Assembly (NCBI GenBank): GCA_016183775.1
Contig: JACPDY010000144.1
Coordinates: forward strand, 6,185 to 70,184
Length of the DNA stretch: 64,000 bases
Source of the DNA: Bacteroidota bacterium
GTDB lineage: Bacteria; Bacteroidota; Bacteroidia; JABDFU01
Direction of reading: 5' to 3'
In this document: piece by piece, positions 1-64,000 of the stretch
How the letters are laid out: every line of letters starts with the position of its first letter
How positions within the stretch are numbered: position 1 is the stretch's first letter
Notes under the pieces: model-generated
The model's database searches: none
What the model saw: the letters and a program-made list of their open reading frames with translations, nothing else
Told to the model about the DNA's origin: nothing
Made by a program: the position numbers and the translations under genes

Positions 1-3000
1 AGAGGATATTCAACAGTTCTTGAAAAGCCAACCGGTCAGATTTTTGGAGAATAAGGGGCAGATGTATGATATGACGGGTAAACCGGTTTCTTTTGTATTG
101 TTTAAAGCTTCAGTTCCCGGAATGGATATGTATATTACCGAAAAGGGTCTTACTTATTCATTTGTTAAGTATGAGGAAGATCCTAAGGGTGAAATGCACG
201 CTGAAAAATATGATTCAGCAGGTGAAGAGAACCGGAAAGCTGAATTTCGTCGTGTTGACGTTGAGTTAAAAGGTGGCTCTGTTAAACGTGAAAATATTAT
301 TAAAGAGTTCCCATCGGTCGCTAACTATCATTTTTTCTATAGCCATTGCCAGGATGGAGTTTACGGCGTTAAAGAATACGAAAAAATAACTGTTAAAGAT
401 GTTTACCCTGGTATTGATTGGGTGTTTTACAATTCGGACGAAAAGGGTTTTAAATATGACTTCATTGTTCATCCGGGCGCCAACCCCAGCCTTATCAGAC
501 TTGCATACAGCGGTGCCGACCTTAAAAATATTAATGGTAATATTCAGATATCAACCTCGCTTGGTTTTGTTACGGATAACCGTCCTGTTTCTTATATTGC
601 CGCCACTCGCCAAAGTGTGGAATCTTCATTTGATCTTTCTGAACAAAATGAAATATCTTTTTCCATTGATAATTATTATACCTCTCAAACACTTGTTATC
701 GATCCTCAGATAAATTGGTACACCCGTGGGCAGATAGGGGGGTTTGGAGGAGTACTGGATATGGAAGTGAACCAGGTAAATGGAGATTTTGCTGTGACAG
801 GCTATTACCAGGGAATTGGTTATCCGCTGTTAAATCCGGGTGGAGGCGCATATTTTCAGACCAGCGGTCAGATCATTATAATGTTGTTTAATTCAAAGGG
901 TGTTTTAAAATGGTCTACTTTATATGGGTCTCCATCAGGTAATGCAGATAATTATGGTTATTCTATATGCTTTGATGCGGCCGGAAATATTTTTTTATCG
1001 GGCAGAGGTACTACAGCTGCTAATGGATTTCCACTACAGAATCCGGGTGGCGGAGCTTTTTATCTGGCTAATAATTCCGGGTTTAATACGATTATCTTAA
1101 AGTTCGACCCGAATGGAGTACGTTTATGGGCCACGCATTTCGGTTGGTCCTGGAATACATCCCAGGGTGGTCATGAAGTTGAAGTTGATGCAGCGGGAAA
1201 CCTTTTTGTGGTTGGATCCTGTGGGGGATCAGGTTCTACCACCGCTTTGCCAGTATTAAATCCGGGTGGAGGAGCCTATTTTCAGGGTACAGGATCTGCA
1301 AATGACAATATGTTTATTGCAAAATTCACTAACTCGGGCGTTCTTTTGTGGTCGACCTATTTTGCCGGTAGTGGCGGAAGTTCGGGAGCTGATCTGGCAA
1401 TAGATAATAATGGAAATATTTTTTGCACAGGTTATGCCGGTACAGGATTTCCTGTTCTATCAGCCGGAGGCTATTTCGATAATACGGTAAATGGAATAAG
1501 CGATGTGTTCGTTGTGAAATTCAATAATAACGGAGTTCTGCAATGGTCAACTTATTTTGGAGGTAATGGTAACGCCGATCAGGCCTTCGGAATTGATTGC
1601 GACAATTTGAATAATATAATTATAACCGGGGTAACAAATTCAACGGCCGCTTTTCCGCTTCAAAATCCGGGCGGCGGAGCTTATTACCAGGCAACCAATG
1701 CGGGAGTGAGTGATATTTTTGTTTCCAAATTCACTCCGGCCACAAACCTGTTTTGGTCAACCTACTATGGTGGTGCGGGTGATGATGTTGGTATAATATC
1801 CGCTGTTTTTGTTGGGGATGTTGTTACAGACAATTGCAATAATATATATGTAGTTGGAGCGACCAAAGCGCCCGCCACATTCCCTACGTACAACCCGGGC
1901 TGTGGATCTTTCTACTATAATTATGGCAACCAGGCGATTCTACGTTTTTCCCCGGCGGGAGTGCGGAGCTGGGCAACGTTGTATGGGGAAAGTAATTCTC
2001 CTGCAAGTCAAAGAGCAACAATGACCTGCGCGTATGATAAAAATTCCCGTTGCTTTTATACAGGTGGCGAAATTTATGGTCCTTCCGGACCTAACCCACC
2101 ACCGGTTGATCCGGGCGGTGGAGCTTATTTTAATAGCTATTTTGGTCAAACCGGAGATGATTCATTTATTGCCAAGTTCTCTCCCGATACTCTTAAGTTA
2201 AGTAGTACATTCTCTCCGCCTTCGGTATGTTCATGTAACGGTAGCGCAACAGTGAATATTACCAGTTGCGGAACACCTCCTTATAATTATAAATGGAGTA
2301 ATGGAAGCCAGGCGCTGAATGTTTTAACAGCAAGTAACACCCTTACAGGTCTCTGCTCCGGAAATTATTGGGTTGAAGTAACAGATGCCGCTTGCAATAA
2401 GGATACTGTTTTTTATACTTTTCCCGGAGGACTTTCTTTGAGCAGTACATCCGGAAATGTTATATGCGCAGGATCCTGCAACGGGAGTTCGACCATAACA
2501 CCGGCAGGGGGATCTTCTCCTTACGGCTACTTATGGAGCAATGGTCAAACTGCGCAAACCGCTACCGGACTTTGTACGGGCACTTACTCCGTAGTTGTGA
2601 CGGATGCAGCGAACTGCACTTCGGTTTTGAATGTTACAATAAATAAATTAACCGTCAGTACATCGCAGACCAATGTTTTATGCAGTGGAAATACAACAGG
2701 TAATGCTGTTGTATCGGTTGCGGGTAATACTGGAACCGTAACATACAGCTGGCTGCCTACAGGTCAAACTACAAAGTCAGTAACAGGATTGACTGCCGGA
2801 ATTTATACTGTAAGGATAACTGATGCGAACGGTTGTTCGTTAAATGAAAAAGTATATATTGATGAACCGGAGCCTTTGATCATTACTCCGACCAGTCAGA
2901 ATATCAGCTGCACCACAAGTGGAAGTGCCTCAATAAGTACAAGCGGAGGAATTATACCATATACTTATAGCTGGAACACTGGTCAGACAAGTTCAACTAT

Positions 3001-4009
3001 TTCGTGTCCTACCGCGGGGGACTATACTGTAACTTTGACAGATGCCAATGGATGTACAAGCAGTCAGGTGTTTAACATAACCGGAACTAGTCCCGTTTCA
3101 GCATCATTTACCACTTCATCGACATGCACAGGCAGTTCAGTAACCTTTACCAATACGGGTTCAACGGGCACCTATAGCTGGCTTATTTCACCGTTAAATC
3201 CAAACGTAAGCGGTACTACTACTAACTTTACGTATACTTTTTTAACGGCAGGGAGCTACAGCGTTACACATACAGTTAGTGACGGAACATGTAATAACTC
3301 CATCACAGAAACTATCACAATGATAAATTGTGCCGGTCCTGCAGTAACTGCAACAGGAAATTCAGTATGTTCAGGTAATTGCGCTACAGTGAGCTCCAAT
3401 GGAACAGGAGGCTCGGCTCCATACACCTATTCGTGGAGTAATGGTTCCACGACTCAGAATATTAATCCATGTCCTGTTTCAACCGCCACATACACAGTTA
3501 CAATAAAAGATGCGGGTGGAAATACATCCACTTCAATGGCTGTGGTAACTGTTAATCCTGCTGTGAGCGTGACAACTACTGTAACAAATATAAGTTGTAA
3601 CGGGGGAACAAATGGCAGCGCCAGTGCAAATGTGAGTAGTGGTACACCTGGCTATACATATAGTTGGAGCAACGTGTCGGGTTCCGGGTCAGTGGTTTCA
3701 GGTTTAACTGCCGGAACGTATTCGGTTATGGTAACGGATAGCAAGGGCTGTACTGCCTCATCAACTGTAAATATAGCCGCACCTCCTGCGCTGGCCGGAC
3801 AATTTGCCAAAGGAACTTCCAATTGTGCAGGTTGCGGGTGTAAAGAATGGATAATGATCAATGCTGCCGGTGGAACTAATCCATATTCTTATTCCTGGCC
3901 GGATGGCTATGTGAACAGGTACAAAAATCAACTTTGCCCGGGTGCTTACACTGTAAATATTAAGGATAAAAACGGTTGCAGTGTGAATGTTAACTTTACA
4001 ACGCCATGA
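1..4009 (+). CDS. Large cell-surface protein with SBBP beta-propeller repeats followed by SprB repeats; 5' end lies outside the window; ends inside a repeat with no T9SS C-terminal domain
   Basis: The reading frame is open from nt 2 (..EDIQQFLKSQPVRFLENKGQ), so the start is upstream of the window. There are at least 8 repeats of the NPGGGAYFQ..WSTYFGG type (SBBP/beta-propeller repeat), then at least 10 units of the SprB-repeat type (C..G..tV...GG..PYtYsWsnG......GL.aGtYtV.vtD..GC). The ORF stops (TTP*) in the middle of a SprB unit, and no type A or type B CTD follows. Confidence 0.7.
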   Translation, partial: EDIQQFLKSQPVRFLENKGQMYDMTGKPVSFVLFKASVPGMDMYITEKGLTYSFVKYEEDPKGEMHAEKYDSAGEENRKAEFRRVDVELKGGSVKRENIIKEFPSVANYHFFYSHCQDGVYGVKEYEKITVKDVYPGIDWVFYNSDEKGFKYDFIVHPGANPSLIRLAYSGADLKNINGNIQISTSLGFVTDNRPVSYIAATRQSVESSFDLSEQNEISFSIDNYYTSQTLVIDPQINWYTRGQIGGFGGVLDMEVNQVNGDFAVTGYYQGIGYPLLNPGGGAYFQTSGQIIIMLFNSKGVLKWSTLYGSPSGNADNYGYSICFDAAGNIFLSGRGTTAANGFPLQNPGGGAFYLANNSGFNTIILKFDPNGVRLWATHFGWSWNTSQGGHEVEVDAAGNLFVVGSCGGSGSTTALPVLNPGGGAYFQGTGSANDNMFIAKFTNSGVLLWSTYFAGSGGSSGADLAIDNNGNIFCTGYAGTGFPVLSAGGYFDNTVNGISDVFVVKFNNNGVLQWSTYFGGNGNADQAFGIDCDNLNNIIITGVTNSTAAFPLQNPGGGAYYQATNAGVSDIFVSKFTPATNLFWSTYYGGAGDDVGIISAVFVGDVVTDNCNNIYVVGATKAPATFPTYNPGCGSFYYNYGNQAILRFSPAGVRSWATLYGESNSPASQRATMTCAYDKNSRCFYTGGEIYGPSGPNPPPVDPGGGAYFNSYFGQTGDDSFIAKFSPDTLKLSSTFSPPSVCSCNGSATVNITSCGTPPYNYKWSNGSQALNVLTASNTLTGLCSGNYWVEVTDAACNKDTVFYTFPGGLSLSSTSGNVICAGSCNGSSTITPAGGSSPYGYLWSNGQTAQTATGLCTGTYSVVVTDAANCTSVLNVTINKLTVSTSQTNVLCSGNTTGNAVVSVAGNTGTVTYSWLPTGQTTKSVTGLTAGIYTVRITDANGCSLNEKVYIDEPEPLIITPTSQNISCTTSGSASISTSGGIIPYTYSWNTGQTSSTISCPTAGDYTVTLTDANGCTSSQVFNITGTSPVSASFTTSSTCTGSSVTFTNTGSTGTYSWLISPLNPNVSGTTTNFTYTFLTAGSYSVTHTVSDGTCNNSITETITMINCAGPAVTATGNSVCSGNCATVSSNGTGGSAPYTYSWSNGSTTQNINPCPVSTATYTVTIKDAGGNTSTSMAVVTVNPAVSVTTTVTNISCNGGTNGSASANVSSGTPGYTYSWSNVSGSGSVVSGLTAGTYSVMVTDSKGCTASSTVNIAAPPALAGQFAKGTSNCAGCGCKEWIMINAAGGTNPYSYSWPDGYVNRYKNQLCPGAYTVNIKDKNGCSVNVNFTTP

Positions 4010-4010
4010 G
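3946..4010. repeat. 65-bp perfect direct repeat, copy 1 (identical to 6713-6777); covers the last 20 codons and stop of the cargo gene
   Basis: ttacactgtaaatattaaggataaaaacggttgcagtgtgaatgttaactttacaacgccatgag is identical at both sites. The about 115 nt upstream of each copy are only about 70% identical, so there is a sharp homology boundary. Confidence 0.85.
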
Positions 4011-4191
4011 CTTTTTGGTTTTCCGGTTTTAAAATCGATCAATCTGTCTGCCTGAGGAGGAGCGGAAGCCGATTATTGATTCCGATTTCTATCACTGATC
4101 ACGGATTGCCAGGTCCTCACTACTTCTGTCTTACGCTTGTGCCGTAGCTTCAGCGTAGGAGCACGGCCGAGGAAGTTGCTCTTCGTCTGAT

Positions 4192-4455
4192 TCAGTCGGC
4201 AACTGGCTTGCTCTCAATTTTACTTTTCAGCCATGATATGAAATCAAACATTTCTAAAATCTTTGCTTCAAAGGTGTTTTTAGTGATCGCTTGCAATTCC
4301 ACTTGAAATTCTTTAAAAAATACAATAAGCTCTTTTCGTGAATTTGATTTGGGCAATTTATTCCGAATAAACCTAAGCATAGCACTTTCGGTTTTATACA
4401 ATCGTTTTCTTTTATGCAGAAAGCGATAAGTAGAACGAACGAGATAAGGCAACAA
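4192..4455 (-). CDS. Small basic hypothetical protein (87 aa), possible third gene of the cassette
   Basis: ORF lies 35 nt downstream of the 281-aa gene on the same strand. The N-terminus is Lys/Arg-rich and there is no recognisable domain. A second overlapping ORF in another frame makes the coding status uncertain. Confidence 0.25.
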   Translation of the reverse strand: MLPYLVRSTYRFLHKRKRLYKTESAMLRFIRNKLPKSNSRKELIVFFKEFQVELQAITKNTFEAKILEMFDFISWLKSKIESKPVAD

Positions 4456-4490
4456 TTCATCATTCCCTAATTCATAATGAATTATCAGAT

Positions 4491-5336
4491 TTAATATTCT
4501 TGCAAAGGCAGACTTGTCTGTATTTCTTTTTTAGGATAGAAAACTCCAATGATTACAAATGGATTGGGAGCTCTGCGTGTGTGCCATTCTTTAGTAGTCC
4601 CCAAAAACAAAAAAATATCTTTTTCTTTGAAAAATTCAGTTTCATATCGGTAACGTACTTTTTCCAAAGCCTCTTTTTCATTGCCTTCCGCAGCTCTCAA
4701 GCAATTCCAATATAAACTTCCAATTTCCCAATCTTCAATCATAAGTGTGCTGGAAACTCCTGCATCATCCAGAAAAGTGTAAGAGAATTTATAAGGCAAT
4801 TTTGGAATGAGTATTTCGGGTGATTTATCGGCATCAAATAAATCTTTTTGTTTCCGCAGTTCTTGCCATTCGTTTTTCCATTCTCGCTCATCTTCTTCAA
4901 TTTCAAAAGAGACAAGTTTCGATGGTTTAAATGTTGCAAGCGAAATATTTGAAGGGGCTTTAGAATCTGCCAGCAATTTAGCTTTGTTCGTATATATATT
5001 GGTAAGGCAATATTTTTTACGTTCCTGCCAATTATTTTTAGTGTCGATTTTACCTTCGATTTGAATATTTGAAAAATTATAATCGACAGGAGAGTGACTT
5101 TCTGGACGAAAGTCATCCTTTCTTTTTATCACGTCAAGTTCAATCCAGTTATACTTAAAAGATTCTACCTTCCCATCTTTACGAAGACCAGTTAAAAATT
5201 TTAATGGAACGGGATAAATTCGTATCCATTGCCCATCTTCTGAAACACCAGCAGTACAAACAAGCTCATCGTAGCTTCGAGAAGGCAGGGGATACGTAGC
5301 AACAGTTATTAAGATTTTTTTACGACCAGATTTCAT
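4491..5336 (-). CDS. Uncharacterised 281-aa protein, partner of the Panacea-DUF488 gene (start overlaps upstream stop: ATGA)
   Basis: Clean 281-codon ORF. Its ATG overlaps the TGA/TAA of the upstream gene at nt 5336, consistent with translational coupling. I recognise no motifs. There is no signal peptide or TM segment, so it is predicted cytoplasmic. Confidence 0.6.
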   Translation of the reverse strand: MKSGRKKILITVATYPLPSRSYDELVCTAGVSEDGQWIRIYPVPLKFLTGLRKDGKVESFKYNWIELDVIKRKDDFRPESHSPVDYNFSNIQIEGKIDTKNNWQERKKYCLTNIYTNKAKLLADSKAPSNISLATFKPSKLVSFEIEEDEREWKNEWQELRKQKDLFDADKSPEILIPKLPYKFSYTFLDDAGVSSTLMIEDWEIGSLYWNCLRAAEGNEKEALEKVRYRYETEFFKEKDIFLFLGTTKEWHTRRAPNPFVIIGVFYPKKEIQTSLPLQEY

Positions 5337-6220
5337 TAAATATGTTTTACTTCATATTCAAAGCTTGGCAGTGATTCGATGGCTTCCGCTAAATGCTTTC
5401 TATGACACTGGCATATATTAGCTTCGAAACAAGTTATAGCAATACGTTGATGTTGTTTCAATAGATTTAAAATGGCAGTCTGTGTAGGTTTTGTTTTTGT
5501 AAGGTTATCTTTACGATACACAGCAAACAGCTTATCATAGTCGTTTTGCGAATTTAACTCTTGACGCTGATTAGATTGGATACCTACTTCAGGGAAATGT
5601 AAATATTGTACGCCTACACTTTCACAATATCTTTTGAGCTGATTTTTACTAAAACCATACTTCATGCTTAGTGGATTGTTGCGAACATCCACCAGTATTT
5701 TCACATCGTTTTTAAGAAGGCGGTTTAAATATTCTTCCAGAGAAATACCTTCGTATCCTATAGTAAACAAAACAGTTTTATTACTTTGAGGTTTAGCCTT
5801 GTTTACTTTTTCCAGTTCATCCTTTGTCAAGATGCTTGTAGCCTTTACACTTTTAATAGCATAATATGGGTAGTTGATATATGTATGCTTCATCAGTGCA
5901 GTACTATCCATTTTACCATATAAGGTTTTTATTTCCATTAACCTTTTTTGGTCATCTTCTTTAAGTGCTTTCAGATAATCCGTCTTATCGGCTCTTTTAA
6001 AATGACTATCGGTTTCAGTTAACATACCCTTTTTTACCATCGTGAATAAATCAGCGTAAGCTGAAAAAGAAAAACACCCAAACTTATATGGGACAAAATC
6101 GTATTCGGTTTTTAATTGTTTTATGGTAAAGAGGAAAAGGAGTTTTTGAAGGGAAATTTTCTCCAGCTCACCGCCCAAAAGTTGTATTAAACCTAATATG
6201 ACTTTTCGTCTATAAAACAT
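5336..6220 (-). CDS. Fusion protein: N-terminal Panacea (DUF4065, SocA/PanA-like antitoxin domain) + C-terminal DUF488
   Basis: The N-terminal part (ISLQKLLFLFT...YDFVPYKFGCFSFSAYADL) matches the Panacea consensus (kLQKLLYf...y.a.k.GP). The C-terminal part (TIGYEGISLEEYLNRLLKNDVKILVDVRNNPLSMKYGFSKNQLKRYCESVGVQYLHFPEVG) matches DUF488 (TIGhs..s.eefl..L...gi..lvDVR..P.S..p.f....L...l...Gi.Y.h...LG). An AT-rich promoter-like spacer lies at 6221-6347. Confidence 0.6.
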   Translation of the reverse strand: MFYRRKVILGLIQLLGGELEKISLQKLLFLFTIKQLKTEYDFVPYKFGCFSFSAYADLFTMVKKGMLTETDSHFKRADKTDYLKALKEDDQKRLMEIKTLYGKMDSTALMKHTYINYPYYAIKSVKATSILTKDELEKVNKAKPQSNKTVLFTIGYEGISLEEYLNRLLKNDVKILVDVRNNPLSMKYGFSKNQLKRYCESVGVQYLHFPEVGIQSNQRQELNSQNDYDKLFAVYRKDNLTKTKPTQTAILNLLKQHQRIAITCFEANICQCHRKHLAEAIESLPSFEYEVKHI

Positions 6221-6347
6221 AATAGTATAAAGTTACGGCTTTAATTTGTAAGCATAATCGAGCCTCTGGAATTTATCTACGATAGCCTGTTAATAAAGAC
6301 TTTGCCTGAAAAATGTATTTTAAAAAAATGCACAGGGTATTTCTATT

Positions 6348-6776
6348 ATGACGGGGTACACTATGTCAACCAATTTTCCTGTCTTGGCCGGATTCCAAAT
6401 GTTTTTCGGAGGGGCGGGTGTTGCCGGTACCGGAGATGCCTTCGTTGTTAAGTTTGACCCTGTAGGTAAACGTCTTTGGGCAACTTATTATGGCGGAAAC
6501 GGTGATGTTAAATTAGTACTCATCACAGTTTGTAAAAAAGATAGCTTAACGAAAAGCAATTACATTACAACCACCAAAGGCACTGCCAACTGTACCGGTT
6601 GCGGTTGCAAACAATGGATAATGATTAATGCAACAGGCGGCACAAGCCCTTACTTCTACTCTTGGCCGGATGGGTACGACAAGAGATACAAGAACCAATT
6701 ATGCCCCGGAAATTACACTGTAAATATTAAGGATAAAAACGGTTGCAGTGTGAATGTTAACTTTACAACGCCATGA
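6348..6776 (+). pseudogene. Remnant of a paralog of the SBBP/SprB cargo gene (one degenerate propeller repeat fused to the terminal SprB unit)
   Basis: FPVLAGFQMFFGGAGVAGTGDAFVVKFDPVGKRLWATYYGG resembles an internal SBBP repeat of the first gene. The last about 60 aa are its C-terminal SprB unit, and the last 65 nt are identical. It is opened by an in-frame stop at 6321 and has no signal peptide. Confidence 0.5.
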
Positions 6777-6777
6777 G
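6713..6777. repeat. 65-bp perfect direct repeat, copy 2
   Basis: Identical to 3946-4010. Confidence 0.85.
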
Positions 6778-6779
6778 GG

Positions 6780-7115
6780 CTATTGTTGATCAGGCGCCAG
6801 GATTCCCATTTTATCGGCAAAGTGGCTGCAGTAATCTTTCAGATCATCTGTTATTTTGTCTTCTCCTGTAGCTTTTTTAAAAGTATCGGCCATCGATAAA
6901 AGACTTTGATGGAAAAAACGTTTCATTTCATCGATCGACATATCTTTTGTCCAAAGATCAATACGCAAAGTATTTTGTTCCCTGGCATCCCAAAGAGCGA
7001 TCATTACCGATTTGCTCTGACTTTTTTCGCTCCCATCACTCGTTTCCCAGTTTATTATTGAAGGCAGGTTGTGTTCATCCAGGTTGACTGTAAATTTTAT
7101 CTCTGAGGTCTTCAT
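6780..7115 (-). CDS. gldC: Gliding-motility-associated protein GldC-like (111 aa)
   Basis: Small acidic cytoplasmic protein. EIKFTVNLDEHNLPSIINWETSDG ... LRIDLWTKDMSIDEMKRFFHQSLLSMADTF matches my memory of the GldC family signature. The context is gliding/T9SS genes. Confidence 0.5.
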   Translation of the reverse strand: MKTSEIKFTVNLDEHNLPSIINWETSDGSEKSQSKSVMIALWDAREQNTLRIDLWTKDMSIDEMKRFFHQSLLSMADTFKKATGEDKITDDLKDYCSHFADKMGILAPDQQ

Positions 7116-7400
7116 TTATCTATAACTTTTCTTGTGCTTAACGAAAGTAACAAATTATGTGAATCATTAGAGTTTATATCGAATAAGCTTTTGGCGTTTG
7201 TGCTTTAATCGCAATTGGATTTTGGTCACCAAAGCCTGTCTCCATCGGGCGAACTGATTTATCCGAATGAATTTAAAGCAGTCTAGAAGTTTTTCAACCC
7301 TCTTTTAGAGAATTTTGGGCCTGCCTGACAGGCTTTCGTCATTTGGTGGCATTTTACTCATAGTAAAATTCTTACATTTGTGCATTAAGTAATTATAAAC

Positions 7401-8372
7401 ATGGAAACAAAAGCACCAACGCCCGAAGTAAAACCTGAAGTCCAAAACATTAAGCAGGAGGAGAGGGAGGAAAAAAAATCGGGTAAAAGAATAATTCTTA
7501 TTTTGCTTTTATTGATTTCGTTTGCAGGAAATGGCATTTTGGCGTGGATGTATTGGCAGGAAAGAAACCGTGCAAATATTGTTATCACTGAGAAAGAAAC
7601 AATTATTGTTGAACGCGAGAATGTAAAGGCTGATCTTATTCAATTGCAGGCAGATTATGGGGAATTAAAAACCACCGATGAAAAAATTCAAACAGAATTG
7701 GAAGAGAAAAGGGCTGAAATAGCCCAATTAATTGTAGAAGCCGACAAGCATAAAAATGATGCCTACTTTATTTCGAAACTTAAAAAGGAAACAGAAACAC
7801 TGCGTAAGATCATGCAGGGGTATGTTCATACGATAGATTCTTTGGGTACAATGAATAAAACATTGCTGACCGAGAATGTTCATGTACGCACACAATTTTT
7901 AAGTGAAAAGGAAAAGGCTGCTCAATTATCAAGAGAAAAGGAAGACCTGCAGGGAGTTGTTAATACTGCGTCAATACTAAGGGCAAACGGAACAAAAGCA
8001 ATGGGGGTAAATATTCGCTCAGGCGGAAAAAAGGAATCAGAAACAAAACGGGCGCATAAAACCGATAAAATAAAAGTATCGCTGACTATTGGCGAGAATA
8101 CAATAGCAAAGAAGGGTACCCGCGATGTGTTTCTGCGTATTTTAACTCCTGATGGTAAAGAATTGGCACGTGCGTTGGATGACGCAAATAGCTTTTCTTT
8201 CAGAGGGGTAAGAGGCTTTTTCTGTGCACGTCAAACCATCAATTACGATAATAAAGAAGTTCCACTAGTGCTGTATGCCGAGAATAAAGCCGGCTATATT
8301 CCCGGAAAATATATTGTGGAGGTATATTGTGAACAAGCTTTGATCGGACAGACCACGCTTTTGTTAGAATAG
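7401..8372 (+). CDS. Membrane-anchored coiled-coil protein, hypothetical
   Basis: Lys/Glu-rich N-terminus, one TM helix (IILILLLLISFAGNGILAWMYW), an approximately 150-aa predicted coiled coil, then a C-terminal globular region. No known motif was recognised. Confidence 0.55.
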   Translation: METKAPTPEVKPEVQNIKQEEREEKKSGKRIILILLLLISFAGNGILAWMYWQERNRANIVITEKETIIVERENVKADLIQLQADYGELKTTDEKIQTELEEKRAEIAQLIVEADKHKNDAYFISKLKKETETLRKIMQGYVHTIDSLGTMNKTLLTENVHVRTQFLSEKEKAAQLSREKEDLQGVVNTASILRANGTKAMGVNIRSGGKKESETKRAHKTDKIKVSLTIGENTIAKKGTRDVFLRILTPDGKELARALDDANSFSFRGVRGFFCARQTINYDNKEVPLVLYAENKAGYIPGKYIVEVYCEQALIGQTTLLLE

Positions 8373-8437
8373 TTCAAGGTTCAAAGTTCCTGCAAGGTCG
8401 AAAATTGAACCTTGAACTTTGAACCCGGAACCAAGTA

Positions 8438-11400
8438 TTAAAAATATGCCCTTACCTGTGCCCCACCTGTATGTATGACTTTGGTATTTTCAGATTGGCG
8501 TCCATCGTAATTAATGCTGATCGTTAAATTGTTCGCGAGGTTCTGTTGGTAGGATAATCCCCATGTAATATTTTGTCCTTGTTTTAAACCTTCCATCATC
8601 TCATATGCAATAGGTGAGTTGGGTGACTCGCTGAACGCGATCTGAATGTAATTGGCTTTTGCGTTGAAACTTCCTTTTTGCAAAACGTTATAGCGCATTT
8701 CTGTTCCGTAGTTCTGTTGCGATAGTTTTTGTGCGCCAAGGTCAGGCGTATTTTGTTTATCCACATATTTAAAGACGAGACTGATCCTGAACGAAGTGTT
8801 GGGCTGGTAGCTTATTTTAGGTTCGGCTTCATAATAGTTGATATTGTAATTTCGTGTACTGAAGTATTGTGAGTTATTGTATTTGCTTCCGTTTCTAAGC
8901 CCCGCATTAAAGCTGAATGTACGGGTAATGTTCCAGCGTAATTTTACCTCCCGCGAAACTGCAATACGTGTTTCAAGCCCATTGGTCAGAAGTGATCTGC
9001 CCCGGACTTCCTGGTAACTGAATTCCATACCAAATACAGAACCCAGCTGATTAAAAAAGATTGAGTTGCGCAGCGAAGAGTTCAGCGACTTTAAAGAGCT
9101 GTCGGCGTTGGATCGCCGGAATGGATTATACGCATTTTCAAGATCCTCGTCGGTTGTTTTTTTGTCAACACGATAAGCGGTTTGGTTAGCAAATAATGAA
9201 AAGAATCCTTTCACCCCCTTCTTTCCCGACCAGATAGCTGCCGGTCTGATGTTAAGCGCTTCACTGAATTGGTTGGTATATGCGGTAATTGTTTGATCGG
9301 TGGGTGTATATATTTTTATATAATGCGCCTGGTCACGGAACACGGCCACCTCAAATTCATTCAATTCCTTTATACCATTCCCATTATAATCAGTCCATGC
9401 GTAAACACCTTGTCCGGCAGCTACTTCAAGATAAGAAAATTCTTTTTTCACTTCCTGTCCTGATCCGATCTCGTAAAATGTATTCGTGTTGATGAATCCG
9501 CGCAGCGCGCTGAAGTTGTGCTCAATGCGTCCCAACAATGTTTGATCGGGTTTTATTTTTGATATTAATGTATCCATTATCTCAAGTACGCGGTAAGATG
9601 TTGTTATGTTCACCTGGTTGTTGGGATTGTTAAAAAAGCCCACACTGACAGCGGTTTCCTGAGCAAATGTACTTTTTCTTAAAAGATTGCTACGGGCGCC
9701 ATAGTCGCTGCGTTGTTTATAGCTAAGGTTGTATTTAATTTTCGAGGTGTCTGAATTAACGGCGAAGGCTGTCCATTCAAAGAATTCAAAGCTGTTGTAT
9801 TGCAGGGTATCAGTTGTTTTTTGGCGTACATGGTTGCGTTCGTGCAGTTCTTTTAAGCCCAGTGTAATGAAGCCAAGTCTTTGCGAAACCTTTCCATTAT
9901 GTCGCAGAAAAGTTGAATTGGTAAGACTGTTTGAACTCATCAGGCTTCCATCGAAATTCATGTTAAAACCTTTATTGGTAATGGTTGTCGTTACTCCCTG
10001 CTTAAAGGCATCATACACAGAGCCTTCAAGGAATGAGTTGAAACGATACCCAATGTGAAGCAGTTCCGGTTTAACAAGTGAAAGGCCGGCTCCAATAATA
10101 TGCTGGTCAGAATTCTGGGTGGTGCCTGTACGGTTCCAGTCGCGTTCAAACTCTACCGCCCTGAATCGTTCAATGGGGTTAAAATATTGCTGAACATATT
10201 CATAATTTATGTTTGACACTATTTGTAAATTTTTTCTGCCTTGTTCTGATGAATCATTTTTGTTTCGGAATAATTTAATATTATCAAGCCCCATTTTAAT
10301 ACCGTAACCAATGTCATTCGATTTATCTGATTTCGAAAATGTATTAATATCATTATTTGAGACAGCGGTTTCAAGAGTAAAAGAAGTATTGTTGCCTGTT
10401 TTGTATTCACCACCCAGGGTAACCATTTGCCGCTGCTTGGGTGCGATCAGTTGAATTACCGGTTCGTGATCCCCCTGAGGCTCTCCTGCAATGGGTGGTA
10501 CCCATTGATACACTTTTCCGTTTGCTCCTGAGCTTATTTGACGATAGTTACCCTTTCCCACACGTGAGAATTTAAGTCTGTAATGGGCTTTTGCAGGATC
10601 GGTGGAGTAGAGGTAAATGTCTTTGTAGAGAATTGAACTTATTACAGTGTCCTTTTTTTCATACATTACTTCTGTTGTAGAGAATGCAATGCTGTCTATG
10701 CCCGGAGAATAGGCCAGGTTGGGGTTATCGCCGGCATTTGCCAGAATTTTTTTCTGATCTTCTGTAAGTTGCTGTTGAACGGGCTTGTTTTTGCTGTCCT
10801 GTTCTGAATACACATTGAAGTGTATCCTGAGGTTTCCTTGTTTGTATTCATTGCCAACATGAAACAATGAGCGCGCGAAATTCCTGTCAGAGTACTGAAA
10901 TTCTACCACAATGCGTTTATCTTTTGTGATGAGCCGTTTGGCGGTGAATATAATTTGCGAGGTGTTGTAATCAATTATGTAATCATTCTGCTGGCCGCGT
11001 TGCAGAAGTTGCCCATCGATATATACTTTCTCCGAACCCGACAGAACAATGATGAATTGCTCTCCTTCAGCTCCTCTCAGAAAATAGGGGCCCTGGTTCT
11101 TTTCAATTCCAGGTATAACATTGCGCGCGAACTTTCCCCGCGAAACGGCTGCGCTTCCGGTAATGGTCATTATTCCTGTTTTGGAAGTATCTTTTTGTGC
11201 GGGTCTAGTTTCAAATCGTGTTGTGAAATTCGCACCTTGGGCTTTTTTGAAATAGCGCATGAAATAGCCGGCCTGGCTGGCTATCTGGTAGTCGCCGGCA
11301 ATTAGTTTTGTCTTTTTATCATTTAGTTGGATGAACACTTTGTCGAATTCCTGTAACTGTTGTGTATTTCCTTCAGGTTGAATGGGTATGTTGTTATCAG

Positions 11401-11989
11401 TCGCAGCGAGCAATACCTCAACGTTGTCGGTCAACTTTCCTGCCACTTGTAGATTCAGATTTGAGTTCACAACAATATCCTGGTTATTGCCAAAATTTAT
11501 TCCGCGCGATATGCTGCCATTCTTGGTAAGCCCCTCGGTTTTAAAAAGATCACCAACAGGTTTGTCGATCACATATTGGAACGGATTTACGGCGCCGGAC
11601 CGATCAGGTTGAATGCGTTTAATGTCCTTATGCTGAATTATTTGGCTAAAATAAAAAGGGAAAACACGATACGAAAAATAGAGTGTATCAATATTGAAAG
11701 CTTGCTCTTTTAATTTTTTACGGTTGAAATAGATTTTGCTTTTGGGAAAGTCGGTCTGGTAAAATGAAGTGTCAATTGCCAATTGTTGTTTATTAGTAAT
11801 GATGACCGTTCCGGGGATGAGGCTTAAGGTGTCCAATTGTATTGTGTCGGACAGCAGGGGAATTATTTTTTTTCGTTTATTATTTAGATTCTGGGCGAAA
11901 GATGAATTTAATAAAGCAAGTCCAAACAATAGAATAAAGGCTATTGACAGCTCACATTTTTTAACTTTATATTTTTTCTTTTTTACCAC
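8438..11989 (-). CDS. Large (1183 aa) predicted outer-membrane beta-barrel protein, hypothetical
   Basis: Has a signal peptide (AFILLFGLALLNSSFAQ), is rich in alternating beta-strand-like segments, and has a C-terminal ..RAYF aromatic terminus typical of OM barrels. No TonB box or plug motif was seen. Confidence 0.55.
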   Translation of the reverse strand: MVKKKKYKVKKCELSIAFILLFGLALLNSSFAQNLNNKRKKIIPLLSDTIQLDTLSLIPGTVIITNKQQLAIDTSFYQTDFPKSKIYFNRKKLKEQAFNIDTLYFSYRVFPFYFSQIIQHKDIKRIQPDRSGAVNPFQYVIDKPVGDLFKTEGLTKNGSISRGINFGNNQDIVVNSNLNLQVAGKLTDNVEVLLAATDNNIPIQPEGNTQQLQEFDKVFIQLNDKKTKLIAGDYQIASQAGYFMRYFKKAQGANFTTRFETRPAQKDTSKTGIMTITGSAAVSRGKFARNVIPGIEKNQGPYFLRGAEGEQFIIVLSGSEKVYIDGQLLQRGQQNDYIIDYNTSQIIFTAKRLITKDKRIVVEFQYSDRNFARSLFHVGNEYKQGNLRIHFNVYSEQDSKNKPVQQQLTEDQKKILANAGDNPNLAYSPGIDSIAFSTTEVMYEKKDTVISSILYKDIYLYSTDPAKAHYRLKFSRVGKGNYRQISSGANGKVYQWVPPIAGEPQGDHEPVIQLIAPKQRQMVTLGGEYKTGNNTSFTLETAVSNNDINTFSKSDKSNDIGYGIKMGLDNIKLFRNKNDSSEQGRKNLQIVSNINYEYVQQYFNPIERFRAVEFERDWNRTGTTQNSDQHIIGAGLSLVKPELLHIGYRFNSFLEGSVYDAFKQGVTTTITNKGFNMNFDGSLMSSNSLTNSTFLRHNGKVSQRLGFITLGLKELHERNHVRQKTTDTLQYNSFEFFEWTAFAVNSDTSKIKYNLSYKQRSDYGARSNLLRKSTFAQETAVSVGFFNNPNNQVNITTSYRVLEIMDTLISKIKPDQTLLGRIEHNFSALRGFINTNTFYEIGSGQEVKKEFSYLEVAAGQGVYAWTDYNGNGIKELNEFEVAVFRDQAHYIKIYTPTDQTITAYTNQFSEALNIRPAAIWSGKKGVKGFFSLFANQTAYRVDKKTTDEDLENAYNPFRRSNADSSLKSLNSSLRNSIFFNQLGSVFGMEFSYQEVRGRSLLTNGLETRIAVSREVKLRWNITRTFSFNAGLRNGSKYNNSQYFSTRNYNINYYEAEPKISYQPNTSFRISLVFKYVDKQNTPDLGAQKLSQQNYGTEMRYNVLQKGSFNAKANYIQIAFSESPNSPIAYEMMEGLKQGQNITWGLSYQQNLANNLTISINYDGRQSENTKVIHTGGAQVRAYF

Positions 11990-12325
11990 TACTACGCTTA
12001 TTACTTGGGCGACATCCGTAAAGGTGTGTTAAGTAAAATTTTAGTTCGTTCTTTCGCAAATCTACAAATTAAAACAGGTAACAATTCTTATGAGAAACGG
12101 GCCTGGATACGCTGAAATACAAACGATAAGATCAAAAATTTATTGGTGTAAAACAGGTACAAAGAATTAAAAATTGCGCTATTTATTGCATGAAATTAAC
12201 TATATTTATCTAATTCATTTTCAACCTGTTGTGTATTCAATTATGCGAAATATGCAACTTTTTTGATCAATCAAGTCTTTAGTGTAGCAGGTAAAGCTAT
12301 GCTATTGGACGCAGCAGTAATAAAT

Positions 12326-12859
12326 ATGGACCTGAACGTTCAATTAATTGATGACTGTAAGAATGGAAGCAGGAGTGCGTACGAGGAATTGTACAGGCTA
12401 TATGTAAAAGCGATGTATAATGTTAGTATACGCATAACCAATGATCGGGAAGAGTCGGAAGATGTTTTGCAGGAATCATTTTTAAGCGCTTTTCAGAATA
12501 TAGACCGTTTAAAAGAAAAGGCGTTATTTGGAAGCTGGCTGAAAAGAATTGTGATAAATAAGTCGATTGATTCGGTCAAGAAAAAGAAAGAGAAGTTTAT
12601 TTCTTTTGATGATATCCGGGAAAAGGATCTTGCGGAAGAAGAAATAACAGAGAATGAAAAGGAAATTGAATATGACATTGAATCGGTCAACAAAGCAGTG
12701 CAGCTTTTGCCGGATGGTTTCAGGACTGTACTGACATTATATTTATTTGAAGATTATAGTCATAAGGAAATAGCGGATGTGTTGGGGATAAGTGAAAGCA
12801 CATCCAAGACACAATATTTAAGAGCCAAGCAAAGATTAATACAATTGTTGAAAAAGTAA
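12326..12859 (+). CDS. RNA polymerase sigma-70 factor, ECF subfamily
   Basis: Region 2 (ELYRLYVKAMYNVSIRIT, ESFLSAFQNIDRL) and region 4 HTH (LPDGFRTVLTLYLFEDYSHKEIADVLGISESTSKTQYLRAKQRL) are present. The probable start is M at 12326 rather than the ORF start at 12263. Confidence 0.85.
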   Translation: MDLNVQLIDDCKNGSRSAYEELYRLYVKAMYNVSIRITNDREESEDVLQESFLSAFQNIDRLKEKALFGSWLKRIVINKSIDSVKKKKEKFISFDDIREKDLAEEEITENEKEIEYDIESVNKAVQLLPDGFRTVLTLYLFEDYSHKEIADVLGISESTSKTQYLRAKQRLIQLLKK

Positions 12860-12867
12860 TAGTTAAC

Positions 12868-14370
12868 ATGACCGATAAGCTAAAAAAATTCGTGCAGGAA
12901 CACCGCGATCAAATGGATGTTCATGAGCCTTCTCCGGAAATGTGGAACGCTTTGAGCAAACAGTTGATTAAAAAATCTTTTCTGAACGGGCTTCTTCAGA
13001 ACAGTGTAGGGAAATTACTTCTTGTAGGAGCAGCGATAGTTACTGCTGTTGCGGTTTATACATTTGTTTCCAATAAGGATGATCAGAAAAATAACCAGGA
13101 AGCAATAACTAGTGCTACTGATCCGGAATCAAATTTATCCGAAGGTACACAGTCGACTGTAATTGGTGATAATAATAACTCAGCTGATGGTGCCGGCATA
13201 ACGAATGAAACAATAAATAGCACACAGTTTTCAGGGGCAAAACCCGAATCAACTGTTACGGATATCAAACGACATACTGTCATCGTATATTATAACCTGG
13301 ATCGTATGTCCGGTGGCGGTGTGAGTAATAATTTTTACAATGGTGCTGGAACAAAGGTCGACCCCAGGGCTTTATCCTCCGGTAATAATGGGCCGTCCAA
13401 ATATTTTGTTTCTACCGCTGTTAAAAATCTCACATGCAGCGGCAATAAGTCAGGACAAATTGATATTACTCCGATCGGGAACAAAGAGTCGTATTCATTT
13501 CTCTGGCTTCCGGTAAATAAAACCACAGAAGACATCAGTGGCTTAAATGCAGGTACATATACTTTATCCATTACTGATTCTCATGGTTCTGTCGGAACAT
13601 TCACCTATACAGTTACTGAGCCAACTCCCATTTCATTATCGGTTTCTTCTGAACAGGCACATTGTGGTTTGAATAATGGTTTGGCTGTGGTTACGGTAAA
13701 TACAGGCGGGCCGGGTCCCTATGTCTATTCATGGAATAATGGCGGGACTGATGCTTCTATCAATAACCTGGCAAGCGGATCATATAATGTAACTGTAGTT
13801 GATAACCTCGGATGCAAAGGGGTTACATCCGTGAATATAGGAAGTGCTGCAGGTGTCAGATCTGTGTTTACCGCATCGCTTCCTGGTGAAAATGCTCCGC
13901 TAAAGGTTAATTTTTCCAATACCAGTTTCGGCGCCACAATGTGGACATGGAAATTCGGAGATGGTGAAACTGATTCGAACAGGAATACCAGTCATACGTA
14001 TGCCAGGGAGGGGACATACAATGCCTGTTTAATAGTTCAAAATGCAGCAGGATGTAAAGATTCATCGTGCAGTAATATTATGGTAAACCCCGCACATTCT
14101 GTTATGGTGCCAAATGTTTTTACACCAAACGGGGATGGCAAGAATGATAATTTTGTAATAGCTACAAAAGAAGTTGAAAAAATTGAAGTGTATGTATATG
14201 ATCAGTTAGGGGCGAAGGTATGGGAATATGCGGGACCCGTGGCGGTTTGGGATGGAACTACAAATACAGGACAGCCCGCTATTGATGGAAATTATATATA
14301 TGTATACAAGGCCTACGGAACTGATGCTAAAATAGTGGAGAGTAAGGGAATTGTAAGGCTTGCACGATAG
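12868..14370 (+). CDS. Anti-sigma-like single-pass membrane protein fused to SprB repeats, a PKD domain and a T9SS type-B (gliding-motility-associated) C-terminal domain
   Basis: Starts 8 nt after the sigma-factor stop. The 45-aa N-terminal segment (KFVQEHRDQMDVHEPSPEMWNALSKQL) is of the kind found in Bacteroidetes proteins encoded after ECF sigma factors. It is followed by a TM helix (LLLVGAAIVTAVAVYTF), a low-complexity linker, two SprB-type units (CSGNKSGQIDITP...YSFLW; CGLNNGLAVVTVNTGGPGPYVYSWNNG), a PKD-like unit (KVNFSNTS..WTWKFGDGETDS..TSHTY..GTYNACLIVQN) and a type-B CTD (VPNVFTPNGDGKNDNFVI...VYDQLGAKVWEY...WDGT...GNYIYVYKA). Confidence 0.7.
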   Translation: MTDKLKKFVQEHRDQMDVHEPSPEMWNALSKQLIKKSFLNGLLQNSVGKLLLVGAAIVTAVAVYTFVSNKDDQKNNQEAITSATDPESNLSEGTQSTVIGDNNNSADGAGITNETINSTQFSGAKPESTVTDIKRHTVIVYYNLDRMSGGGVSNNFYNGAGTKVDPRALSSGNNGPSKYFVSTAVKNLTCSGNKSGQIDITPIGNKESYSFLWLPVNKTTEDISGLNAGTYTLSITDSHGSVGTFTYTVTEPTPISLSVSSEQAHCGLNNGLAVVTVNTGGPGPYVYSWNNGGTDASINNLASGSYNVTVVDNLGCKGVTSVNIGSAAGVRSVFTASLPGENAPLKVNFSNTSFGATMWTWKFGDGETDSNRNTSHTYAREGTYNACLIVQNAAGCKDSSCSNIMVNPAHSVMVPNVFTPNGDGKNDNFVIATKEVEKIEVYVYDQLGAKVWEYAGPVAVWDGTTNTGQPAIDGNYIYVYKAYGTDAKIVESKGIVRLAR

Positions 14371-14410
14371 ATTGGGAGATATTATTTAGTAGAAAACTGT
14401 AAAATCAGAG

Positions 14411-14444
14411 CCGCTCCGACATTTGTGTCGGGGCGGTTTTGTTA
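14411..14444 (+). terminator. Rho-independent terminator after the anti-sigma-like gene
   Basis: CCGCUCCGAC / GUCGGGGCGG stem (one G-U pair), loop auuugu, then UUUUGUU. Confidence 0.6.
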
Positions 14445-14451
14445 TATAATG

Positions 14452-15189
14452 TCAATTAAAATAATGGCTGCGCCAAACAGCAGAGCTGAAATTTTTATGG
14501 AAGGCTAAAAAGGCATAAGTTAATGCCGCACCCTGGGCAATAATGCACCAGATAAACACAAAGGAACGATATACGATCATATCATCAACAGGCACTTCGC
14601 GTTTGAGCATGAATGAAGCGGGAAATATCAAGGCCGCGAGAAAGGCTAACGCGACAACTATAATTGCCAATGATTCAATATTACGGAATGGGAATGACCA
14701 GAACTTACGCTGCCATGATAGGTCGGTACCCCATTTGTAAATTAAATAATAGTTGTTGTTTCCAATATGCGCAAACAGCAAAGGGTCTTTGTTACGATCC
14801 TGCAGCTCAAAGGCTTCCGCAGGTGCTATCAAATAAAGATCATTCAATTGTTTTCCGCTTTTCCGCTGCACCTCTTTGATTTTTATAACTGCTTCATAAG
14901 GGAATTCATTTTTGTAGTAACCGGTTTTTAAGAAACGGAGACGGTATTTCATACATACTTTTTCAATCTCTGAGATTGAAAATACCTTGGCGCGATCTAC
15001 ATTATTTAAATTCCCATCCTTATTATCAATAGGTAATTTTTTGAGCCGAAGATTTTCTTTAATGGATTGTTCAAGTTGAATCTCGTTTTCGAATAGTTGC
15101 CTTACTTCATCAATGACTATATTGTCGCCGATAATTGAGGGGCGCACATTGAGCAATTCTTTTTCAATATTTAACGACGAGAATAGCAT
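14452..15189 (-). CDS. Hypothetical membrane protein (245 aa)
   Basis: Clean ORF with two C-terminal TM helices (LAIIVVALAFLAALIFPASF; FVFIWCIIAQGAALTYAFLAF). No motif was recognised. Confidence 0.5.
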   Translation of the reverse strand: MLFSSLNIEKELLNVRPSIIGDNIVIDEVRQLFENEIQLEQSIKENLRLKKLPIDNKDGNLNNVDRAKVFSISEIEKVCMKYRLRFLKTGYYKNEFPYEAVIKIKEVQRKSGKQLNDLYLIAPAEAFELQDRNKDPLLFAHIGNNNYYLIYKWGTDLSWQRKFWSFPFRNIESLAIIVVALAFLAALIFPASFMLKREVPVDDMIVYRSFVFIWCIIAQGAALTYAFLAFHKNFSSAVWRSHYFN

Positions 15190-15206
15190 GTATCTAAATT
15201 ACGAAA

Positions 15207-15638
15207 TCAAATACTTTTTAAAAAATGAAATCCCCGGATAACATATCCTTCCCGAAAATAAAAACGGTGAGCGTCCTTATTTTCCACATAAGCATCCAGC
15301 ATAGCAGTTTTGCAGCCTTTTTGTTTGGCTTCATTAATGATCCAGTCGCATAATAATTTCCCAACTTTTTTTGAACGGTGTTTTTCGTCAATGATCACAT
15401 TGTCCATTTCGACATATTTATCAGAGTATATCTTGACGCTTATCCAAAAACCTGAAATACCTATGCATTGTCCATTCTCAAAAGCTCCAACTTGCCGGTA
15501 TCCGTTTACAAGCATAGTGTCAAGCATCTCGCTGTATTTCGACCTGGTAATGCCCGCCGTTAACTGTTGTACCAGGTGTAACTGCGAAAGCATTTGCTCT
15601 TTGCCGGTGAGTTCGGCTATGGTGATAGCGTTTTCCAT
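15207..15638 (-). CDS. GNAT family N-acetyltransferase
   Basis: Acetyl-CoA-binding motif region (HRSKKVGKLLCDWIINEAKQKGCKTAMLDAYVENKDAHRFYFREGY). Confidence 0.8.
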   Translation of the reverse strand: MENAITIAELTGKEQMLSQLHLVQQLTAGITRSKYSEMLDTMLVNGYRQVGAFENGQCIGISGFWISVKIYSDKYVEMDNVIIDEKHRSKKVGKLLCDWIINEAKQKGCKTAMLDAYVENKDAHRFYFREGYVIRGFHFLKSI

Positions 15639-15657
15639 AGGTTCTTATCGACCCGTG

Positions 15658-16149
15658 TTACCTTAAACGATAAACGATAGGAATTATAAATTTTAATGAA
15701 ACTTTTTTATGTCCCATAAATGCGGGTTCCCAGTATGGCATTTTGGCAATTGCATTCAAACTAACCGCGTCAATATCTTCGCTGACATGTTCTACAACTT
15801 TTGCATTTTCAACAGCTCCATCTTTATTTACAATAAACTCAATTTTCACTTTCCCTTGAATGCTGTCTTTTAATGCAGTCTCGGGATATTTAATATTGGC
15901 TTTGATATATTTACCTAATGAATCAAATCCCCCTGGAAATTGTGGTAAAGTAACCTTTTCAGCGCAATACAAATCCTCAAATTTATCATCAATGACAGTA
16001 TATTCTATATTCAAGCCTCCAGAGTCTAACACGCCTTTTTCTATTTTACCGTGCTGCCTGTTTTGCTCTTCCTGAGTATTCCCGCAAGAACTCAATATGA
16101 AAATTATTGATAGAAGTACAAATGTGTTTTTAAGATTTACGGAAATCAT
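15658..16149 (-). CDS. Lipoprotein with energy-transducer TonB C-terminal-like domain
   Basis: Lipobox (ILSSCGN). The C-terminal 90 aa (LPQFPGGFDSLGKYIKANIKYPETALKDSIQGKVKIEFIVNKDGAVENAKVVEHVSEDIDAVSLNAIAKMPYWEPA) matches the TonB-C fold signature. Confidence 0.6.
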   Translation of the reverse strand: MISVNLKNTFVLLSIIFILSSCGNTQEEQNRQHGKIEKGVLDSGGLNIEYTVIDDKFEDLYCAEKVTLPQFPGGFDSLGKYIKANIKYPETALKDSIQGKVKIEFIVNKDGAVENAKVVEHVSEDIDAVSLNAIAKMPYWEPAFMGHKKVSLKFIIPIVYRLR

Positions 16150-16281
16150 TTTTGGGGTTAAACCAGATTCTAATTAATACTTTAAAACCTTACCGATCAC
16201 CTTCACTACCTTATCCGCATTAGGAATACATGGTCGCCTCCAATATTGTTGCGTTTAACGGGATCGAGGGAATCAAATAAC

Positions 16282-16743
16282 TCACGCGTAAACGCTCTCC
16301 CTTTTAAACTTTTGCAAAAGGCGGGGGTCACTAAACGCTTTGGCGTCACGTACTTTTTTACTGAATTTAAAACCTGCATTAAGTTTTTTATTTATTAACG
16401 AAGTCAAAGAAATACCAAGGTAAGTGTGTAATAAAATAATTGTTTCAAGACTCAAAGGCCTTTTACGATGAAGAACCTCAGAGGCTCTTGTTTCACCACC
16501 AAAAAAGCCAGCAATTTCCTTTTGCTTTAGATCTCTTTGTTCTATCGCGAATTTAATTGCTTCAATCGGGTCGGGTAAATCAAATTTGGCATGATGAAAT
16601 TGGTAATGCTCAATAAAAGCCTCTAATAGCTCCATTTCTTTAACTTCTTCTTTAGTGCGCTTTCCTGTTTTAAAATCAAGATCGTAAAGCCTTTTGCAGG
16701 CCTTATTGTAATCAACATCATTTTTTATAACACCTATTTTCAT
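16282..16743 (-). CDS. higA: Type II antitoxin HigA (HTH-XRE family)
   Basis: C-terminal HTH (LKQKEIAGFFGGETRASEVLHRKRPLSLETIILLHTYLGISLTSLI). It lies 14 nt downstream of higB on the same strand. Confidence 0.7.
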   Translation of the reverse strand: MKIGVIKNDVDYNKACKRLYDLDFKTGKRTKEEVKEMELLEAFIEHYQFHHAKFDLPDPIEAIKFAIEQRDLKQKEIAGFFGGETRASEVLHRKRPLSLETIILLHTYLGISLTSLINKKLNAGFKFSKKVRDAKAFSDPRLLQKFKRESVYA

Positions 16744-16756
16744 TTTGTAATAGTAT

Positions 16757-17071
16757 TTATTCTTTAAAAGGTATGTTTTCTATGTTTTCCAATTTATCAT
16801 ATTCATTATGTGTGCCAAACCAAATTATATAAACCCTTTTAAACTGATACCTGATGCGAACAATTAATCTGAAATGATTTCCATTTATGTTAAAGATAAC
16901 AGTGTTGTTACCTACAAAATCAGCAGATGCGTATTTGACTCTTATTTCATTGGGAGAAGAGTAATCGCAAGATGAAAAATCATTTATCCAGCTTTCCATT
17001 GCATTTTTGGCGTTTTTGTATTTGGGTATGTGAAGCCAATGGTATAGTGTTTTAGTTTTAATGATATTCAT
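16757..17071 (-). CDS. higB: Type II toxin HigB (RelE/ParE superfamily mRNA interferase)
   Basis: 104-aa protein with the FVGNNTVIFNINGNHFRLIVRIRYQFKRVYIIWFGTHNEYDKL signature of the HigB family. Confidence 0.75.
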   Translation of the reverse strand: MNIIKTKTLYHWLHIPKYKNAKNAMESWINDFSSCDYSSPNEIRVKYASADFVGNNTVIFNINGNHFRLIVRIRYQFKRVYIIWFGTHNEYDKLENIENIPFKE

Positions 17072-17182
17072 ACCCTTACAAAGGTACTAAAAAGTTACAC
17101 ATTTTGGTAATTTTTATTCAACTAATTTGTATGCAAAATTTTCGTTTGGATTACTATTCGTTGAGACATTATATGAGAACAC

Positions 17183-19273
17183 TCAATACTTCAAAACCTT
17201 TTCAATCACTTTGGCCACCTTATCCGGATTCGGCAGCATGGTGGCTTCCAGGGTCGAGTTAAGTGGTATGGCAGGCATGTTTTCAGCGCCAACACATTGT
17301 ACAGGGGCGTCAAGGAATTCGAAACACTCCTGTCCTATTCTTCCGGCAAGGGCTTGTGCGAAACTGTTTTGCAGTTGTTCCTCAGTGAGTACAATGCAGC
17401 GGTTATGTTTTTTTACTGAATTGAAAATGGCTTCTTCGTCAATCGGGTTTAGTGTTCTAAGGTCAATTATTTCCACACGGTCAGGAAATTGTTTGGAAGC
17501 ATTTTTTGCCCAATATACGCCCATGCCATAGGTGATTATTGTTGTTGTTGATTGGGAATCTTGGGTTACTTCCTGAACAATCCGGGCTTTACCAAAAGGA
17601 ATTATATAATCCTCATCCGGCTCAATCGTTTTGGAATCTTCTGTCCCTTTTAGTTTACTCCAGTATAAACCCTTGTGTTCAAATATTACAACGGGGTTGG
17701 GGTCATAGTAAGCAGATTTCATCAGTCCCTTGAGGTCTGCGCCTGTTGAGGGATAAGCGATCTTTAAACCTTTTATATTGCATACTACACTTTCCACACT
17801 GGATGAGTGATAAGGGCCACCGCTTCCATAGGCACCAATTGGCACACGCAGTATCATGCTCACCGGCCATTTTCCATTTGATAAATAGTTGGAACGTGCC
17901 ACTTCGGTGAATAATTGGTTCAACCCGGGCCATATATAATCCGCGAACTGAACTTCAACAATGGGTTTTAAACCTGCCGCACTCATACCTACTGTGCTGC
18001 CAACTATAAATGCTTCCTGGATGGGGGTATTAAACACACGCTCGTTACCAAATTGCTGTGCAAGGGTTGCTGCCTCACGAAACACTCCGCCAAGCCGCCA
18101 TCCTACATCCTGCCCGTAAAGCAAACATTCTTTATGTTTGCTCATCAACTCCCGTATGGCAAATAATGCGGAGTCGACCATCACCACCGGTTGTTTTCCT
18201 TTCGGGGAACGCTGTCCTTTTTCCTCTGTGACAGGGGTTGGCGCGAAATCATGCTTAAACAGATCTTCCGGTTTAGGGTCTTCGGCTTTCAATGCACGTT
18301 GGTAGTCCGCTTCAACCGCTTGTTTCGCTTTCGCTTCAATGGACTCCAATTGGGAGTTATCAATTCCCGCAGACAATAATTGGTTACGTAATCTTGGAAA
18401 CGGATCCCGTTTTGCCTGTTCAGCCAGGTCGTCGCGGTACCATTCTTTACGAACACCCGATGTATGGTGGTTCAGCAAAGGTACTTTAGCATGTATCAGG
18501 AATGGTCGACGTTCTTTACGGATCAAACCAATAACTTCCCGGACGGTTTCGTAACATTTAATAAAATCAGTGCCGTCAATGGTGCGCGTTTCAAGTCCCT
18601 TAAAACCTTTTGCATAATCACTTGCATCCATTGACCGGAAATCTTCTGAATGGGCCGATATATCCCATTCATTATCCTGTATAAGGTAAAGGATCGGTAA
18701 TTTTTTTAAAACAGCCATTTGAAAAGCTTCCGCCACTTCGCCTTCCGTAATTGATGCATCGCCTAATGAACAAACTGCAAAGGCTTTATCTGCTCCTTTA
18801 TACTCGGGTATTCCGGTTTTTTCACGGTACCAGATCCCCATAGCCACACCGGTTGTGGGAATAGCCTGCATGCCGGTAGCAGAACTTTGGTGAGGAATTT
18901 TAGGCATATTATCCCTTCGAAGGCTGGGGTGGCAGTAATAAGTTCGTCCACCCGAGAAAGGGTCATCACGTTTCGCTAAAAGTTGAAGCATTAATTCGTA
19001 TGGGGTCATTCCAATGCCAAGCAAGATGCTGTCATCACGGTAATAGGCGGAGAGATAATCCTGCGGTTTCAGCTGCAAGCCAAGTGCCAGTTGTATGGCT
19101 TCGTGACCACGTGAGGTGGCATGAACATATTTGGCTGTAACTTCTTTATTTTGCTCGAATAACTCGGTCATGGCTTTTGCCGTGCACATCAACTCAAAAG
19201 CCTTCAGTAAAGCCTCCTTTTCAATTAGTAATTTCGTGTTATTCTCCATAACCCCTGTTTCGGTGCCTGCCAT
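17183..19273 (-). CDS. 2-oxoacid dehydrogenase E1 component, fused alpha and beta subunits (TPP-dependent)
   Basis: The N-terminal half is E1-alpha (TPP-binding, GDASITEGEVAEAFQMA). The C-terminal half is E1-beta transketolase-like (EVQFADYIWPGLNQL... GGPYHSSSVESV). The probable start is MAGTETG at 19273, or MENNT at 19249. Confidence 0.85.
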   Translation of the reverse strand: MAGTETGVMENNTKLLIEKEALLKAFELMCTAKAMTELFEQNKEVTAKYVHATSRGHEAIQLALGLQLKPQDYLSAYYRDDSILLGIGMTPYELMLQLLAKRDDPFSGGRTYYCHPSLRRDNMPKIPHQSSATGMQAIPTTGVAMGIWYREKTGIPEYKGADKAFAVCSLGDASITEGEVAEAFQMAVLKKLPILYLIQDNEWDISAHSEDFRSMDASDYAKGFKGLETRTIDGTDFIKCYETVREVIGLIRKERRPFLIHAKVPLLNHHTSGVRKEWYRDDLAEQAKRDPFPRLRNQLLSAGIDNSQLESIEAKAKQAVEADYQRALKAEDPKPEDLFKHDFAPTPVTEEKGQRSPKGKQPVVMVDSALFAIRELMSKHKECLLYGQDVGWRLGGVFREAATLAQQFGNERVFNTPIQEAFIVGSTVGMSAAGLKPIVEVQFADYIWPGLNQLFTEVARSNYLSNGKWPVSMILRVPIGAYGSGGPYHSSSVESVVCNIKGLKIAYPSTGADLKGLMKSAYYDPNPVVIFEHKGLYWSKLKGTEDSKTIEPDEDYIIPFGKARIVQEVTQDSQSTTTIITYGMGVYWAKNASKQFPDRVEIIDLRTLNPIDEEAIFNSVKKHNRCIVLTEEQLQNSFAQALAGRIGQECFEFLDAPVQCVGAENMPAIPLNSTLEATMLPNPDKVAKVIEKVLKY

Positions 19274-19432
19274 GATCGTAAAAATCAGAGCCTTAAATAT
19301 AGTAATAACACATATTATAAACAATCCAATACAATAAACCAGTATGGTTTTTTCATTTTGTTAACAGGAGATGGATAATATATTTTATCAATTGTATAAA
19401 ATGCCTTAATTTGCATCTTTAAACATTGGTCT

Positions 19433-21964
19433 ATGTTATTTTTAATTAAAAGGCTTATTCTTTTATTGTTACTGATTTTTTGTGTCAACAATGTTCATGG
19501 CCAGGCTAGAACAACAAAGACTATTGAATTGGTGATTAAAGTAAAAGATGTGGCGCTTGATCCGATCGCAAATGCATCTGTTTCTGTTAATGACAAAATT
19601 ACAAATGATCTTGTCGCAGCTAATACAACTCCTCCAAACGGGTCCGTTACCTATACACTCGATCTGTTCCGCGAATATATTATTACGATCGGTCATAAAG
19701 ATCATGTAACAAAGAAGCTGTGGGTCGATGGAAATGTTCCCGGCAAGGAAAACAACACGAAGGTTTCTTTTTATTTTGAAGAAATTGTTCATCTGCTTAC
19801 TCTTTCATCTGATAAGCTGGGAGCGGAATTGATAGATAAACCTTTTGCGAAAATATATTATAATACCCAGATAAGAGATATGGATGTGGATAGTGATTAC
19901 GATGCAATTGTTAAAAAGGAAGTGGCAGCGCTTACAGGCAAGGAAAGGGTTGCTTTGTTAAACAAGCTTAAGGGCGGAAATTCGGCAGCTGACTCTAAAA
20001 AAACAGGTAAGCCGGCTATCCCCGGTGAAGATGATCCTGGATTTGATTTTTTGGGAAGTACCATCAAAGAGCTTGTTAAGAAAAATGAAACCAGGGCTGA
20101 ACAATCCATTCTGACTCAAGCTTCTGTAACAATATTCAGCGATGCAGATAAACTCATAGAATTGAAAACTGATAAAAAGGACGGACGTTTCAGGACCAGG
20201 CTGGAGTACGGCCATGTTTACAAAGTGGCGGTTTCACACCCTTCTACAGTTCCTATGTTTTTAACCATTGATGCCCGGATACCAAAAGATAAGTATGATC
20301 TACGTATGGGCGTCGAGGCTATTAACATACCTTGTGTGGATAAAAGGAGTGTGAATGTTGATACTGCAAAATACCGTTTTGCTTTCGATAAATATATGTT
20401 CGATGGTAAAAAAACACTGGTGCGTGATAAGAAGTATTTCGAGGATTTTTTGAATGGAAGAACCCGGGAATACCTCGATTATAAAGCATTAGTGCGTGAG
20501 CAGAATAAGAATTCGGGAGCGGGAAATGCAGATCAGGCCGGTCTGCAAAAGATAAATTATATTTCGGGGAAGATACTTTCGGGCACTCCTCCTTCAACAC
20601 CTGTTAAAAATGTAAAAGTCATACTGACAGGTGATCGTGGAGAGCCTGTACAAGCATGTGTTACAAGCAATTTTGGCCGGTTTTTGTTTTCAAATGTGTT
20701 GCTTGACCAGAATTATACGATCAAAGTTGATGAGGCTGATATGAAACAACTGAACGGACAAAAGATCACGATATTAAATAAGAATGATAAGGAGGTAACT
20801 GTAATGATGGCTGACGCAGGCGGAAAGTTCACATTCCGCTTACTTAATTCGGATAAAAAAACGCTTGAGCTGTTAGCTTCTGATGAGGAGAGCCTGATGA
20901 TAAGTGGTAATTTGCTTGCACTCATTAACAATTTAACACAGCCTCTTGCTAACACAAAAGTTCAGCTTGTAAATGAGAAGGGGGAAATGATTGAAGCGGT
21001 ATTGACCAATGAATTCGGGACATTCGTATTCACAAAACTTCCTCCTAATCAAAGCTTTTTGATCGAGTTGGCTGATGGTGATCCGAAGCTGGCAGGTATA
21101 AGGGTTATCATTACCGACCGTAACGGAAAGGAAGTAAACTCAACAGTATGTAACAATCAGGGCAAGTTTAAGTTTGAGTTTTTGAAGCAGGACGAGTTGA
21201 AACCAAAGCTGATGGAGGTGGAGGAAAGCGAACTTCGTCTTGATCTGAAAGGAAAGCTGTTTAAGAATACAAACCAGCAAGCCCTGGCTAACACCAGGCT
21301 TGATCTGGTAAATGAGAAAAATCAACTGGTTCAATCAACCCAGACCGATAATGCAGGTAACTTTAAATTTTCCAAAGTGAGTTATGGGAAGAATTATTCT
21401 CTTAATGCCTCTTCGCAGCAAGCTGAAAAAGTTATTCTTGCGGATGCCAATGGCGTTGTTGTAAAAGAGTATACGGCAGGTGGCGGGATCAGCACAATAA
21501 AGATGCCCCTGTTGTCTTCCGATCTTCAAAAAATAACTTCAGTATCATTTGACGACCCCTGGTTAAAAGTTGCCTCCAGGAGCAATAAAAATGAAAAGCA
21601 GGAAACTGTAGTAATACCGGAGAAGGTTTATTTCGAATTGAATGATTCTAAAATTACAACCGAAGGCAAGGTTATCCTGGATAAGGTGATACAGGTAATG
21701 AAAGGTAATTCTAACGTCAGTATAGAAGTAAGTTCACATACAGATTCCCAGGGCTCGGATGAATATAACCTGGATCTGTCAAAGAAAAGAGCAAAGAGTG
21801 CCGTGGACTATATGATCGGAGGAGGGATATCTAAAGATCGCCTGGCCGGAGTTGGTTACGGCGAAACAAAACTGGTGAATAAATGCGCTAACGGGGCATT
21901 ATGCAGTGAAGAAGAACATGCTCAAAATCGCAGACTTGAGTTTAAAGTAATGTATATCAAATAA
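19433..21964 (+). CDS. OmpA-family protein with multiple carboxypeptidase-regulatory-like/Cna-B-type repeats and a C-terminal OmpA peptidoglycan-binding domain
   Basis: Signal peptide present. There are at least 5 repeats of the type VKVILTGDRGEPVQA.VTSNFGRFLFSNVLLDQNYTIKV. The C-terminus carries the OmpA_C motif (NVSIEVSSHTDSQGSDEYNLDLSKKRAKSAVDYMIGGGISKDRL...GYGE). Confidence 0.8.
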   Translation: MLFLIKRLILLLLLIFCVNNVHGQARTTKTIELVIKVKDVALDPIANASVSVNDKITNDLVAANTTPPNGSVTYTLDLFREYIITIGHKDHVTKKLWVDGNVPGKENNTKVSFYFEEIVHLLTLSSDKLGAELIDKPFAKIYYNTQIRDMDVDSDYDAIVKKEVAALTGKERVALLNKLKGGNSAADSKKTGKPAIPGEDDPGFDFLGSTIKELVKKNETRAEQSILTQASVTIFSDADKLIELKTDKKDGRFRTRLEYGHVYKVAVSHPSTVPMFLTIDARIPKDKYDLRMGVEAINIPCVDKRSVNVDTAKYRFAFDKYMFDGKKTLVRDKKYFEDFLNGRTREYLDYKALVREQNKNSGAGNADQAGLQKINYISGKILSGTPPSTPVKNVKVILTGDRGEPVQACVTSNFGRFLFSNVLLDQNYTIKVDEADMKQLNGQKITILNKNDKEVTVMMADAGGKFTFRLLNSDKKTLELLASDEESLMISGNLLALINNLTQPLANTKVQLVNEKGEMIEAVLTNEFGTFVFTKLPPNQSFLIELADGDPKLAGIRVIITDRNGKEVNSTVCNNQGKFKFEFLKQDELKPKLMEVEESELRLDLKGKLFKNTNQQALANTRLDLVNEKNQLVQSTQTDNAGNFKFSKVSYGKNYSLNASSQQAEKVILADANGVVVKEYTAGGGISTIKMPLLSSDLQKITSVSFDDPWLKVASRSNKNEKQETVVIPEKVYFELNDSKITTEGKVILDKVIQVMKGNSNVSIEVSSHTDSQGSDEYNLDLSKKRAKSAVDYMIGGGISKDRLAGVGYGETKLVNKCANGALCSEEEHAQNRRLEFKVMYIK

Positions 21965-21974
21965 TGTAATTTAT

Positions 21975-23561
21975 ATGCACCGTAAAATAATCACATTTTG
22001 TTTCGCATTGTGTGTAATATTTTTTGCCAATGCACAGGATAAGGGTAAAATAAAAGTTGTAGGCTATACCATTCATACCGACAGCAAAGGAAAGAAATCA
22101 CCTCTTCCCAATATGAATTTAACGGTATTCAGGGGGACAGAGAATATCGAAGAGTTAATGTCGAATAAAAAAGGACGTTACGAGATCAAGCTTGAATATG
22201 GTTACATGTACAAAGTTGTGTTCGATAAAAATGAAGGATATATTGACATGTCATTCGCCGTTGACGCTAAAGTTCCCCCGCAGAAGCAGGATCTGAATCC
22301 GACCATCGAGCTTGATGTTCCTATGTTTACGACCGGCACTGCCGAAATAGACACACTTAAATTCAAATTTCCATTCACTAAATTCAAATTTGACGGGAAC
22401 AAAAAATTTATTGATGATGCCAAGTATCTGAGCGAATTCGAAAGAGGCTTGTTCAAGGAGTATAAAGAAGCACAAAAGCAGGTTAAGAAGCAGCAGGCTG
22501 AAAGTATTGCCCAGGCGAAGTTTGAGGCCACTGCGAGGTTTGTGATGGTGGGCGGAAAGCTATTGGCTGGTGATCCCCCGAATACAGTTGTAAGGAACAT
22601 GAAAATACATTTGCTCAACGATAAAGGAGCTGTTATAGAAACCGCCACTACTGATAAATTCGGCAAATTTGCTTTTTCAAAATTAACTTCTGACCGCAAT
22701 TATACGATCAGGATGGACGAGAATGATTCCTTAAAACTGTCAGGAACAAAGATCACCATGTACAATAGAAAGGGTAAAGAAGTTTTTGTCACTACTTCGG
22801 GCGAGAAAGGCGGTTTTAAGTTTCAGTTATTGGCAAGTGATAAAGCTAATCTGATGCAGCTTGAAATTGAAGACAACAGTTTACTGATTGCCGGTACGTT
22901 GGAAGCATTGTTAGCCGGTAAAACCCAACCTGTATCCAAAGTTCGGGTGGTGCTGGCCAATGCCGGTACAAATGTGGTGTATGAAATTGTTGAGACAGAT
23001 GTGAATGGTAGATTTGTTTTCTCTAAACTTCCGCCCGACAAAAATTTTGTCATTCGCCTGGAAGATACTTCAACCGAACTTGCCAATATTAAAATAACTT
23101 TCAGGGATAGGAATGGCAATGAGGTTGCCTCAGGTGATGCTGATGGTTTTGGTAAATTCAGGTTCGAGTTTTTGGCCGGCGATGGAGAAGTGTTGAATAA
23201 GCTGCAGGTTGAAGAGAGTGATATTAAGATGGATCTGACTGGAAAATTTCTGATCGGTGACGAAAAAAATGTTCCGTTAAATAATATAAAGGTTGATCTG
23301 CTTGATGATGTGGGAACTGTTCTTCAGTCAACGACAACAAACGATACAGGTGTTTTTTTATTTAAGGAGTTGATTCTTTATAATGGTTACTTTTTCAGGC
23401 TGGATGAGGCTGACACCAGGATAGCTTCACTTAGCGCCGTAGTTTTGGCAGATAAAATCGCGAAACCTGTAAAGGAGTATAAGCTCAATCCAGCACAAGG
23501 CATTAAATACCGTCTGCTTGTTTCAGATCAGAGGAGACTCGGAAGACTTTACCTGAAATAG
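21975..23561 (+). CDS. Paralog of the preceding gene lacking the OmpA domain (CRD-repeat protein)
   Basis: It shares the N-terminal module (YGYMYKVVFDKNEGYIDMSFAVDAKVPPQ vs YGHVYKVAVSHPSTVPMFLTIDARIPKDK; LKFKFPFTKFKFDG vs AKYRFAFDKYMFDG) and the same repeat type. Starts 10 nt after the previous stop. Confidence 0.6.
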   Translation: MHRKIITFCFALCVIFFANAQDKGKIKVVGYTIHTDSKGKKSPLPNMNLTVFRGTENIEELMSNKKGRYEIKLEYGYMYKVVFDKNEGYIDMSFAVDAKVPPQKQDLNPTIELDVPMFTTGTAEIDTLKFKFPFTKFKFDGNKKFIDDAKYLSEFERGLFKEYKEAQKQVKKQQAESIAQAKFEATARFVMVGGKLLAGDPPNTVVRNMKIHLLNDKGAVIETATTDKFGKFAFSKLTSDRNYTIRMDENDSLKLSGTKITMYNRKGKEVFVTTSGEKGGFKFQLLASDKANLMQLEIEDNSLLIAGTLEALLAGKTQPVSKVRVVLANAGTNVVYEIVETDVNGRFVFSKLPPDKNFVIRLEDTSTELANIKITFRDRNGNEVASGDADGFGKFRFEFLAGDGEVLNKLQVEESDIKMDLTGKFLIGDEKNVPLNNIKVDLLDDVGTVLQSTTTNDTGVFLFKELILYNGYFFRLDEADTRIASLSAVVLADKIAKPVKEYKLNPAQGIKYRLLVSDQRRLGRLYLK

Positions 23562-23573
23562 GCATCCCCGCAA

Positions 23574-25370
23574 TTGCTTACCGGCATTCCTGATCTAATT
23601 CAATATTTTTATTCTGTGAAGATCAAAAACAAAAAACAGGCTTCTTCAACTATAAGATCTGAAAAGCAGGTTTCGCAGGGTTTGCCTGCATTTAATAACG
23701 ACAATATTGATCGGAAGAAGAATAGTATTGTCGCACTGATACTTGTTGTTACGTTTTTAAGTTTCCTTCCATCACTCCATAACGATCTGAATAAAACCTG
23801 GGATGACCAGTCTTATGTCACCAATAACACACAAATAAGAAGTCTTTCCTTTGAAAATATCAAGCGGGTATTTATGGAAGATGGGTATCATTATCCCAAT
23901 TACCATCCTTTTTGCACTTTGTCACTTGCAGTTAATTATCATTTTTCGGGTTTGGGGCCGGCAGGATACCATTATACTAACCTGTTGCTGCACCTGTTGA
24001 ACACATTGCTCGTGTTCGTGTTTATTTATGTTCTTACGGGCAGGCGTATAGTGACAGCCGCTGTAACATCCCTTTTATTCGGGCTACTTCCTGTGCATGT
24101 GGAATCTGTGGCCTGGATATCCGAACGAAAGGATGTATTATACACTTTCTTTTTCCTTTTATCACTTATAAGTTACCAGTATTTTATTCGCGATAATAAC
24201 AGGAAATTTTATTTCCTGACGATTTTATTTTTTCTCTGCTCATTATTATCGAAAGCGATGGCAGCAAGTTTGCCTCTTGTATTATTATTGATCGATCATT
24301 ATATGAAAAGGGAGTGGAGTAAAAAAAATCTTTTTGAAAAAGTTCCCTTTGTGATTCTCTCCATTGCTTTTGGCCTTTTGGCAATGTATATCCAGTCGGA
24401 ATACGGGGCTTTGGTGAAAGGCCCTGATCTGCCTGTTTTTCGGCGCCTGCTACATGCGTGCTATGGCTTTGTGGAATATATTCCCAAAATTATTGTGCCA
24501 TCAGGACTTTCCGCTTTCTACCCATATCCATATCCTTTTCGGAATGGATCATCGGTTATGAATCAGGTTCCATTGATCCTGTACATTACATTTGTCATTA
24601 CACTTTTGATAGCGGCTTTTATTGTGTACAATATTATTAAGAAGCGTAAGTACTCCGCAATTATTGTTTTCGGAGTTTTTTTTTATACGATCACCATTGC
24701 GTTGGTGCTGCAGTTTTTCCCTGTAGGCTCAGCCATCATGGCCGACAGGTACGCATATATTCCTTCAATAGGGTTGTTGTTTGTTATAGGTGAGTTTTTC
24801 ACTATTGGTTATAATAATCCTAAATACAAAGTTATTGTGATCGTGGGACTCTGCATCTATTCCGTATTTTTATTTGGCATGACGTATGAGCGTTGTAAAG
24901 TCTGGAAGAACGATGAAACGATATGGACGGATGTCCTTAATAAATACCCCAACGACAGCCGGGTATCTATCGCATTGAAAAATCGCGCTATATACTACAT
25001 GGATATTAGTAATTATCCTGCCGCATTAAATGATTTTAATGCCTACCTCCAATCAAATCCGGGTGATGCGGATGCGTTAGACAAGGCGGGTAAAATTTAT
25101 GCGCAGAAGTTGAACGATACGGATAGGGCTTTGGCCTATTTTCAAGCGGGCTACCAGATAAATCCATTAAATGTGGATGTAGTTTATGACCTCGCTATCA
25201 TATATGGCGTTAAAGGCGATTACACTAATTCGCTTAATTATTTTCTGAAAGTAATGGAGTTGAAGGGTGGAGGTGACAGCCAGTTATATCAATACATCGG
25301 AAATTGTTACCGGAATTTAGGACAGGCTGAAAAAGCGAAAGCGTTTTTTGATAAGGCAGGGGTGAAATAA
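23574..25370 (+). CDS. TMTC/PMT-like (GT-C fold) membrane glycosyltransferase with C-terminal TPR repeats
   Basis: Has an N-terminal WDD motif (LNKTWDDQSYVTNNTQIRSL) and the ED loop motif, and at least 9 TM helices. The C-terminal 170 aa are TPR-like (AALNDFNAYLQSNPGDADALDKAGKIYAQ...). Starts 12 nt after the previous stop. Confidence 0.65.
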   Translation: MLTGIPDLIQYFYSVKIKNKKQASSTIRSEKQVSQGLPAFNNDNIDRKKNSIVALILVVTFLSFLPSLHNDLNKTWDDQSYVTNNTQIRSLSFENIKRVFMEDGYHYPNYHPFCTLSLAVNYHFSGLGPAGYHYTNLLLHLLNTLLVFVFIYVLTGRRIVTAAVTSLLFGLLPVHVESVAWISERKDVLYTFFFLLSLISYQYFIRDNNRKFYFLTILFFLCSLLSKAMAASLPLVLLLIDHYMKREWSKKNLFEKVPFVILSIAFGLLAMYIQSEYGALVKGPDLPVFRRLLHACYGFVEYIPKIIVPSGLSAFYPYPYPFRNGSSVMNQVPLILYITFVITLLIAAFIVYNIIKKRKYSAIIVFGVFFYTITIALVLQFFPVGSAIMADRYAYIPSIGLLFVIGEFFTIGYNNPKYKVIVIVGLCIYSVFLFGMTYERCKVWKNDETIWTDVLNKYPNDSRVSIALKNRAIYYMDISNYPAALNDFNAYLQSNPGDADALDKAGKIYAQKLNDTDRALAYFQAGYQINPLNVDVVYDLAIIYGVKGDYTNSLNYFLKVMELKGGGDSQLYQYIGNCYRNLGQAEKAKAFFDKAGVK

Positions 25371-25389
25371 ATAGTCTGTGTTAAAGAAA

Positions 25390-26154
25390 CTACCTCGTTC
25401 CCGCTTTAAACGTCTCAATAAATTTTCGTGTAAATTCGGATAGCACAAGTTTTCCGCTCATTTCAGCCCGTTCGATCAATAATGTATCCCAGTTATCGGT
25501 TCCTTCCCACATTATTTTTTTGAGCATCATCATGGCTTCGGGGTTGCTCTTTGCCAGTTTATCAGCTAATGTGTTTATAGCGGTATCGAGATCGGCTGCG
25601 GTCGGGAATAGCCCGGCATACAAACCTTGTTCTTTTGCCCATTGTGCGGTGTGCCATTCGCTTGCGTTGATGGTAAGTTGTGAAAATGCGGCCTTACCAA
25701 CTTTCCGTTCAACAGCAGGACCCACAACAAACGGGCCTATGCCCACAGCCAGTTCACTTAGTTTTACTAAAGCGCTGTCAATAGCAAATGTATAATCGCC
25801 TGCACTGGCAAGCCCCACGCCGCCGCCCACCGCTTTTCCCTGAACACGGACGAGCACAAATTTTGGTGCTTTACGCATGGCATTTATGACCGCTGCAAAG
25901 CCTGAGAAGAATTTTTTACCTGTTTCGAGATCTTTAATAGAAATAAGTTCATCAAATGAAGCTCCTGCGCAAAAAGTTTTTTCGCCCTCACTTTTAAGGA
26001 TAATTACTTTGGCCTCCGGATCATTGCCTGCCTTGGTTATTTCGTCGGCCAATGTTCGCAGCAGTGTGCCCGGTAAGGAGTTGCTTTGGGGATGAAAGAA
26101 TGTTACCGTGGCTATACCATTTTCAGTTTTGGTTTGTACTGTTCCTGTTTCCAT
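25390..26154 (-). CDS. Enoyl-CoA hydratase/isomerase (crotonase) family protein
   Basis: Crotonase-fold motifs (KTFCAGASFDEL; VLVRVQGKAVGGGVGLASAGDYTFA). Confidence 0.85.
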   Translation of the reverse strand: METGTVQTKTENGIATVTFFHPQSNSLPGTLLRTLADEITKAGNDPEAKVIILKSEGEKTFCAGASFDELISIKDLETGKKFFSGFAAVINAMRKAPKFVLVRVQGKAVGGGVGLASAGDYTFAIDSALVKLSELAVGIGPFVVGPAVERKVGKAAFSQLTINASEWHTAQWAKEQGLYAGLFPTAADLDTAINTLADKLAKSNPEAMMMLKKIMWEGTDNWDTLLIERAEMSGKLVLSEFTRKFIETFKAGTR

Positions 26155-26165
26155 ATAGAATGTTT

Positions 26166-26210
26166 AAACGCAGAGGACGCAAAGACTTTCGCAGAGGGCC
26201 GCTGAGGGAT
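26166..26210. repeat. Left arm of the imperfect inverted repeat flanking the GxxExxY gene
   Basis: aacgcagaggacgcaaagactttcgcagagggccgctgaggg corresponds to the reverse complement of 26598-26641 (ttaaacgcaaaggacgcggaggcttacgcagagggccgcagaga). Confidence 0.7.
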
Positions 26211-26588
26211 TTAGTATTTATTGACTACTCGTTTCAGACCATCAATTAATTTCAAAACATTAAAGTTGATCAATAGGCCGACTTTTGAATTAGAAAGTGT
26301 TAAATAAGTTAATGTTTGTGCCAAAAATATATCATTCAGAGCATCAACTGATTTTACTTCAACAACCACCTTCTTTTCCACAAAAAGATCTACTCTATAT
26401 CCAACTTCTAATTTGACTTCTTCATAAACTAACGGCAAAGGCTTTTGTTTTTCTACCATTAGCCCTGCTTTGCATAATTCATAATACAAACACTCCACAT
26501 AAGCCGATTCCAATAAACCGGGCCCTAACGCTTTGTGTACTTTTATAGCACAACCAATAATTATTTTTGTTGTCTCATCCTCGTTCAT
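26211..26588 (-). CDS. GxxExxY protein (PD-(D/E)xK nuclease superfamily)
   Basis: 125-aa protein with the eponymous GLLESAY motif and the conserved VDLFVEKKVVVEVKSV core. Confidence 0.85.
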   Translation of the reverse strand: MNEDETTKIIIGCAIKVHKALGPGLLESAYVECLYYELCKAGLMVEKQKPLPLVYEEVKLEVGYRVDLFVEKKVVVEVKSVDALNDIFLAQTLTYLTLSNSKVGLLINFNVLKLIDGLKRVVNKY

Positions 26589-26597
26589 CTATTTCTC

Positions 26598-26641
26598 TGC
26601 GGCCCTCTGCGTAAGCCTCCGCGTCCTTTGCGTTTAATTTA
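26598..26641. repeat. Right arm of the imperfect inverted repeat flanking the GxxExxY gene
   Basis: See the left arm (26166-26210). About 36 of 44 nt pair. Confidence 0.7.
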
Positions 26642-26642
26642 T

Positions 26643-28688
26643 TTATTTTTGATCCCGCTTCTTCACCATCGTCAATATAGTTGCAATGGCAACGGTCTCA
26701 CCCGTTTCGTCAAACACATCAACAAGCCATTTTACTATCCCTTTCGCAATATCATCCGGCGTCTTTTTCTCTTGCTCGGCCTTTTCTTTGCATGTAAAGC
26801 GCACACCAATGGTCGATCCCGGGTAAACGGGTTTTGTGAACCGGCACTCATCAATGCCATAGTTCAGCAGTACAGGGCCCTTGGGTGCATCAACAAAGAG
26901 TCCCGCAGCTCTCGATAAAATATAGTAGCCGTGCGCAACACGCCCTGTAAAAATTGTGCCTTCGAGTGATTTTTCATCCATGTGGGCATAAAATTTGTCT
27001 CCACTCAATTCAGCAAAGTCCTCAATGTTTTTGAGTGTGACTAAATGTGTGCCGGTAATAAGCGTTTCGCCAATTTCGAGTTCTTCAAAATAGCGTTTAA
27101 ATGGATGGATTTTTTTGTCGATGTATTTAGCGCCATATTGGTATTGATTGGTCACTTTTGTAAGTGTTGTGGGTGAGCCCTGTATGGCGGTACGTTGTAA
27201 ATAATGGAACACGCCACGTTTGCCGCCCATTTCTTCGCCGCCACCCGCACGACCGGGCCCGCCGTGTACCAGTAAAGGCATAGGTGAACCATGTCCTGTA
27301 CTTTCTTTAGCGCAATCATTATTTAAGATCAGTATGCGGCCATGCATACTTGCGGCACCTAATACATATTGTTTTGCGATGTTGTCATCGGCAGTAACTA
27401 TCGAGCTTACCAATGAACCCTTTCCCATTTTTGCGAGTTGTATCGCTTCGTCCGTGGTTTTGTAAGGCATTAATGTGCTCACGGGTCCAAAAGCTTCAAT
27501 GCTGTGGCAATCGGTATTTGTAAATGGATTATCATTTAGAAATACGATCGGGGGCATAAATGCACCTTTGTTTTTGTCAGCACCCTTCACTTCAAATTTT
27601 TCGAAACTGCCGATAATTATTTTTTGTGTCTTACTTAGCTGTGCTACTTTTTCTTTTACTTCCAGTAATTGGGCTTGTCCGGCCAGCGAGCCCATACGTA
27701 CACCCTCTACATTGGGGTCGCCAATAATAGTTTGCGCCAGTCGTTTGCCCAGCGCGATCTGAACATCTTCAATTTTATTTTCCGGAACAATTATTCTGCG
27801 TACAGCGGTACACTTTTGTCCGGCCTTGGTTGTTATTTCACGTACCACTTCTTTAATGAAAATATCAAACTCGGGCTTATCCGGTGTTACATCGTTTCCT
27901 AAAATGCAGCAGTTGAGGGAATCCGCTTCCATGTTAAAAGGTACAGCTTCTGCAAGCAGGCGGGGATGTGCCTTAAGCATTTTCCCTGTATGCGCAGAAC
28001 CTGTGAATGTAACTACATCCTGGTTAAGAACGTGATCCAATATGCCATTGGCGCTTCCACAGATCAGCTGGAGTGCACCTTCGGGTAAAATGCCTGAAGC
28101 GATGATCTCTTTTACCACGGCTTCTGTTAAAAATGAAGTAACTGTTGCAGGTTTTACTATTGCAGGAACACCGGCCAGCCAATTCACGGCAACCTTTTCA
28201 AGCATTCCCCAAACCGGGAAGTTGAACGCGTTAATATGGATAGCGACACCTTCTTTTGGTACACAAATGTGGTGACCAATAAACGTTCCGCCTTTGGAAA
28301 GTTTGGCCACATCACCTTCCACGCAAAATGTTTCGTCGGGAAATTGCCTGCGCAGGCTGGCATATGAAAATAAATTCCCTATACCGCCTTCAATGTCAAC
28401 CCAGCTATCAATGCGTGTTGCGCCTGTGGCCCAGCTTATTTTATAAAAATCTTCTTTTTTCGATTGCAGGTGCATAGCTAATGCTTTCAGCATGCGGCCA
28501 CGCTCGTGAAAAGTGAGCTTTCGGAGTTTAGGTCCGCCTGTTGACCGGGCGTAACGCGTCATGGCTTCAAAATCCAATCCTTTACTGCCTGCAGTGGCTA
28601 TATTTTCGCCTGTAATAGCGTTATACAGTTGCTGGCCGTCACCTTCTCCGGCGACCCATTTACCAAGTGCGTAATTTTGTAGTTTCAT
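26643..28688 (-). CDS. paaZ: Phenylacetate degradation bifunctional protein PaaZ (oxepin-CoA hydrolase / 3-oxo-5,6-dehydrosuberyl-CoA semialdehyde dehydrogenase)
   Basis: 681-aa protein with an N-terminal ALDH domain and a C-terminal MaoC hot-dog domain. It is near-collinear with E. coli PaaZ (WVDIEGGIG, VAIHINAFNFPVWGMLEK, MEADSLNC, KESTGHGSP, HGGPGRAGGGEE). Confidence 0.85.
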   Translation of the reverse strand: MKLQNYALGKWVAGEGDGQQLYNAITGENIATAGSKGLDFEAMTRYARSTGGPKLRKLTFHERGRMLKALAMHLQSKKEDFYKISWATGATRIDSWVDIEGGIGNLFSYASLRRQFPDETFCVEGDVAKLSKGGTFIGHHICVPKEGVAIHINAFNFPVWGMLEKVAVNWLAGVPAIVKPATVTSFLTEAVVKEIIASGILPEGALQLICGSANGILDHVLNQDVVTFTGSAHTGKMLKAHPRLLAEAVPFNMEADSLNCCILGNDVTPDKPEFDIFIKEVVREITTKAGQKCTAVRRIIVPENKIEDVQIALGKRLAQTIIGDPNVEGVRMGSLAGQAQLLEVKEKVAQLSKTQKIIIGSFEKFEVKGADKNKGAFMPPIVFLNDNPFTNTDCHSIEAFGPVSTLMPYKTTDEAIQLAKMGKGSLVSSIVTADDNIAKQYVLGAASMHGRILILNNDCAKESTGHGSPMPLLVHGGPGRAGGGEEMGGKRGVFHYLQRTAIQGSPTTLTKVTNQYQYGAKYIDKKIHPFKRYFEELEIGETLITGTHLVTLKNIEDFAELSGDKFYAHMDEKSLEGTIFTGRVAHGYYILSRAAGLFVDAPKGPVLLNYGIDECRFTKPVYPGSTIGVRFTCKEKAEQEKKTPDDIAKGIVKWLVDVFDETGETVAIATILTMVKKRDQK

Positions 28689-28893
28689 AACAGAGTAAAA
28701 ATATATTTATGACCTTAAATTTAGGAAATATTTGTTGACTAAACGGGTTTATTGGGGTGTACCACAAAAACCCCTCTTGCTTGGTGAACCTTTGTGACTT
28801 AGTGACTTTGTGGCAAGGAAACATAGCCACCAAAACACAAAAGCACGAAATCCCACCAAAAAATTATCAAAGGGAAATTTGTCGTACACCCGT

Positions 28894-31800
28894 TTATTGC
28901 GCCAGCGTAAATCTTAAGCTTATGCCCGCGTTTGTATTTGAAGTAGGGAAGGAGGAGGAGATGACCGGTCGGTTCATGATACGGTCAAAGAAAGCGCGGA
29001 CAGTCAATTTATCATTAAGTATGTAATCTGCGGAAGTTTTTATTGTAATTATATTTTGACCTGAAGTGGCCTGCGTGATATCTGTTGCGGCCTGGCGCAT
29101 TACGGTAATGTTGTTTTTAAAGGATATATCCGCTTTTAAATTAAGGTCACTTTTAAAGGCACGTTTTCCTAATTTGATCTTAAGGTCTTTGATCCTGTAA
29201 CCCGCGCCTATTACTATATCACGGGAGTTAAGTTCCTGCAGTTGTATGTTCGACATGGCCAGTGAAAGGTTGCGTTCTTTTCTTATTTCAAAACTGGTGA
29301 GCAAGCTGTTGTTCCAGGTCATATCAATTTTAAGCAGCGGCGAAAATTGTTCGGATATCGAAACCGAACCGATCGTTAAACGCGGAACAAAATTACTTGT
29401 GGCATCACGGACAGTGGTGAGGCCATCGCCATTATCCACAAAGTTTAAATTTTGAGTGAAGGAGGTTACGTTGTAGGTTGAGCGGTAAGAATGGCTCAGG
29501 GTAATTGAGCGGAATAATGTTTTTATAATTTCCATTTTGGATAATCCATCATAAGTTATCCTCCAGTTGGGCATTGGAAGTAAAGGGAAGGTGGTAAGGT
29601 CGTTTTTGCGTGGTGCTCTGCCTGCGTAGGCGGCTACAAATGCGGGTATGGTTACATCCTGTGATATAGCGCCGTAGCCGTTCATAAAGCCGGATGTATC
29701 CTGTTTAAGTTGTGCAAGCGTGTACTTCTGTGCCTGGAAGTTGGAGATCGTTGCCCTGTAATTGAGAAAGTTCTCCCAGTTCTGGGAAAAATGTGTTTTG
29801 TTTCGTTTTTCGAAAGCGGTTCGTATACTCAGGAATGATATACTGAAGCTTCCTGAAAAAGTAGGTGTTTGACTTTGAAACGATTTTGAAAGGCCGTCCC
29901 ACCTGAAAAATTCGCTGCGGGTTTCGCTGTAGTTGCGATTGCCATTCACTTCGATTTTAAAATCAGGTAATGGTTCAATATTTACACGTGCTGTAATATT
30001 TTGTGTGCGGTTATTTGTGTATGGAGTATTGATTGAAGCGGTTTTTTCCAGCCAGTCATTATCAATGGCTTTTTGCCGGATGTCGGCCTGGCTGCCAAAT
30101 ATGAAGCCGGGAGTAGGGCCTTCAAATCGGCTATCCATTCCCATAATATTTGTCTTTTGCGAATAACCGGGAAGTGTAGTTCCGGCATTGTCGGTATAGC
30201 TCAGTGTAATGTTTTTTACGCTGGTAACAAGCCGGCCAATATAATCCAGTATCTCATATTGATTTTCTTTCTTTTTTGGTTTTAATGTATCGGCCTTTAA
30301 AATTTTGGCTTTTAAAGAATCAATAGCTGCCTTATTTGCGCCTGAGGTGTCTTTCGATAAAGATTTTAGTTTTAATTTTAGTTTTGCCATATCCTTCGTA
30401 GCGGCAGCGGCTTTTTCGGCTTCTGCTTTTTCTTTGGCTTTTTGTTTTTCATCGGGCTTGATCCCGCCAAGCGGTTTTTTCGATAGCTTTTTAAAGTAAG
30501 GTATTTTATTATAAAGAGTACTCATGTTAAATTGTCCGTTCCATTGCCAGGAGCCTGAATTCTGAATGATGTGACCGAGAGAGTCGGCGGCAAAGGGTGC
30601 TCGGGTCCAATCGTATGTGCCGGAATAGCGCACGCTTGCATTCACAAAATCAAGCATGGGTAATTTGTTAATAGGTATGGTATAGTTCACATTTAATGAA
30701 TGCCGGTATTTTGTAGTAAGCCCGAGACCCAATAGGTTATCAATAACAGTATCGCGTTTTTCCTGGGTATCTATCCGTCCTACGGGTTCCATTATCCGTC
30801 CCTGGTTATTGGCAGTAAAATCAACCTTAAGGGCTTTCGTCAGATCCCATTTCAGGTCGTACGAACGGTTCATGTTAAATGTTTTATTATAAAGCGGAAT
30901 AATAATTACATCGGATGATCCGGTGTTATTGCGGATCTTGCTCTCATTGTAAAAGCGATCCACATCAGTTGTAAATCCCAGCCTGTTGGGGAGAAGTGAA
31001 AAATTAAGGTCCTTGATAAGTGAAAAATATTTCGGATTCAGTTTTATTTTGTCAAAAGGTTTAATGCTTTTGGCTGTGGGAGAGAAGGACCAGGTAAGAC
31101 CTGCCTTATAGGTTCGCGTTGTATTGTATTCTATATTTATATCGCGATGAAAAATTTCACTGAAAGAGTAGGAGAGTGCCACATTTTCAATATCGTAAAT
31201 GTGAGATGTCTTTTTATTTTTCCCTTTGTCTTTTTTTACATTGGTAAAGTTCAGACTCTTTCGTCGTGTGTAATCGACGGTTACCGTACTGAGTGAATCT
31301 CTTTGTGTTTGAGGAATGGCCTGATCGCTTAAAACTTCTTTCAGGTTTATATCGGGGTCAAGCGGATTAAACCGCGGAACAATAAACGACTCGGAATATC
31401 CGAAATACATAGGAATTTTAATGTTCAATGTTGAAGGAGTGAATTTCCCAAGTTCAATATTGGACGAAAGGTCATATCCGTAATTGGTTGATTGCTGACG
31501 TTCGTTCACTTTCTTTTCAATCCCGCCCCAGCCGGGTGTGCTATAATTTCCCGCAATAGAAATTGAACCCAGATCAGCCAGGTCGGTTTTGATCCGTGCA
31601 ATGGATGCCCATCCGCCTTGTTCGTCAAAATCACTCAGGCGCAATTCGTTTACCCAAACTTCACCGCATTTCGCCAGTCCGTCATCAGTGGTACTCCCGG
31701 GTTGCTGCTTTGGATTTCGTATGCCTATCATGATTGTTTTAACACCGGCCAGGTTTGGATTTCCCATAATGTAAATATTGTTGCTTCCATCACTTACCAT

Positions 31801-34800
31801 GTAGCGGATATTTAGCTTGGCTGTGGCTGTGCCATTGGTTAAGGCGATGTTACGCTGCTGTTTAGCCGATTGCAGTTTGGCAAATTCCAGGTCGAGTTCG
31901 TTTGCCAGCGGCCATACGGCATACTGGTCGGCCTGGTTACCTCCATTGTAGTTTTTTGGCGCGGTCACTTTCAGTGGAATTTCATACTCGTAATAGTTGC
32001 TGCTAAAATCACTCCCCAGCCGGATGAACACACGCAGGTCGCCGTCATTAAGGGCATCGCCATTTGGGCCGGCTTCAGCATGGACGAACATTTTTAACTT
32101 TTTATACATGCGTATGTCAAGACTGGTTGTGCGGAACGCGGCCCTTGCATTGCCGTCTTCCAGACCGCAAACGCGCATTGACAATGCCTGCTCGTTCAAC
32201 CGGGCGAGATTGGAAGACTGAATATTTACCTGGCGATCAATGCCCGGAGGTAAAACGTAGTTTACCGGCGCACGTGTTCCGTTCTCTTCTATGTTGATAG
32301 CAGCCGTTTGAAACGAGGCGTTGCGGCCGTCTGTACCCAGGTATTCTCCGTCAGCCAGGAGAGAGTTGTTATATGTTCTCCATTCTCCGCGAATAAATTC
32401 CATACGTGCAAAGCGGCACACAATAGGTTTGTCAACACCTTTAAAGAACATGCGTATAAAACGGATGGAACGAAAATCTTCAATGCTTCCTACTTTTGTT
32501 TCAAATTCCCTGATTGGTATTTTAATCTGGTACCACTTGATGGGTTTTGTTGTTCCGTTCTTGATATTTTGTCCGGAGGTTGAAAGAATGTCGGTGATAT
32601 AATTTTGTCCAACTGCATTGAAGTCGGAGGGCCGTAAACTTAAGCGGTATTGAAAATAACCTTCACTTTCACTTAGGGTATTGTCGCGGTTAATATCTTC
32701 AGAAGTAGGTGTTGATGTTGCTGAAGTGGTGTAGCTTTCGGTAAGTCCCTCATGATTTGCCTGACCGGATGCCGGGGAGTTGCCATCGGGACCATTGTAT
32801 TGACGGTAGCGTTCAAGCACTGTGAGCTTAGTGTTGTCATAATCTGAACCGCGATAAAAATGGTAATCATCTCCGGAAGGATCTTTTACAGCATTCAGAT
32901 AGGCGGCTGAAGTGGCGCCATGCAGGGCGGAGACTTTTTGAATATATGAACTATTGAAAAACGAATTTTCATCACCATTGGTCAATCCATCCAGCCCGAC
33001 ATCCTGGTAAGGGCGCGCTGCTTCATTCACATCAAATGCGTTTACAATTGACTGGATGGCGGGAACTCTGCCCCATTTCGTTTCGTCGTAAGGAATATTT
33101 GTTGAATTGCTTCCGTCTATAGGTAAACCATTTTCAAATGCTTTGCGTGAATCTTTCAAAACATCTTCCGAAATGTTGCCGAGGTTTACGTAAAGGTCGC
33201 CTGTAGTGTTAGGGTTGATATTGTCGGCGTTAAAAGGATCCATCATCCAGAATTGTATGTACTCAATGTTGGTCGCTTCAAAATCGTTTGTTACCACCTG
33301 GCGCATAATACCGCCCCAGCGGCTTTTAGGATTATTTAATTTTCCATTCACGTCAATGCCGCTTGAAATGCCTGATAGTCCGGTTACGTCGTAATTGTAA
33401 GGCCCGCGATCCTGTGGATAGTATGCAAGATCAAACACCGGTGTATTGGTAGGCGTTCCGCTTGGCAATTGTTTGTTGGGGAATATTTCAGTTTCAAGCA
33501 CCTCACGTGTGAAGTTGTCTGACATTTCGTTGGGGCCCAGATTGCCGGGGGTTAAGCCGGGTGTATTACGCAATAAAAGAGGATCGATGATATACCAATT
33601 AAGCCTGGCACGGTTAAAACCAGCAGGAAGGCTGTCGTTCAATGATGCTTCGGGAAATAGTCCGGGCTGCCCCTGTGGTATACTGGCCAGCGACCAGGCC
33701 TGCGGCGATTTTATATCAATACGTGAAATACTTCCTTCAAAATCATCAATGTATGAATTACCATCCTTGCCAATAGCTTTATTGTGTCCGGGAAATAGTT
33801 TTGCTACTTCACCCGATGCTACAAGGTTAGAGGGCTGCTTTGTACTAATGAACGGTAATTTATCAACAAGCTTTGTAATAAAAGGCACTTCTGTTTTATA
33901 GTTTCCGTCCAGTCCAACAACTGTATTTGAAATAGGTTCATCACCTATGTTCACTTTTTGTGTCAAAGGGCGTTCAGTTAAACGCATGATCGTACTTCCA
34001 AGTATAAAGTCTTTGTTTACCCGGTAATCAAAATGAGCACCTATCATTGTTTTTGACTGTAATGCGAATAGCGAATTACTTTCGAGCGAGATCTTAATTG
34101 GTGTGCCCGAGTTGAGTATGCCTTCGTTGATTATTTTTACACGGCCGAGTGTATAGTCAACTGTATAGTCAATGTTTTCAGTAAGTTTAATCCCTCCAGC
34201 CGTAACCGTTACTGAACCTTGCGGAACGTTTACGGTATTGAGTGCTATCTCTGAACTTGAAGATGATTTATAAGAGCCTTTGAGTTTGAATCGGTTTTTT
34301 TCCGGTATCTGTATGGCCGCTGTTTTGGTGGAATCGTACAACTGTTTGTATGCATATTTTTCGGCAAAAGGCCGGGTGGTTAATGTGTCCGAAGTGGGAG
34401 GGCTGCCCAGTATTTTTTTATATAAATAACTTCCGAATGGTTCAGCTACGGGAAAAATGATCCGGCCATTTGCGGCGCTTATGGTAACACCGTCAATAAA
34501 GTCGAATACACCGTCAGCCGTTGCGTCACCGTTTAAATTGAGGCGGTCGAGCGGAAGTACCTGCACAAGGGGGATGCCCTTATAAGGCCCGTCAGGGAGA
34601 AAATTAATGTCGACGCCGGTTGAGAGGTTGTTGTACCAAACCTCTAATCTGAAATCCTGTGGATTTATCTGGTATCCGCCAATGGAATAAATGTTTTTCA
34701 TCATCAGGTCCCAAATAGGCAGTCGCGGATTAACTGTTGTACCCTTAAGCAATTTTATATAAAGTGGTTTGGGACTTGTTATCCCATCAGTTGAAAACTC

Positions 34801-36297
34801 GCCAACCTGGTATGTTTTGCCGTTAATGCTGTATTGAAAAGCCACAGCCAGAACTTCATCATAATTCAATGATTGGTTAAGTGAAATAAACCCCAGGCGC
34901 GGGTTGAACGTAAATTCAGTAGGAGCCAGTTTGCGGGCCAGCTCTATTCGTTCATAGTCGCGTGCAATCACGTAAGGCGTACCTGCAAGATTAGCGCTTA
35001 CTTTTGGAAAATCACGGTCTCTTAATTTTCCGACCAGGGAGTCGGCCATCTGGTAATAAAGATTATTCGCGCCATTTTTTGGTAAGTAGCCTGTGCTATC
35101 CTCAATGATCGGTGATTTCAGGTATTTTGAAACATGGCCGGAGTCTTCCGCCAGGTCAGAAAATGCAACAATGTTACGCAGATCGGTGGTGGTGCTGCTT
35201 CTGTTGGTGACCCATACCTCAACCTTGGTGACACTAACAGGAGATTGAATAACGGGGAGTTTACTCAGGGCCGTATCAAAGCGATCTCTGAAATATTGGG
35301 AAAGAAAGAAGTGGCGGTTGGCTTCGTAGTTATCACCAGTCACTTCAAACTTACTTATTTGCGCGCCGCCGGTTACGTTCACTTCCGATTTTTTCCCTTT
35401 TTGCTGCGAGAAAATGGTCGTAGCTGTCAGCTTGCCGAATTGCAATTGGGTTTTTACTCCAAATAAACTTGTGCTGCCGGTGATAAGTGTACCTGTTAAA
35501 GGAAGTGTTACGTTACCCGCTTCTATTTTTTTTATGATCTCATCTTCATAGCCGTTATATTCAATCTTCATCTGGTTCTCAAAGTCGAAAGTGGCTTCGG
35601 TGTTATAGTTGGTCGTGAGCTTTAGCTTATCGCCGATCTTGCCAATCACGTTAAGCTGAATTTTTTCATTGAAGTCGAATGTAGTAATGCTTCGCTGCTT
35701 AACAGGCAGTATAGGGTTCTCGGTTTTCGAATTATTAACACCAAAAATAAGTTCGGCTGTTCCCTGCGGACGAATGTCGACTGTGTTGCCGCCAAAAATA
35801 CGGTCGAATAGTTCCCCGCTCACATGAAGTTTGGGAATCAGGGCACGGTTCGCCTGAGTTGTAGCTTCGGCAGTTGTACGTTGGCGCCAGTAACTTTTTA
35901 CCTGCTTTTGTATCTGGTAATCCATGTATTCTTCGGGCGACATATAGGTTGGCGGCCGGTAATCCAGGTTACCCATTTTCTGGCTGATGTTATATTGTCC
36001 CGTAACCGGATCATAATCTATTTTCTTATCGATGTTAGTGGGGTCAGTAAGTTTAAGTCCTCCGCTATTGGGGTAGTATAGTGGATCCTGAACAGATTCA
36101 TCTTTGAAATTGTATTTGAGTTTTGTGGTGGGCACTGCAGGAGAATCGGCCGGTAATGCTGAAGCTGCAATTCCTTCTTCTTTAAAAATGGGATAGGTGC
36201 CGGCGGGCCGCTCTTTGGCTTTAGTGCCAATAAAAGCTGATAAGACAGTAGCGGATGCTGCCGCTAAAAAAGTGTATTTAATTGCTTTATTCGCCAA
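28894..36297 (-). CDS. sprA: T9SS translocon / gliding-motility cell-surface protein SprA (Sov)
   Basis: 2467-aa secreted protein with a signal peptide (TFLAAASATVLSAF) and a huge beta-rich sequence. Its size, its position immediately downstream of ruvA (an arrangement I recall for sprA in Flavobacterium johnsoniae) and the T9SS-rich context all fit SprA. Confidence 0.75.
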   Translation of the reverse strand: MANKAIKYTFLAAASATVLSAFIGTKAKERPAGTYPIFKEEGIAASALPADSPAVPTTKLKYNFKDESVQDPLYYPNSGGLKLTDPTNIDKKIDYDPVTGQYNISQKMGNLDYRPPTYMSPEEYMDYQIQKQVKSYWRQRTTAEATTQANRALIPKLHVSGELFDRIFGGNTVDIRPQGTAELIFGVNNSKTENPILPVKQRSITTFDFNEKIQLNVIGKIGDKLKLTTNYNTEATFDFENQMKIEYNGYEDEIIKKIEAGNVTLPLTGTLITGSTSLFGVKTQLQFGKLTATTIFSQQKGKKSEVNVTGGAQISKFEVTGDNYEANRHFFLSQYFRDRFDTALSKLPVIQSPVSVTKVEVWVTNRSSTTTDLRNIVAFSDLAEDSGHVSKYLKSPIIEDSTGYLPKNGANNLYYQMADSLVGKLRDRDFPKVSANLAGTPYVIARDYERIELARKLAPTEFTFNPRLGFISLNQSLNYDEVLAVAFQYSINGKTYQVGEFSTDGITSPKPLYIKLLKGTTVNPRLPIWDLMMKNIYSIGGYQINPQDFRLEVWYNNLSTGVDINFLPDGPYKGIPLVQVLPLDRLNLNGDATADGVFDFIDGVTISAANGRIIFPVAEPFGSYLYKKILGSPPTSDTLTTRPFAEKYAYKQLYDSTKTAAIQIPEKNRFKLKGSYKSSSSSEIALNTVNVPQGSVTVTAGGIKLTENIDYTVDYTLGRVKIINEGILNSGTPIKISLESNSLFALQSKTMIGAHFDYRVNKDFILGSTIMRLTERPLTQKVNIGDEPISNTVVGLDGNYKTEVPFITKLVDKLPFISTKQPSNLVASGEVAKLFPGHNKAIGKDGNSYIDDFEGSISRIDIKSPQAWSLASIPQGQPGLFPEASLNDSLPAGFNRARLNWYIIDPLLLRNTPGLTPGNLGPNEMSDNFTREVLETEIFPNKQLPSGTPTNTPVFDLAYYPQDRGPYNYDVTGLSGISSGIDVNGKLNNPKSRWGGIMRQVVTNDFEATNIEYIQFWMMDPFNADNINPNTTGDLYVNLGNISEDVLKDSRKAFENGLPIDGSNSTNIPYDETKWGRVPAIQSIVNAFDVNEAARPYQDVGLDGLTNGDENSFFNSSYIQKVSALHGATSAAYLNAVKDPSGDDYHFYRGSDYDNTKLTVLERYRQYNGPDGNSPASGQANHEGLTESYTTSATSTPTSEDINRDNTLSESEGYFQYRLSLRPSDFNAVGQNYITDILSTSGQNIKNGTTKPIKWYQIKIPIREFETKVGSIEDFRSIRFIRMFFKGVDKPIVCRFARMEFIRGEWRTYNNSLLADGEYLGTDGRNASFQTAAINIEENGTRAPVNYVLPPGIDRQVNIQSSNLARLNEQALSMRVCGLEDGNARAAFRTTSLDIRMYKKLKMFVHAEAGPNGDALNDGDLRVFIRLGSDFSSNYYEYEIPLKVTAPKNYNGGNQADQYAVWPLANELDLEFAKLQSAKQQRNIALTNGTATAKLNIRYMVSDGSNNIYIMGNPNLAGVKTIMIGIRNPKQQPGSTTDDGLAKCGEVWVNELRLSDFDEQGGWASIARIKTDLADLGSISIAGNYSTPGWGGIEKKVNERQQSTNYGYDLSSNIELGKFTPSTLNIKIPMYFGYSESFIVPRFNPLDPDINLKEVLSDQAIPQTQRDSLSTVTVDYTRRKSLNFTNVKKDKGKNKKTSHIYDIENVALSYSFSEIFHRDINIEYNTTRTYKAGLTWSFSPTAKSIKPFDKIKLNPKYFSLIKDLNFSLLPNRLGFTTDVDRFYNESKIRNNTGSSDVIIIPLYNKTFNMNRSYDLKWDLTKALKVDFTANNQGRIMEPVGRIDTQEKRDTVIDNLLGLGLTTKYRHSLNVNYTIPINKLPMLDFVNASVRYSGTYDWTRAPFAADSLGHIIQNSGSWQWNGQFNMSTLYNKIPYFKKLSKKPLGGIKPDEKQKAKEKAEAEKAAAATKDMAKLKLKLKSLSKDTSGANKAAIDSLKAKILKADTLKPKKKENQYEILDYIGRLVTSVKNITLSYTDNAGTTLPGYSQKTNIMGMDSRFEGPTPGFIFGSQADIRQKAIDNDWLEKTASINTPYTNNRTQNITARVNIEPLPDFKIEVNGNRNYSETRSEFFRWDGLSKSFQSQTPTFSGSFSISFLSIRTAFEKRNKTHFSQNWENFLNYRATISNFQAQKYTLAQLKQDTSGFMNGYGAISQDVTIPAFVAAYAGRAPRKNDLTTFPLLPMPNWRITYDGLSKMEIIKTLFRSITLSHSYRSTYNVTSFTQNLNFVDNGDGLTTVRDATSNFVPRLTIGSVSISEQFSPLLKIDMTWNNSLLTSFEIRKERNLSLAMSNIQLQELNSRDIVIGAGYRIKDLKIKLGKRAFKSDLNLKADISFKNNITVMRQAATDITQATSGQNIITIKTSADYILNDKLTVRAFFDRIMNRPVISSSFPTSNTNAGISLRFTLAQ

Positions 36298-36326
36298 GCT
36301 TTTTTGTGAACTTTCGAATCATAAAC

Positions 36327-36373
36327 AAACCGAATTACGAATAGTGTAACAATACTGATCCGTAATTCGGTTT
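36327..36373. promoter_or_regulatory. 13-bp perfect inverted repeat (aaaccgaattacg ... cgtaattcggttt) with a 21-nt spacer between the ruvA stop and the sprA start
   Basis: Read directly from the sequence. It lacks a clean T-tract on the minus strand, so it is an attenuator, operator or weak terminator rather than a strong terminator. Confidence 0.4.
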
Positions 36374-36388
36374 ATTTTGAGCCTTGGA

Positions 36389-36976
36389 TTATAAATTTTT
36401 TAATGCTGCCTTTATCAGATCCTCAACATTAAGCTCTGAGGATGAGCTGTTTATGACTTTATCAAGGGCTTTTTCTGTAACATTTTTAGCAAAGCCCAGA
36501 TTCACTAATGCAGATAACGCTTCATCGCGGTTGTTATTGTGCGCAACTATCATAAAATCAGAGGAAAGCTCACTTTTTCCAAGTTTGCCTTTCAGGTCAA
36601 CAATAATGCGTTGAGCTGTTTTTTCACCAATGCCTTTTATGCTTTTCAGTAAAGTAACATTTCCGGTCAGTATGGCTTGTTGAATTTCCCGGGCCGATAG
36701 TGATGAAAGCATCATGATTGCACTTGTTCCTCCGACTCCGGATACGGACACCAGGTGCCGGAATAGCTGCCGTTCCTGCATATCGGCGAAGCCAAACAGT
36801 TTTGGCAGATCATCACGTACATACATTTCTTCGGCATATAGCTTACAGGTACCGCTGGCGGCCATTTTGGAGTAGGTGTTCAGCGATATGTTGAGCAAAT
36901 AACCAAGGCCATTGCAATCGATCACTGCGTACGTAGGTGTTTTTTCGACGAGGTTGCCTTCGATGTGATTAAGCAT
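36389..36976 (-). CDS. ruvA: Holliday junction branch migration protein RuvA
   Basis: 195-aa protein with an N-terminal OB fold (MLNHIEGNLVEKTPTYAVIDCNGLGY) and HhH motifs (IKGIGEKTAQRIIVDLKGK). Confidence 0.9.
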   Translation of the reverse strand: MLNHIEGNLVEKTPTYAVIDCNGLGYLLNISLNTYSKMAASGTCKLYAEEMYVRDDLPKLFGFADMQERQLFRHLVSVSGVGGTSAIMMLSSLSAREIQQAILTGNVTLLKSIKGIGEKTAQRIIVDLKGKLGKSELSSDFMIVAHNNNRDEALSALVNLGFAKNVTEKALDKVINSSSSELNVEDLIKAALKNL

Positions 36977-36993
36977 AAGTAAATTAGTTAGAG

Positions 36994-37034
36994 TAAAAAA
37001 ATCCCGCTTTAAGCGGGATGCTTTTTATTTTTTA
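36994..37034 (-). terminator. Rho-independent terminator downstream of hflX (hairpin is also T-flanked on the plus strand)
   Basis: aucccgcuu-u-aagcgggau hairpin followed by a U7 tract on the minus-strand transcript. Confidence 0.7.
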
Positions 37035-37235
37035 ACGGGACATAAAAATAGGTGATTTTTATGTAATACCGATGCCCGGTATACTATAGTCTAAATTTAA
37101 ACGCTTTTCCACTCTCGATCGGTTATTCATAGACTAATATTAGCGGATGGTATAAATAAGGAAGTCAATTTTAAATTTAACTTGCTGTTAATCATGCATC
37201 TGCGTTGTGATAGAGAGGTGGGGGACGGCTATGGG

Positions 37236-38450
37236 TTAATACAGTAAGTTATTATGCGGATAGCGTTTAACATGCATTTCTTTCACCATGTTATAAAGTA
37301 AAGTTTTAAACTCTTCAATGTTTTGTTTATTGGTTGCTGAAATAAAAATACATTGAGAATTAATTTTCCCCATCCAGCTTTTTTTCAATTGATCCAAACT
37401 GAGATTTTCTTTGGTAACAGGAGTTAAATCATCATCGTCTTTTGGAAGAAATTTATACGCATCAATTTTGTTGAACACAAGTATAGTTGGTTTGTCGTGC
37501 GCTTTAATATCCGCAAGAGTCTGGTTAACAACGTTGATCTGGTCTTCAAATTTAGGATGCGATATATCCACAACATGTAATAAGATATCTGCCTCTCGAA
37601 CCTCGTCCAGCGTCGATTTGAAGGATTCAACCAGGTGTGTGGGCAGCTTACGGATAAAACCAACAGTATCCGAAAGTAAAAAAGGAACATTATCAATAAC
37701 CACTTTGCGCACTGTAGTGTCAAGTGTGGCGAATAATTTGTTCTCGGCAAATACAGTTGATTTGCTAAGCATATTCATAATAGTTGATTTACCAACGTTG
37801 GTATAACCAACAAGCGCAACCCGGATAAGTTCTCCGCGATTTTTGCGCTGAGACGCCATTTGCTTGTCAATTTTAATAAGATCTTCTTTAAGAAGGGATA
37901 TTCTGTCGCGCACAATACGTCTGTCGGTCTCAATTTCTTTTTCACCCGGTCCGCGCATACCTATACCGCCGCGTTGACGTTCAAGGTGGGTCCACATACC
38001 CGCTAAGCGGGGAAGCATATATTGGTATTGGGCAAGCTCTACCTGTGTTTGAGCGTGTGCGGTTTGAGCACGGGCGGCGAATATGTCAAGTATAAGATTG
38101 GTGCGGTCCAGGATTTTTCTTCCCATTTCTTTTTCCAGGTTACGGATCTGGGAGGGAGACAGCTCATCATCGAAAATGAGCAGCGATACATTATTTTCGT
38201 CAACGTATTTTTTTATTTCCAGCACTTTTCCGGAACCTACAAACGTGCGAATGTCAGGTTTATCAAGGCGTTGAGTAAATCGTTTTAGTGTAATTACTCC
38301 GGCAGTACTGGCTAAAAATTCAAGCTCATCGAGGTAGTCTTTCACTTCCTGTTCATCCTGCTGTTTTGCAATTATACCAACCAATACAGCGGTGTCAGCT
38401 TGTTTTGCAGTGTCAATCAGCTGCTTCCTCAGGGATATTTTTTTTTGCAT
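37236..38450 (-). CDS. hflX: GTPase HflX
   Basis: N-terminal HflX domain plus a G domain (GYTNVGKSTIMN; DTVGFIRKLP; NKID). Confidence 0.9.
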   Translation of the reverse strand: MQKKISLRKQLIDTAKQADTAVLVGIIAKQQDEQEVKDYLDELEFLASTAGVITLKRFTQRLDKPDIRTFVGSGKVLEIKKYVDENNVSLLIFDDELSPSQIRNLEKEMGRKILDRTNLILDIFAARAQTAHAQTQVELAQYQYMLPRLAGMWTHLERQRGGIGMRGPGEKEIETDRRIVRDRISLLKEDLIKIDKQMASQRKNRGELIRVALVGYTNVGKSTIMNMLSKSTVFAENKLFATLDTTVRKVVIDNVPFLLSDTVGFIRKLPTHLVESFKSTLDEVREADILLHVVDISHPKFEDQINVVNQTLADIKAHDKPTILVFNKIDAYKFLPKDDDDLTPVTKENLSLDQLKKSWMGKINSQCIFISATNKQNIEEFKTLLYNMVKEMHVKRYPHNNLLY

Positions 38451-38464
38451 CTGAAAGGAAAAAA

Positions 38465-39076
38465 TTATTTACGGAGCGTTTTTACATATTCAGATACAGC
38501 GGCAATTTGTTCGGGGTTTAGATGGCTGCCGAAACCCTGCATATTGTTCTTTCCGTTTGTGATCATTTCGATAATGCCCGCATCGTCCAATTGTGATAGT
38601 GAAATGTCTGTTGCACCCATCAGTCCGGCTTTACCATCCTCGCCATGACATTTGGTGCAGTAAGCAGAATAAAGTTCTTTACCATCGATTGATGAGACAA
38701 CAGTTGTATCATTGCTTTTTGGTTTTTGTTTTTTATTCACTTCAGCTAATCCGTAAGCCCCTATTATTAATAGCATTGCTAAAGAGGCGAGTGCCTTATT
38801 CGACCGTTTAAAGCCAATGATCGCAATCGGGATTGAAGCAAATACAGCGATGAGTTTGAAGATCATCAGTTTATTTATTTCAGGTTGCTGTGTGAGCATA
38901 TATATGCCCGAAGCAAGAAATAAAAAACTTACTATCATTTCAGGGACTTTGAACAGCCTGGAAAATCTAGCCAGTTGTTCAGTTTTGTTGGCTAACAATA
39001 AAATTGTTTTTATAAGATAAATAAGTAAAAACAGCAATACTACTATTTTGTGCGTAGTGTAAATTGATTGGTACAT
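38465..39076 (-). CDS. Membrane-anchored c-type cytochrome (class I)
   Basis: Four N-terminal TM helices, then a CTKCHG heme-binding motif (CxxCH) and a downstream Met ligand region. Confidence 0.75.
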   Translation of the reverse strand: MYQSIYTTHKIVVLLFLLIYLIKTILLLANKTEQLARFSRLFKVPEMIVSFLFLASGIYMLTQQPEINKLMIFKLIAVFASIPIAIIGFKRSNKALASLAMLLIIGAYGLAEVNKKQKPKSNDTTVVSSIDGKELYSAYCTKCHGEDGKAGLMGATDISLSQLDDAGIIEMITNGKNNMQGFGSHLNPEQIAAVSEYVKTLRK

Positions 39077-39547
39077 AGTGTTTGTTTTAATTGTCAGTAA
39101 TTAATCGATCGAAACCCGCTGCCAATGGAGCTGTTGCGATCCTTTCCGATTTTCGGAACTGTGAAACACCCACGAATTCATTTATATCTAAAAAATGAGT
39201 GAGGATACCTGCGGTATAAATGTAAAAATAAAATGTGCTTATAAGAAAAATTGCATTTACGGAACAGCTATTTTTCACCTATTGTATACTTATTAACAGG
39301 GTTTTTTCAGATTATTCGCAGAGTCCATCAATAATTTTAAGCCGGTAATTTACTGGGCTAAATGAAATTTATTATAAATAATTGAAAATCAATTAGTTAT
39401 ATTTTGTTGATGTATAATTGAAGAGTTATTGATCAGTAATTGTTGAAAAGTGTCAATGTACAATGTAACCTTAGGTTTTGAAATACGTATAAGTACCTAA
39501 GAAAAGTCGAATATTTATAGGTTGAATGTTGATATTTCTTAATATTT

Positions 39548-42500
39548 TTGCCGATGGAAAGACAAGTAGTACCATATCCTTTTAGTTTATACCGCCAGTC
39601 GCGGACTTATTCCGATAAGAAGTTTTTCAATTCTTTTGCATTTCTATTTTTAACGGGCTTATTTGTTTTATTGCAATCTGCTAATGCCGCTAACTATTAC
39701 TGGAGGGGAAATGGAGGAAACTGGAGTGATCTTACACATTGGGCGAGCTCATCAGGCGGAGCGGGAAGTGCTTATGCAACTCCTCCAACAGCCGCTGATA
39801 ATGTTTTTTTCGATGCCAATTCGATTACAGCCGCTTCGCAAACTATTACTTTTAACGTAAATCCCACTTGTGCCAATTTTAATTTAACAGGAGTTCTTAA
39901 TTACCCAACCTTTGCCGGTGCATCTACAATTACTTTTTATTGTTCGGGTTCCTGGACCTGGGCTTCAGCGGCGTTAACATATGCGGGAAAAGTGGAGTTT
40001 AATGGAACCGGGAGTCATACTATTACAACAACAGGTGTCATTTTTAACAGTTGGGTAACAATAAATTCAACAGGAGGAACTTATACTGTACAAGATTATT
40101 TATATGTAGATTATAACAACACTGACGGAATTCTCAGATTACAAAGCGGAACACTAAACACAAATAGCAAGCCTGTATATTGTAATATACTTAATTGCAA
40201 CATTGTAGATAATGTTCGCGCACTTAATTTAGGGACATCCAGTGTAAATGTTTATGGAACCGGAACGGCGATTGATTTTAGGGGTAATACAACCAACTTT
40301 ACCCTTACATCATCACCTACCTCTCAGATCTATTTAAATGGTACGAGCGCTACAATTCAGGTTGGTACTATCGCAAAAACAATACCTAAAATTACAGCAA
40401 ATGCTATCACCGGTACACTGCAAATAACTTCCGGTACAGTTGCAAATACAACAGAGCGGATCACTTTCGGTGATATTGTAACTTCGGGAACTGCCGGCTC
40501 TCTTCGTATTGATGCGGGTAGTGTGAACACCAATCAAAAAACATTTGGAAATATAACTTCAAGTAAATATGTTTCGATTTCGGGCGCTAACGGAACAACA
40601 TGGGGTTCGGCCGACCGCATGATATTTACCGGAAATGTTAATGTAGGTTCGTTTGATATATACGGTAATTTTGCCGAAGTGCAGGGCAATTTTACACAAA
40701 ACCAGCCTGCGGCTACTCCTGCTGCCGCTTCTCCGGTAGTTACTGCCGGGACCACTTCCTATTTTCGAAATAAAATAAAATTATTAGGGAATTTTACAGT
40801 CGGCGTGGGTCCAGACCTTGGTGCCACTGCGCCAAGGGGCTCTATTATCACCAGTGCCGTTGACACGATACAAATTTTAGGTAACATATATGTAAGCAAT
40901 TCACCGGGTATAATGTATGGAGCGCGTGACGGCTATACATTTAATGTTGAAAAGAAGGCGACAATTTCAGGAGGAGTAATTGTTGCCACAAATTGTATAT
41001 CTGCGATAACAACTACTTTAACTTCCAATACTGTAATTATTAACGGGACAATAAACACGGGAGTTGGATCTGCATTCGGGTTGGGCGGTTCTACCAATGT
41101 CGCAACCGGTATTTTTGCTGTTGACAGTATGATCGTTCAAAAGAATTCCAGCATTACCATTTTACCATCGAATGCTCCCGGTACTTCCACCACTATTAAT
41201 GAACTGGTAGTGGCTACCGCAAGCACATTCCAATTCGGTACTACCGGGACTGATACAACTGCCATTGGCCGGGTTACTTACACAGGCAGCTGTAACGGTT
41301 GGAGTGTATTCAAGAGTATTAGTTCAGGAACTGCAGCGAAGGTGAAGTTTACAAATGGACCTACTTTTGCATACGTGATGGCGAAGGATCTGAATATTAC
41401 CAGCGCTAACCTTACCATTAATTCAGGTATGGATCAGGGGAATAATACGGGGATCACATTTAATGCACCGGAAGCTGCTAAAACCTTTTACTGGGTAGGC
41501 GGACTGGCAGCTAATACCAAAACTGGCACCTACTCAACTGGCGTAAACAACAACTGGTCAAATCCTGATAATTGGTCCCTCGTTTCCGGCGTTTACAGTG
41601 CAACAAATGAATGTGCTCCCGGGCCATTAGATAATGTTCGGTTTGACGCCAGTTCATTTACTTCGGCTTCCAACAAAACATGCGATGTAGATCAGATGTA
41701 TACCTATGTGAATGATTTTGACTGTACCGGAGCTACCGCAGGTTCATTCTTAGATAATGGTATTGTAGGCGCTACGAACACTTATGGGTTTAAGCGATAT
41801 ATTTATGTATCCGGCAACATTACGCTGGCAGCCAATATGACCAATAATTTCGAAGGGACCTTCTACTTTAATGCAGGATCGGCCAAAACAATTACTTCTA
41901 ATGGCGCTCAGTTTTATGGCCCAATGGTTTTTGATAATACTGCCGGAGACTGGACCCTTGCCGATAACCTGAATATTAATTGCCAGTCGTTTTATGGCTA
42001 TTATGCAGACTTTACGGTGCAAACCGGAATTGTACGTGCAAATGCCGTTACAATAAACCTGGAAGGAGACTTTACAGTTTCAAACAGTGGAAGTTTTCTT
42101 AGTGGAACCGGCTCGGTAATATTTGATGCAACAAATTCACAAAATCCACTTGACCAGACTATAACGACTTCTGCAGCAACAACTTTTTATAATTTAACTG
42201 TATTAAGAACAAATGGTACCGCGTTCAGCAGTTGGGTTAAACAGAATAATGCCATAACAATCAACAATAATTTCTTAATTACCAGTGGTTTTCATTATGA
42301 TAATGGATATCAGATTACTGGTAACGGAACAGGGACAATGACAATGTCGGCTGGTTCATATTTATATATTGGCAGAAGCAACAGTATTGCTACTATTTTT
42401 CCAACTAATTTTGTTTATGCCAATATTACGCTTGATCCGACGAGTACTGTTTACTTTGGCGCTAATGCAACGCAAACTGTTTCCGGGTTGCCAGACTACG

Positions 42501-44323
42501 GTAATCTTGTTTTAATAAGAGCTGTGCCAGGAGTTGCCGCTACAGGCACAACTATGATGACAAAAACACTCACAGAACCGGTTCTTGTGAATACTTCTAT
42601 TTATATAGCAGTGTATAATAATTTTTATGATGGTGGTTTTCAGATAAGTTTTGATGCTGTCGGTCCGAATGCTATAACAATGCAGGCAACTACAAGTCAA
42701 CTGACGTTGGGCTCTGCCGGTTCCGTAACAACATTCCCTGTAAATTATACTCCTGCATCAGTCAATTTTGGCCACCCCTCTTATGTTGTATATAATGCCG
42801 GGGCGGATCAAACTATTGAAGGGTTGTTTGGTACAACTCCTGCAAACTATTCACATTTAACATTAACAAATTCACCTGCGGCAGCCGCTACTAAATCATT
42901 AAATGCAAATACTATTATTCGTGGAAATTTATTGATCGACCCAAGCAATGTAATGGATGTAACTGCCTCTAATTATTCGATAACACTGGCTGGCAACTGG
43001 ACCGACAAAGGTACTTTTACTGAACGTCTCGGTATGGTAACCTTTAATGGCACAGCTCTTCAAACAATAAATATCAATAATAATGTTGAAACTTTCTATG
43101 ACGTTACATTTAATAATACGGTGGTTCCGACAGATGCGGCGGGTTCCATTTCAATTGTCGACGATATTGTGATAGCGCACTCGGCCACATTCACTGATGG
43201 TGTTGTATGTGCCACTACTGCTTCTCCTGCCGACGAACTGGTAACATTTAATGACGATGCAACCACCAGCGGGGCCAGCAATAATTCATTTGTGAATGGC
43301 AGAGTAAGAAAGATTGGTAATGAAGCATTTGTATTCCCTACCGGAAATAATGTAAGCAAGTATGCACCTATTGGCATAACTGCTCCTTCACTTACAACCG
43401 ATCATTTTACAGCAAGGTATTTCGATAACAGTCCGAATGCCCAGGGATACACCCGAACACTAAAAGATACGACACTTGATCACGTAAGCAGTGCCGAATA
43501 CTGGATACTCGACCGTACCAACGGTACTTCGGATATAACGCCTTCGTTATATTGGGATTCACCACGGAGCGGTGGTGTTGCAACGTTATCTCTGCTCAGA
43601 GTTGCGAAATGGGACGGAACCAAGTGGAAAGACCTTGGATTCCTGAATACGACCGGTACTACCACGTCAGGTAACCTTCAAACCTCCGCGGTTGTAACTT
43701 CTTTCAGTCCGTTTACCCTGGCAACTGACAGTTCAGGCGGTTTTTACGAAAATCCTCTGCCTATCGAGCTAATAAATTTTACAGCAAAGGCGGTTGATAA
43801 CAAGTACACACAATTAGAATGGACAACTTCAACAGAAACAAATAACGATTACTTTACTGTGGAGAGATCAAGAGATGGTATTCATAACTTTGAACAGGTG
43901 GCGACTGTAAAGGGAGCCGGAAACAGCAGTAAATTGTTAACCTACAGTACTCAGGATCTCAATCCTTTAAATGGCCTGAGTTATTACCGCTTAAAGCAAA
44001 CCGATTTTGACGGTAAGTATACCTACTCCAGGCTGGAGTCAGTTGTATTCAGTGATCTTCAGGAGGCATTTTACATATTCCCTAACCCGGCCACACCCGA
44101 TAATCCTGCACAACTGCATCCTACAACTTCTGAAAATGTAGAGGTGTTGGTTGTGGTATACGATATTTCGGGCAAACAGTACTTTTCGAAGATTGTTATC
44201 ACACAAAATTCGGGTGAAAATGTTTTTGCACTGGATCTGAATCAAACACTTGCCAAAGGAGTGTATTATATAATAGCTACAACCAACGACACTATTTACA
44301 AAAAGAAACTGGTGATACAATAA
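39548..44323 (+). CDS. Giant (about 1590 aa) secreted T9SS cargo with a type-A C-terminal sorting domain; beta-helix-like Thr/Asn/Gly-rich body
   Basis: Signal peptide present (FAFLFLTGLFVLLQSANA). The body has long runs of T/N/G/S-rich beta-strand repeats. The C-terminal 80 aa match the Por secretion tail (..LSYYRLKQTDFDGKYTYS.. GVYYIIATTNDTIYKKKLVIQ). Confidence 0.75.
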   Translation: MPMERQVVPYPFSLYRQSRTYSDKKFFNSFAFLFLTGLFVLLQSANAANYYWRGNGGNWSDLTHWASSSGGAGSAYATPPTAADNVFFDANSITAASQTITFNVNPTCANFNLTGVLNYPTFAGASTITFYCSGSWTWASAALTYAGKVEFNGTGSHTITTTGVIFNSWVTINSTGGTYTVQDYLYVDYNNTDGILRLQSGTLNTNSKPVYCNILNCNIVDNVRALNLGTSSVNVYGTGTAIDFRGNTTNFTLTSSPTSQIYLNGTSATIQVGTIAKTIPKITANAITGTLQITSGTVANTTERITFGDIVTSGTAGSLRIDAGSVNTNQKTFGNITSSKYVSISGANGTTWGSADRMIFTGNVNVGSFDIYGNFAEVQGNFTQNQPAATPAAASPVVTAGTTSYFRNKIKLLGNFTVGVGPDLGATAPRGSIITSAVDTIQILGNIYVSNSPGIMYGARDGYTFNVEKKATISGGVIVATNCISAITTTLTSNTVIINGTINTGVGSAFGLGGSTNVATGIFAVDSMIVQKNSSITILPSNAPGTSTTINELVVATASTFQFGTTGTDTTAIGRVTYTGSCNGWSVFKSISSGTAAKVKFTNGPTFAYVMAKDLNITSANLTINSGMDQGNNTGITFNAPEAAKTFYWVGGLAANTKTGTYSTGVNNNWSNPDNWSLVSGVYSATNECAPGPLDNVRFDASSFTSASNKTCDVDQMYTYVNDFDCTGATAGSFLDNGIVGATNTYGFKRYIYVSGNITLAANMTNNFEGTFYFNAGSAKTITSNGAQFYGPMVFDNTAGDWTLADNLNINCQSFYGYYADFTVQTGIVRANAVTINLEGDFTVSNSGSFLSGTGSVIFDATNSQNPLDQTITTSAATTFYNLTVLRTNGTAFSSWVKQNNAITINNNFLITSGFHYDNGYQITGNGTGTMTMSAGSYLYIGRSNSIATIFPTNFVYANITLDPTSTVYFGANATQTVSGLPDYGNLVLIRAVPGVAATGTTMMTKTLTEPVLVNTSIYIAVYNNFYDGGFQISFDAVGPNAITMQATTSQLTLGSAGSVTTFPVNYTPASVNFGHPSYVVYNAGADQTIEGLFGTTPANYSHLTLTNSPAAAATKSLNANTIIRGNLLIDPSNVMDVTASNYSITLAGNWTDKGTFTERLGMVTFNGTALQTININNNVETFYDVTFNNTVVPTDAAGSISIVDDIVIAHSATFTDGVVCATTASPADELVTFNDDATTSGASNNSFVNGRVRKIGNEAFVFPTGNNVSKYAPIGITAPSLTTDHFTARYFDNSPNAQGYTRTLKDTTLDHVSSAEYWILDRTNGTSDITPSLYWDSPRSGGVATLSLLRVAKWDGTKWKDLGFLNTTGTTTSGNLQTSAVVTSFSPFTLATDSSGGFYENPLPIELINFTAKAVDNKYTQLEWTTSTETNNDYFTVERSRDGIHNFEQVATVKGAGNSSKLLTYSTQDLNPLNGLSYYRLKQTDFDGKYTYSRLESVVFSDLQEAFYIFPNPATPDNPAQLHPTTSENVEVLVVVYDISGKQYFSKIVITQNSGENVFALDLNQTLAKGVYYIIATTNDTIYKKKLVIQ

Positions 44324-44347
44324 ATATACAATCGTTCAGAAAACCCC

Positions 44348-45646
44348 TTATCTGAGCGCATATTTCTTTTTGTATTTTTCATACAATGTCTTTTGATCGT
44401 TGTTCAGGTCAAGTTTTTTCCCTTTAATAAACGCCATCTCAACATTGTTGGTTTTCATGTCGAACGCATCTCCGGTAGAAATAAATAGGGTAGCGTCTTT
44501 ATTGTTTTCCAGGCTTCCAACAAGATTATCAATGCCCAATATTTTTGCGGCATTCAACGTAACTGACATAAGGGCCTCTTCTTTACTGAGTCCGTATGCG
44601 GCGGCTGTACCAGCATAAAAGGGTATGTTCCGGGTATGTATGGCTGCCATATCTCCTTCGTTTTGTAAACAAAATAAAATCCCCGCTTTTTGTAATAGCG
44701 AGGGAAGTTTAAAGGGCATATCAATGTCATCTCCGGGCCGCATGGGCAGATCGTGTATCCGGCTAACCATAACAGGAATATTATTTTCTTTTAACATAGC
44801 GGTAAGCATCCATGCGTCCATACCTCCGGTAATAACCGGGCTTTTGATCCCATTTTCCTTAATGAAATTGATCGCCGCTACCAGGTCTTTCACATGATCC
44901 GCATTAATAAAGAGTCTCTTAGACCCGTTAAAAATACCTTTCATTGATTCAAAACGAAGATTTTTTTCTTCATGAGCGTCGGCTTCGTTATAGGCTTTTG
45001 CGTCAAGAAAGAATTTTTTCAATTCGTTTATTTGGTTTACATATTGAAGCTTCCGGTTGGCGTTGCCGGTATCCGAATTGCTTTTTTCAATCGGCAGACG
45101 AGGAAAATTCAAGTGTACACCATCATCGGCTTTTAGCAAAGCATCTTCCCAGTTCCAGCCATCCAGCATAAAAACTGACGAAGTTCCTGAAAGCATTCCT
45201 CTACGGGGTGCTGCCTGCACTATCAAAACCCCATTAAAGCGAACAGTAGGAATTATTTTTGAATCCGTATTGAACGCGATCTGTGTTCGCACTTCAGGGT
45301 TGATCAAGCCCACTTCATCAAAATCATTTGTGGCGCGGACCGCTTCAATTTCAATAAGACCAAGCGGTGAGTTTGGGGCTATTATACCGGGATAAACATG
45401 TTTGCCGGGTATATTAATAATTGTATCGAACGCTGAGCCGTTTATTTTAATTGCGGTGGCGTCCGCCACTAAATTGAGTTTTCCATCCTTAAATCCTATT
45501 GCTGAATTTTCAATTACCTTTCCATTACCTAAATGCGCGATGCCATTCATTAATAATATGCTTTTTGTTTGAGCAGGGGCAGGGGTTTGCGCGATGGCGC
45601 AGTGAAGAATTAAAAATAAAAAATTAAGAATGAATAATTTTTTCAT
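44348..45646 (-). CDS. Amidohydrolase family protein (432 aa, secreted)
   Basis: Signal peptide present, with metal-dependent hydrolase TIM-barrel motifs (GIIAPNSPLGL; HLNFPRL). Confidence 0.75.
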   Translation of the reverse strand: MKKLFILNFLFLILHCAIAQTPAPAQTKSILLMNGIAHLGNGKVIENSAIGFKDGKLNLVADATAIKINGSAFDTIINIPGKHVYPGIIAPNSPLGLIEIEAVRATNDFDEVGLINPEVRTQIAFNTDSKIIPTVRFNGVLIVQAAPRRGMLSGTSSVFMLDGWNWEDALLKADDGVHLNFPRLPIEKSNSDTGNANRKLQYVNQINELKKFFLDAKAYNEADAHEEKNLRFESMKGIFNGSKRLFINADHVKDLVAAINFIKENGIKSPVITGGMDAWMLTAMLKENNIPVMVSRIHDLPMRPGDDIDMPFKLPSLLQKAGILFCLQNEGDMAAIHTRNIPFYAGTAAAYGLSKEEALMSVTLNAAKILGIDNLVGSLENNKDATLFISTGDAFDMKTNNVEMAFIKGKKLDLNNDQKTLYEKYKKKYALR

Positions 45647-45709
45647 ATTGTTTTAAATTTAAACATATAACGAACAAACTGATTACCGATCACTGATCAC
45701 CGGTTACTA

Positions 45710-48700
45710 CTAATAACTCTCCTCCTCCTCAAAATCATCACAATGTTTCATCTTTTGCTGTTTCGATTCAGCCCTCTGCGTTTTTTCGCCATTCTTTTTA
45801 GCGGCTATCATTTTCTGAATCAAACGCGTCCTTTCTTTCTGCATATCATCGCGCAGTTTTTTATCCTTATCGATGTCATAATAAATTATACCATCAATAA
45901 TTGTTTTCTCCGCTTTTGTATTTACCGACAATGGGTTGTCTGACCACAGAACCACGTCGGCATCATACCCGACTTTTACATAACCCACTTTTTTATCAAG
46001 ATGAAGTAACTTAGCAGGATTAAGTGTACACAACTTAAGTGCATCCTCTTCACTTAGTCCTCCATACTTAATTGCTTTTGCCGATTCCTGATTAAGACGT
46101 CTGCCCATTTCGGCATCATCGGAATTAATGGCCGTAACAATACCCATTTTACTTAGTATAGCCGCGTTATAAGGTATGGCATCCTTCACTTCCATTTTAT
46201 AGGCCCACCAGTCGGCAAAGGTCGATCCGCCCGCGCCATGTGCTTTCATTTTATCCGCCACTTTGTATCCTTCCAGGATGTGTGTGAATGTGTTTACTTT
46301 GAAACCCATGGAGTCGGCCACATGCATCAGCATATTTATCTCCGACTGAACGTAGGAATGACAGGTGACAAAACGCTTTTTATTTAATATTTCCAGTATG
46401 GCATCCAATTCAATGTCTTTTCTTGGCGGTTGTGTCAGAGTTTTTTCATTTTTTGACAGGGCATTGTATTTTTTTATGCGTTCATCATATTCTTTCGCAC
46501 GTGTAAATACATCATAATATACCTGTTCAACACCCATGCGTGTTTGGGGAAAGCGGGTATTGAATCCATCGCCCCAGTTCGATTGTTTTACATTTTCGCC
46601 GAGGGCAAATTTGATAAACCCATCTGCATTTTCGATTTTCATTTTTTCCGGTGATTGTCCCCAGCGTAATTTTATTAACGCCGACTGACCGCCAACGGGA
46701 TTAGCCGAACCATGGAGTAACTGGCTGGCGGTTACTCCACCAGCAAGCTGACGGTAAATATTTATATCGTCACTGTTGACGACATCTCCAATGCGTACTT
46801 CTGCAGTCACGGACTGTGCAGCTTCATTCACATTTCCCGAAACGGCAATGTGCGAGTGTTCATCAATGATTCCCGCTGTTAAGTGCTTGCCTGTACCATC
46901 TATCTCCACAGCATTTGCTGTTTTCAGAGGTTTGATCGCATCGTCAATGGCCACAATATGTCCGCTATTGATGTACACATCTTTGTTTTTTAAAACGCCC
47001 GTACTGTCATTGGTCCATACGGTAACATTTTTTATTAATATGGCATGCTGGCGTTCCCTGAGCTGCTGCGCAAACGTTCTGTCTTTATCTGGTTCGCCGT
47101 AAGCGCAAAACGGATAATACACTTCGCCGATTGTTGGTTTTTCTTTTTGGGCAGTATCTTTTTTAGCAGGTTCCTTTAGATCTGATTTATATGTTGCCGT
47201 CCAATCTACCCATTCACCCGTATTCAGTTCCCCGCGACCGCGGAGTATAATGCGCCCTTCAGGAGAGAGCCCGCCTGTAAAAAATTTCTTTTCATCAATA
47301 ACTCCGCTCAGGCGTATAGTTTCTTTCTGTGATCCGGGAATAAAAGAGATGGATATTGCATTATGATCTGCTTTAATAATAGCAGTTGTTTTATTTGTAT
47401 CATTAGCGGCAGACAGTATTCCTTTAAAGTCACCGGGCTCACCTTTTATTTTCATTGAATATTGTTTATCAGGCCCTACTTTAAGATCATAATTACCATT
47501 CAGGTCCGTAACATTATAATCGTTGATAATATATTGGTTTCCTTTTATCCAATTTTCGTGAATCTTTGTTTTGGCATCGAACAGGTTTCCTGAAGTAATG
47601 ATAAAGCCGGCAAGCATGCCTTTTTTCAATCGCCCCGCTTTTGCAGATATACCAAGCATTTCGGCGGGCGTTACTGTTAAGGCTTTTAACGCCTGTTTTT
47701 CCGAGAGTCCATGATCGATCGCTTTGCGAAGATTCTTCCAGAAGTCGTTTTTATCTTTCAGGTCGGCAGCAGTCAATGCAAACTCAATAGATTTCTTTTC
47801 AAAGAATGAAGGATTGGCGGGAGCCATTTCCCAATGTTTCAGTTCTTCCATTGAAATATTCATGGCATCATATGGGTCATCTACATTGTAGGCGTTAGGG
47901 AAATTGAGCGGCAGAATAAAGCGGCAATGGGTTTCCTTAATATCTTCCAGTCGTTGGTATTCATCACCGGCACCTTTAATTATGTATTGCGTACTAAACT
48001 CCTTACCGATCTTCGCCGCGCGCAGGGCCGATAGTTTATCTTTTACCTCAAAGAATTGCGGCAATGCAAGTAATTTATTCCAGGCATCAAGGGAAGCGTT
48101 GAACTCTGTCTTTTTCTGATTTTCTTTATACCATTGTGCATCCAGGTAAGTCTGTCGTATCAGTGCAATACTACCCATCAGCGATGAGGGATATTGCTGG
48201 GAAGAACTTCCTTTGTCAAACGAATAACAGGCTGCAGCTTTATCTACGATCACCGATTCATTTTCATTCTCTTCGCCCAGTCCTACTATAGCTGCGGAGC
48301 CTCGTGCAATGCCGTCTTTTTGCAACGTCAATACAATGCCGAAACCAAGTTTGCGGTATTCTTCAGCAGCTTTTTTATCATGCACAAAAGAACGGAAAGC
48401 GTCAAACTCCGCTTTGATAGCCTGGTTCCAATTATAAGCGCCTTTGGTAGAGCTTTCATATTGAGGAGGCTGAGATCTGTTTCTTGCCGCTTTTTTAACT
48501 TCCGGTAAACCGTAACCTGTGTAAATATCTATCAATGAAGGGTAAATATTTTTCCCTTTTAAGTCGTAAGTGAGGGTGCCTTTTGGCAAAGTAACTTTGT
48601 CACCGACTTCAACTATTTCGCCATCTTTAATCAGTAATGTTCCATTTTCGATAATAGTTTCAAAATCGGTATATATCCTGGCGTTGGTGAATGCATAATA

Positions 48701-48811
48701 GTTATGGTTTTTGTTGAATACTCCGTTCACCGGAAATGTTTCCTGTGCTGTAATGTAATGTATAAGCGTCCCAAAAACGCAAAAGAGAAAAACTTTTCGG
48801 AGTTGTTGCAT
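45710..48811 (-). CDS. Large amidohydrolase family protein (1033 aa, secreted, acidic EEEESY tail)
   Basis: Signal peptide present. Two amidohydrolase-like segments (GKNIYPSLIDIYTGYGL; GIIDEHSHIAVSGNVNE). It is often found paired with the preceding gene in Bacteroidetes. Confidence 0.75.
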   Translation of the reverse strand: MQQLRKVFLFCVFGTLIHYITAQETFPVNGVFNKNHNYYAFTNARIYTDFETIIENGTLLIKDGEIVEVGDKVTLPKGTLTYDLKGKNIYPSLIDIYTGYGLPEVKKAARNRSQPPQYESSTKGAYNWNQAIKAEFDAFRSFVHDKKAAEEYRKLGFGIVLTLQKDGIARGSAAIVGLGEENENESVIVDKAAACYSFDKGSSSQQYPSSLMGSIALIRQTYLDAQWYKENQKKTEFNASLDAWNKLLALPQFFEVKDKLSALRAAKIGKEFSTQYIIKGAGDEYQRLEDIKETHCRFILPLNFPNAYNVDDPYDAMNISMEELKHWEMAPANPSFFEKKSIEFALTAADLKDKNDFWKNLRKAIDHGLSEKQALKALTVTPAEMLGISAKAGRLKKGMLAGFIITSGNLFDAKTKIHENWIKGNQYIINDYNVTDLNGNYDLKVGPDKQYSMKIKGEPGDFKGILSAANDTNKTTAIIKADHNAISISFIPGSQKETIRLSGVIDEKKFFTGGLSPEGRIILRGRGELNTGEWVDWTATYKSDLKEPAKKDTAQKEKPTIGEVYYPFCAYGEPDKDRTFAQQLRERQHAILIKNVTVWTNDSTGVLKNKDVYINSGHIVAIDDAIKPLKTANAVEIDGTGKHLTAGIIDEHSHIAVSGNVNEAAQSVTAEVRIGDVVNSDDINIYRQLAGGVTASQLLHGSANPVGGQSALIKLRWGQSPEKMKIENADGFIKFALGENVKQSNWGDGFNTRFPQTRMGVEQVYYDVFTRAKEYDERIKKYNALSKNEKTLTQPPRKDIELDAILEILNKKRFVTCHSYVQSEINMLMHVADSMGFKVNTFTHILEGYKVADKMKAHGAGGSTFADWWAYKMEVKDAIPYNAAILSKMGIVTAINSDDAEMGRRLNQESAKAIKYGGLSEEDALKLCTLNPAKLLHLDKKVGYVKVGYDADVVLWSDNPLSVNTKAEKTIIDGIIYYDIDKDKKLRDDMQKERTRLIQKMIAAKKNGEKTQRAESKQQKMKHCDDFEEEESY

Positions 48812-48905
48812 TGTGAATACGTTGAATAAATCTGGTTGTTACCGCAAAGGATTAAATGTACACAGGTTTATTGAAATCTGGAAAAGGCGGGTGAATTATT
48901 TCCAA

Positions 48906-49886
48906 TTACTGATCTCTCAGCATAGAATGCCGGGATGGCTCCCTGTTGCTTACCCTCGGTTTGCTTAACCAATAAGGAGTTCTGAATATATAGCCGATAT
49001 TAAAGCCGCCTGTAAAAGCCATTGGAAAATCTTCTCCAAAAAAGGTATGACTGTACCTGCGTGGGTCCCAATCGTAATAATTTGGGATCGGGGTGCCCGA
49101 GAAGCTGGTGGCTTTATCCTCCATGCCATAGCCTACACCCATATACCATCCTACGGTTATAAAATTTCCGAAAATAAATTGCCGGCCGTATTGTATATCA
49201 AGAGCGAGGCCAAGGTAGTTGTTATGTACGCCAACAGAGCTTGTCGTGTTATTTCCATTAAAATTACTTTGATACGCTGAATGGTCTGTAGAAAGACTAT
49301 ATATAATAGTTTCAATTTTAAAGTACCTGCCTTTTAACGGATGAGCATATCTTGCGCCTTCTATTTCAATATCGGAGGAGTTGCCAAGCAAAAACTTAGG
49401 GCCGGTACGGACAAATACACCTTTAGGATGATAATTCATATAACTATCTGAGGCACCAACGCCGGGGCCGACAATGCCTAATCCAGCCTCCCAGTTAAAT
49501 CCCGGCCTGATCATCCATTCATAACTAAAGGCAAGGTGATGGCTAAGGGGCGAAAAAAAATTAAATTTTATGGAACTTGTTTTATCAATGATTGCACTGT
49601 TACTTACACTCATCGGATCGTCCTTAAATTCATTTACGGAAATCAGTTTATCCGCTTTCCCTTCAATTTTCAACGACTTAACTTCTTTTTTGCTGATCAC
49701 AACTGTAGGGCCATCGGGTGCGTCGAAGTATTTGAACTTTATTTCTGTAGTGCCAATCTCTATTATTTTAGCCTTTATCTGCTCGTTATCTTTTTTGATA
49801 ATAATATCCTGAGCAATGCTATGACTAACTGATATCAATAAGCAGGTTATTGATGTCGTTATAAAGTGGTTTCTCGATTTTCCCAT
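48906..49886 (-). CDS. Hypothetical secreted protein (326 aa)
   Basis: Signal peptide (ITCLLISVSHSIAQD). No motif was recognised. Confidence 0.5.
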   Translation of the reverse strand: MGKSRNHFITTSITCLLISVSHSIAQDIIIKKDNEQIKAKIIEIGTTEIKFKYFDAPDGPTVVISKKEVKSLKIEGKADKLISVNEFKDDPMSVSNSAIIDKTSSIKFNFFSPLSHHLAFSYEWMIRPGFNWEAGLGIVGPGVGASDSYMNYHPKGVFVRTGPKFLLGNSSDIEIEGARYAHPLKGRYFKIETIIYSLSTDHSAYQSNFNGNNTTSSVGVHNNYLGLALDIQYGRQFIFGNFITVGWYMGVGYGMEDKATSFSGTPIPNYYDWDPRRYSHTFFGEDFPMAFTGGFNIGYIFRTPYWLSKPRVSNREPSRHSMLRDQ

Positions 49887-50206
49887 TGGTAATAATACCT
49901 TAAAATTGATCGGTTATAATTTAGCCAGTAAATATATACCTATTTTTGTTTATATACCGGCTCGGTAAATATGTAGAGAAAAAACCTGGTAACTCTGCCG
50001 GAATAACTTTGTAATTGGAAATTTATTGCATATACTTAATTAACAAGGTTTCATAAAGTGCGGGTATTGACCCAGATTTTGCATAGGGCCATTGGGCGAG
50101 TTTATTTATAGAATGGGCTTCAGTAGGGGCGGCCCAAACAGAATATTTGCCCTGTTTCATAAAAATGAGTACCTTTGTCCCACTAACTCTATAAAGTATA
50201 TAGACT

Positions 50207-51990
50207 TTGAAAAATGTAGAAGTTAAAAAAGATGTAGTTATTCTTTTTGCCGGTGATTCAGGTGATGGAATACAACTTACAGGGGCGCAGTTTACTGCCA
50301 CTAATGCTCTCTTTGGCAATGATGTAAGCACATTTCCGAATTTTCCGGCGGAGATACGTGCTCCGCAAGGTACTCTGCCCGGAGTTTCCGGGTTTCAGTT
50401 GCGTTTTGGAAGTGTCGAAATTTATACTCCCGGCGATATAAGTGATGTGTTGGTGGTCATGAATGCCGCGGCCTTGAAAGCGAATTTGAAACAGTTGAAG
50501 ACAGGCGGAACGATCATCGCCAATACAGATGGATTTGATCCTAAAAATCTGGGGCTCGCCAAATATCCTGCGGGAGTCAATCCTTTGAAGGATGGCTCGC
50601 TTGATAAATATTCTGTTATTGAAATTGATGTGACCAAACTAACACGCAATGCGCTGTCAGGTTGCGGCTTGGGGACAAAAGAAACCGACAGGTCGAAGAA
50701 TATGTTTGTATTGGGTTTTATTTGCTGGATGTATAACCGTAATCTAGACCATTCGATCGATTTTATTAAAGAACAATTTAAGAAGCGTCCTGAACTTATT
50801 GATGCCAACCTGAAGGTGTTGAATGCCGGTTTCAGTTATGGGAGTACCGGAACATTACCGGTAACCAGGCAGCTGCACTGGGTTTGATCGCGGCTGCGCA
50901 AAAATCAGGACTAACCTTGTTTTATGGATCGTATCCGATAACACCGGCTTCCGATATACTACATGAATTATCGAAACATAAAAATTTTGGTGTAAAAACG
51001 TTCCAGGCTGAAGATGAAATAGCAGCGGTTACTTCGGCCATAGGCGCCTCTTTCGGGGGTAGCCTTGGTGTTACTGCTTCCTCCGGCCCTGGTATTGCAT
51101 TGAAAACTGAAGCCATTGGGTTGGCATTGATGCTTGAACTTCCTCTTGTTATTTGTAATGTACAGCGCGGTGGACCAAGCACAGGTTTACCTACTAAAAC
51201 AGAACAGGCAGATCTGCTACAGGCTATTTATGGCCGTAATGGAGAGGCTCCTGTTCCGGTTATCGCGGCGAGTACTCCTTCAGATTGTTTTGATACGGTT
51301 TATGAAGCTTGCCGCATAGCTATAGAGCATATGACCCCTGTGTTTTTTCTGAGTGATGGTTATATAGCAAATGGCGCTGAACCATGGGAATTTCCCAAAG
51401 CAGCTGAACTCCCTGCGATCACTGTTCAGTTCGCGACAAATGATATGAAAGAGGGGGAGAAATTTTTGCCATATAAACGGAATGAAAAATTAGCCCGCAA
51501 GTGGGCCATCCCCGGAACAAAAGGCCTGGAACATCGTATTGGCGGAATCGAGAAGGAGAATGAAACCGGGAATATTTCGTACGATCCCGAAAACCATGAG
51601 TTCATGGTAAAGTTGCGTGCTGAACGGGTTGAAAAAATTGCTGATTTTATTCCCCTTCAGAAAATAGATAATGGAAAAGAAAAAGGGAAATTACTTGTCA
51701 TTGGCTGGGGTTCTACTTATGGCGCGGTTAAAACAGCGGTGAAAGAAGCTATAGCTGAAGGTTACGAAGTATCGCATGTGCATTTGAAATATCTGAATCC
51801 ATTGCCTAAAAATCTGGGAAGTATTATAAAGCAGTTTGAGAAAGTAGTGATGCCTGAAATGAATAACGGTCAGCTGATAAAAATAATTCGCGATAAATTT
51901 TTAGTGAACGCACAGGGGTTGAATAAAATTAAAGGAATGCCGTTCACTACAGGAGAGGTTAAAAGTAAAATAATTGAAATGTTAAAATAG
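50207..51990 (+). CDS. korA: 2-oxoglutarate/2-oxoacid:ferredoxin oxidoreductase alpha subunit KorA, interrupted by an apparent 1-nt deletion (frame change near 50840-50845)
   Basis: ORF 50207-50887 encodes the gamma domain. ORF 50884-51990 encodes the alpha domain ([10 protein letters not shown]; [16 protein letters not shown]). The second frame is open from 50803 and reads ..[20 protein letters not shown], the canonical start of the alpha domain. The frames meet at tatGGGag (50840-50842), so a fourth G would restore ..[14 protein letters not shown]... Confidence 0.8.
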
Positions 51991-52069
51991 TTGTTGGTTG
52001 TCAGTTGTCGGTTATTGTTTTTTGATACAACCGGACAACTAACAACTAACAACCGACAACTGACAACAA
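51991..52069 (+). other. 79-bp imperfect palindrome built from GTTGTNN / NNACAAC heptamers, filling the entire korA-korB spacer
   Basis: ttgtcagttgtcggtt (51998-52013) is the exact reverse complement of aaccgacaactgacaa (52051-52066). The loop contains caaccggacaactaacaactaacaa, which can pair further with gttgttggttg. Confidence 0.6.
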
Positions 52070-53095
52070 ATGACGACTGCAACAGAAATAAAACTTACCC
52101 CAAAAGATTTCACGACCGACCAGGAAGTGCGCTGGTGCCCGGGTTGTGGTGATTATTCTATTTTAAAACAGGTTCAAACGGTTTTACCCGAACTGGGTCT
52201 GAAGCGTGAAAATATTGTATTTATTTCGGGCATCGGATGTTCATCACGTTTGCCATATTATATGGAGACGTTCGGTATGCACAGCATTCATGGCCGGGCA
52301 ACAGCAATTGCCAGCGGATTGAAGGCGACCCGCCCCGAATTGAGCGTATGGATCGTAACAGGTGATGGCGATTCTTTATCAATTGGTGGCAACCATTTAA
52401 TCCATTTGCTTCGCCGAAATTTTGATGTGAATATACTTTTGTTCAATAACGAGATATATGGATTAACAAAAGGGCAATATTCTCCGGCATCGCCTGAAGG
52501 TCTTGTTACCAAATCAACACCGTATGGTTCAATTGATCATCCTTTCAATCCTCTTGCATTGTGCTTAGGTGCTGATGCCACATTTGTGGCACGCTCCATG
52601 GATCGTGATCCCGTTCATTTGCGTGAAATATTGAAACGATCGCACGCGCATAGGGGTTCGTCATTGGTTGAGATCTACCAGAACTGCAATGTGTTCAATG
52701 ATGGCGCGTTTGAAATATTCACGGAGAAAACGACAAAGAAAATAAATACGATTTTTGTTGAACATGGAAAACCGCTGTTGTTTGGTGAAAATAGTTCTAA
52801 AGGAATCAAGCTGGATGGGTTTTCACCTGTAATAGTTGATATGAATGCTCATTCGCCTAACGATCTGTGGATACATGATGAACAGGATTATAATAAAGCC
52901 ACACTTTTAACACGTTTCTTTGATGATCATTCAAAATCGGGCGCATTGCCGCGTGTATTTGGCGTGCTTTATGTCAATGACCGCCCTACTTATGAGAGCT
53001 TATTGAATCAGCAAATACAGCAGGCAGTTGATGCCAGGGGCAAGGGCGACCTGGATGCATTGCTTCGCGGCAGAAGTACGTGGAAAATAAGTTAA
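52070..53095 (+). CDS. korB: 2-oxoglutarate/2-oxoacid:ferredoxin oxidoreductase beta subunit KorB (TPP-binding)
   Basis: WCPGCGDYSIL; GIGCSSRLPYY; GDGDSLSIGGNHLIH. Confidence 0.9.
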   Translation: MTTATEIKLTPKDFTTDQEVRWCPGCGDYSILKQVQTVLPELGLKRENIVFISGIGCSSRLPYYMETFGMHSIHGRATAIASGLKATRPELSVWIVTGDGDSLSIGGNHLIHLLRRNFDVNILLFNNEIYGLTKGQYSPASPEGLVTKSTPYGSIDHPFNPLALCLGADATFVARSMDRDPVHLREILKRSHAHRGSSLVEIYQNCNVFNDGAFEIFTEKTTKKINTIFVEHGKPLLFGENSSKGIKLDGFSPVIVDMNAHSPNDLWIHDEQDYNKATLLTRFFDDHSKSGALPRVFGVLYVNDRPTYESLLNQQIQQAVDARGKGDLDALLRGRSTWKIS

Positions 53096-53259
53096 TCCCC
53101 CTCCGCGATGCTGCGGGGGACGAGAAAGGTAGGTTTAATTCCTCGAGGCTTGCTACAAAATTTGAGTTCTGAGGCAAATATCATTGTGCCATTGTGATTG
53201 AAAAATTTATAGCTTTGTTTGTATATATCTGATAAAAGTCAAACTAACAAACACATAAA

Positions 53260-53844
53260 ATGAAACAATTTTTCAATACCATCATGATTTTTGCAACAGC
53301 AAGTATCTTGTTTGTTTCCTGCAGCAGGGAGTCCGGCATATCCTTAACAAAGCGCCATTACCGAAGCGGCTATTATGTGGAACGAAATCATAGTAGCCAT
53401 GTTGGAGTAGAAGCGCGGGAAACCGGGAAGTCCAGTGATAAAAAAGTTGAAGTGCCTGTAAGTATATCAACATTGATGCCCGGGCAGGAGAGCTCCGGAA
53501 AGGTCATTGCTTCAGAAAACAAAGCAGGAATTACTAAAGCTAAAAATGTAAAAGAACTTGTTCGTTCGATCAGGCCATCTTCAATTAAATCAGAAGATCA
53601 GGCTCCGATTGATAATGCAATTACGGGAGGCTCTGTAGAGAGAAAAAATATGTTTTTTGAAAAGAAGGAGATTATGGCTAGTGGTTCAGCAATAGGTCAC
53701 AGCTTAGTGTGGATCATTATAGTAGTATTGTTAATATTATGGGGACTTTCCCTATTAAGCGGGGCTGGCGGCGGTGGCTTACTTTGGCTGCTATTGGTTA
53801 TTGCATTAGTATTACTGATCTTAAGGTTACTGGGGATTTTGTAA
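53260..53844 (+). CDS. Hypothetical lipoprotein with a C-terminal double-TM hydrophobic tail
   Basis: Lipobox (ILFVSCS). C-terminus reads LVWIIIVVLLILWGLSLLSGAGGGGLLWLLLVIALVLLILRLLGIL. Confidence 0.5.
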   Translation: MKQFFNTIMIFATASILFVSCSRESGISLTKRHYRSGYYVERNHSSHVGVEARETGKSSDKKVEVPVSISTLMPGQESSGKVIASENKAGITKAKNVKELVRSIRPSSIKSEDQAPIDNAITGGSVERKNMFFEKKEIMASGSAIGHSLVWIIIVVLLILWGLSLLSGAGGGGLLWLLLVIALVLLILRLLGIL

Positions 53845-53875
53845 AAGGTACTTTACCTATTGAATTGATAATTAT

Positions 53876-53912
53876 AAGCCGGCTTCTGATAAAACAGAGG
53901 CCGGCTTTTTTT
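53876..53912. terminator. Bidirectional rho-independent terminator between the lipoprotein gene (+) and nadE (-)
   Basis: agccggcuucug / cagaggccggcu stem (one mismatch), loop auaaaa, T8 on the plus strand and an A-run on the other side. Confidence 0.7.
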
Positions 53913-53921
53913 GAGAAGGGG

Positions 53922-54701
53922 TTATCTTAATTCTTTTGGAATAATGCACACCGGTATAGGTTGCATTTTATGTTGGTTAGCTTTATTCAGTCGGGAATAA
54001 ATATCCAGTACAGTTTGTTCCCGTTTCGAAAGTTTACTGAGATCGCCGGGTTTTTCTGAGAATTTCATTGCCTGTTCCAATTCATCATATGTGGCGCCAA
54101 TCTGGTCTTCATCGCTGCGTCCGTCGGCCCATAGGCCATCCGTAGGCTTCGCGGTTAATATTGAATTCACAACAGCCAATTCTTTACAAAGCGCGTATAC
54201 TTCCGATTTCATAAGGTCGGCAATAGGACTAATGTCAACACCCCCATCACCGTATTTAGTGAAAAACCCCACGCCAAAATCTTCCACTTTATTACCTGTT
54301 CCTGCCACCAGCATTTTTTTATTGCATGAGAAGGCATATAGTGTCAGCATACGCAGGCGTGCGCGTGTATTGGCCATTGTAAGCCAGTCTTGTATGTTTT
54401 GTGGAAATGTTGCTTCAATGGAACTGAATATGCCTGTGAGGTCAATTGCGTGTGAGGACACATTCGGATAATTTTTACTAAGCCACTCGATGTGTTCTAC
54501 GCCCCTGTAATATTCGGCTTTATGCTGACGAATGGGCATATTCAAACAAATGACCTGCTTTCCGGTTTTTGCACATAGGGTGGAGGTGAGTGCCGAATCA
54601 ATACCGCCTGAAATGCCTATTACAAATCCGTTTGTTTTCGATCGTTCGGAATAAGTCTTTAGCCAGTTAACAATATGGTCTATGGCCTCTTTATTCTTCA
54701 T
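53922..54701 (-). CDS. nadE: NH3-dependent NAD+ synthetase NadE
   Basis: PP-loop motif (GISGGIDSALTSTLC). Confidence 0.9.
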   Translation of the reverse strand: MKNKEAIDHIVNWLKTYSERSKTNGFVIGISGGIDSALTSTLCAKTGKQVICLNMPIRQHKAEYYRGVEHIEWLSKNYPNVSSHAIDLTGIFSSIEATFPQNIQDWLTMANTRARLRMLTLYAFSCNKKMLVAGTGNKVEDFGVGFFTKYGDGGVDISPIADLMKSEVYALCKELAVVNSILTAKPTDGLWADGRSDEDQIGATYDELEQAMKFSEKPGDLSKLSKREQTVLDIYSRLNKANQHKMQPIPVCIIPKELR

Positions 54702-54717
54702 GTGTTAAAATTACGAA

Positions 54718-54751
54718 ATAAAAAATCCCGACCAGATGAGCCGGGATTTTT
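54718..54751 (-). terminator. Rho-independent terminator after the OM beta-barrel gene
   Basis: aaaaaucccg-accagaugag-ccgggauuuuu, with T-tracts on both strands. Confidence 0.6.
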
Positions 54752-54769
54752 CGTGAATAGAAAATATTT

Positions 54770-55495
54770 CTAGAACAAAACGCCTACAGTAAATGTCACA
54801 CCCTTTGATTTAAGCGATGGAAGTTCTTTTCCGTTCGAATCTTCCTTCTTTAGTAAAGGAGTAAACCCATTATCGAAAGTGGCCCCTGCAACTATAGAGG
54901 TGCTTCCAGCGATGTTAAATTCAAGTCCGAGTCCGATAAGCAATGATTCACGTAAAGGGAATATGTTGTCCTTTTTAGTATCAGAACCTGTGGTAACGGT
55001 AGTTCCGATGGTAGTGGTCCATGAGTTTTTAACGCTCAGTGCAAACCCGGTACCTAAACCAAACTGGCCAAAATATTTTATCATTCCTATTTCCTTGGTT
55101 TTCATTTTCAAAAAAAGAGGTATTTGGAGATATTGGATATTGAAATTTGAAGCGCTGGTGCCTGTAAGCGTTCCGGCTTTAATATCTGTTATACTTTTAG
55201 CTCCCGCCGCAACCATATCAACACCTGTAACAAGGTAGTAGTTGTCAGTCAGCCCGAATTCAAGCATAGCGCCATATCCAAATCCAAATCTTGTACCATC
55301 ATTTTTAGTAGAATCTTCGGTGGAGCTCAGCCAGTATACACCAGGAACGACTTTTAAACCAAAATGAATGTTTTTTTGAGCAGTCATTTGATTTCCAATA
55401 GTTATTGCCAATAAAACTGCTAATGCAAGTTTTACAATTTTGTTAATTTTTGTATTTGATCGGTTCATGGGTTTAATTTTATAATTTTGAGACAA
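54770..55495 (-). CDS. Outer-membrane beta-barrel (porin-family/OmpA-like barrel) protein
   Basis: Signal peptide, alternating hydrophobic beta-strands, and a C-terminal ...FTVGVLF. Confidence 0.6.
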   Translation of the reverse strand: MSQNYKIKPMNRSNTKINKIVKLALAVLLAITIGNQMTAQKNIHFGLKVVPGVYWLSSTEDSTKNDGTRFGFGYGAMLEFGLTDNYYLVTGVDMVAAGAKSITDIKAGTLTGTSASNFNIQYLQIPLFLKMKTKEIGMIKYFGQFGLGTGFALSVKNSWTTTIGTTVTTGSDTKKDNIFPLRESLLIGLGLEFNIAGSTSIVAGATFDNGFTPLLKKEDSNGKELPSLKSKGVTFTVGVLF

Positions 55496-55628
55496 TTAAC
55501 ATTAAATTATAAGCAATAATAAGCATTTTTTGTACATAATGACAAAGCGCTGTTTACTTATTTTTTTATACCAACTTGTCATTAAGTCTCATAAAATAAA
55601 ATGGTGGCTTGATGGCGTAGTTGGTAGC

Positions 55629-56642
55629 ATGCCCCGCAGAAATGGCTTTTTTGCTGTCGTCTGGGCATTTATTCCTTTACTTGTGGCTTGTTCGGGAAAC
55701 AGGTTGGATGTGGATGTTTCAGAGATTAAGGTCGAAGAGCTGAAGATCGACAGATTAGAAGAGGATCTCTTTAACGCTAAAATTTCCGGTGCCGGGTTGA
55801 AGTTACAGTTAGAAAAGAAATATGGTGATTTTTATTTGAGTTTTCAGAATGTGGTCAGCGGTGGTGCTGTGCCTGATTCTGCGGCTATAAACTCATTAGG
55901 CATGTTCGTGCGTGATTCAGCAATGAAAGAGGCATATAACGAATGCAAAAAAAAATATCCCGACCTCAGCTGGCTTAAAAACGACCTGACCGAAGTATAC
56001 AGACATTTTAATTATCATTTCCCGAAATACAGATTGCCGCGTGTTGTAACGTATATGTCAGGGTTCAATTTTTCGATATTAAGGGTAGATTCAACTATCG
56101 GTATCGCTTTGGAAATGTATTTGGGTAATAATAATAAATTCTATCAAATGCTGCAGTTTCCAAAGTATAAGACAATGACCATGGAAAAGGAATACATGGT
56201 ATCGGATTTTGCTCGCGGCTGGATGACGACTGAGTTTCCGAAAAATGGAAGTGGAAAAGATCTTCTGAATGAGATTATTTATAATGGAAAGCTCTTGTAT
56301 CTCGTTGACGCATTGTTGCCGGAGCTAAATGATACAGTCAAAATGGGCTACACCCAAAAACAGCTCGAGTGGTGCGAACAAAATGAATACAATATGTGGG
56401 CTTATTTTGTGCAGAAAAAAGTCTTATATATCTCTAATCCGGGTGAAATAATTAAATATACCGGTGAAGGCCCTTTTACTTCAGCATTCAATAAAGAATC
56501 TCCGGCACGTGTTGGCACCTGGATAGGTTGGCATATCGTTCGGGCATATATGAATAATCATCCTGAAGTGTCACTCGAAGAATTGATGAAAGATAATGAC
56601 GCACAAAAGCTTCTTACACGATCTAAATATAAACCCAGGTAA
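55629..56642 (+). CDS. gldB: About 38-kDa lipoprotein, possibly gliding-motility lipoprotein GldB
   Basis: Lipobox (LLVACSG). The 338-aa size matches what I recall as the reported size of the GldB lipoprotein, and the C-terminal WIGWHIVRAYM region is conserved-looking. The assignment is from memory of the family, not a search. The ORF start at 55530 is probably too far upstream, so M at 55629 is used. Confidence 0.45.
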   Translation: MPRRNGFFAVVWAFIPLLVACSGNRLDVDVSEIKVEELKIDRLEEDLFNAKISGAGLKLQLEKKYGDFYLSFQNVVSGGAVPDSAAINSLGMFVRDSAMKEAYNECKKKYPDLSWLKNDLTEVYRHFNYHFPKYRLPRVVTYMSGFNFSILRVDSTIGIALEMYLGNNNKFYQMLQFPKYKTMTMEKEYMVSDFARGWMTTEFPKNGSGKDLLNEIIYNGKLLYLVDALLPELNDTVKMGYTQKQLEWCEQNEYNMWAYFVQKKVLYISNPGEIIKYTGEGPFTSAFNKESPARVGTWIGWHIVRAYMNNHPEVSLEELMKDNDAQKLLTRSKYKPR

Positions 56643-56649
56643 GTTTATA

Positions 56650-57333
56650 ATGATCCGCGATTTTATTTCTCTTGTTTTTCCTACACTGTGTGCCGCTTGC
56701 GGCGAAGGGCTTTATAAAGGAGAAGAGGATATCTGTACGAAGTGCTTATTTGATCTGCCTAAAACAAATTATCACTTGAATCATGATAATCCTGTGGCGC
56801 GTTTGCTTTGGGGCAGAGTAAATGTATTGAAGGCCGCTTCGTACTACCGGTTTGCTAAAGGAGGTAAGGTTTCGGAGATGATCCACAGGTTCAAATATAA
56901 AGGACAAAAGAATATAGGAATAACGATCGGGAAGCAATTTGCCCATGAACTTAAGGAGACAGACTGGTTGAATGGAATTGATGCGATTGTGCCGGTCCCA
57001 CTTCATAAAGCTAAATTGAAAAAAAGAGGATATAACCAAAGTGAATATTTTGCGATCGGTATTTCCACGGTGTCGGATATTCCGGTTCTGAGCAATGTGT
57101 TGTTGCGAACTACGGCATCCGAAACACAAACGAGGCGATCGCGTTACCTGCGTTGGAAAAATGTGGAATCAATCTTTAAAGTGGATAGAATTGAACAGAT
57201 AAGGGGAAAAAGTATTTTATTGGTTGACGATGTAGTAACTACAGGTGCAACTATTGAGGCCTGTGCACAACGCATTTTGGAAATTCCGGACACAAAAGTA
57301 AGCGTAGCGACAATGGCTTATGCTACATTATAA
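56650..57333 (+). CDS. ComF-family protein (phosphoribosyltransferase domain)
   Basis: N-terminal Zn-finger-like (CAACGEGL..CTKC). C-terminal PRTase motif (ILLVDDVVTTGATIEAC). Confidence 0.8.
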   Translation: MIRDFISLVFPTLCAACGEGLYKGEEDICTKCLFDLPKTNYHLNHDNPVARLLWGRVNVLKAASYYRFAKGGKVSEMIHRFKYKGQKNIGITIGKQFAHELKETDWLNGIDAIVPVPLHKAKLKKRGYNQSEYFAIGISTVSDIPVLSNVLLRTTASETQTRRSRYLRWKNVESIFKVDRIEQIRGKSILLVDDVVTTGATIEACAQRILEIPDTKVSVATMAYATL

Positions 57334-57414
57334 GGATCTCCCGTTATAACTAAAACCATTAACTTTACAGGGTGCCCAGGTAATGAGCGCAATAATATAT
57401 ATTAACGCAGATCA

Positions 57415-57897
57415 ATGGCCGAATCAATTACAATAGTTGGGGGAAATAAACAAGAGAAGTATTCGTCGCTTATACCCCAGATAAAAGCGCTTGTAGAAGG
57501 AGAGACTGATATTGTTGCCAACTTGTCAAATATTATGGCTGCCTTAAAGCAAGGGCTGGGCTTTTTATGGGTAGGAGTCTATTTTGTAAAAGGAAATGAG
57601 TTGGTTTTGGGTCCGTTCCAGGGGCCGGTGGCGTGTACGCGAATTAAGCCGGGAAAAGGTGTTTGCGGAACTGCATGGAAGGAGAAGCAAATATTGATCG
57701 TTCCTGATGTGGATCAGTTTCCCGGTCACATTGCGTGCAGCGGCGATTCAAGATCCGAGATCGTGCTGCCCGCAATGAATAAAAGTGGTGAAGTTCTAAT
57801 GGTTTTGGATGTGGATAGTGATCAGTTGAATGATTTTGATGAAACTGATAAAATGTATTTGCAGGAAGTGGTTACGATAATAGAACGAATTATTTGA
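57415..57897 (+). CDS. GAF domain protein (free methionine-(R)-sulfoxide reductase-like)
   Basis: VGVYFVKGNELVLGPFQGPVACTRIKPGKGVCGTAWKEKQILIVPDVDQFPGHIACSGDSRSEIVLP. Confidence 0.8.
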   Translation: MAESITIVGGNKQEKYSSLIPQIKALVEGETDIVANLSNIMAALKQGLGFLWVGVYFVKGNELVLGPFQGPVACTRIKPGKGVCGTAWKEKQILIVPDVDQFPGHIACSGDSRSEIVLPAMNKSGEVLMVLDVDSDQLNDFDETDKMYLQEVVTIIERII

Positions 57898-59588
57898 TGT
57901 GCAAATGTGCGGATATGCAGATTAAAAAAAGATGTAATAGGGTAAAGCAACGCTATTTGAATATTTCTGAATATAAATCTGCACATCTGCTTATATGCAT
58001 ATTATTATTTTCCTGTGCCCAGATTGTAAATCCTGGTGGAGGGGCTGTAGATCGTACACCGCCCAAAGCGTTAAAGTACCTGCCCGATAGCGCCGCTCTC
58101 AATTTCAGATCGAAACAGGTTCGCATTCTGTTCAATGAGTACATACAATTAAAGGATGTTAATAATCAATTGATCATCTCTCCGCCCCTTAGGCATCAGC
58201 CGGAAGTTAAAGTGAAAAACAAGGAGCTGGTTGTTGATATTGAAGATACCCTTGCCGCCAATACCACATACGCTTTTAATTTTGGAAGCTCTATTGCAGA
58301 TATTACCGAAGGCAATGCAATAGATAATTTTCAGTATGTGTTTTCGACCGGACCTTTTATCGATTCCTTAATGTTATCCGGAACTGTTAAGGATGCCTTT
58401 ACGCTTGGGCCTGAAAAAGGTGTATTGGTAATGATATACAATACGTTTGAGGACTCTGTCCCGCTTAAAAAATTACCGAACCACTTTGCCAAAACGAAAG
58501 AGGATGGATCGTTTCGCATCAATAATATCCGTGCAGGTAAGTATAAAGTGTTCGCGTTGAAAGATGCCAATGCCAATTATTTGTATGACAGCCAGGAAGA
58601 AAGCATTGCTTTTTTGGACACACTGGTTGATATGAAAAAAAACGTAAGTGTTAATTTGTTTTTATTCAAAGAGGTTCCGAAAAGGCAATTTATTAAACGC
58701 GCAGCAGCCATTGAGTTTGGACATATTCAGATCATTTTCAATAAACCGGTTTTAGATCTGCAACTCACACCTGTAAATTTTGTTCCAAAGAATTCAGATT
58801 GGAAAATTGAAGAGTTCAGCAAAACAAAAGATACACTTGATCTTTGGTTGCCCGATTTTGAAAGGGATTCCATTCGTTTAATTGTAAGTGATGATAAGAA
58901 GGTGTTGGATACATTGGAAATAGCTATACCTCCGAAGGTAAATAAGGGTAAGGGTAATAAATTTCAGTTAACATATACAACAAATTTGGGCAGCAATTTG
59001 TTTGATTTGAATAAGTCGGTAATATTAACATTTAATCATCCATTGAAAGGGGCTATAGATCAGTCTATTGTTGCCTTATCCGAGGACTCTGTTAAACAGT
59101 CGTCGGTTTTTTTGTTGGGAGGTTATAATTCCAGAAAGATAGAATTGAAATTAAGCTATATGTCTCCATGGAAGGAAAATTCAGAATATAAAATATTAAT
59201 ATTGCCGGGTAAAATCACAGATTTATTTGGATTAAAGAATGATTCCATATTAATTAAATTCAAAACCCAGGAACTAAAAAATTATGGTACAATTAAGCTT
59301 AGTATTGGGTTAGGGCATTCAATTAAGAAATACATTCTTAATATGATTAATGATAAGGGAAATCTCATTGACAAATACACTTTATCAGGGGATAGTAGTG
59401 AAGTGTATTTTCGGTATTTAACACCTGGAAATTACAGACTAAAACTAATTTATAATACAATTGAAAATGATGGTTGGGATACAGGTAATTACCTGTATCA
59501 TCAACAACCCGAAAAGGTGATCTATTCCAGCCCAATTACCATCCGTTCCAACTGGGATTTGGAGCAAGTATGGGAGATTAAAGAATAA
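57894..59588 (+). CDS. Hypothetical lipoprotein (564 aa)
   Basis: Lipobox (LLFSCAQ). No motif was recognised. The start is uncertain (alternative M at 57915). Confidence 0.5.
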   Translation: MMCKCADMQIKKRCNRVKQRYLNISEYKSAHLLICILLFSCAQIVNPGGGAVDRTPPKALKYLPDSAALNFRSKQVRILFNEYIQLKDVNNQLIISPPLRHQPEVKVKNKELVVDIEDTLAANTTYAFNFGSSIADITEGNAIDNFQYVFSTGPFIDSLMLSGTVKDAFTLGPEKGVLVMIYNTFEDSVPLKKLPNHFAKTKEDGSFRINNIRAGKYKVFALKDANANYLYDSQEESIAFLDTLVDMKKNVSVNLFLFKEVPKRQFIKRAAAIEFGHIQIIFNKPVLDLQLTPVNFVPKNSDWKIEEFSKTKDTLDLWLPDFERDSIRLIVSDDKKVLDTLEIAIPPKVNKGKGNKFQLTYTTNLGSNLFDLNKSVILTFNHPLKGAIDQSIVALSEDSVKQSSVFLLGGYNSRKIELKLSYMSPWKENSEYKILILPGKITDLFGLKNDSILIKFKTQELKNYGTIKLSIGLGHSIKKYILNMINDKGNLIDKYTLSGDSSEVYFRYLTPGNYRLKLIYNTIENDGWDTGNYLYHQQPEKVIYSSPITIRSNWDLEQVWEIKE

Positions 59589-59641
59589 TTTGTGTTATCC
59601 TGAGCGAAGCGAAGGATGACACGAATGGTCTGAAAATTTAA

Positions 59642-62242
59642 TTAATTCCTACTGCTAATACGCGTTGAAAACCCGATTCTGAATCCAAGGGATTGATATT
59701 GAAAACCGGCAAATGACGAAACTACTTCCAGTCTGAGGCCTCGAAAGATCTGATCAATACCGTACCCCAGTTCCATATAATTTTTTGAGGTAGGGGTATA
59801 GAGGTAATTTACTATCAGGTCTTCTTTTAGCCCGATCATCCGGGGTAACATAAATTGTGTAATAAGTAATTTGGCAGGCTGAAGGTGTAAAAATGCTTCT
59901 GCGAAATTATTTTGGGTTGAGTATTTGTAATAGTCAAGCATATGATAGCCTGCTGTGTTTTGTTGTATATAGGTTAAATTGCCCATGAAATGCTTATAGT
60001 CCATAAAATACATTCTGTTGTTGTTCAAAAACTTTCCCAGATTTATTTCCATGTTAACTGTCCCTCGTGCTGCCATTTTGTATCGATAACTGGCGCCAAT
60101 TTCCACGAGATCGAAGTCGACACTGCTATTTAATATTCCCTCAAAACCTTTTTGGTAACTGAGTTTGATCTCGGGTGCAGGCGCGCGTGAGGCTTTTCTT
60201 ACGCCGTTATTTATGTAGTATTTTTTCCATACATAATATTTTAAGGACACACCTGCAATAAATGCCTGGTTAGCAGTGAAGTCAGTATTCCGGAGTTCAT
60301 TATTTGCCGGTGAATTGGATGAATATGAATATTCTTTCCAATCAATGAAAGTAATTGCCGATCGTGAATTGCTCAGCATATATCGGTTAGCCAGTTCGCC
60401 GTTTGCAGAAAGAAATAATTTGTCACTTAATTTTTGAGATAATTCTAATCTGTAATATTCTTTTTCATATAATTTCATAAAGTTGCTTTCAAAAAGAAGT
60501 GTGGCAGTTCCGTTTACGAAGTAACTGATGGGGTTAGAGGAATTAAACTGGCTGACGTACCTTCCTGCTTCAGCTATAATACTTCCCGAATTTTTGTCCA
60601 TTCCGTATTGAAAGGAAATTGTTGCTTTGCCGGTGAAAAGTCCTCTTGCCGATGAGTACCTGGCCATAGGAGAGAGGGTGAGCATATTTTTAGTCCTGAA
60701 TTTCTTCCTGTAGATCAAACCTGATGTGCAATTGAATTCTTCAACGGTATTGTAATTGACCGATGTAAAAGGCAGCACCCATGCTATTGAACTTGTTGAA
60801 TCTATTCTGAATTTGAATTCCTCCGGATTTACAGTAAACATTTTTTTATTTTTCCGGATCGAATCACTTTTTACTTTTTTCTCAATTGAGATCAGGCTGT
60901 CTTTTACCTCATAGCTTTTCACTTCTTTTTCTGAAAGTGGAATGGCGCGTTCTGCTTCCCAATAAGAGCTGTCCCGTTTGTATGCCAATGAGTCAATAAT
61001 TAATGACCTTTCAGAAACAATTTCAGGTGATTCTGATCGCTTTGCTTCTTCCTTTTCGTATATTTTCATCAGCTTCTGCATATCCTTGCGTGTGAATTTT
61101 TTTTCACTTTGCAGTAGATTCTCCAATTCTTTCTGATCTTTTGATTTCACATGGGTGGTTTCATTCAGTTTTTCTTTTTCTGTTTTTTCATCAATTATTT
61201 CCGCGGGAATCCGAAGTGATTCATTGAGTTTTATTTTGTAGTTCTTCGATACTACCTGGTATTTCGCATCGAATCTGAATCCCAGGTAATTTCCATACAC
61301 AACATAGCTTTGGGTTAAAGGCATCCACACTTTATCCTGTATTTCGTTATATAATTGAGTAATTACAAAAGTGATCCCTTCGTGAGTGACGGCAAGATTT
61401 ATGCTGTGAATGCTCCATAGGTTATCTAATATGTATATGTGTCCTTCAAATACATCATCGCCTTTTGATCGGGGTGTAACTTTTATTTTATTTATCTGGT
61501 GATTGCCTTCGTAATAAGAGCCTTCCAGTCTGAAGCTATAGTAAGAAAATGCACGTGGTGATAGCGGAGATATGGCAGAGCCGATGGCTGGTTCATAAAA
61601 ACTTCCATTCACGTATCGTTCAGGACTGGGGACTTTTTCAGTTTGGTTGGAACTCACAGAAAGAACTTTTTCTTTATATGTATTGGGTTGTTTAAAAGTT
61701 ATCTCACTTACATTCTCGGTTAAATATATTTTGCCTGTATCGAGGTCGTTTTCTTTATCAAATTTTTTAACGATCCATTGAAATGGAATATGTTTAAGTT
61801 TAAAAAAACCCTTTATATATGCTTTGGCCGAATATTCCTGTACCTGGTATTTGTAAAACTTGGCCATTGAAATGGCTTTGCGCATGATGGAGTAGGCCGG
61901 GTCTTCATCCTTCAAACCTACTCTCGCTTCTCCCAGGGTATATGATGTTGCCGTCAGAATGATGTTAAGATCAACCCATTCATTCGAAACTTTTACCGTT
62001 TGTTTTTCGGTTTTGTAACCTAAGCACTGTATCACCAGTTGGTATTCGCCGGGGTTAAGTTTAATTTCAAATTTTGCATCGGAATTGCTTGAGGTGCCCG
62101 ACTTTGTATCCACCACATAAATTCCTGCAAACGGAAGAGCTTCACCTTTTTCAGTAAGTATGGTGCCTCTTATTCCGCCGGTCTGGGCGATCAGGCTAGT
62201 AGCAAAAAATGTAAAGGTTACTAATAGCGGGAATATTTTCAT
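59642..62242 (-). CDS. CarboxypepD_reg-like domain + DUF5686 family protein
   Basis: Signal peptide, then a carboxypeptidase-regulatory-like N-terminal domain (GGIRGTILTEKGEALPFAGIYVVDTKSGTSSNSDAKFEIKLNPGEYQLVIQCLGYKTEKQ), then a long beta-rich domain typical of the family. Confidence 0.75.
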   Translation of the reverse strand: MKIFPLLVTFTFFATSLIAQTGGIRGTILTEKGEALPFAGIYVVDTKSGTSSNSDAKFEIKLNPGEYQLVIQCLGYKTEKQTVKVSNEWVDLNIILTATSYTLGEARVGLKDEDPAYSIMRKAISMAKFYKYQVQEYSAKAYIKGFFKLKHIPFQWIVKKFDKENDLDTGKIYLTENVSEITFKQPNTYKEKVLSVSSNQTEKVPSPERYVNGSFYEPAIGSAISPLSPRAFSYYSFRLEGSYYEGNHQINKIKVTPRSKGDDVFEGHIYILDNLWSIHSINLAVTHEGITFVITQLYNEIQDKVWMPLTQSYVVYGNYLGFRFDAKYQVVSKNYKIKLNESLRIPAEIIDEKTEKEKLNETTHVKSKDQKELENLLQSEKKFTRKDMQKLMKIYEKEEAKRSESPEIVSERSLIIDSLAYKRDSSYWEAERAIPLSEKEVKSYEVKDSLISIEKKVKSDSIRKNKKMFTVNPEEFKFRIDSTSSIAWVLPFTSVNYNTVEEFNCTSGLIYRKKFRTKNMLTLSPMARYSSARGLFTGKATISFQYGMDKNSGSIIAEAGRYVSQFNSSNPISYFVNGTATLLFESNFMKLYEKEYYRLELSQKLSDKLFLSANGELANRYMLSNSRSAITFIDWKEYSYSSNSPANNELRNTDFTANQAFIAGVSLKYYVWKKYYINNGVRKASRAPAPEIKLSYQKGFEGILNSSVDFDLVEIGASYRYKMAARGTVNMEINLGKFLNNNRMYFMDYKHFMGNLTYIQQNTAGYHMLDYYKYSTQNNFAEAFLHLQPAKLLITQFMLPRMIGLKEDLIVNYLYTPTSKNYMELGYGIDQIFRGLRLEVVSSFAGFQYQSLGFRIGFSTRISSRN

Positions 62243-62273
62243 TAAAAGGATTGTTCATCAACAACAATATTCA

Positions 62274-63101
62274 CTATAACTGAATGCTATAATTATCCGC
62301 ATCCAACCCGACCGGAAATGTTTTTCTGAACTCTTCCAACTCCGCGTAATTCAAGCTTATAGTTTCTACCGACTCTTCATTTGCTCTTGTTTTGCTCAGC
62401 GTTTCTCCTTTGAAGTTAATTATTGCCGAGTCGCCGGAGTGAGTTATGTCATTTCCGTCAGCTCCTATTCTGTTCAGCCCGGTTACGTATGCCTGGTTTT
62501 CAATGGCGCGGGCAATGAGCAATGATCTCCATGGATGGGACCTGCGTTCCGGCCAGTTAGCTATATACAATAGAACATCATAATCGGCCAGTAAGCTGGA
62601 ATTTTTGGGGTCGGTAGTGGGTATTTTTTTCTCCCATTTGTTCCTGCTCCAAACCGGAAACCGAAGGTCGTAACAGATCAAAGGACAGATTCTCCAGCCA
62701 TTCAACTCTGTAATGATACGTTTGTTACCGGATGTAAAATAATTGTCCTCTTTGGCCATGCGGAACAAGTGGCGTTTGTCGTATGTTTCAAAAGTTCCAT
62801 TGGGTCTCATCCATATTAAGCGGTTGTAGTACCTGCCATTTTCTCTGATGATGAGACTGCCGGTTAAAACGCATTTTTTTTCTTTACTGAGTTGCGACAT
62901 CCATTGCATGGTTTTTTCATTCATTTGCTCGGCAACGGATCCGGTGTTCATGGTGAACCCGGTATTGAACATTTCAGGCAGCACAATGAGGTCGGTTTGT
63001 TCTGTGAGGGCAGCAATTTTTTGTGAGAACATTTCGAGATTTTTGTCGATATTTTCCCAGTACAGATGGCTTTGAATAATTGTGATGCTCAGGTTTTTCA
63101 T
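62274..63101 (-). CDS. Carbon-nitrogen hydrolase family (nitrilase/omega-amidase superfamily)
   Basis: Catalytic E-K-C context (LVLPEMFNTGF; RLIWMRPNG; ICYDLRFPVW). Confidence 0.85.
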   Translation of the reverse strand: MKNLSITIIQSHLYWENIDKNLEMFSQKIAALTEQTDLIVLPEMFNTGFTMNTGSVAEQMNEKTMQWMSQLSKEKKCVLTGSLIIRENGRYYNRLIWMRPNGTFETYDKRHLFRMAKEDNYFTSGNKRIITELNGWRICPLICYDLRFPVWSRNKWEKKIPTTDPKNSSLLADYDVLLYIANWPERRSHPWRSLLIARAIENQAYVTGLNRIGADGNDITHSGDSAIINFKGETLSKTRANEESVETISLNYAELEEFRKTFPVGLDADNYSIQL

Positions 63102-63140
63102 GACCCCTCTCTGACTCTCCCAAAAAGGGGAGAGGACAAT

Positions 63141-64000
63141 TTAAATTTTATTTAAAATTATTGCAGCTTTTTCCAATGTTTCATCTTTTTTGGCGAAACA
63201 AAAACGAAGCATTTTATTATCTACGGGTTTATGATAAAATACAGAAATAGGTATTGAGGCGATGCCCGATTCTTTGATCAGACGAATTGCATATTCTGTA
63301 TCTTGTTCCTTTGTGATGTCACTATAATCGAGTAATTGGAAATAAGTGCCAATAGCAGGCTTGAATTTAAAACGTGAACCTTTTATCATGTCAATGAACT
63401 GATCACGTTTTTTTTGATAAAAATTTCCAAGTTCGGAATAGTTCTCTTTTTTCTTCAAAAATTCCGCTAAAGCATATTGAACCGGCGTGTTAACAGTAAA
63501 CACAAGGAACTGGTGCACTTTGCGAAACTCAGCCATCAGATTTTTAGGTGCAACACAGTAGCCCACTTTCCACCCGGTTACATGAAATGTTTTTCCGAAA
63601 GACGAAATAATAAAGCTGCGCTCAGCCAGGTGAGGGAAGCGTGCGGCGCTTTGATGCAGTTGTCCGTCAAAAAGAATGTGTTCGTAAACTTCATCGCTGA
63701 TTATAACTGTGTCCGATCCCTTCACAATTTTTTCGAGTTGCTTCATGTCGTCAACACTTAAAACACTGCCTGTGGGATTATGAGGGGTATTAATAATTAT
63801 CATTCGTGTGCGATGATTGAAAACTTTCTGCAATTCATTCCAATCAATGCTGTAGTCGGGTGCTTTTAGCTGTAAATAAACCGTTTTGCCTCCCGCCACT
63901 TCAATGGCCGGTTGATAACAATCGTAAGCCGGCTCAAAAATAATTACTTCATCATCCTCCCGTATAATAGCCGCTATCGCTGTATAAATTGCCTGTGTTG
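63141..64000 (-). CDS. PLP-dependent aminotransferase class I/II (methionine-aminotransferase-like); 5' end lies outside the window
   Basis: The frame stays open upstream of the listed GTG to the window edge (..TQAIYTAIAAIIREDDEVIIFEPAYDCYQPAIEVAGGKTVY). It contains SSFGKTFHVTGWKVGY, the conserved lysine region of aminotransferases. Confidence 0.8.
   Translation of the reverse strand, partial: TQAIYTAIAAIIREDDEVIIFEPAYDCYQPAIEVAGGKTVYLQLKAPDYSIDWNELQKVFNHRTRMIIINTPHNPTGSVLSVDDMKQLEKIVKGSDTVIISDEVYEHILFDGQLHQSAARFPHLAERSFIISSFGKTFHVTGWKVGYCVAPKNLMAEFRKVHQFLVFTVNTPVQYALAEFLKKKENYSELGNFYQKKRDQFIDMIKGSRFKFKPAIGTYFQLLDYSDITKEQDTEYAIRLIKESGIASIPISVFYHKPVDNKMLRFCFAKKDETLEKAAIILNKI

Follow-up and report, generated by a model that had tools for sequence, protein, structure and literature searches.

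The locus analyzed here lies in a window of 64,000 nucleotides from a Bacteroidota bacterium (GCA_016183775.1 JACPDY010000144.1:6185-70184), and the question it raises is how a segment bracketed by two identical 65-nt repeats came to stand between a surface adhesin gene and gldC, and what the genes that it carries might do. An earlier note on this DNA had read the segment as a discrete cassette with a candidate novel toxin-antitoxin or defence module. The best explanation that we can offer, and one on which our confidence is evenly balanced, is that the segment was inserted via the 65-nt tract and that its two main genes, a PDC-M19 pair, would act as a toxin-antitoxin-like defence module following the logic of DarTG.

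Organization of the segment and of its flanks

The features of the locus, in window coordinates, are the following:

20-4009, plus strand: intact gene for a DUF7948/SBBP/SprB-repeat surface protein of 1329 aa (Pfam matches), resident flank
3946-4010, plus strand: left 65-nt direct repeat, covering the end of the resident 1329-aa adhesin gene (its final 20 codons and TGA stop, with 1 nt more)
4011-4191, no strand: non-coding "head" of the insert, 48.6% GC, missing from the relative L013 and from other M19 loci
4192-4455, minus strand: 87-aa ORF, 35 nt after the 281-aa gene, matching NCBIfam NF058569
4491-5336, minus strand: M19B, 281 aa, predicted OB fold(s) with an invariant cluster of charged residues
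5336-6220, minus strand: M19A, 294 aa, Panacea/DarG-CTD-like domain (about 1-145) and DUF488 (about 150-294)
6221-6347, minus strand: AT-rich spacer with the operon promoter, 30% GC
6348-6712, plus strand: foreign or paralogous adhesin gene fragment (SBBP-repeat piece, junction, diverged terminal SprB-like unit)
6713-6777, plus strand: right 65-nt direct repeat, which ends a 142-aa ORF and lies 3 nt from the gldC stop codon
6780-7115, minus strand: intact gldC, gliding motility protein (TIGR03515 GldC, E 1.4e-40), resident flank

The two 65-nt segments are identical and are the only copies within the window, and both encode the last 20 codons and the stop, as the earlier note had claimed; a match of this length arose in none of 100 shuffled sequences (0/100). 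The homology between the two sides extends over 204 nt (3807-4010 vs 6574-6777) with 82% identity overall. In the 139 nt lying 5' of the identical tract (3807-3945 in the left copy) the two copies are 73% identical, and past the 204-nt arm homology is absent (ungapped identity 27% upstream and 32% downstream), which bears out the abrupt fall noticed previously. Within these 139 nt, 27 of the 37 differences fall at third codon positions, and the 45 codons include 21 with synonymous-only and 8 with non-synonymous changes; at 73% identity, the chance of 65 matches in succession is about 2e-9.

The base composition of the segment is uneven, with a GC-richer head (48.6%) and an AT-rich spacer (30%), as had been described, the M19 genes at 33-35% and the whole window at 40.5%. 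The head, which the earlier note counted as a component of the cassette, falls outside the conserved unit: it has no homologue among other M19 loci or in the rest of the window, no match in Rfam and no unusual RNA folding on either strand (z about 0.5), and a 24-mer taken from it was not found among metagenome contigs. The minus-strand layout is the one originally proposed (294-aa gene, stop/ATG overlap, 281-aa gene, and the 87-aa ORF 35 nt later), but its reading as a three-gene operon had to be abandoned. The 87-aa ORF matches only positions 417-499 of the 502 of NF058569 (E 7.8e-15), has no relatives besides itself among 5.8 billion proteins, is missing from every other M19 locus examined, and is probably a 3' fragment of a BT2802-family gene.

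At the other end, the adhesin fragment runs in frame into the right repeat, forming the 142-aa ORF (6348-6776); the fragment is 40-47% identical to SBBP units encoded by the resident gene (aa 470-603), and the tail of the ORF matches the resident tail at 86% in protein and 73% in DNA, the changes being mostly synonymous. The idea of a disrupted cell-surface locus was not upheld, since neither the adhesin gene nor gldC is broken and the 142-aa ORF is a piece of foreign DNA brought in by the insertion. Together with the 87-aa ORF and the head, this ORF is debris that entered with the insert and lies outside the conserved module.

An empty site in a close relative and the origin of the insert

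The comparison with related genomes, suggested in the earlier note as a search for an empty site, gave a clear answer. In the relative L013, whose GldC protein is 96% identical to that of the window, the DNA is collinear with window positions 661-11110 except that the adhesin tail, present in a single copy, abuts gldC. The resident adhesin and that of L013 are 80% identical in DNA and 92% in protein over aa 215-700; window positions 3807-3945 are orthologous to the single tail of L013, which is like the left copy and unlike the tail of the 6348-6712 fragment, and downstream of the right repeat the sequence continues as in L013 save for a 37-nt indel. M19A, M19B and the 87-aa ORF were found in none of 80 related gldC loci (0/80). 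The window holds a lineage-specific segment of 2,767 nt that is absent from its close relative L013, although insertion versus deletion in the L013 lineage is not formally polarized, since no outgroup has the adhesin adjoining gldC.

On our reading, positions 4011-6777 (2.77 kb) are horizontally acquired DNA inserted between the adhesin stop codon and gldC, which probably joined the chromosome via the 65 identical nucleotides of the adhesin tail. Its sole intact cargo is a self-promoted, translationally coupled two-gene PDC-M19 operon. A different origin, which we deem improbable, would make the repeats the attL and attR of a site-specific element whose integrase was lost or which was mobilized in trans (CIME-like), rather than a trace of homologous recombination. 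The identity tract is sharply bounded and takes in the 3' end of a gene with the stop codon, as is typical of att cores in islands that restore the gene they enter, and the one-copy empty site of L013 would also fit. However, no recombinase ORF occurs in 4011-6777 or in the collinear core flanks (661-11110), other M19 loci have no flanking sequence or repeat in common, and the 65-nt repeat was found by search in no other genome or metagenome. Moreover, the arm at the right repeat is itself related to the target gene, with 73% identity over 139 nt and an SBBP piece in addition, and a diverged homologous arm is the expected product of a homology-driven event, either Campbell-type or homology-facilitated.

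As regards the assembly, the source is a metagenome-assembled genome, in which an assembler could in principle have used a 65-nt repeat to splice a distinct circular molecule into the chromosome.

The two genes belong to PDC-M19

The module is not new, contrary to what had been proposed from the sequence: the window pair belongs to PDC-M19, an already catalogued phage-defence candidate. M19A matches the PADLOC profile PDC-M19A (PDLC04505) with E 8.7e-130 (residues 1-294 on profile positions 1-294 of 294), M19B matches PDC-M19B (PDLC04508) with E 2.5e-115 (residues 5-276 on positions 3-268 of 269), and relatives number more than 6,000 for each of the two, the closest being 84% identical for M19B and 83% for M19A; both reading frames are intact. 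According to the part of the preprint available to us, PDC-M19 is multi-gene candidate no. 19 among the 145 "phage defence candidates" of Payne, Hughes, Fineran and Jackson (Payne et al. 2024, bioRxiv 10.1101/2024.01.29.577857), whose supplement table lists the defining cassette FAM_02799>>FAM_02993 under number 174, and it was first defined by its embedding within RM, BREX or DISARM loci; that same part of the text holds no experimental validation or mechanism for it. A literature search returned no paper naming PDC-M19, whose anti-phage role is putative. The window copy agrees with the PADLOC system in gene order (A then B), strand and adjacency, with no family-level difference, but it stands alone, with the adhesin gene on one side and gldC on the other, outside any RM, BREX or DISARM locus.

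The TAA stop of M19A overlaps the ATG of M19B by 1 nt. A search for inverted repeats in the spacer was negative. The spacer contains, at 6235-6228 and 7 nt before the M19A ATG, a variant of the Bacteroidota -7 box, TAACTTTA; in 7 other M19 loci the ATG is preceded, at a distance of 4-5 nt, by a TAnnTTTG box. Nucleotide homology to other M19 loci is limited to 4517-6221, and the unit that recurs in other genomes, as judged from sequence comparison, is confined to the pair of minus-strand genes with a minimal promoter.

Domain architecture of M19A and M19B

The description of M19A as a Panacea-DUF488 fusion stood in its second half and needs rewording in its first. The Pfam model SocA_Panacea (PF13274, DUF4065; gathering threshold 25.7 bits) has no match in M19A or in its N-terminal 149 aa at either E<=0.1 or E<=10, none of 120 close homologues is annotated with it, and M19A relatives give recurrent matches below the threshold, with a maximum of 22.3 bits. 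The N-terminal domain (about residues 1-145) is a winged-helix plus helical domain whose top structural match, by a clear margin and with the longest alignment, is DarG in the DarT-DarG complex, and the motif LQKL..DF.P..YG..S is common to M19A and DarG in their alignment. DUF4065 is reported to be a homologue of the DarG C-terminal domain (PMC13621843). The N-terminal domain of M19A shows distant homology and fold likeness to true Panacea members and belongs to the Panacea/DarG C-terminal-domain superfamily.

DUF488 (PF04343) is clear in M19A, at 87.5 bits against a cut-off of 22.2 bits over residues 161-280. Its C..E..CHR motif is conserved, with C264, E266, C272, H273 and R274 at least 90% conserved across 87 diverse relatives, and its fold resembles Cys-phosphatases of the dual-specificity and PTP types; this half of M19A is apparently an active, cysteine-phosphatase-like DUF488. 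On the subclade model DUF488-N3a (PF22751; cut-off 27 bits), M19A falls short with 21.5 bits, 78 of the 87 relatives match at E<0.01 (best 8.4e-10), and a short DUF488 protein adjoining an M19B homologue on a Pseudomonas plasmid reaches 35.3 bits. Burroughs and Aravind (2023) are said to have placed DUF488, especially the DUF488-N3a subclade, in the rhodanese-phosphatase superfamily, and reportedly predicted that the RapZ-C/DUF488/DUF4326 clade comprises DNA-end processing enzymes of conflict systems. No demonstrated activity is known for any DUF488 protein, so a function cannot be read from the name of the family; M19A is a putative antitoxin or enzyme.

The partner that the earlier note could not name is predicted to be an OB-fold protein. 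The fold searches are compatible with either a single OB fold or two, and the models suggest that M19B probably consists of tandem OB folds of the ssDNA-binding type; its top fold matches are the ssDNA-end binders TEBP-alpha, Teb1 and Stn1, and it keeps an invariant cluster of acidic and basic residues. The Pfam dual OB-containing domain DuOB (PF22557; cut-off 27 bits) matches neither the window M19B nor any of ten viral homologues (0/10), and it scores 18.6 and 20.4 bits, below the cut-off, on two distant homologues. Within the pair, M19B is the putative effector or toxin.

DarG consists of a macrodomain and a DarT-binding C-terminal domain. M19A shares the fold of the latter, but the domain order is reversed, and DUF488 (Cys-phosphatase-like) takes the place of the macrodomain (or NADAR); the NCBIfam DarG model gives only 12.9 bits on M19A against a cut-off of 250 bits. 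The top fold matches of M19B, in turn, point to OB folds and include no ADP-ribosyltransferase fold, which is that of DarT. With PanA-PanT, M19 shares the distant homology of the antitoxin domain, a putative antitoxin placed upstream and translationally coupled to an unrelated partner, and a wide distribution across bacteria, archaea and phages, whereas M19A is unmatched by SocA_Panacea; in the accessible portion of Kurata et al. 2022 (PMC8832971), the known PanA extensions are N-terminal (HTH, PAD1) and not C-terminal enzymes, and no PanT of OB-fold type is mentioned.

Distribution and genomic contexts

The search for the same gene pair elsewhere, also suggested in the earlier note, was rewarding. 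Of the loci fetched, all 9 from Bacteroidota and 14 of the 15 viral ones have M19A and M19B side by side on one strand, and the A-then-B order of the window recurs at the Bacteroidota loci. The pair lies in defence islands: with ABC-3C/DUF2326, AbiH and an Eco57I-helicase (L004), with a Type ISP restriction enzyme (L009 and L010), and with GmrSD, HEPN and MmeI (L011). It also lies in a conjugative element (ICE) between ArdC/RadC and the relaxase/coupling protein (L002); it is also carried by 22 plasmids (10 of them conjugative), by a Saccharolobus conjugative plasmid, by temperate Gordonia phages, in which it neighbours the repressor and integrase, and by IMG/VR prophages. These contexts make the suggested defence or toxin-antitoxin role plausible, but in 3 of the 9 Bacteroidota loci (L001, L005 and L012) no defence or mobile-element neighbours were seen.

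The partner of M19B is not constant. In Saccharolobus its N-terminal domain is replaced by ParB_N-HTH (ParB_N-HTH-DUF488), on the Pseudomonas plasmid it is a stand-alone DUF488-N3a without N-terminal domain and the two genes are convergent, and in Gordonia phages it is an HTH protein without DUF488. The conserved partnership seems to be that of DUF488, and not of Panacea, with M19B, a persistence that fits a two-subunit enzyme equally well as a toxin-antitoxin pair.

Possible function of the module

A remaining question concerns what the two proteins might do together. Antitoxin-first order with overlapping stop and start codons is typical of type II toxin-antitoxin pairs, and its occurrence in PDC-M19 supports a toxin-antitoxin reading. 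By analogy with DarTG, we infer that the most likely function would be that of a toxin-antitoxin-like defence module, in which M19B would be toxic, a nucleic-acid-directed effector built on ssDNA-type OB folds with a conserved acidic/basic pocket, and M19A would restrain it in two ways, as DarG restrains DarT: its Panacea/DarG-CTD-like domain would bind M19B directly, possibly filling the ssDNA groove, and its DUF488 might act on a phosphate-linked product carried by a nucleotide or a nucleic-acid end, removing or reversing it. When a phage infects, the balance would be lost and M19B would be free to act on replication intermediates, aborting the infection.

The pair might instead be a two-subunit system for processing nucleic-acid ends, an account that we regard as possible, albeit doubtful. 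M19B would then target or sense, binding ssDNA or DNA ends and recruiting M19A, whose DUF488 would be the effector, removing or transferring a phosphate or sugar-phosphate at the termini of invading DNA or RNA, and whose winged helix would bind DNA or regulate the operon. The survival of the DUF488-M19B pairing through changes of the N-terminal domain (in Saccharolobus and Pseudomonas), the ssDNA-end binders among the top fold matches of M19B and the prediction attributed to Burroughs and Aravind all speak for it. Yet the N-terminal domain of M19A best matches a toxin-inhibiting and not a DNA-binding domain, the upstream partner, stop/start overlap and tight 1:1 coupling follow the toxin-antitoxin pattern, and a pure targeting subunit would not need the invariant acidic cluster of M19B.

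We think it unlikely that mobile elements, and not the host, are what the module serves, either by addiction (post-segregational killing) or through an establishment or anti-defence function protecting the incoming ssDNA of conjugative elements and phages, the chromosomal copy described here being the remnant of a decayed element. The ICE, plasmid (Saccharolobus included), temperate phage and prophage locations are those expected of such a function, an OB-fold ssDNA binder recalls the SSB-type functions of plasmid leading regions, and gene debris surrounds the window insert; on the other hand, several chromosomal copies lie in classical defence islands or beside restriction enzymes without mobile-element genes nearby, and PDC-M19 was originally defined within RM, BREX or DISARM loci. 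The window copy, moreover, stands alone as a 2.8-kb insert amid collinear core DNA and has kept both frames, though its closest relatives are just 84% (M19B) and 83% (M19A) identical.

A bolder form of the toxin-antitoxin reading, which we put forward as a rather improbable one, is that PDC-M19 represents a new class of defence with an enzymatic antitoxin. The tandem OB folds of M19B would hold a previously unrecognized active site (D75/R77/E79/S80 and D202-W203-E204) that modifies or cleaves ssDNA, and the Panacea/DarG-CTD-like domain would mimic ssDNA and tether DUF488, which would reverse the chemistry. If this were true, it would provide the first biochemical function for DUF488 and the second case, after DarG, of dual neutralization by binding and reversal.

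Direct Repeats, Empty Site and Origin of the Segment

Segment 3946-4010 recurs without a single mismatch at 6713-6777. These two 65-nt copies are the sole ones within the 64-kb window, and a match of this kind arose in none of 100 shuffles. The features of this region are the following:

20-4009: resident adhesin gene (DUF7948/SBBP/SprB, 1329 aa), intact; the left copy of the repeat is its end
4011-4191: head, non-coding
4192-4455, minus strand: 87-aa ORF matching the last 83 positions of the 502-position NCBIfam BT2802 'ribose utilization protein' model
4491-5336, minus strand: gene of the 281-aa protein M19B
5336-6220, minus strand: gene of the 294-aa protein M19A
6221-6347: spacer upstream of the M19A gene
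6228-6235, minus strand: variant -7 box TAACTTTA, 7 nt upstream of the M19A ATG
6348-6776: 142-aa ORF made up of an SBBP-repeat piece, a junction and a terminal SprB-like unit; the right copy is its end

The repeat is the end of a 204-nt homology (3807-4010 versus 6574-6777, 82% identity), outside of which the two copies share no similarity on either side. In the 139 nt preceding the identical tract the identity is 73%, which bears out the abrupt drop (to about 70%) described in the earlier note. The third codon position accounts for 27 of the 37 differences in this part, 21 of its 45 codons differing only synonymously and eight non-synonymously, and the encoded adhesin tails are 86% identical over 66 aa. 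Since the probability of 65 consecutive matches at 73% identity is about 2e-9, the sharp identity boundary is real; the identical stretch itself points to recombination or gene conversion between two adhesin tails that had diverged long before. Neither the exact 64-nt repeat nor a 24-mer of the head occurred in the metagenome contigs searched, and the tail peptide, used as a degenerate back-translation, gave no match in the genome contigs searched; no donor or further copy turned up in these searches.

The 1329-aa surface protein contains DUF7948, SBBP beta-propeller repeats, seven SprB repeats and PKD, and terminates with an unusual Cys-rich unit (..CAGCGCKEW..NVNFTTP). A T9SS sorting domain is not recognisable at its C-terminus; the sole Por_Secre_tail signal is weak and lies internally (aa 892-947).

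The earlier note had proposed looking in relatives for an empty site with one copy of the repeat, and GldC, which serves gliding motility in Bacteroidota, was used as a query against species-representative genomes and led to such a site in L013, a 7.7-kb contig of a Bacteroidia MAG whose GldC is 96% identical to that of the window. Positions 1-4531 of L013 align with 11110-6574 of the window (85% identity) and positions 4356-7674 with 3982-661 (80%); the 176-nt overlap of the two alignments is the repeated tail, and therefore in L013 the adhesin gene directly abuts gldC through a single tail copy. A base-by-base comparison revealed that the diverged 139-nt part of this tail is orthologous to the left copy of the window, which downstream of the right copy continues like L013 except for a 37-nt indel. 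The adhesin and gldC stops are separated by 3 nt in the window (6777-6782), where the convergent adhesin-side and gldC genes nearly touch, versus about 41 nt in L013 (about 4286-4332).

The 2,767-nt segment 4011-6777 is thus lineage-specific and, in a source that is itself a MAG, most probably an insertion. M19A, M19B and the 87-aa ORF occur in none of 80 related gldC loci, and the GC content is 33-35% in the two M19 genes and 30% in the spacer, the window having 40.5%. That L013 instead lost the segment, through recombination of one repeat with the other, is the less probable alternative; the polarity is not formal because no outgroup with the adhesin adjoining gldC was found. As for the mechanism of an insertion, the right arm is a diverged adhesin fragment and no recombinase is present in the insert or in its collinear flanks, so that site-specific integration seems less likely than a homology-driven event, be it the Campbell-type integration of a circle or a homology-facilitated recombination that left a short conversion tract.

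Twelve of the GldC-encoding contigs bear the label of Gallionella, Nitrotoga, Nitrosomonadales or Pseudomonadota MAGs, which probably reflects the mis-binning of Bacteroidota contigs that come from groundwater or iron-rich communities.

Identity and Extent of the Conserved Unit

The 294-aa protein matches the PADLOC model PDC-M19A over 294 of 294 positions (E 8.7e-130) and the 281-aa protein matches PDC-M19B (E 2.5e-115). In their source (bioRxiv 10.1101/2024.01.29.577857), the PDC are 145 untested "phage defence candidates" predicted from homologues embedded within BREX, DISARM or Type I RM loci, PDC-M19 being the cassette FAM_02799>>FAM_02993 of the supplement; no mention of PDC-M19 by name was found in the literature searched. 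The novelty attributed to the gene pair in the earlier note is therefore lost, the pair being already in PADLOC and its domain families already named computationally: it is a catalogued candidate and not a new kind of system, and the copy described here adds a member to a family that is known but uncharacterised. The module is very common: more than 6,000 relatives per protein (at 90% clustering) exist in bacteria, archaea, plasmids and phages, an identity of 70-84% is retained across differing Bacteroidota lineages, and there are PHROG families for both.

The BLASTN comparison of the window with five independent pair-carrying loci limited the homology to 4517-6221, i.e., to the two coding sequences; the five loci share neither head nor 87-aa ORF, spacer or adhesin fragment with the window. 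The idea that the head is a non-coding RNA was dropped, an Rfam scan of 3000-8000 giving no match and the folding of both strands nothing unusual. The 87-aa ORF is probably a gene fragment carried in with the insert, as suggested by its C-terminal-only match to BT2802 and by the lack of any relative but itself among 5.8 billion proteins.

When the 160 nt that precede the first gene were aligned across nine loci, seven of them (L001, L004, L005, L009, L011, L012 and L093) showed the Bacteroidota -7 box TAnnTTTG at a distance of only 4-5 nt upstream of the DUF488-fusion ATG. This position implies that the M19 transcript is leaderless or near-leaderless. The promoter spacer contained no inverted repeat of the operator type, and sigma-70 promoter and terminator scans performed no better than on shuffled sequence. 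With homology confined to the two genes and the -7 box, the mobile unit consists of a minimal promoter and two translationally coupled genes.

Genomic Contexts and Partners of M19B

In every Bacteroidota locus examined the two genes are adjacent and co-oriented, in different surroundings.

Genomic context of the M19 pair in other loci
L004: ABC-3C/DUF2326, AbiH and an Eco57I-helicase adjoining the pair
L009 and L010: pair directly 3' of a Type ISP restriction enzyme
L011: pair amid GmrSD, HEPN and MmeI fragments
L002: conjugative element, pair between ArdC/RadC and relaxase/coupling protein
L001, L005 and L012: no defence or mobile-element neighbours

M19B relatives are also found on 22 plasmids (of cyanobacteria, proteobacteria, actinobacteria and Sulfolobales), in seven Gordonia phage records and on 18 IMG/VR viral contigs; of the two viral contigs inspected, one carries RecT and a replication initiator and the other terminase and portal genes. 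The upstream partner is a DUF488 protein of about 300 aa, with the architecture of M19A, in nine of the ten viral loci scanned. That the pair might be a housekeeping one was rejected, given its absence from all 80 related gldC loci and its unrelated contexts elsewhere.

The partner of M19B is not always of the M19A type. In the Saccharolobus shibatae plasmid pBEU9E1 (L007, 3939-5864) a ParB_N + HTH_ParB + DUF488 fusion lies directly upstream of the M19B homologue, so that the partnership between DUF488 and the predicted OB protein M19B spans both prokaryotic domains with a differing N-terminal module; CTP binding has been reported for an archaeal ParB-DUF488-HTH fusion. In a Pseudomonas sp. 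CIP-10 plasmid (L008, 6079-8744) the M19B homologue faces a short, stand-alone gene of the bona fide DUF488-N3a type; the two are convergent, the latter overlapping the 3' end of the former; a HEPN/Toprim-associated protein adjoins this pair. In the Gordonia phage Eviarto (L006, 4024-5828, genes 44 and 43) translational coupling links a full-length M19B homologue (hhalign probability 99%) with an annotated 'immunity repressor' that has an HTH_31 domain and lacks DUF488; the possibility that this repressor (gp44) is a hidden M19A/DUF488 homologue was rejected, BLASTP and hhalign being both negative. The phage pair lies within the immunity cassette, adjoining the integrase, and is thus probably expressed during lysogeny. 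Given this variation of the partner, the oldest link seems to be that of DUF488 with M19B, the Panacea-like domain being one of several partner modules.

Domain Architecture of M19A and M19B

The AlphaFold model of M19A is confident (pLDDT 91, pTM 0.87) and places a winged helix at about residues 1-80, a helical region at 88-141 and a Rossmann-like DUF488 domain at 150-294. Sequence-profile searches of the PDB with the M19A and M19B families gave no significant match. The earlier note had assigned the N-terminal part to Panacea, which holds at the superfamily level and fails at that of the Pfam family: SocA_Panacea does not match M19A even at E<=10, nor did any Pfam model match its N-terminal 149 aa at this threshold, so that direct membership was rejected and distant homology alone stands. 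The latter is argued for by sub-threshold matches in 12 of 87 diverse full-length relatives (best E 4e-4), by the motif LQKL..DF.P..YG..S of the family profile, which aligns with DarG, and by the homology of DUF4065 proteins with the DarT-inhibiting C-terminal domain of DarG (PMC13621843). Four of the ten viral partners also match nearly the whole Panacea model, at no more than 22.3 bits versus a 25.7-bit cut-off. The N-terminal domain, used in a deep profile search, retrieved 1,198 cluster representatives.

DUF488 was recognised in 85 and DUF488-N3a in 78 of the same 87 relatives. The conservation of its motif C264-x-E266...C272-H273-R274, as of other polar residues, is 90% or more, and the domain is therefore probably catalytically active. 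To our knowledge, no activity has been demonstrated for this widespread domain, which Burroughs and Aravind reportedly placed in 2023 in a clade with DUF4326 and RapZ-C.

In an alignment of M19B spanning bacteria, archaea and phage, the residues R39, Y41, P42, K61, D75, R77, E79, S80, W103, Q163, D202-W203-E204 and G246 are invariant; such a fixed cluster of acidic and basic residues is more suggestive of catalysis or of a ligand site than of a passive binding of ssDNA. The membership of M19B in DuOB is tentative, two of 13 divergent homologues giving weak matches. A viral homologue (L101, 6004-6849) matches DUF2396 through residues 4-74 (21.1 bits versus a 21-bit cut-off), so that the predicted OB region at the N-terminus may be related to this uncharacterised family.

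Possible Function and Significance

The analysis establishes family membership, folds, coupling, mobility and defence-linked contexts of the pair; toxicity, neutralisation, substrate and trigger are inferred. We favour, at roughly even chances, the idea that PDC-M19 is a toxin-antitoxin-like defence module with a DarTG-like logic, in which M19B would act on ssDNA and M19A would restrain it both by direct binding, via the Panacea/DarG-CTD-like domain, and by enzymatic reversal via DUF488. The main rival, in our opinion rather improbable, is that the two proteins form a non-toxic end-processing enzyme of two subunits, with M19B as the targeting one; that the pair serves mobile elements, in their addiction or their establishment, appears unlikelier still.

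The window locus represents a minimal natural example of the unit, i.e., two genes and a -7 promoter box, and the matched empty site in a relative indicates that the unit moves as a small cassette. The insertion cleanly illustrates how a defence-type cassette of very small size is gained through gene-tail homology. For DUF488 and for a large family, the domain analysis leads to a concrete and testable mechanism that combines a DarTG-like logic with a predicted OB-fold partner and a phosphatase-like enzyme.

Follow-up and report, generated by a model that had tools for sequence, protein, structure and literature searches.

Two adjacent minus-strand genes in the 64,000-nt stretch of Bacteroidota DNA analysed here (the window) encode a 294-residue protein, A (positions 5336–6220), and a 281-residue partner, B (positions 4491–5336). 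In A, an N-terminal domain assigned to the DarG-C-terminal/SocA-Panacea antitoxin superfamily is joined to a DUF488 domain. The pair is an ordinary member of PDC-M19, a widespread and already catalogued family of candidate anti-phage genes. It forms a conserved, coupled operon, is associated in related genomes with RM genes and defence islands, and decays on one side only, by loss of B. The reading that we prefer, at somewhat under an even chance, is that A is a two-function antitoxin in the style of DarG, with DUF488 in the macrodomain's place, directed at a new effector, B.

Architecture of protein A

Gene A begins with ATG, and its product aligns with the PADLOC model for PDC-M19A (PDLC04505) over positions 1–294 of 294 (E = 8.7e-130). 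An earlier note on this DNA had claimed an open reading frame at 5336–6220, which is indeed present on the minus strand with 294 codons for amino acids, as are the motifs quoted from its translation: LQKLLFLFT..YDFVPYKFGCFS at residues 24–51 and TIGYEG..VDVRNNPLS..YLHFPEVG at residues 153–213. The note had also called the fusion unusual, which is not the case. A homologue search returned 7120 proteins, with a length of 294 residues in nearly all of the best 120 of the 7120, and the family, in the main from Bacteroidota, exceeds 7000 members. With the N-domain as sole query, 753 clusters at 50% identity were obtained, and the full-length ones are nearly all fusions of about 295 residues. The combination of N-domain and DUF488 is thus the standard form of the A family and not a rarity.

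The AF2 model of A (pLDDT 97.8, pTM 0.94) predicts that the two domains pack as a rigid unit. That A is a chance reading frame, or two genes merged by sequencing error, is next to impossible and was ruled out: an identical 294-residue protein is already on record (P0001, "DUF488 domain-containing protein" from a Bacteroidetes MAG), thousands of homologues from many lineages have equal length and architecture, and the AF2 prediction of a single unit is a confident one.

The DUF488 domain

Residues 161–280 (positions 5381–5740, minus strand) match Pfam PF04343 over profile positions 2–120 of 121, with E = 1.3e-24 and a score of 87.5 bits (cut-off 22.2), which confirms the proposal that the C-terminal half of A is DUF488. 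The same domain was matched by a Pfam scan in 79 of 79 relatives of A. Its motifs are intact (GYEG, 155–158; DVRxN, 178–182; Cys264-x-Glu266; Cys272-His-Arg274). Tyr156, Asp178, Arg180 and Ser185 are invariant in the A family, and Gly155, Glu157, Gly158, Asn182, Lys187, Cys264, Glu266, Cys272, His273 and Arg274 are conserved in at least 90% of its members. Because conserved residues remain invariant across a family with identities of 33–53%, the domain is probably an active enzyme.

The profile DUF488-N3a (PF22751, "active N3 subclade") gives the window protein 21.5 bits, under its cut-off of 27, and matches 76 of the 79 relatives at E ≤ 1 (best 8.4e-10). At the sequence level, A's DUF488 is accordingly classed as a subfamily related to but separate from DUF488-N3a. 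Sub-threshold matches to DUF4326 were seen in 4 of the 79 relatives, and Foldseek aligned the DUF488 half weakly with PTP/DUSP-fold phosphatases. In work of 2023, Burroughs and Aravind reportedly assigned DUF488 to the rhodanese-phosphatase superfamily and proposed that it acts in biological conflict, and they are said to have predicted that enzymes of the DUF488 clade process DNA ends. We know of no biochemical activity for any DUF488. The expectation that the locus would supply a first functional context for DUF488 is not supported: the pair is already PDC-M19, DUF488 is also found in PADLOC PDC-M45, and Pfam holds DUF488-N3a and DUF488-N3i subfamilies.

The N-terminal domain

The N-domain (residues 1–148; positions 5777–6220, minus strand) has a predicted winged-helix-like core and a helical bundle. 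In the model, a helix (21–32) is followed by strands 43–45 and 48–50, which bear Pro44 and Gly48, and then by further helices; in the family alignment these two residues are invariant, as are Phe42, Ser51, Pro118 and Ser124. No Pfam family is matched above threshold by the 148 residues, and Pfam and NCBIfam scans of the single window protein gave no Panacea match at E ≤ 1, SocA_Panacea (PF13274, DUF4065) included.

Single-sequence scans having given no Panacea match, the affiliation was assessed by family-wide scans. SocA_Panacea was the sole recurring family besides the DUF488 family in scans of A relatives, with sub-threshold matches in 22 of 79 diverse full-length proteins and 11 of 26 isolated N-domains (best E = 2.2e-4). 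The C-terminal part of NCBIfam antitoxin_DarG (NF048014) was matched by 16 of the 26 N-domains (best E = 5e-5), at model positions 183–273 of 338 only and far under the 250-bit equivalog cut-off; 21 of 36 genuine PanA proteins match the same region. The best PDB match of the A model in Foldseek is the DarG chain of a DarT–DarG complex (7yk3_B/D; E = 8.8e-4, probability 1.0, TM 0.48–0.51), and the alignment of N-domain and DarG contains the common motif QKL..F..DF.P.rYGpyS. In BFVD, the model matches a Panacea-annotated phage protein (probability 0.99, TM 0.57, rmsd 3.4 over 115 columns, E = 0.06). Comparison of the N-domain with a validated PanA family in hhalign gave an end-to-end colinear alignment, but a weak and non-significant one (E = 0.02–0.04, probability 1–3%), and the GPV motif of Panacea is not conserved as such in the A family. 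Searches of PDB sequences by phmmer and profile with A, the N-domain, B and the PanA family gave only E of about 1.

On the strength of the recurrent sub-threshold profile matches together with the structural matches, the N-domain is assigned to the DarG-C-terminal/SocA-Panacea antitoxin superfamily, where the DarT-binding domain of DarG is nearer to it than Panacea proper is. The domain composition given in the earlier note was therefore right in essence. Its label "Panacea" is only partly borne out: it agrees with the family-wide SocA_Panacea matches and in part with structure, but not with the lack of a PF13274 match at E ≤ 1 for the window protein, and the broader DarG-C/Panacea superfamily is a better place for the N-domain than Panacea sensu stricto.

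Gene B and its pairing with gene A

The product of gene B, a conserved partner and putative effector or toxin, matches PADLOC PDLC04508 (PDC-M19B) over its full length (E = 2.5e-115). It has 6144 homologues, and none among the matches listed carries a Pfam domain. Sequence and Foldseek searches of B itself gave no Pfam, PDB sequence or ART-fold match, and no similarity to DarT or to known toxin folds was found. Two classes of B, about 50% apart, share 55 invariant columns, many of the residues being charged. The AF2 model of B (pLDDT 76.9) was built from a shallow alignment (70–84% identity), which limits its confidence; its Foldseek matches, to TEBP-alpha, HIN, Teb1, RPA and POT1, are all weak (E at least 2.4e-3, TM at most 0.36). 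From this model, tandem OB-like folds are possible.

Genes A and B share 1 nt in a TAATG junction (positions 5334–5338, minus strand), where the stop codon of A runs into the start codon of B, a sequence arrangement that indicates translational coupling, and in most related loci the A/B starts likewise overlap or are adjacent (within about 7 nt). Across 80 related loci, A (80) and B (72) are the only recurring genes. Of 75 evaluable genome loci, 72 have B in some form directly downstream of A, and 65 have it intact. In 10 of the 75 genomes A is intact and B is frameshifted, IS-hit or absent, while intact B without A occurs in 0 of 63 evaluable metagenome loci (Fisher p = 0.0019), a comparison that sets two different collections against each other and in which MAG assembly errors could cause some of the frameshifts. 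Only the downstream gene decays, as expected of a toxin gene. The layout, with bicistronic coupled genes, B decaying while A is kept and no B seen without A, is that of a type II (or II/IV) toxin–antitoxin system. A test of A–B co-divergence was negative: distances between A proteins are equal within and between B classes (0.449 and 0.451), and therefore no specific co-evolving interface is visible.

Genomic neighbourhoods

PADLOC lists PDC-M19 as phage defence candidate, multi-gene no. 19, picked because it was found inside systems of the BREX, DISARM or Type I RM kind (Payne et al. 2024, bioRxiv 10.1101/2024.01.29.577857). In the window both HMMs are matched end to end by two adjacent genes of the same strand, A>>B, which is the order and strand of the cassette FAM_02799>>FAM_02993. 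The window pair shows no structural difference from PDC-M19; it differs in lying outside any RM or BREX locus, with gldC next to it and a copy of an adhesin gene on either side. Neighbours in a subset of related loci include Type I and MmeI-like (Type IIG) RM genes, SLFN/AlbA_2 and Bro-N. PHROG matches of the family exist as well. Since a tblastn search of 50,697 phage genomes with the N-domain as query yielded no real match and an IMG/VR scan gave only 2 loci, these PHROG matches probably stem from prophages or host DNA, and the notion that the element is phage-borne was given up on the same evidence.

The window pair is surrounded by gliding-motility and adhesin genes and lies outside any defence island. 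Two copies of a 204-nt direct repeat, found by repeat search (family D1) and 82% identical, flank the low-GC segment in which A and B lie. The left copy (positions 3807–4010, plus strand) forms the 3′ end of a 1329-aa adhesin gene, and the right copy (6574–6777, plus strand) that of a 142-aa remnant adhesin paralogue with a trace of SprB repeat in the Pfam scan. GC is 0.357 for positions 4001–6000, against 0.42–0.44 on the left side and 0.378 in the adjacent right bin. No tRNA or integrase marking an insertion of A and B was found at the locus. An 87-aa reading frame downstream of B (4192–4455, minus strand) matches NCBIfam BT2802 at positions 417–499 of 502 only and is the remnant of a larger gene; none of the 80 related loci has an equivalent, and the frame is context outside the conserved A–B module. 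The intergenic region upstream of A (6221–6347, minus strand) is the presumed promoter region. A sigma-70-type scan of it, of a kind that does not cover Bacteroidota promoters, did no better than on shuffled sequence, and the promoter and terminator scan of the locus was uninformative.

Possible functions of the pair

Two options had been offered for the fusion: DUF488 as an effector kept in cis with its neutraliser, or the whole fusion as antitoxin or immunity partner of the 281-aa protein. We favour the second and disfavour the first, because the pair is conserved and TAATG-coupled, has the gene order of validated PanA–PanT pairs, and decays in B alone. We infer binding between A and B, toxicity of B, a substrate and an enzymology for DUF488, and an anti-phage effect, in the following scheme. 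A and B would be a two-gene, toxin–antitoxin-like module of the abortive-infection defence type, with B a harmful effector and A its DarG-style antidote with two functions. The N-terminal DarG-C/Panacea-type domain would bind B directly and hold it. The rigidly attached DUF488, as a cysteine-dependent enzyme of rhodanese-phosphatase type, would reverse or pre-empt the action of B on nucleic acid, on the model of the DarG macrodomain, which removes DarT-placed ADP-ribose from DNA. If A were lost or inactivated in the course of an infection, B would then be set free. Replacement of the macrodomain by DUF488 is plausible by analogy, because the sister clade DUF4326, for which processing of ADP-ribose-linked phosphates has been proposed, occurs in fusions with Macro, NADAR and SLOG domains (PMC9503650). 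The fully specified version, in which A is a DarG analogue, B is a new nucleic-acid-modifying toxin with OB-like DNA-binding folds, and DUF488 erases the adduct that B leaves, is improbable; if true, it would give DUF488 its first biochemical activity and phage defence a novel, reversible modification of DNA or RNA.

Several findings count against the antidote reading. The links of the N-domain to Panacea and DarG all lie under curated thresholds, with hhalign at its 1–3%; co-divergence of A and B is absent, and B is unlike DarT or known toxin folds; the window pair keeps company with motility and adhesin genes. A rigid A would likewise be in keeping with a winged helix that binds nucleic acid and presents substrate to the enzyme. 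One alternative is a module of another kind, outside toxin–antitoxin biology, in which A and B would cooperate in nucleic-acid-end processing or in repair or modification, as an accessory that travels with RM systems. There B would bind ssDNA or ends through OB-like folds, A would dock by its winged-helix-like N-domain, and the phosphatase-type DUF488 would process a terminal phosphate or sugar. In favour of it, the best structural matches of B are all ssDNA or end binders, DUF488 enzymes are reportedly predicted to act on DNA ends, Type I and IIG RM genes adjoin the pair in a subset of loci, and A and B show no co-divergence. Those matches of B are weak, however, and come from a model of medium confidence; the N-domain is nearest to antitoxin domains that bind proteins, not to DNA-binding wHTH families, and the asymmetric loss of B goes unexplained if one reaction needs both proteins. 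We regard such a module as unlikely.

The disfavoured first option makes A a single-chain effector, whose toxic DUF488 the Panacea-like domain restrains in cis until a phage cue arrives, with B as a sensor or adaptor that perhaps binds ssDNA. It fits the predicted rigid packing (pTM 0.94), the resemblance of B to nucleic-acid binders more than to enzymes, the persistence of intact A where B is lost, and the precedent of fused toxin–antitoxin sensors (PMC9712102) such as CapRelSJ46. Yet DUF488 is very widespread as a stand-alone domain, for example in E. coli YeaO, and we know of no report that it is toxic in that form; its fold class points to phosphatase-like "eraser" chemistry. One-sided decay fits a toxin gene and not an accessory sensor, and with its 55 invariant columns B seems over-constrained for a simple adaptor. 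This option is quite unlikely.

DUF488 is a large bacterial and archaeal domain and PDC-M19 a candidate defence pair. The affiliation of the N-domain and the decay of B alone make an anonymous gene pair concretely testable. Should the analogy with DarG prove right, the pair would bring to light a new toxin family as well as what DUF488 does chemically; if it fails, the locus is another copy of a common Bacteroidota accessory pair.

Comparison with known systems

Canonical DUF488 shares all its conserved motifs with the C-terminal half of A, which differs by the antitoxin-type domain in front of it. The best structural match of that domain is the DarT-binding C-terminal domain of DarG (7yk3), with which it has the motif QKL..F...DF.P..YG..S in common. 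By analogy, both proteins would join one binding domain to one "eraser"-type enzyme domain. DarG has an N-terminal macrodomain, whereas A has no Macro match in Pfam or NCBIfam and carries DUF488 instead, and the domain order is reversed, the binding domain of A being N-terminal. The partner of DarG is the ADP-ribosyltransferase DarT, which B does not resemble. Gene order also differs: darT precedes darG, and in the A–B pair the antidote gene lies upstream.

In this last respect the pair resembles PanA–PanT (PF13274), which is bicistronic with the antidote first and, like A–B, has partner classes swapped between lineages. The validated phi52237 PanA–PanT has the same order, an antidote followed by a partner of about 300 aa with an abutting start. 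The N-domain and PanA show remote homology and have fold elements in common, the Panacea fold consisting of a central helix, a small sheet of three strands, one of them with conserved GPV, and surrounding helices (Kurata et al. 2022, PMC8832971). Every member of the A family that was tested stays under the Pfam gathering score, and GPV is replaced by G-C/P-F/Y-S in the A family. Described PanAs have N-terminal HTH or PAD1 extensions only, and the main text of that study makes no mention of DUF488 (PMC8832971); A differs in its C-terminal enzyme domain.

CapRelSJ46, like A, has a defence context and fuses an antitoxin-related domain to an enzymatic one. The fused toxin–antitoxin reportedly acts as a sensor. 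Its enzyme is a known toxin (toxSAS) and a second gene is not required, whereas the enzyme of A is phosphatase-like and a tightly linked second gene is conserved beside it.

Gene pair and genomic surroundings

Protein A (294 residues) is encoded on the minus strand at 5336-6220, and the 281-residue ORF of its partner B lies downstream on the same strand (4491-5336). The junction reads TAATG, with one base common to the A stop codon and the B start codon. An identical 294-residue protein is recorded for a Bacteroidetes MAG (contig of 87.8 kb), and an artefact is excluded. The GC content of 4001-6000 is 0.357; it is 0.42-0.44 to the left and 0.378 in the next bin to the right. This low-GC segment, which holds A, B and a gene remnant, is flanked by the copies of a 204-nt direct repeat (3807-4010 and 6574-6777, 82% identical). 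The copies form the 3' ends of the gene for a very large, 1329-residue SprB-repeat adhesin (20-4009, plus strand) and of a 142-residue ORF (6348-6776) that resembles a paralogue of it with an internal deletion. Because the repeat brackets the A/B segment, it suggests that the pair was inserted, or that a rearrangement happened, between adhesin genes arranged in tandem. Neither a tRNA nor an integrase was found near the segment. The minus-strand ORF of 87 residues at 4192-4455 aligns with the NCBIfam BT2802 family over that model's final 83 positions only (417-499 of 502) and has no counterpart in 80 related loci; it is probably what is left of a larger gene. A GldC-like protein (6780-7115, minus strand; Pfam E 2.2e-34) lies on the other side. 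It and the adhesin are gliding-motility neighbours, and no recognisable defence island surrounds the pair in this genome.

A and B correspond to the PADLOC models PDC-M19A (E 8.7e-130, 1-294 of 294) and PDC-M19B (E 2.5e-115). PDC denotes a "phage defence candidate", chosen for embedding in BREX, DISARM or Type I RM loci; the supplement gives the cassette FAM_02799>>FAM_02993, with 174 as the count beside the entry and the remark "Assign as candidate PDC-M19" (Payne et al. 2024). With the pair already catalogued, the earlier note's claim that the fusion would provide a first functional context for DUF488 does not hold. Across 80 genome loci, drawn from many Bacteroidota families and a few other bins, recurrence is limited to A and B, apart from Type I RM subunits and enzymes of the MmeI/Eco57I type in subsets of the loci; SLFN/AlbA_2 and Bro-N genes adjoin the pair in one lineage. 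Viral collections contain almost no A/B pairs. The locus in the window is an unremarkable representative of this family, which is catalogued but uncharacterised.

Domain structure of A

The sequence motifs quoted in the earlier note are found in A, and its assignment of the C-terminal half is borne out: residues 161-280 match DUF488 (Pfam E 1.3e-24, 87.5 bits vs a cut-off of 22.2). When 79 diverse full-length relatives that share 33-53% identity with the window protein are aligned, GYEG 155-158, D178-V-R180, N182, S185, K187, C264, E266 and C272-H-R274 are invariant or nearly so. All 79 match DUF488, and 76 match the "active" DUF488-N3a model, under its threshold. Structural matches of this half are weak and uniformly PTP/DUSP-type phosphatases. 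These fit the placement of DUF488 in the rhodanese-phosphatase superfamily, reportedly made by Burroughs and Aravind in 2023. The same half (5339-5776, A residues 149-294) also matches the PADLOC candidates PDC-M45B and PDC-M45C (E 2.4e-13 and 1.6e-10), and DUF488 therefore recurs in defence-candidate cassettes.

The N-terminal domain (N-domain, residues 1-148) had been called Panacea. By Pfam's own criterion it is rejected as a family member, a Pfam scan of A giving no match to SocA_Panacea. The comparison PanA was gp9 of Burkholderia prophage phi52237, which is annotated as DUF4065 and named among the tested PanAs (PMC8832971). The profile-profile alignment of the N-domain with the family built from gp9, a check the earlier note had proposed, is colinear over ~130 residues but not significant (E 0.02-0.04); the conserved QKL helix, a Gly-bearing strand and the "YG..s...L....PW/PY" segment align in register. 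Family-wide scans provide stronger evidence. Of 26 N-domains scanned alone, and below the curated thresholds, 11 match SocA_Panacea (best E 2.2e-4), the sole recurrent family, and 16 match the C-terminal part of NCBIfam antitoxin_DarG (best E 5e-5), a region also matched by 21 of 36 genuine PanA proteins (best E 1.1e-3). Only one PDB entry matches the excellent AF2 model of A (pLDDT 97.8, pTM 0.94) significantly: the M. tuberculosis DarT-DarG complex 7yk3, through its DarG chain (E 8.8e-4, probability 1.0). A profile search pairs "lqklLfl...ydFvPykyGcfS" of A with "iQKLmyf...lDFtPgrYGPyS" of that chain. In a viral structure library, a SocA-like Panacea-annotated protein matches the model (probability 0.99, TM 0.57). 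We conclude that the N-domain, Panacea and the DarT-binding domain of DarG belong to one superfamily, and that the N-domain is nearer DarG. Residues 36-124 (5850-6115) also match positions 448-545 of 554 in PDLC03184 (E 2e-7), a PADLOC model for Type I specificity subunits; this DarG-C/Panacea-like domain may sit at the C-terminus of some of the HsdS proteins from which the model was built.

The fusion had been described as unusual, which it is not: A has 7120 homologues at E<=1e-3, and a length of 294 residues is shared by nearly all of the best 120 (72-83% identical). The N-domain alone retrieves 753 clusters at 50% identity; among the best 150, 78 are fusions of 280-330 residues, and most of the shorter ones show evident truncation, as where the sequence stops at "..LFTIGYE". 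In the 680-residue protein P0254, the N-domain is joined to ~530 residues without a family match in place of DUF488. The N-domain is therefore a module, with DUF488 its normal partner. A 191-residue protein, P0121, in which the N-domain is fused in frame to B from about residue 75, is an apparent deletion derivative.

Protein B and its loss

No relatives of B were found in Pfam, NCBIfam or PDB sequences. The B genes of the related loci L001-L166 divide sharply into two classes. Identity to the window copy is about 70-83% in one and about 45-52% in the other; the classes are about 50% identical to each other, and 55 columns are invariant across both. AF2 models B with medium confidence (pLDDT 76.9). 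All matches to this model are weak, and all are OB-fold proteins binding single-stranded DNA or DNA ends (TEBP-alpha, Teb1, POT1, RPA and a HIN domain). B may thus comprise tandem OB-like folds, a lead and not a result.

Loss of the two genes is one-sided. Among the 80 top genome loci retrieved with A, 75 offered space for B: the gene is intact in 65, carries a frameshift or an interruption in 7, and is missing from 3. Conversely, 63 of the 80 top metagenome loci retrieved with B offered space for A, and A is present in all of them. The asymmetry (10/75 vs 0/63) gives a Fisher p of 0.0019, for sets drawn from different collections and including MAGs that may hold assembly errors. Frameshifted copies of B occur in loci L004, L007, L010, L023, L039 and L073; in L024 (7019-8184), a Cytophagales chromosome, an IS3-like two-ORF transposase breaks B after codon 46 and A is intact. 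Decay of B with retention of A is the pattern expected if B is harmful without A.

Distances of the two domains of A correlate with each other (rho 0.85) and little with those of B (rho about 0.2), giving no positive evidence for a specific A-B interface. A distances are 0.449 for loci of the same B class vs 0.451 for different classes. With A no closer within a B class, and the classes independent of A phylogeny, B classes have therefore been exchanged repeatedly among A lineages.

Discussion

The earlier note offered two options: DUF488 as an effector kept with its neutraliser in cis, or the fusion as antidote for B. One-sided decay of B and the gene order favour the second. In its sharpened form, which is the best-supported reading and one we hold tentatively, A would be a DarG-like bifunctional antidote combining a binding domain with an "eraser"-type enzyme, DUF488 would take the role of the DarG macrodomain, and B would be a new effector countered by A. 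The substitution is made plausible by the sister clade DUF4326, which occurs in fusions with Macro, NADAR and SLOG domains and for which processing of ADP-ribose-linked phosphates has been proposed (PMC9503650). That DUF488 erases a new reversible nucleic-acid modification seems improbable.

Two rival readings remain. A and B might form a cooperative DNA-end processing module, to which the end-binding proteins among the matches of B are relevant; given the retention of A where B is broken, this appears unlikely. A cis-autoinhibited DUF488 effector with B as its sensor, the descendant of the first option, is improbable in the face of the same decay pattern.

Beyond what was catalogued, this analysis places the N-domain in the DarG-C/Panacea superfamily, documents a one-sided decay of B, and so arrives at a testable analogy of A with DarG. 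In the antidote reading, the exchange of B classes among A lineages recalls the partner swapping described for Panacea, and the gene order is that of PanA-PanT in phi52237, with the antidote first, followed by an abutting partner of ~300 residues.

Follow-up and report, generated by a model that had tools for sequence, protein, structure and literature searches.

A group IV (ECF) sigma-70 factor gene in Bacteroidota DNA is directly followed by a gene for a single-pass membrane protein, and the two most probably form a sigma/anti-sigma pair whose sensor derives from T9SS cargo. Both lie in a 64,000-nucleotide stretch of contig JACPDY010000144.1 (assembly GCA_016183775.1), hereafter the window; coordinates are window positions, and all features are on the + strand. 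The reading of the downstream protein as a putative anti-sigma partner is well supported by its gene order and layout. Its coupling to the T9SS is plausible from sequence and suggests that gene expression may be wired to the T9SS/gliding machine. The statement as a whole, pair, cargo-derived sensor and T9SS coupling together, is tentative, and we place it somewhat short of an even chance.

The sigma gene, its partner and their promoter candidate

The sigma gene (12326..12859) encodes 177 amino acids with regions 2 and 4 only. Pfam recognizes both (Sigma70_r2, PF04542, E = 4.9e-13; Sigma70_r4_2, PF08281, E = 2.4e-13), and the superfamily model TIGR02937 (sigma70-ECF) gives 89.4 bits, with its cutoff at 42.9, which makes the protein an ECF factor. 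Every specific NCBIfam equivalog remains below its cutoff, including the nearest P. gingivalis-type model, NF058625: by NCBIfam, the protein is not SigP-like. Orthologues are present in loci L001-L004 and L007, and their alignment backs the start at ATG 12326. An upstream start at TTG-12263 was rejected, as the extension spans a conserved promoter candidate and is not conserved as protein.

The stop codon of the sigma frame is the TAA at 12857-12859, and the following ATG stands at 12868 on the same strand, leaving the gap of 8 nt given in the preliminary description, whose coordinates and gene order hold. The second gene (12868..14370) encodes the partner, an anti-sigma-like single-pass membrane protein of 500 amino acids (MBI2271854.1) with an outer region derived from T9SS cargo. 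Four further full-length orthologues, with identities of 88, 65, 45 and 44%, bring the set to five. The fusion of module and cargo tail was seen in these five sequence clusters only, all from uncultured bacteria, and is known from one small uncultured clade. A scan with a narrower alignment of the N-terminal module matched 9 genome loci and 4 metagenome loci, none of them a new CTD fusion.

About 50 nt 5' of the sigma start codon lies an ECF-type promoter candidate, TGCAAC-N16-GTC (12253..12277). It recurs with the same 16-nt spacing 5' of the sigma gene in the window, L007, L004, L003 and L001, and related sites are found in family members L006 and L013. In the 64-kb window the operon site is the sole exact match to GCAAC-N16-GTC; the lack of a second copy that would point to a regulon there counts against T9SS coupling. 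We infer from this conservation that the element serves as a promoter, and the two-gene module is probably autoregulated from it.

A widespread N-terminal module paired with ECF sigma factors

The first 35 residues of the partner (12868..12972), here the N-module, are its best conserved region: 51% of columns are invariant across the five orthologues, versus 5% in the linker. AlphaFold2 (AF2), run with 58 sequences, predicts a helix-loop-helix with helices at residues 2-16 and 23-34, the block-mean pLDDT being 81-87 over residues 1-30. The module is presumably cytoplasmic and predicted to bind the sigma factor. Residues 1-35 have no match in Pfam, NCBIfam or the PDB, and residues 1-75 gave no Pfam or NCBIfam match in either the window protein or 145 family members. 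Homology to known anti-sigma domains (zf-HC2/ZAS, RskA, FecR) and the HxxxCxxC motif were not found in the N-terminus; residues 1-48 contain no Cys and no zinc-binding motif.

A word-index protein search with a 75-residue N-terminal alignment returned no matches, and the family surfaced in an exhaustive HMMER profile search, with 155 representatives at E<=1e-3, most of them carrying the module at residue 1. It heads at least 150 single-pass Bacteroidota proteins of a common layout: N-module, transmembrane (TM) helix, then outer domains as diverse as DUF4097 (7), DUF2807 (2), OmpA, HEAT and coiled coil. Some members have two to four tandem copies of the module ahead of the TM helix, four copies taking up more than 100 residues. 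Given the unrelated outer domains of the other members, the cargo tail could have been borrowed as a binding module, an observation that speaks against T9SS coupling.

In all 20 loci where sequence before the N-module gene was available, that gene is directly preceded by one for a homologue of the window sigma factor (phmmer E-values from 1e-44 to 1e-105 in 18 loci, Pfam sigma domains in the other two). The two genes mostly overlap by 4-11 nt across loci, and the pair is kept where flanking genes change, as in L001. In L014 sigma and N-module are fused in one open reading frame; we did not use it as Rosetta-stone evidence, since the two parts meet at an A12 homopolymer, where the assembly may have introduced a frameshift.

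What marks anti-sigma partners is a conserved cytoplasmic head combined with a variable outer domain. The partner has this layout, with a single TM helix between the two, and its gene is co-oriented with the sigma gene, directly downstream of it and conserved with it (20/20 loci). The anti-sigma role assigned in the preliminary description is strengthened by the N-module family, the sigma adjacency, the charge bias described below, the top conservation of the head, its two predicted helices and the conserved promoter candidate; binding of the sigma factor would fall to the N-module. Irrespective of mechanism, the family is useful as a set of unannotated and widespread ECF sigma partners in Bacteroidota, now labelled "hypothetical protein".

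Signal anchor and tether

The partner has one strong hydrophobic segment, a predicted transmembrane signal-anchor at residues 49-68 (13012..13071; Kyte-Doolittle 2.26 over 19 residues), behind 48 hydrophilic residues. Across the family, the 15 residues before the helix hold on average 3.85 K+R versus 1.60 after it, and 107 of 121 proteins have more before; by the positive-inside rule, this bias favours an N-in topology. The short cytoplasmic segment and single TM helix proposed earlier agree with the family-wide pattern.

A cleaved signal peptide had been named as the finding that would turn the partner into an ordinary secreted cargo. The sequence points against it: neither a conserved signal-peptidase (AXA) site nor a lipobox Cys is apparent among the partner orthologues, and the N-in bias is family-wide. 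An A-V-A at residues 60-62 sits mid-helix and reads I-V-V and I-I-I in orthologues P0004 and P0005. All T9SS effectors are stated to have a Sec signal peptide (PMC12618676), and the partner appears to lack a cleavable one.

Residues 69-185 (13072..13422) form a low-complexity tether, as judged by conservation and AF2 hints: as few as 5% of columns are invariant, and identity with the distant orthologues is down to 14-21%. Its length is kept: in all five orthologues, 121-124 residues separate an invariant Y-T from the first Cys. A full-length AF2 model of low confidence (five sequences, pLDDT 41.6) shows no secondary structure at residues 68-179. Inside the otherwise variable linker, one island, VYYNxDRLSxG, is semi-conserved.

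An outer region copied from a type-B cargo

Pfam and NCBIfam scores confirm all three outer domains of the preliminary description: SprB repeats, PKD and type-B CTD. Two SprB repeats lie within residues 186-330 (13423..13857; PF13573, two stretches, E = 1e-12). The PKD domain, within residues 331-408 (13858..14091), is matched by PF18911 (PKD_4, residues 339-400, E = 1.7e-15), PF00801 (E = 1.1e-09) and PDB PKD domains. The type-B T9SS CTD (CHU_C/TIGR04131) occupies residues 409-500 (14092..14367), at the extreme C-terminus, with one altered motif: PF13585 covers residues 413-496 (E = 7.9e-17; 61.6 bits, cutoff 27), and TIGR04131, the type B sorting domain, scores 38.7 bits with a cutoff of 35.

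Residues 187-500 are colinear with the last 320 residues of a canonical type-B cargo encoded next door in L001, at 41-42% identity. That cargo has a 26-residue cleavable signal peptide and an intact RWG. As judged from this alignment, the outer region of the partner is a colinear copy of a type-B T9SS adhesin tail. Among the matches listed, none of the other 115 SprB/PKD/CHU_C relatives carries the N-module.

Codons 446-447 (14203..14208) encode Q-L where the type-B motif N-R-W-G has R-W. Both R and W are kept by all 34 non-orthologous type-B CTDs in the alignment and by 8 of 8 additional comparators, the matches from a CTD-only protein search (42/42 altogether). In the five orthologues the two positions read Q/Q/E/P/Q and L/L/L/A/Q, so that R-W is absent from all. 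The other motifs, PNxFTPNGDGxND, WDG, GxYxY and KGxxxLxR, are present; the full set is incomplete, with R-W gone. The window protein agrees with 24 of 28 CTD consensus columns and its orthologues with 21-24, against a canonical mean of 24.9 (range 18-28); 36% of CTD columns are invariant among orthologues, equal to the PKD domain. By these measures, the CTD is still under constraint and, R-W aside, as canonical as that of ordinary cargo.

Secretion of a SprB-CTD reporter required each of five conserved type-B motifs, in a report that does not spell the motifs out (PMC12618676). RWG is presumably one of them, and the T9SS may have ceased to recognize the CTD. The protein had been called a bona fide T9SS substrate. 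The CTD scores above the cutoffs bear out part of this; with R-W lost from an otherwise invariant RWG, the term is too strong, and the partner also has no signal peptide. Whatever the mechanism, a natural type-B CTD in which R-W alone is missing offers a handle on the parts of the signal that serve recognition versus transport.

T9SS context

The organism has a T9SS: SprA (28894-36297) and GldB (55530-56642) are encoded in the window. No T9SS genes are found in the operon or adjacent to the pair, and no protease gene is linked to it. PorP/SprF Pfam models match none of the larger window ORFs scanned, which included all those flanking the pair, and no porP/sprF-like genes are listed at L001-L004.

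Type-B CTD proteins bind PorP/SprF-like outer-membrane carriers (PMC9143113), and SprF is disulfide-linked to the moving GldK track (PMC12635249). Among the type-B cargos of F. johnsoniae, nine of 12 have an adjacent porP/sprF-like gene, and the remaining three are orphans sharing a shuttle encoded elsewhere (PMC12618676). The absence of a PorP/SprF neighbour, remarked on earlier, therefore stands as an observation; it is not anomalous, because orphan cargos share a distant shuttle. No anti-sigma factor bearing a T9SS CTD turned up in a search of the literature, in line with what the preliminary description had supposed.

Proposed mechanism and alternatives

In the mechanism we propose, the partner would sit in the inner membrane, its N-terminus facing the cytoplasm, where the 35-residue helix-loop-helix would hold the sigma factor. 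The disordered tether, conserved in length at about 122 residues, would let the outer part reach the outer membrane. There, the T9SS or a PorP/SprF-type carrier could recognize the cargo-mimic end in the way it recognizes genuine type-B cargo. Being tethered and missing the R-W of RWG, the tail could not, according to this proposal, be released. If the tail were captured, pulled or in competition with real cargo, the anti-sigma factor would change in stability, most likely via regulated proteolysis, and the sigma factor would be freed, its activity reporting T9SS or adhesin traffic.

An envelope-spanning strain sensor would be a bolder form of the same idea, and we regard it as improbable. The tail would pass through the T9SS translocon and sit on a PorP/SprF-like carrier dragged by the gliding/T9SS track, with the head holding the sigma factor at the inner membrane; movement of the carrier or surface adhesion would then pull the 122-residue tether and release the sigma factor. 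If true, this would be a mechanical FlgM-like checkpoint for a T9SS/gliding machine that is running or a surface that is gripped, and the altered RWG would be an adaptation for capture without release.

A sigma/anti-sigma pair with no T9SS role is possible but doubtful. The SprB-PKD-CTD part would then be a borrowed Ig-like stack, remaining periplasmic and sensing a ligand or the envelope state, with the CTD kept only for its fold. The pair would in this case be like the RsgI anti-sigma factors of Clostridium, described below. This fits the many unrelated outer domains across the family, an operon devoid of T9SS genes and the loss of R-W in all orthologues, every motif being required for the SprB-CTD reporter (PMC12618676); conservation of the NGDGxND loop could also be structural. 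It sits less well with a CTD that, apart from R-W, matches the consensus like real cargo (21-24/28) and is conserved as are PKD and SprB, while the linker is randomized. Moreover, a whole 320-residue secretion-competent tail was copied, beyond the adhesin repeats, and a purely periplasmic sensor would not need a length-conserved 122-residue tether. In another unlikely reading, the partner would be a pro-protein whose anchor replaces the signal peptide: a site-1 cut in the linker would lead to degradation of the anchor, freeing the sigma factor, and to a soluble periplasmic SprB-PKD-CTD fragment exported by the T9SS as an ordinary adhesin. In favour of this, membrane anti-sigma factors usually give up their sigma factor through regulated proteolysis, the architecture of the outer part is that of a whole cargo tail, and the island VYYNxDRLSxG could be the processing site. 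However, the pair has no linked protease gene, and the R-W loss speaks against efficient export (PMC12618676).

Two further explanations would remove the anti-sigma function itself. That the downstream protein is a co-transcribed target or accessory membrane protein of the sigma family, its N-module having another role, would agree with the missing homology to known anti-sigma domains, the missing zinc-binding motif and the two to four tandem modules of some members, which are unusual for anti-sigma factors. We find it distinctly improbable given the strict adjacency in 20 of 20 loci, with genes mostly overlapping, and the conserved cytoplasmic head joined to a variable outer domain. The protein could, finally, be ordinary secreted cargo under the control of the adjacent sigma factor, its signal peptide being cleaved and extended like those of autotransporters; conserved N-terminal signal-peptide extensions do exist in other systems, and A-V-A at 60-62 could be a signal-peptidase site in three orthologues. 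Against this, A-V-A is mid-helix and becomes I-V-V or I-I-I in P0004 and P0005, the N-module also begins proteins that carry no secretion signal and can stand in as many as four consecutive copies before the TM helix, the neighbouring cargo of L001 has a normal 26-residue signal peptide, and the module occurs in 0 of the other 115 SprB/PKD/CHU_C relatives among the matches listed. Together these points leave very little room for this reading.

Comparison with known systems

CnrY-type class II anti-sigma factors are short, non-zinc proteins with a very short helical cytoplasmic segment and a single TM helix, encoded beside an ECF sigma factor. The partner would resemble them in layout; sequence similarity between them and the N-module was not detected. 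For the outer part, a likeness is seen in RsgI/SigI of Clostridium thermocellum, where the anti-sigma factor carries carbohydrate-binding modules such as secreted enzymes also have: in both cases a membrane anti-sigma factor would have drawn its outer part from modules of secreted or surface proteins. RsgI differs in belonging to another phylum, in its N-terminal anti-sigma domain and in having no secretion-signal domain.

FlgM, which controls sigma-28, is a soluble anti-sigma factor that is fully exported via the flagellar type III system. The likeness is one of logic only, an anti-sigma factor resembling a secretion substrate and the activity of a machine controlling a sigma factor; there is no sequence relationship, and unlike FlgM the window protein would be anchored in the inner membrane. 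Since the T9SS acts only at the outer membrane, release of an anchored protein would need pulling or proteolysis.

SprB and the orphan type-B cargos of F. johnsoniae share the C-terminal architecture and CTD family of the partner (PMC12618676, PMC9143113), which, like the three orphans, has no adjacent PorP/SprF gene. Unlike type-B cargo, the partner has a conserved 48-residue head and signal anchor in place of a Sec signal peptide, its R-W is replaced and it is paired with a sigma factor.

In P. gingivalis, PorA, a CTD protein, feeds into the ECF sigma factor SigP (PMC7712824). The likeness of the PorA, PorY/PorX and SigP route to the system described here is that a T9SS-CTD protein informs an ECF sigma factor on the surface or the T9SS; PorA, however, is small, lies at the surface, has a signal peptide and acts by a two-component route in which direct PorA-PorY interaction was not detected (PMC7712824, PMC4800418). 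In the window pair, the protein with the CTD and the membrane-anchored partner of the sigma factor would be one and the same.

To our knowledge, how gene expression is matched to the state of the T9SS and gliding in Bacteroidota is largely unknown, and the only described route from the T9SS to expression leads from PorA over PorXY to SigP, with the link from the surface to the inner membrane missing. If the coupling proposed here is true, a T9SS recognition domain and a sigma-binding head in one polypeptide would be that missing link, in a directly testable form.

An ECF sigma factor and its membrane-bound partner

The forward strand carries a 177-aa gene (12326-12859, ending with TAA at 12857-12859), whose stop is followed after 8 nt by the ATG of a co-oriented 500-aa gene (12868-14370, forward strand). 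The first product matches Sigma70_r2 and Sigma70_r4_2 of Pfam and scores 89.4 bits with TIGR02937 (cutoff 42.9); judged by these profiles it is an ECF sigma factor, with none of the specific equivalog models reaching its own cutoff. The second contains two SprB repeats, a PKD domain (residues 339-401) and a C-terminal CHU_C/TIGR04131 type-B T9SS sorting domain (CTD, residues 413-496) that scores above both curated cutoffs. Its sole strongly hydrophobic segment spans residues 49-68, with 48 hydrophilic residues ahead. Coordinates and domain matches thus bear out the preliminary description of a sigma factor gene with a SprB/PKD/type-B CTD membrane protein encoded 8 nt downstream. An identical protein is deposited in GenBank from a Bacteroidota MAG (MBI2271854.1).

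We found four full-length orthologues of the partner (88, 65, 45 and 44% identity), every one with an orthologous sigma gene directly ahead. The pair is kept despite changed flanks: at the orthologous locus L001, PriA is encoded upstream in place of a 1183-aa protein. The gene of the latter (8438-11989, reverse strand) diverges from the sigma operon, also at loci L003 and L004 and not at L001; its product has a signal-peptide-like N-terminus, ends in ...RAYF and has no match in Pfam or NCBIfam.

Classic ECF promoters have an AAC/GTC arrangement. A candidate of this likeness, TGCAAC-N16-GTC (12253-12277, forward strand), is shared upstream of the five orthologous operons with identical spacing, and suggests that the operon is autoregulated by its own sigma factor; similar sites also lie ahead of the sigma gene in L006 and L013, two less closely related family members. 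As the motif falls within the extension of the reading frame to a TTG at 12263, that start was rejected and ATG 12326 taken as the true one. The promoter core matches once in the window, against about 1.2 matches expected by chance, so no regulon member can be identified within these 64 kb. A second conserved block (TCATTTTCAA...TTGT, about 12215-12245) lies some 10-40 nt upstream of the promoter -35 in all five orthologous loci.

Elsewhere in the window, the translocon gene sprA (28894-36297, reverse strand, 2467 aa) and the gliding gene gldB (55530-56642, forward strand) indicate that the host is equipped with a T9SS and gliding apparatus. A 1591-aa protein (39548-44323) gives a weak type-A CTD match of 25.4 bits, just under the 27-bit cutoff. 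A 1329-aa ORF (20-4009, forward strand), whose start reaches the window edge, combines DUF7948 and one SBBP repeat with a PKD domain and six SprB repeats, but ends without a recognisable T9SS CTD. A 104-aa HigB-family toxin gene (PF09907, E 2.5e-27) and the adjacent 153-aa gene (16282-17071, reverse strand) probably form a toxin-antitoxin pair.

The N-terminal module defines a family of sigma factor partners

Conservation among the five orthologues is highest in residues 1-35 (the N-module, 12868-12972): 51% of its columns are invariant, as against 20% in the transmembrane (TM) helix, 5% in the linker (residues 69-185), 31% in the SprB repeats, 37% in the PKD domain and 36% in the CTD. Such a profile is unlike what would be expected of a dispensable signal-peptide n-region. 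No entry of Pfam, NCBIfam or the PDB covers the N-module. When 1.84 billion representative proteins were searched by HMMER with a profile of residues 1-75, 155 relatives reached E<=1e-3. Most of these begin at residue 1 with the motif M-x-D-K-L-x-x-F-[IV]-x-x-H-R-x-x-F-D-x-x-E-P-x-x-x-x-W-x-x-I and have a TM helix next, at about residues 40-55. Their outer part is most commonly a coiled-coil region, in proteins of about 185 aa, and often has no recognisable domain; DUF4097 (seven cases), DUF2807 (two), OmpA and HEAT repeats (one each) also occur. Named members, such as WP_089900790.1 of Chitinophaga arvensicola, are labelled "hypothetical protein".

At all 20 loci with upstream sequence, a homologue of the window's sigma factor is encoded immediately upstream of the N-module gene, recognised by phmmer at 18 (E 1e-44 to 1e-105) and from Pfam sigma domains at the other two. 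The two genes mostly overlap by 4-11 nt. In one Saprospiraceae MAG (locus L014, 3026-4480) they read as a single 484-aa ORF with an A12 homopolymer at the junction, so a frameshift introduced during assembly, and not a true fusion, may be the cause. The N-module thus appears to mark a sizeable Bacteroidota family of ECF sigma partners, so far unannotated.

AlphaFold2, given a 58-sequence alignment, predicts helices at residues 2-16 and 23-34 separated by a loop, then a long helix (38-73) containing the TM segment, with block-mean pLDDT of 81-87 across residues 1-30. In 121 family members, the 15 residues before the TM helix contain on average 3.85 lysines and arginines and the 15 after it 1.60, the former count being higher in 107 of the 121; such a bias is typical of proteins with an N-in topology. 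The partner would then have the classical build of an anti-sigma factor, in which a conserved head in the cytoplasm is joined by a single TM helix to an outer sensor that varies, and we infer that the head binds the sigma factor.

Could the hydrophobic segment instead be a cleaved signal peptide, making the protein an ordinary cargo with an extended leader? The single AXA-like site (A60-V61-A62) is internal to the helix and is replaced by I-V-V and I-I-I in the two distant orthologues, and there is no lipobox, as no cysteine precedes residue 190. Some family members (P0121-P0130 and others) carry two to four tandem N-modules, more than 100 residues, before the helix, where a signal peptide is impossible. 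Together with the N-module conservation, the pairing across the family and the charge bias, this makes an ordinary cargo very unlikely, and we give it hardly any weight. That the partner is not an anti-sigma factor at all also seems quite improbable: it shows no homology to known anti-sigma domains, but its position and architecture are those of one, and the sigma adjacency, the family and the charge bias support the role first assigned to it.

The outer part resembles a T9SS cargo tail

At L001, the gene following the pair encodes a canonical 1162-aa SprB/PKD/CHU_C cargo (7826-11314 of that locus) with an ordinary 26-residue signal peptide. Over its last 320 residues this cargo is colinear with residues 187-500 of the anti-sigma protein (41-42% identity), from the two SprB repeats through the PKD domain to the CTD; on this basis the outer part is a copy of a complete cargo tail. 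The type-B CTD signal region spans about 150-235 residues (PMC12618676). The L001 tail is the closest paralogue of the outer region that we have seen.

The fusion described earlier is real, and in our searches confined to one clade. Of the best 120 SprB/PKD/CHU_C relatives, all but the five orthologues lack the N-module, CHU_C occurs in only three of the 150 listed N-module representatives, all standing for this clade, and no additional N-module/CTD fusion turned up when GTDB species genomes and JGI metagenomes were specifically scanned. It therefore looks like a rare invention of a single clade, so far five sequence clusters of uncultured Bacteroidia.

We compared the CTDs with 41 non-orthologous type-B CTDs over the 28 columns with a conservation of 60% or more. 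The CTDs of the five anti-sigma proteins agree with 21-24 of these columns, within the canonical range (18-28, mean 24.9), so the domain does not seem to be decaying. Their mismatches cluster in one motif, N-R-W-G: its R and W are kept by all 34 aligned comparators and by all 8 CTDs added to them, the L001 cargo has it intact (DRWG), and the orthologues show Q/Q/E/P/Q and L/L/L/A/Q at the two positions. Each of five conserved type-B motifs is needed for secretion of a SprB-CTD reporter (PMC12618676); the paper leaves the motif sequences unspelled, and RWG is presumably one of them. The loss of R-W is a specific, clade-wide change within an otherwise constrained secretion signal. Calling the protein a bona fide T9SS substrate was thus an overstatement: the CTD scores above its cutoffs, but both a signal peptide and RWG are missing.

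No porP/sprF gene adjoins the pair in the window, as noted before. This is no anomaly, since 3 of the 12 type-B cargos of F. johnsoniae are orphans with the carrier encoded elsewhere (PMC12618676); the L001 cargo has no carrier gene beside it either.

Between membrane and sensor lies a tether. From the invariant Y-T at the helix end to the first SprB cysteine it measures 121-124 residues in all five orthologues, while identity drops to 14-21%. About two thirds of it is S, T, N, Q, G, P, D, E or K, and the full-length AlphaFold2 model gives it no secondary structure (at low confidence). A stretch that keeps its length but not its sequence is suggestive of a spacer; at about 122 residues it would measure roughly 40 nm when fully extended, by our estimate long enough to reach the outer membrane. 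Within this hypervariable linker, four of the five orthologues share a semi-conserved VYYNxDRLSxG...FY.A (about residues 139-160, 13282-13347), which could be a processing or interaction site.

Proposed mechanism and comparison with known systems

We now propose how the pair might work. The N-module head would sequester the sigma factor, and the cargo-like tail would be the part that the T9SS or a PorP/SprF-like carrier recognises, in the manner of other type-B CTDs (PMC9143113). Being tethered and altered, the protein would not be releasable; engagement, pulling or competition with real cargo would change anti-sigma stability and free the sigma factor. The trigger could conceivably be mechanical, given that SprF and similar carriers are linked covalently to a track that moves (PMC12635249).

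A sigma/anti-sigma pair with a cargo-derived sensor is, we believe, highly probable; its coupling to the T9SS, taken with the rest as one statement, is put forward tentatively. In the main alternative, the sensor would be independent of the T9SS and its Ig-like domains simply reused, as in RsgI proteins; this we regard as rather unlikely. We think it improbable that the product is a pro-protein, whose cleavage would free the sigma factor plus an exportable adhesin.

In its proposed logic the pair would resemble FlgM and sigma-28, and in its construction RsgI and SigI. The preliminary description was aware of no anti-sigma factor with a T9SS CTD, and a full-text literature search found no paper describing one. 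The nearest system is PorA of P. gingivalis, a CTD protein that influences PorXY-SigP (PMC7712824) by an as yet undefined route between cell surface and inner membrane. Set against these systems, this appears to be an ECF sigma/anti-sigma pair whose sensor is without precedent and stems from a secretion signal.
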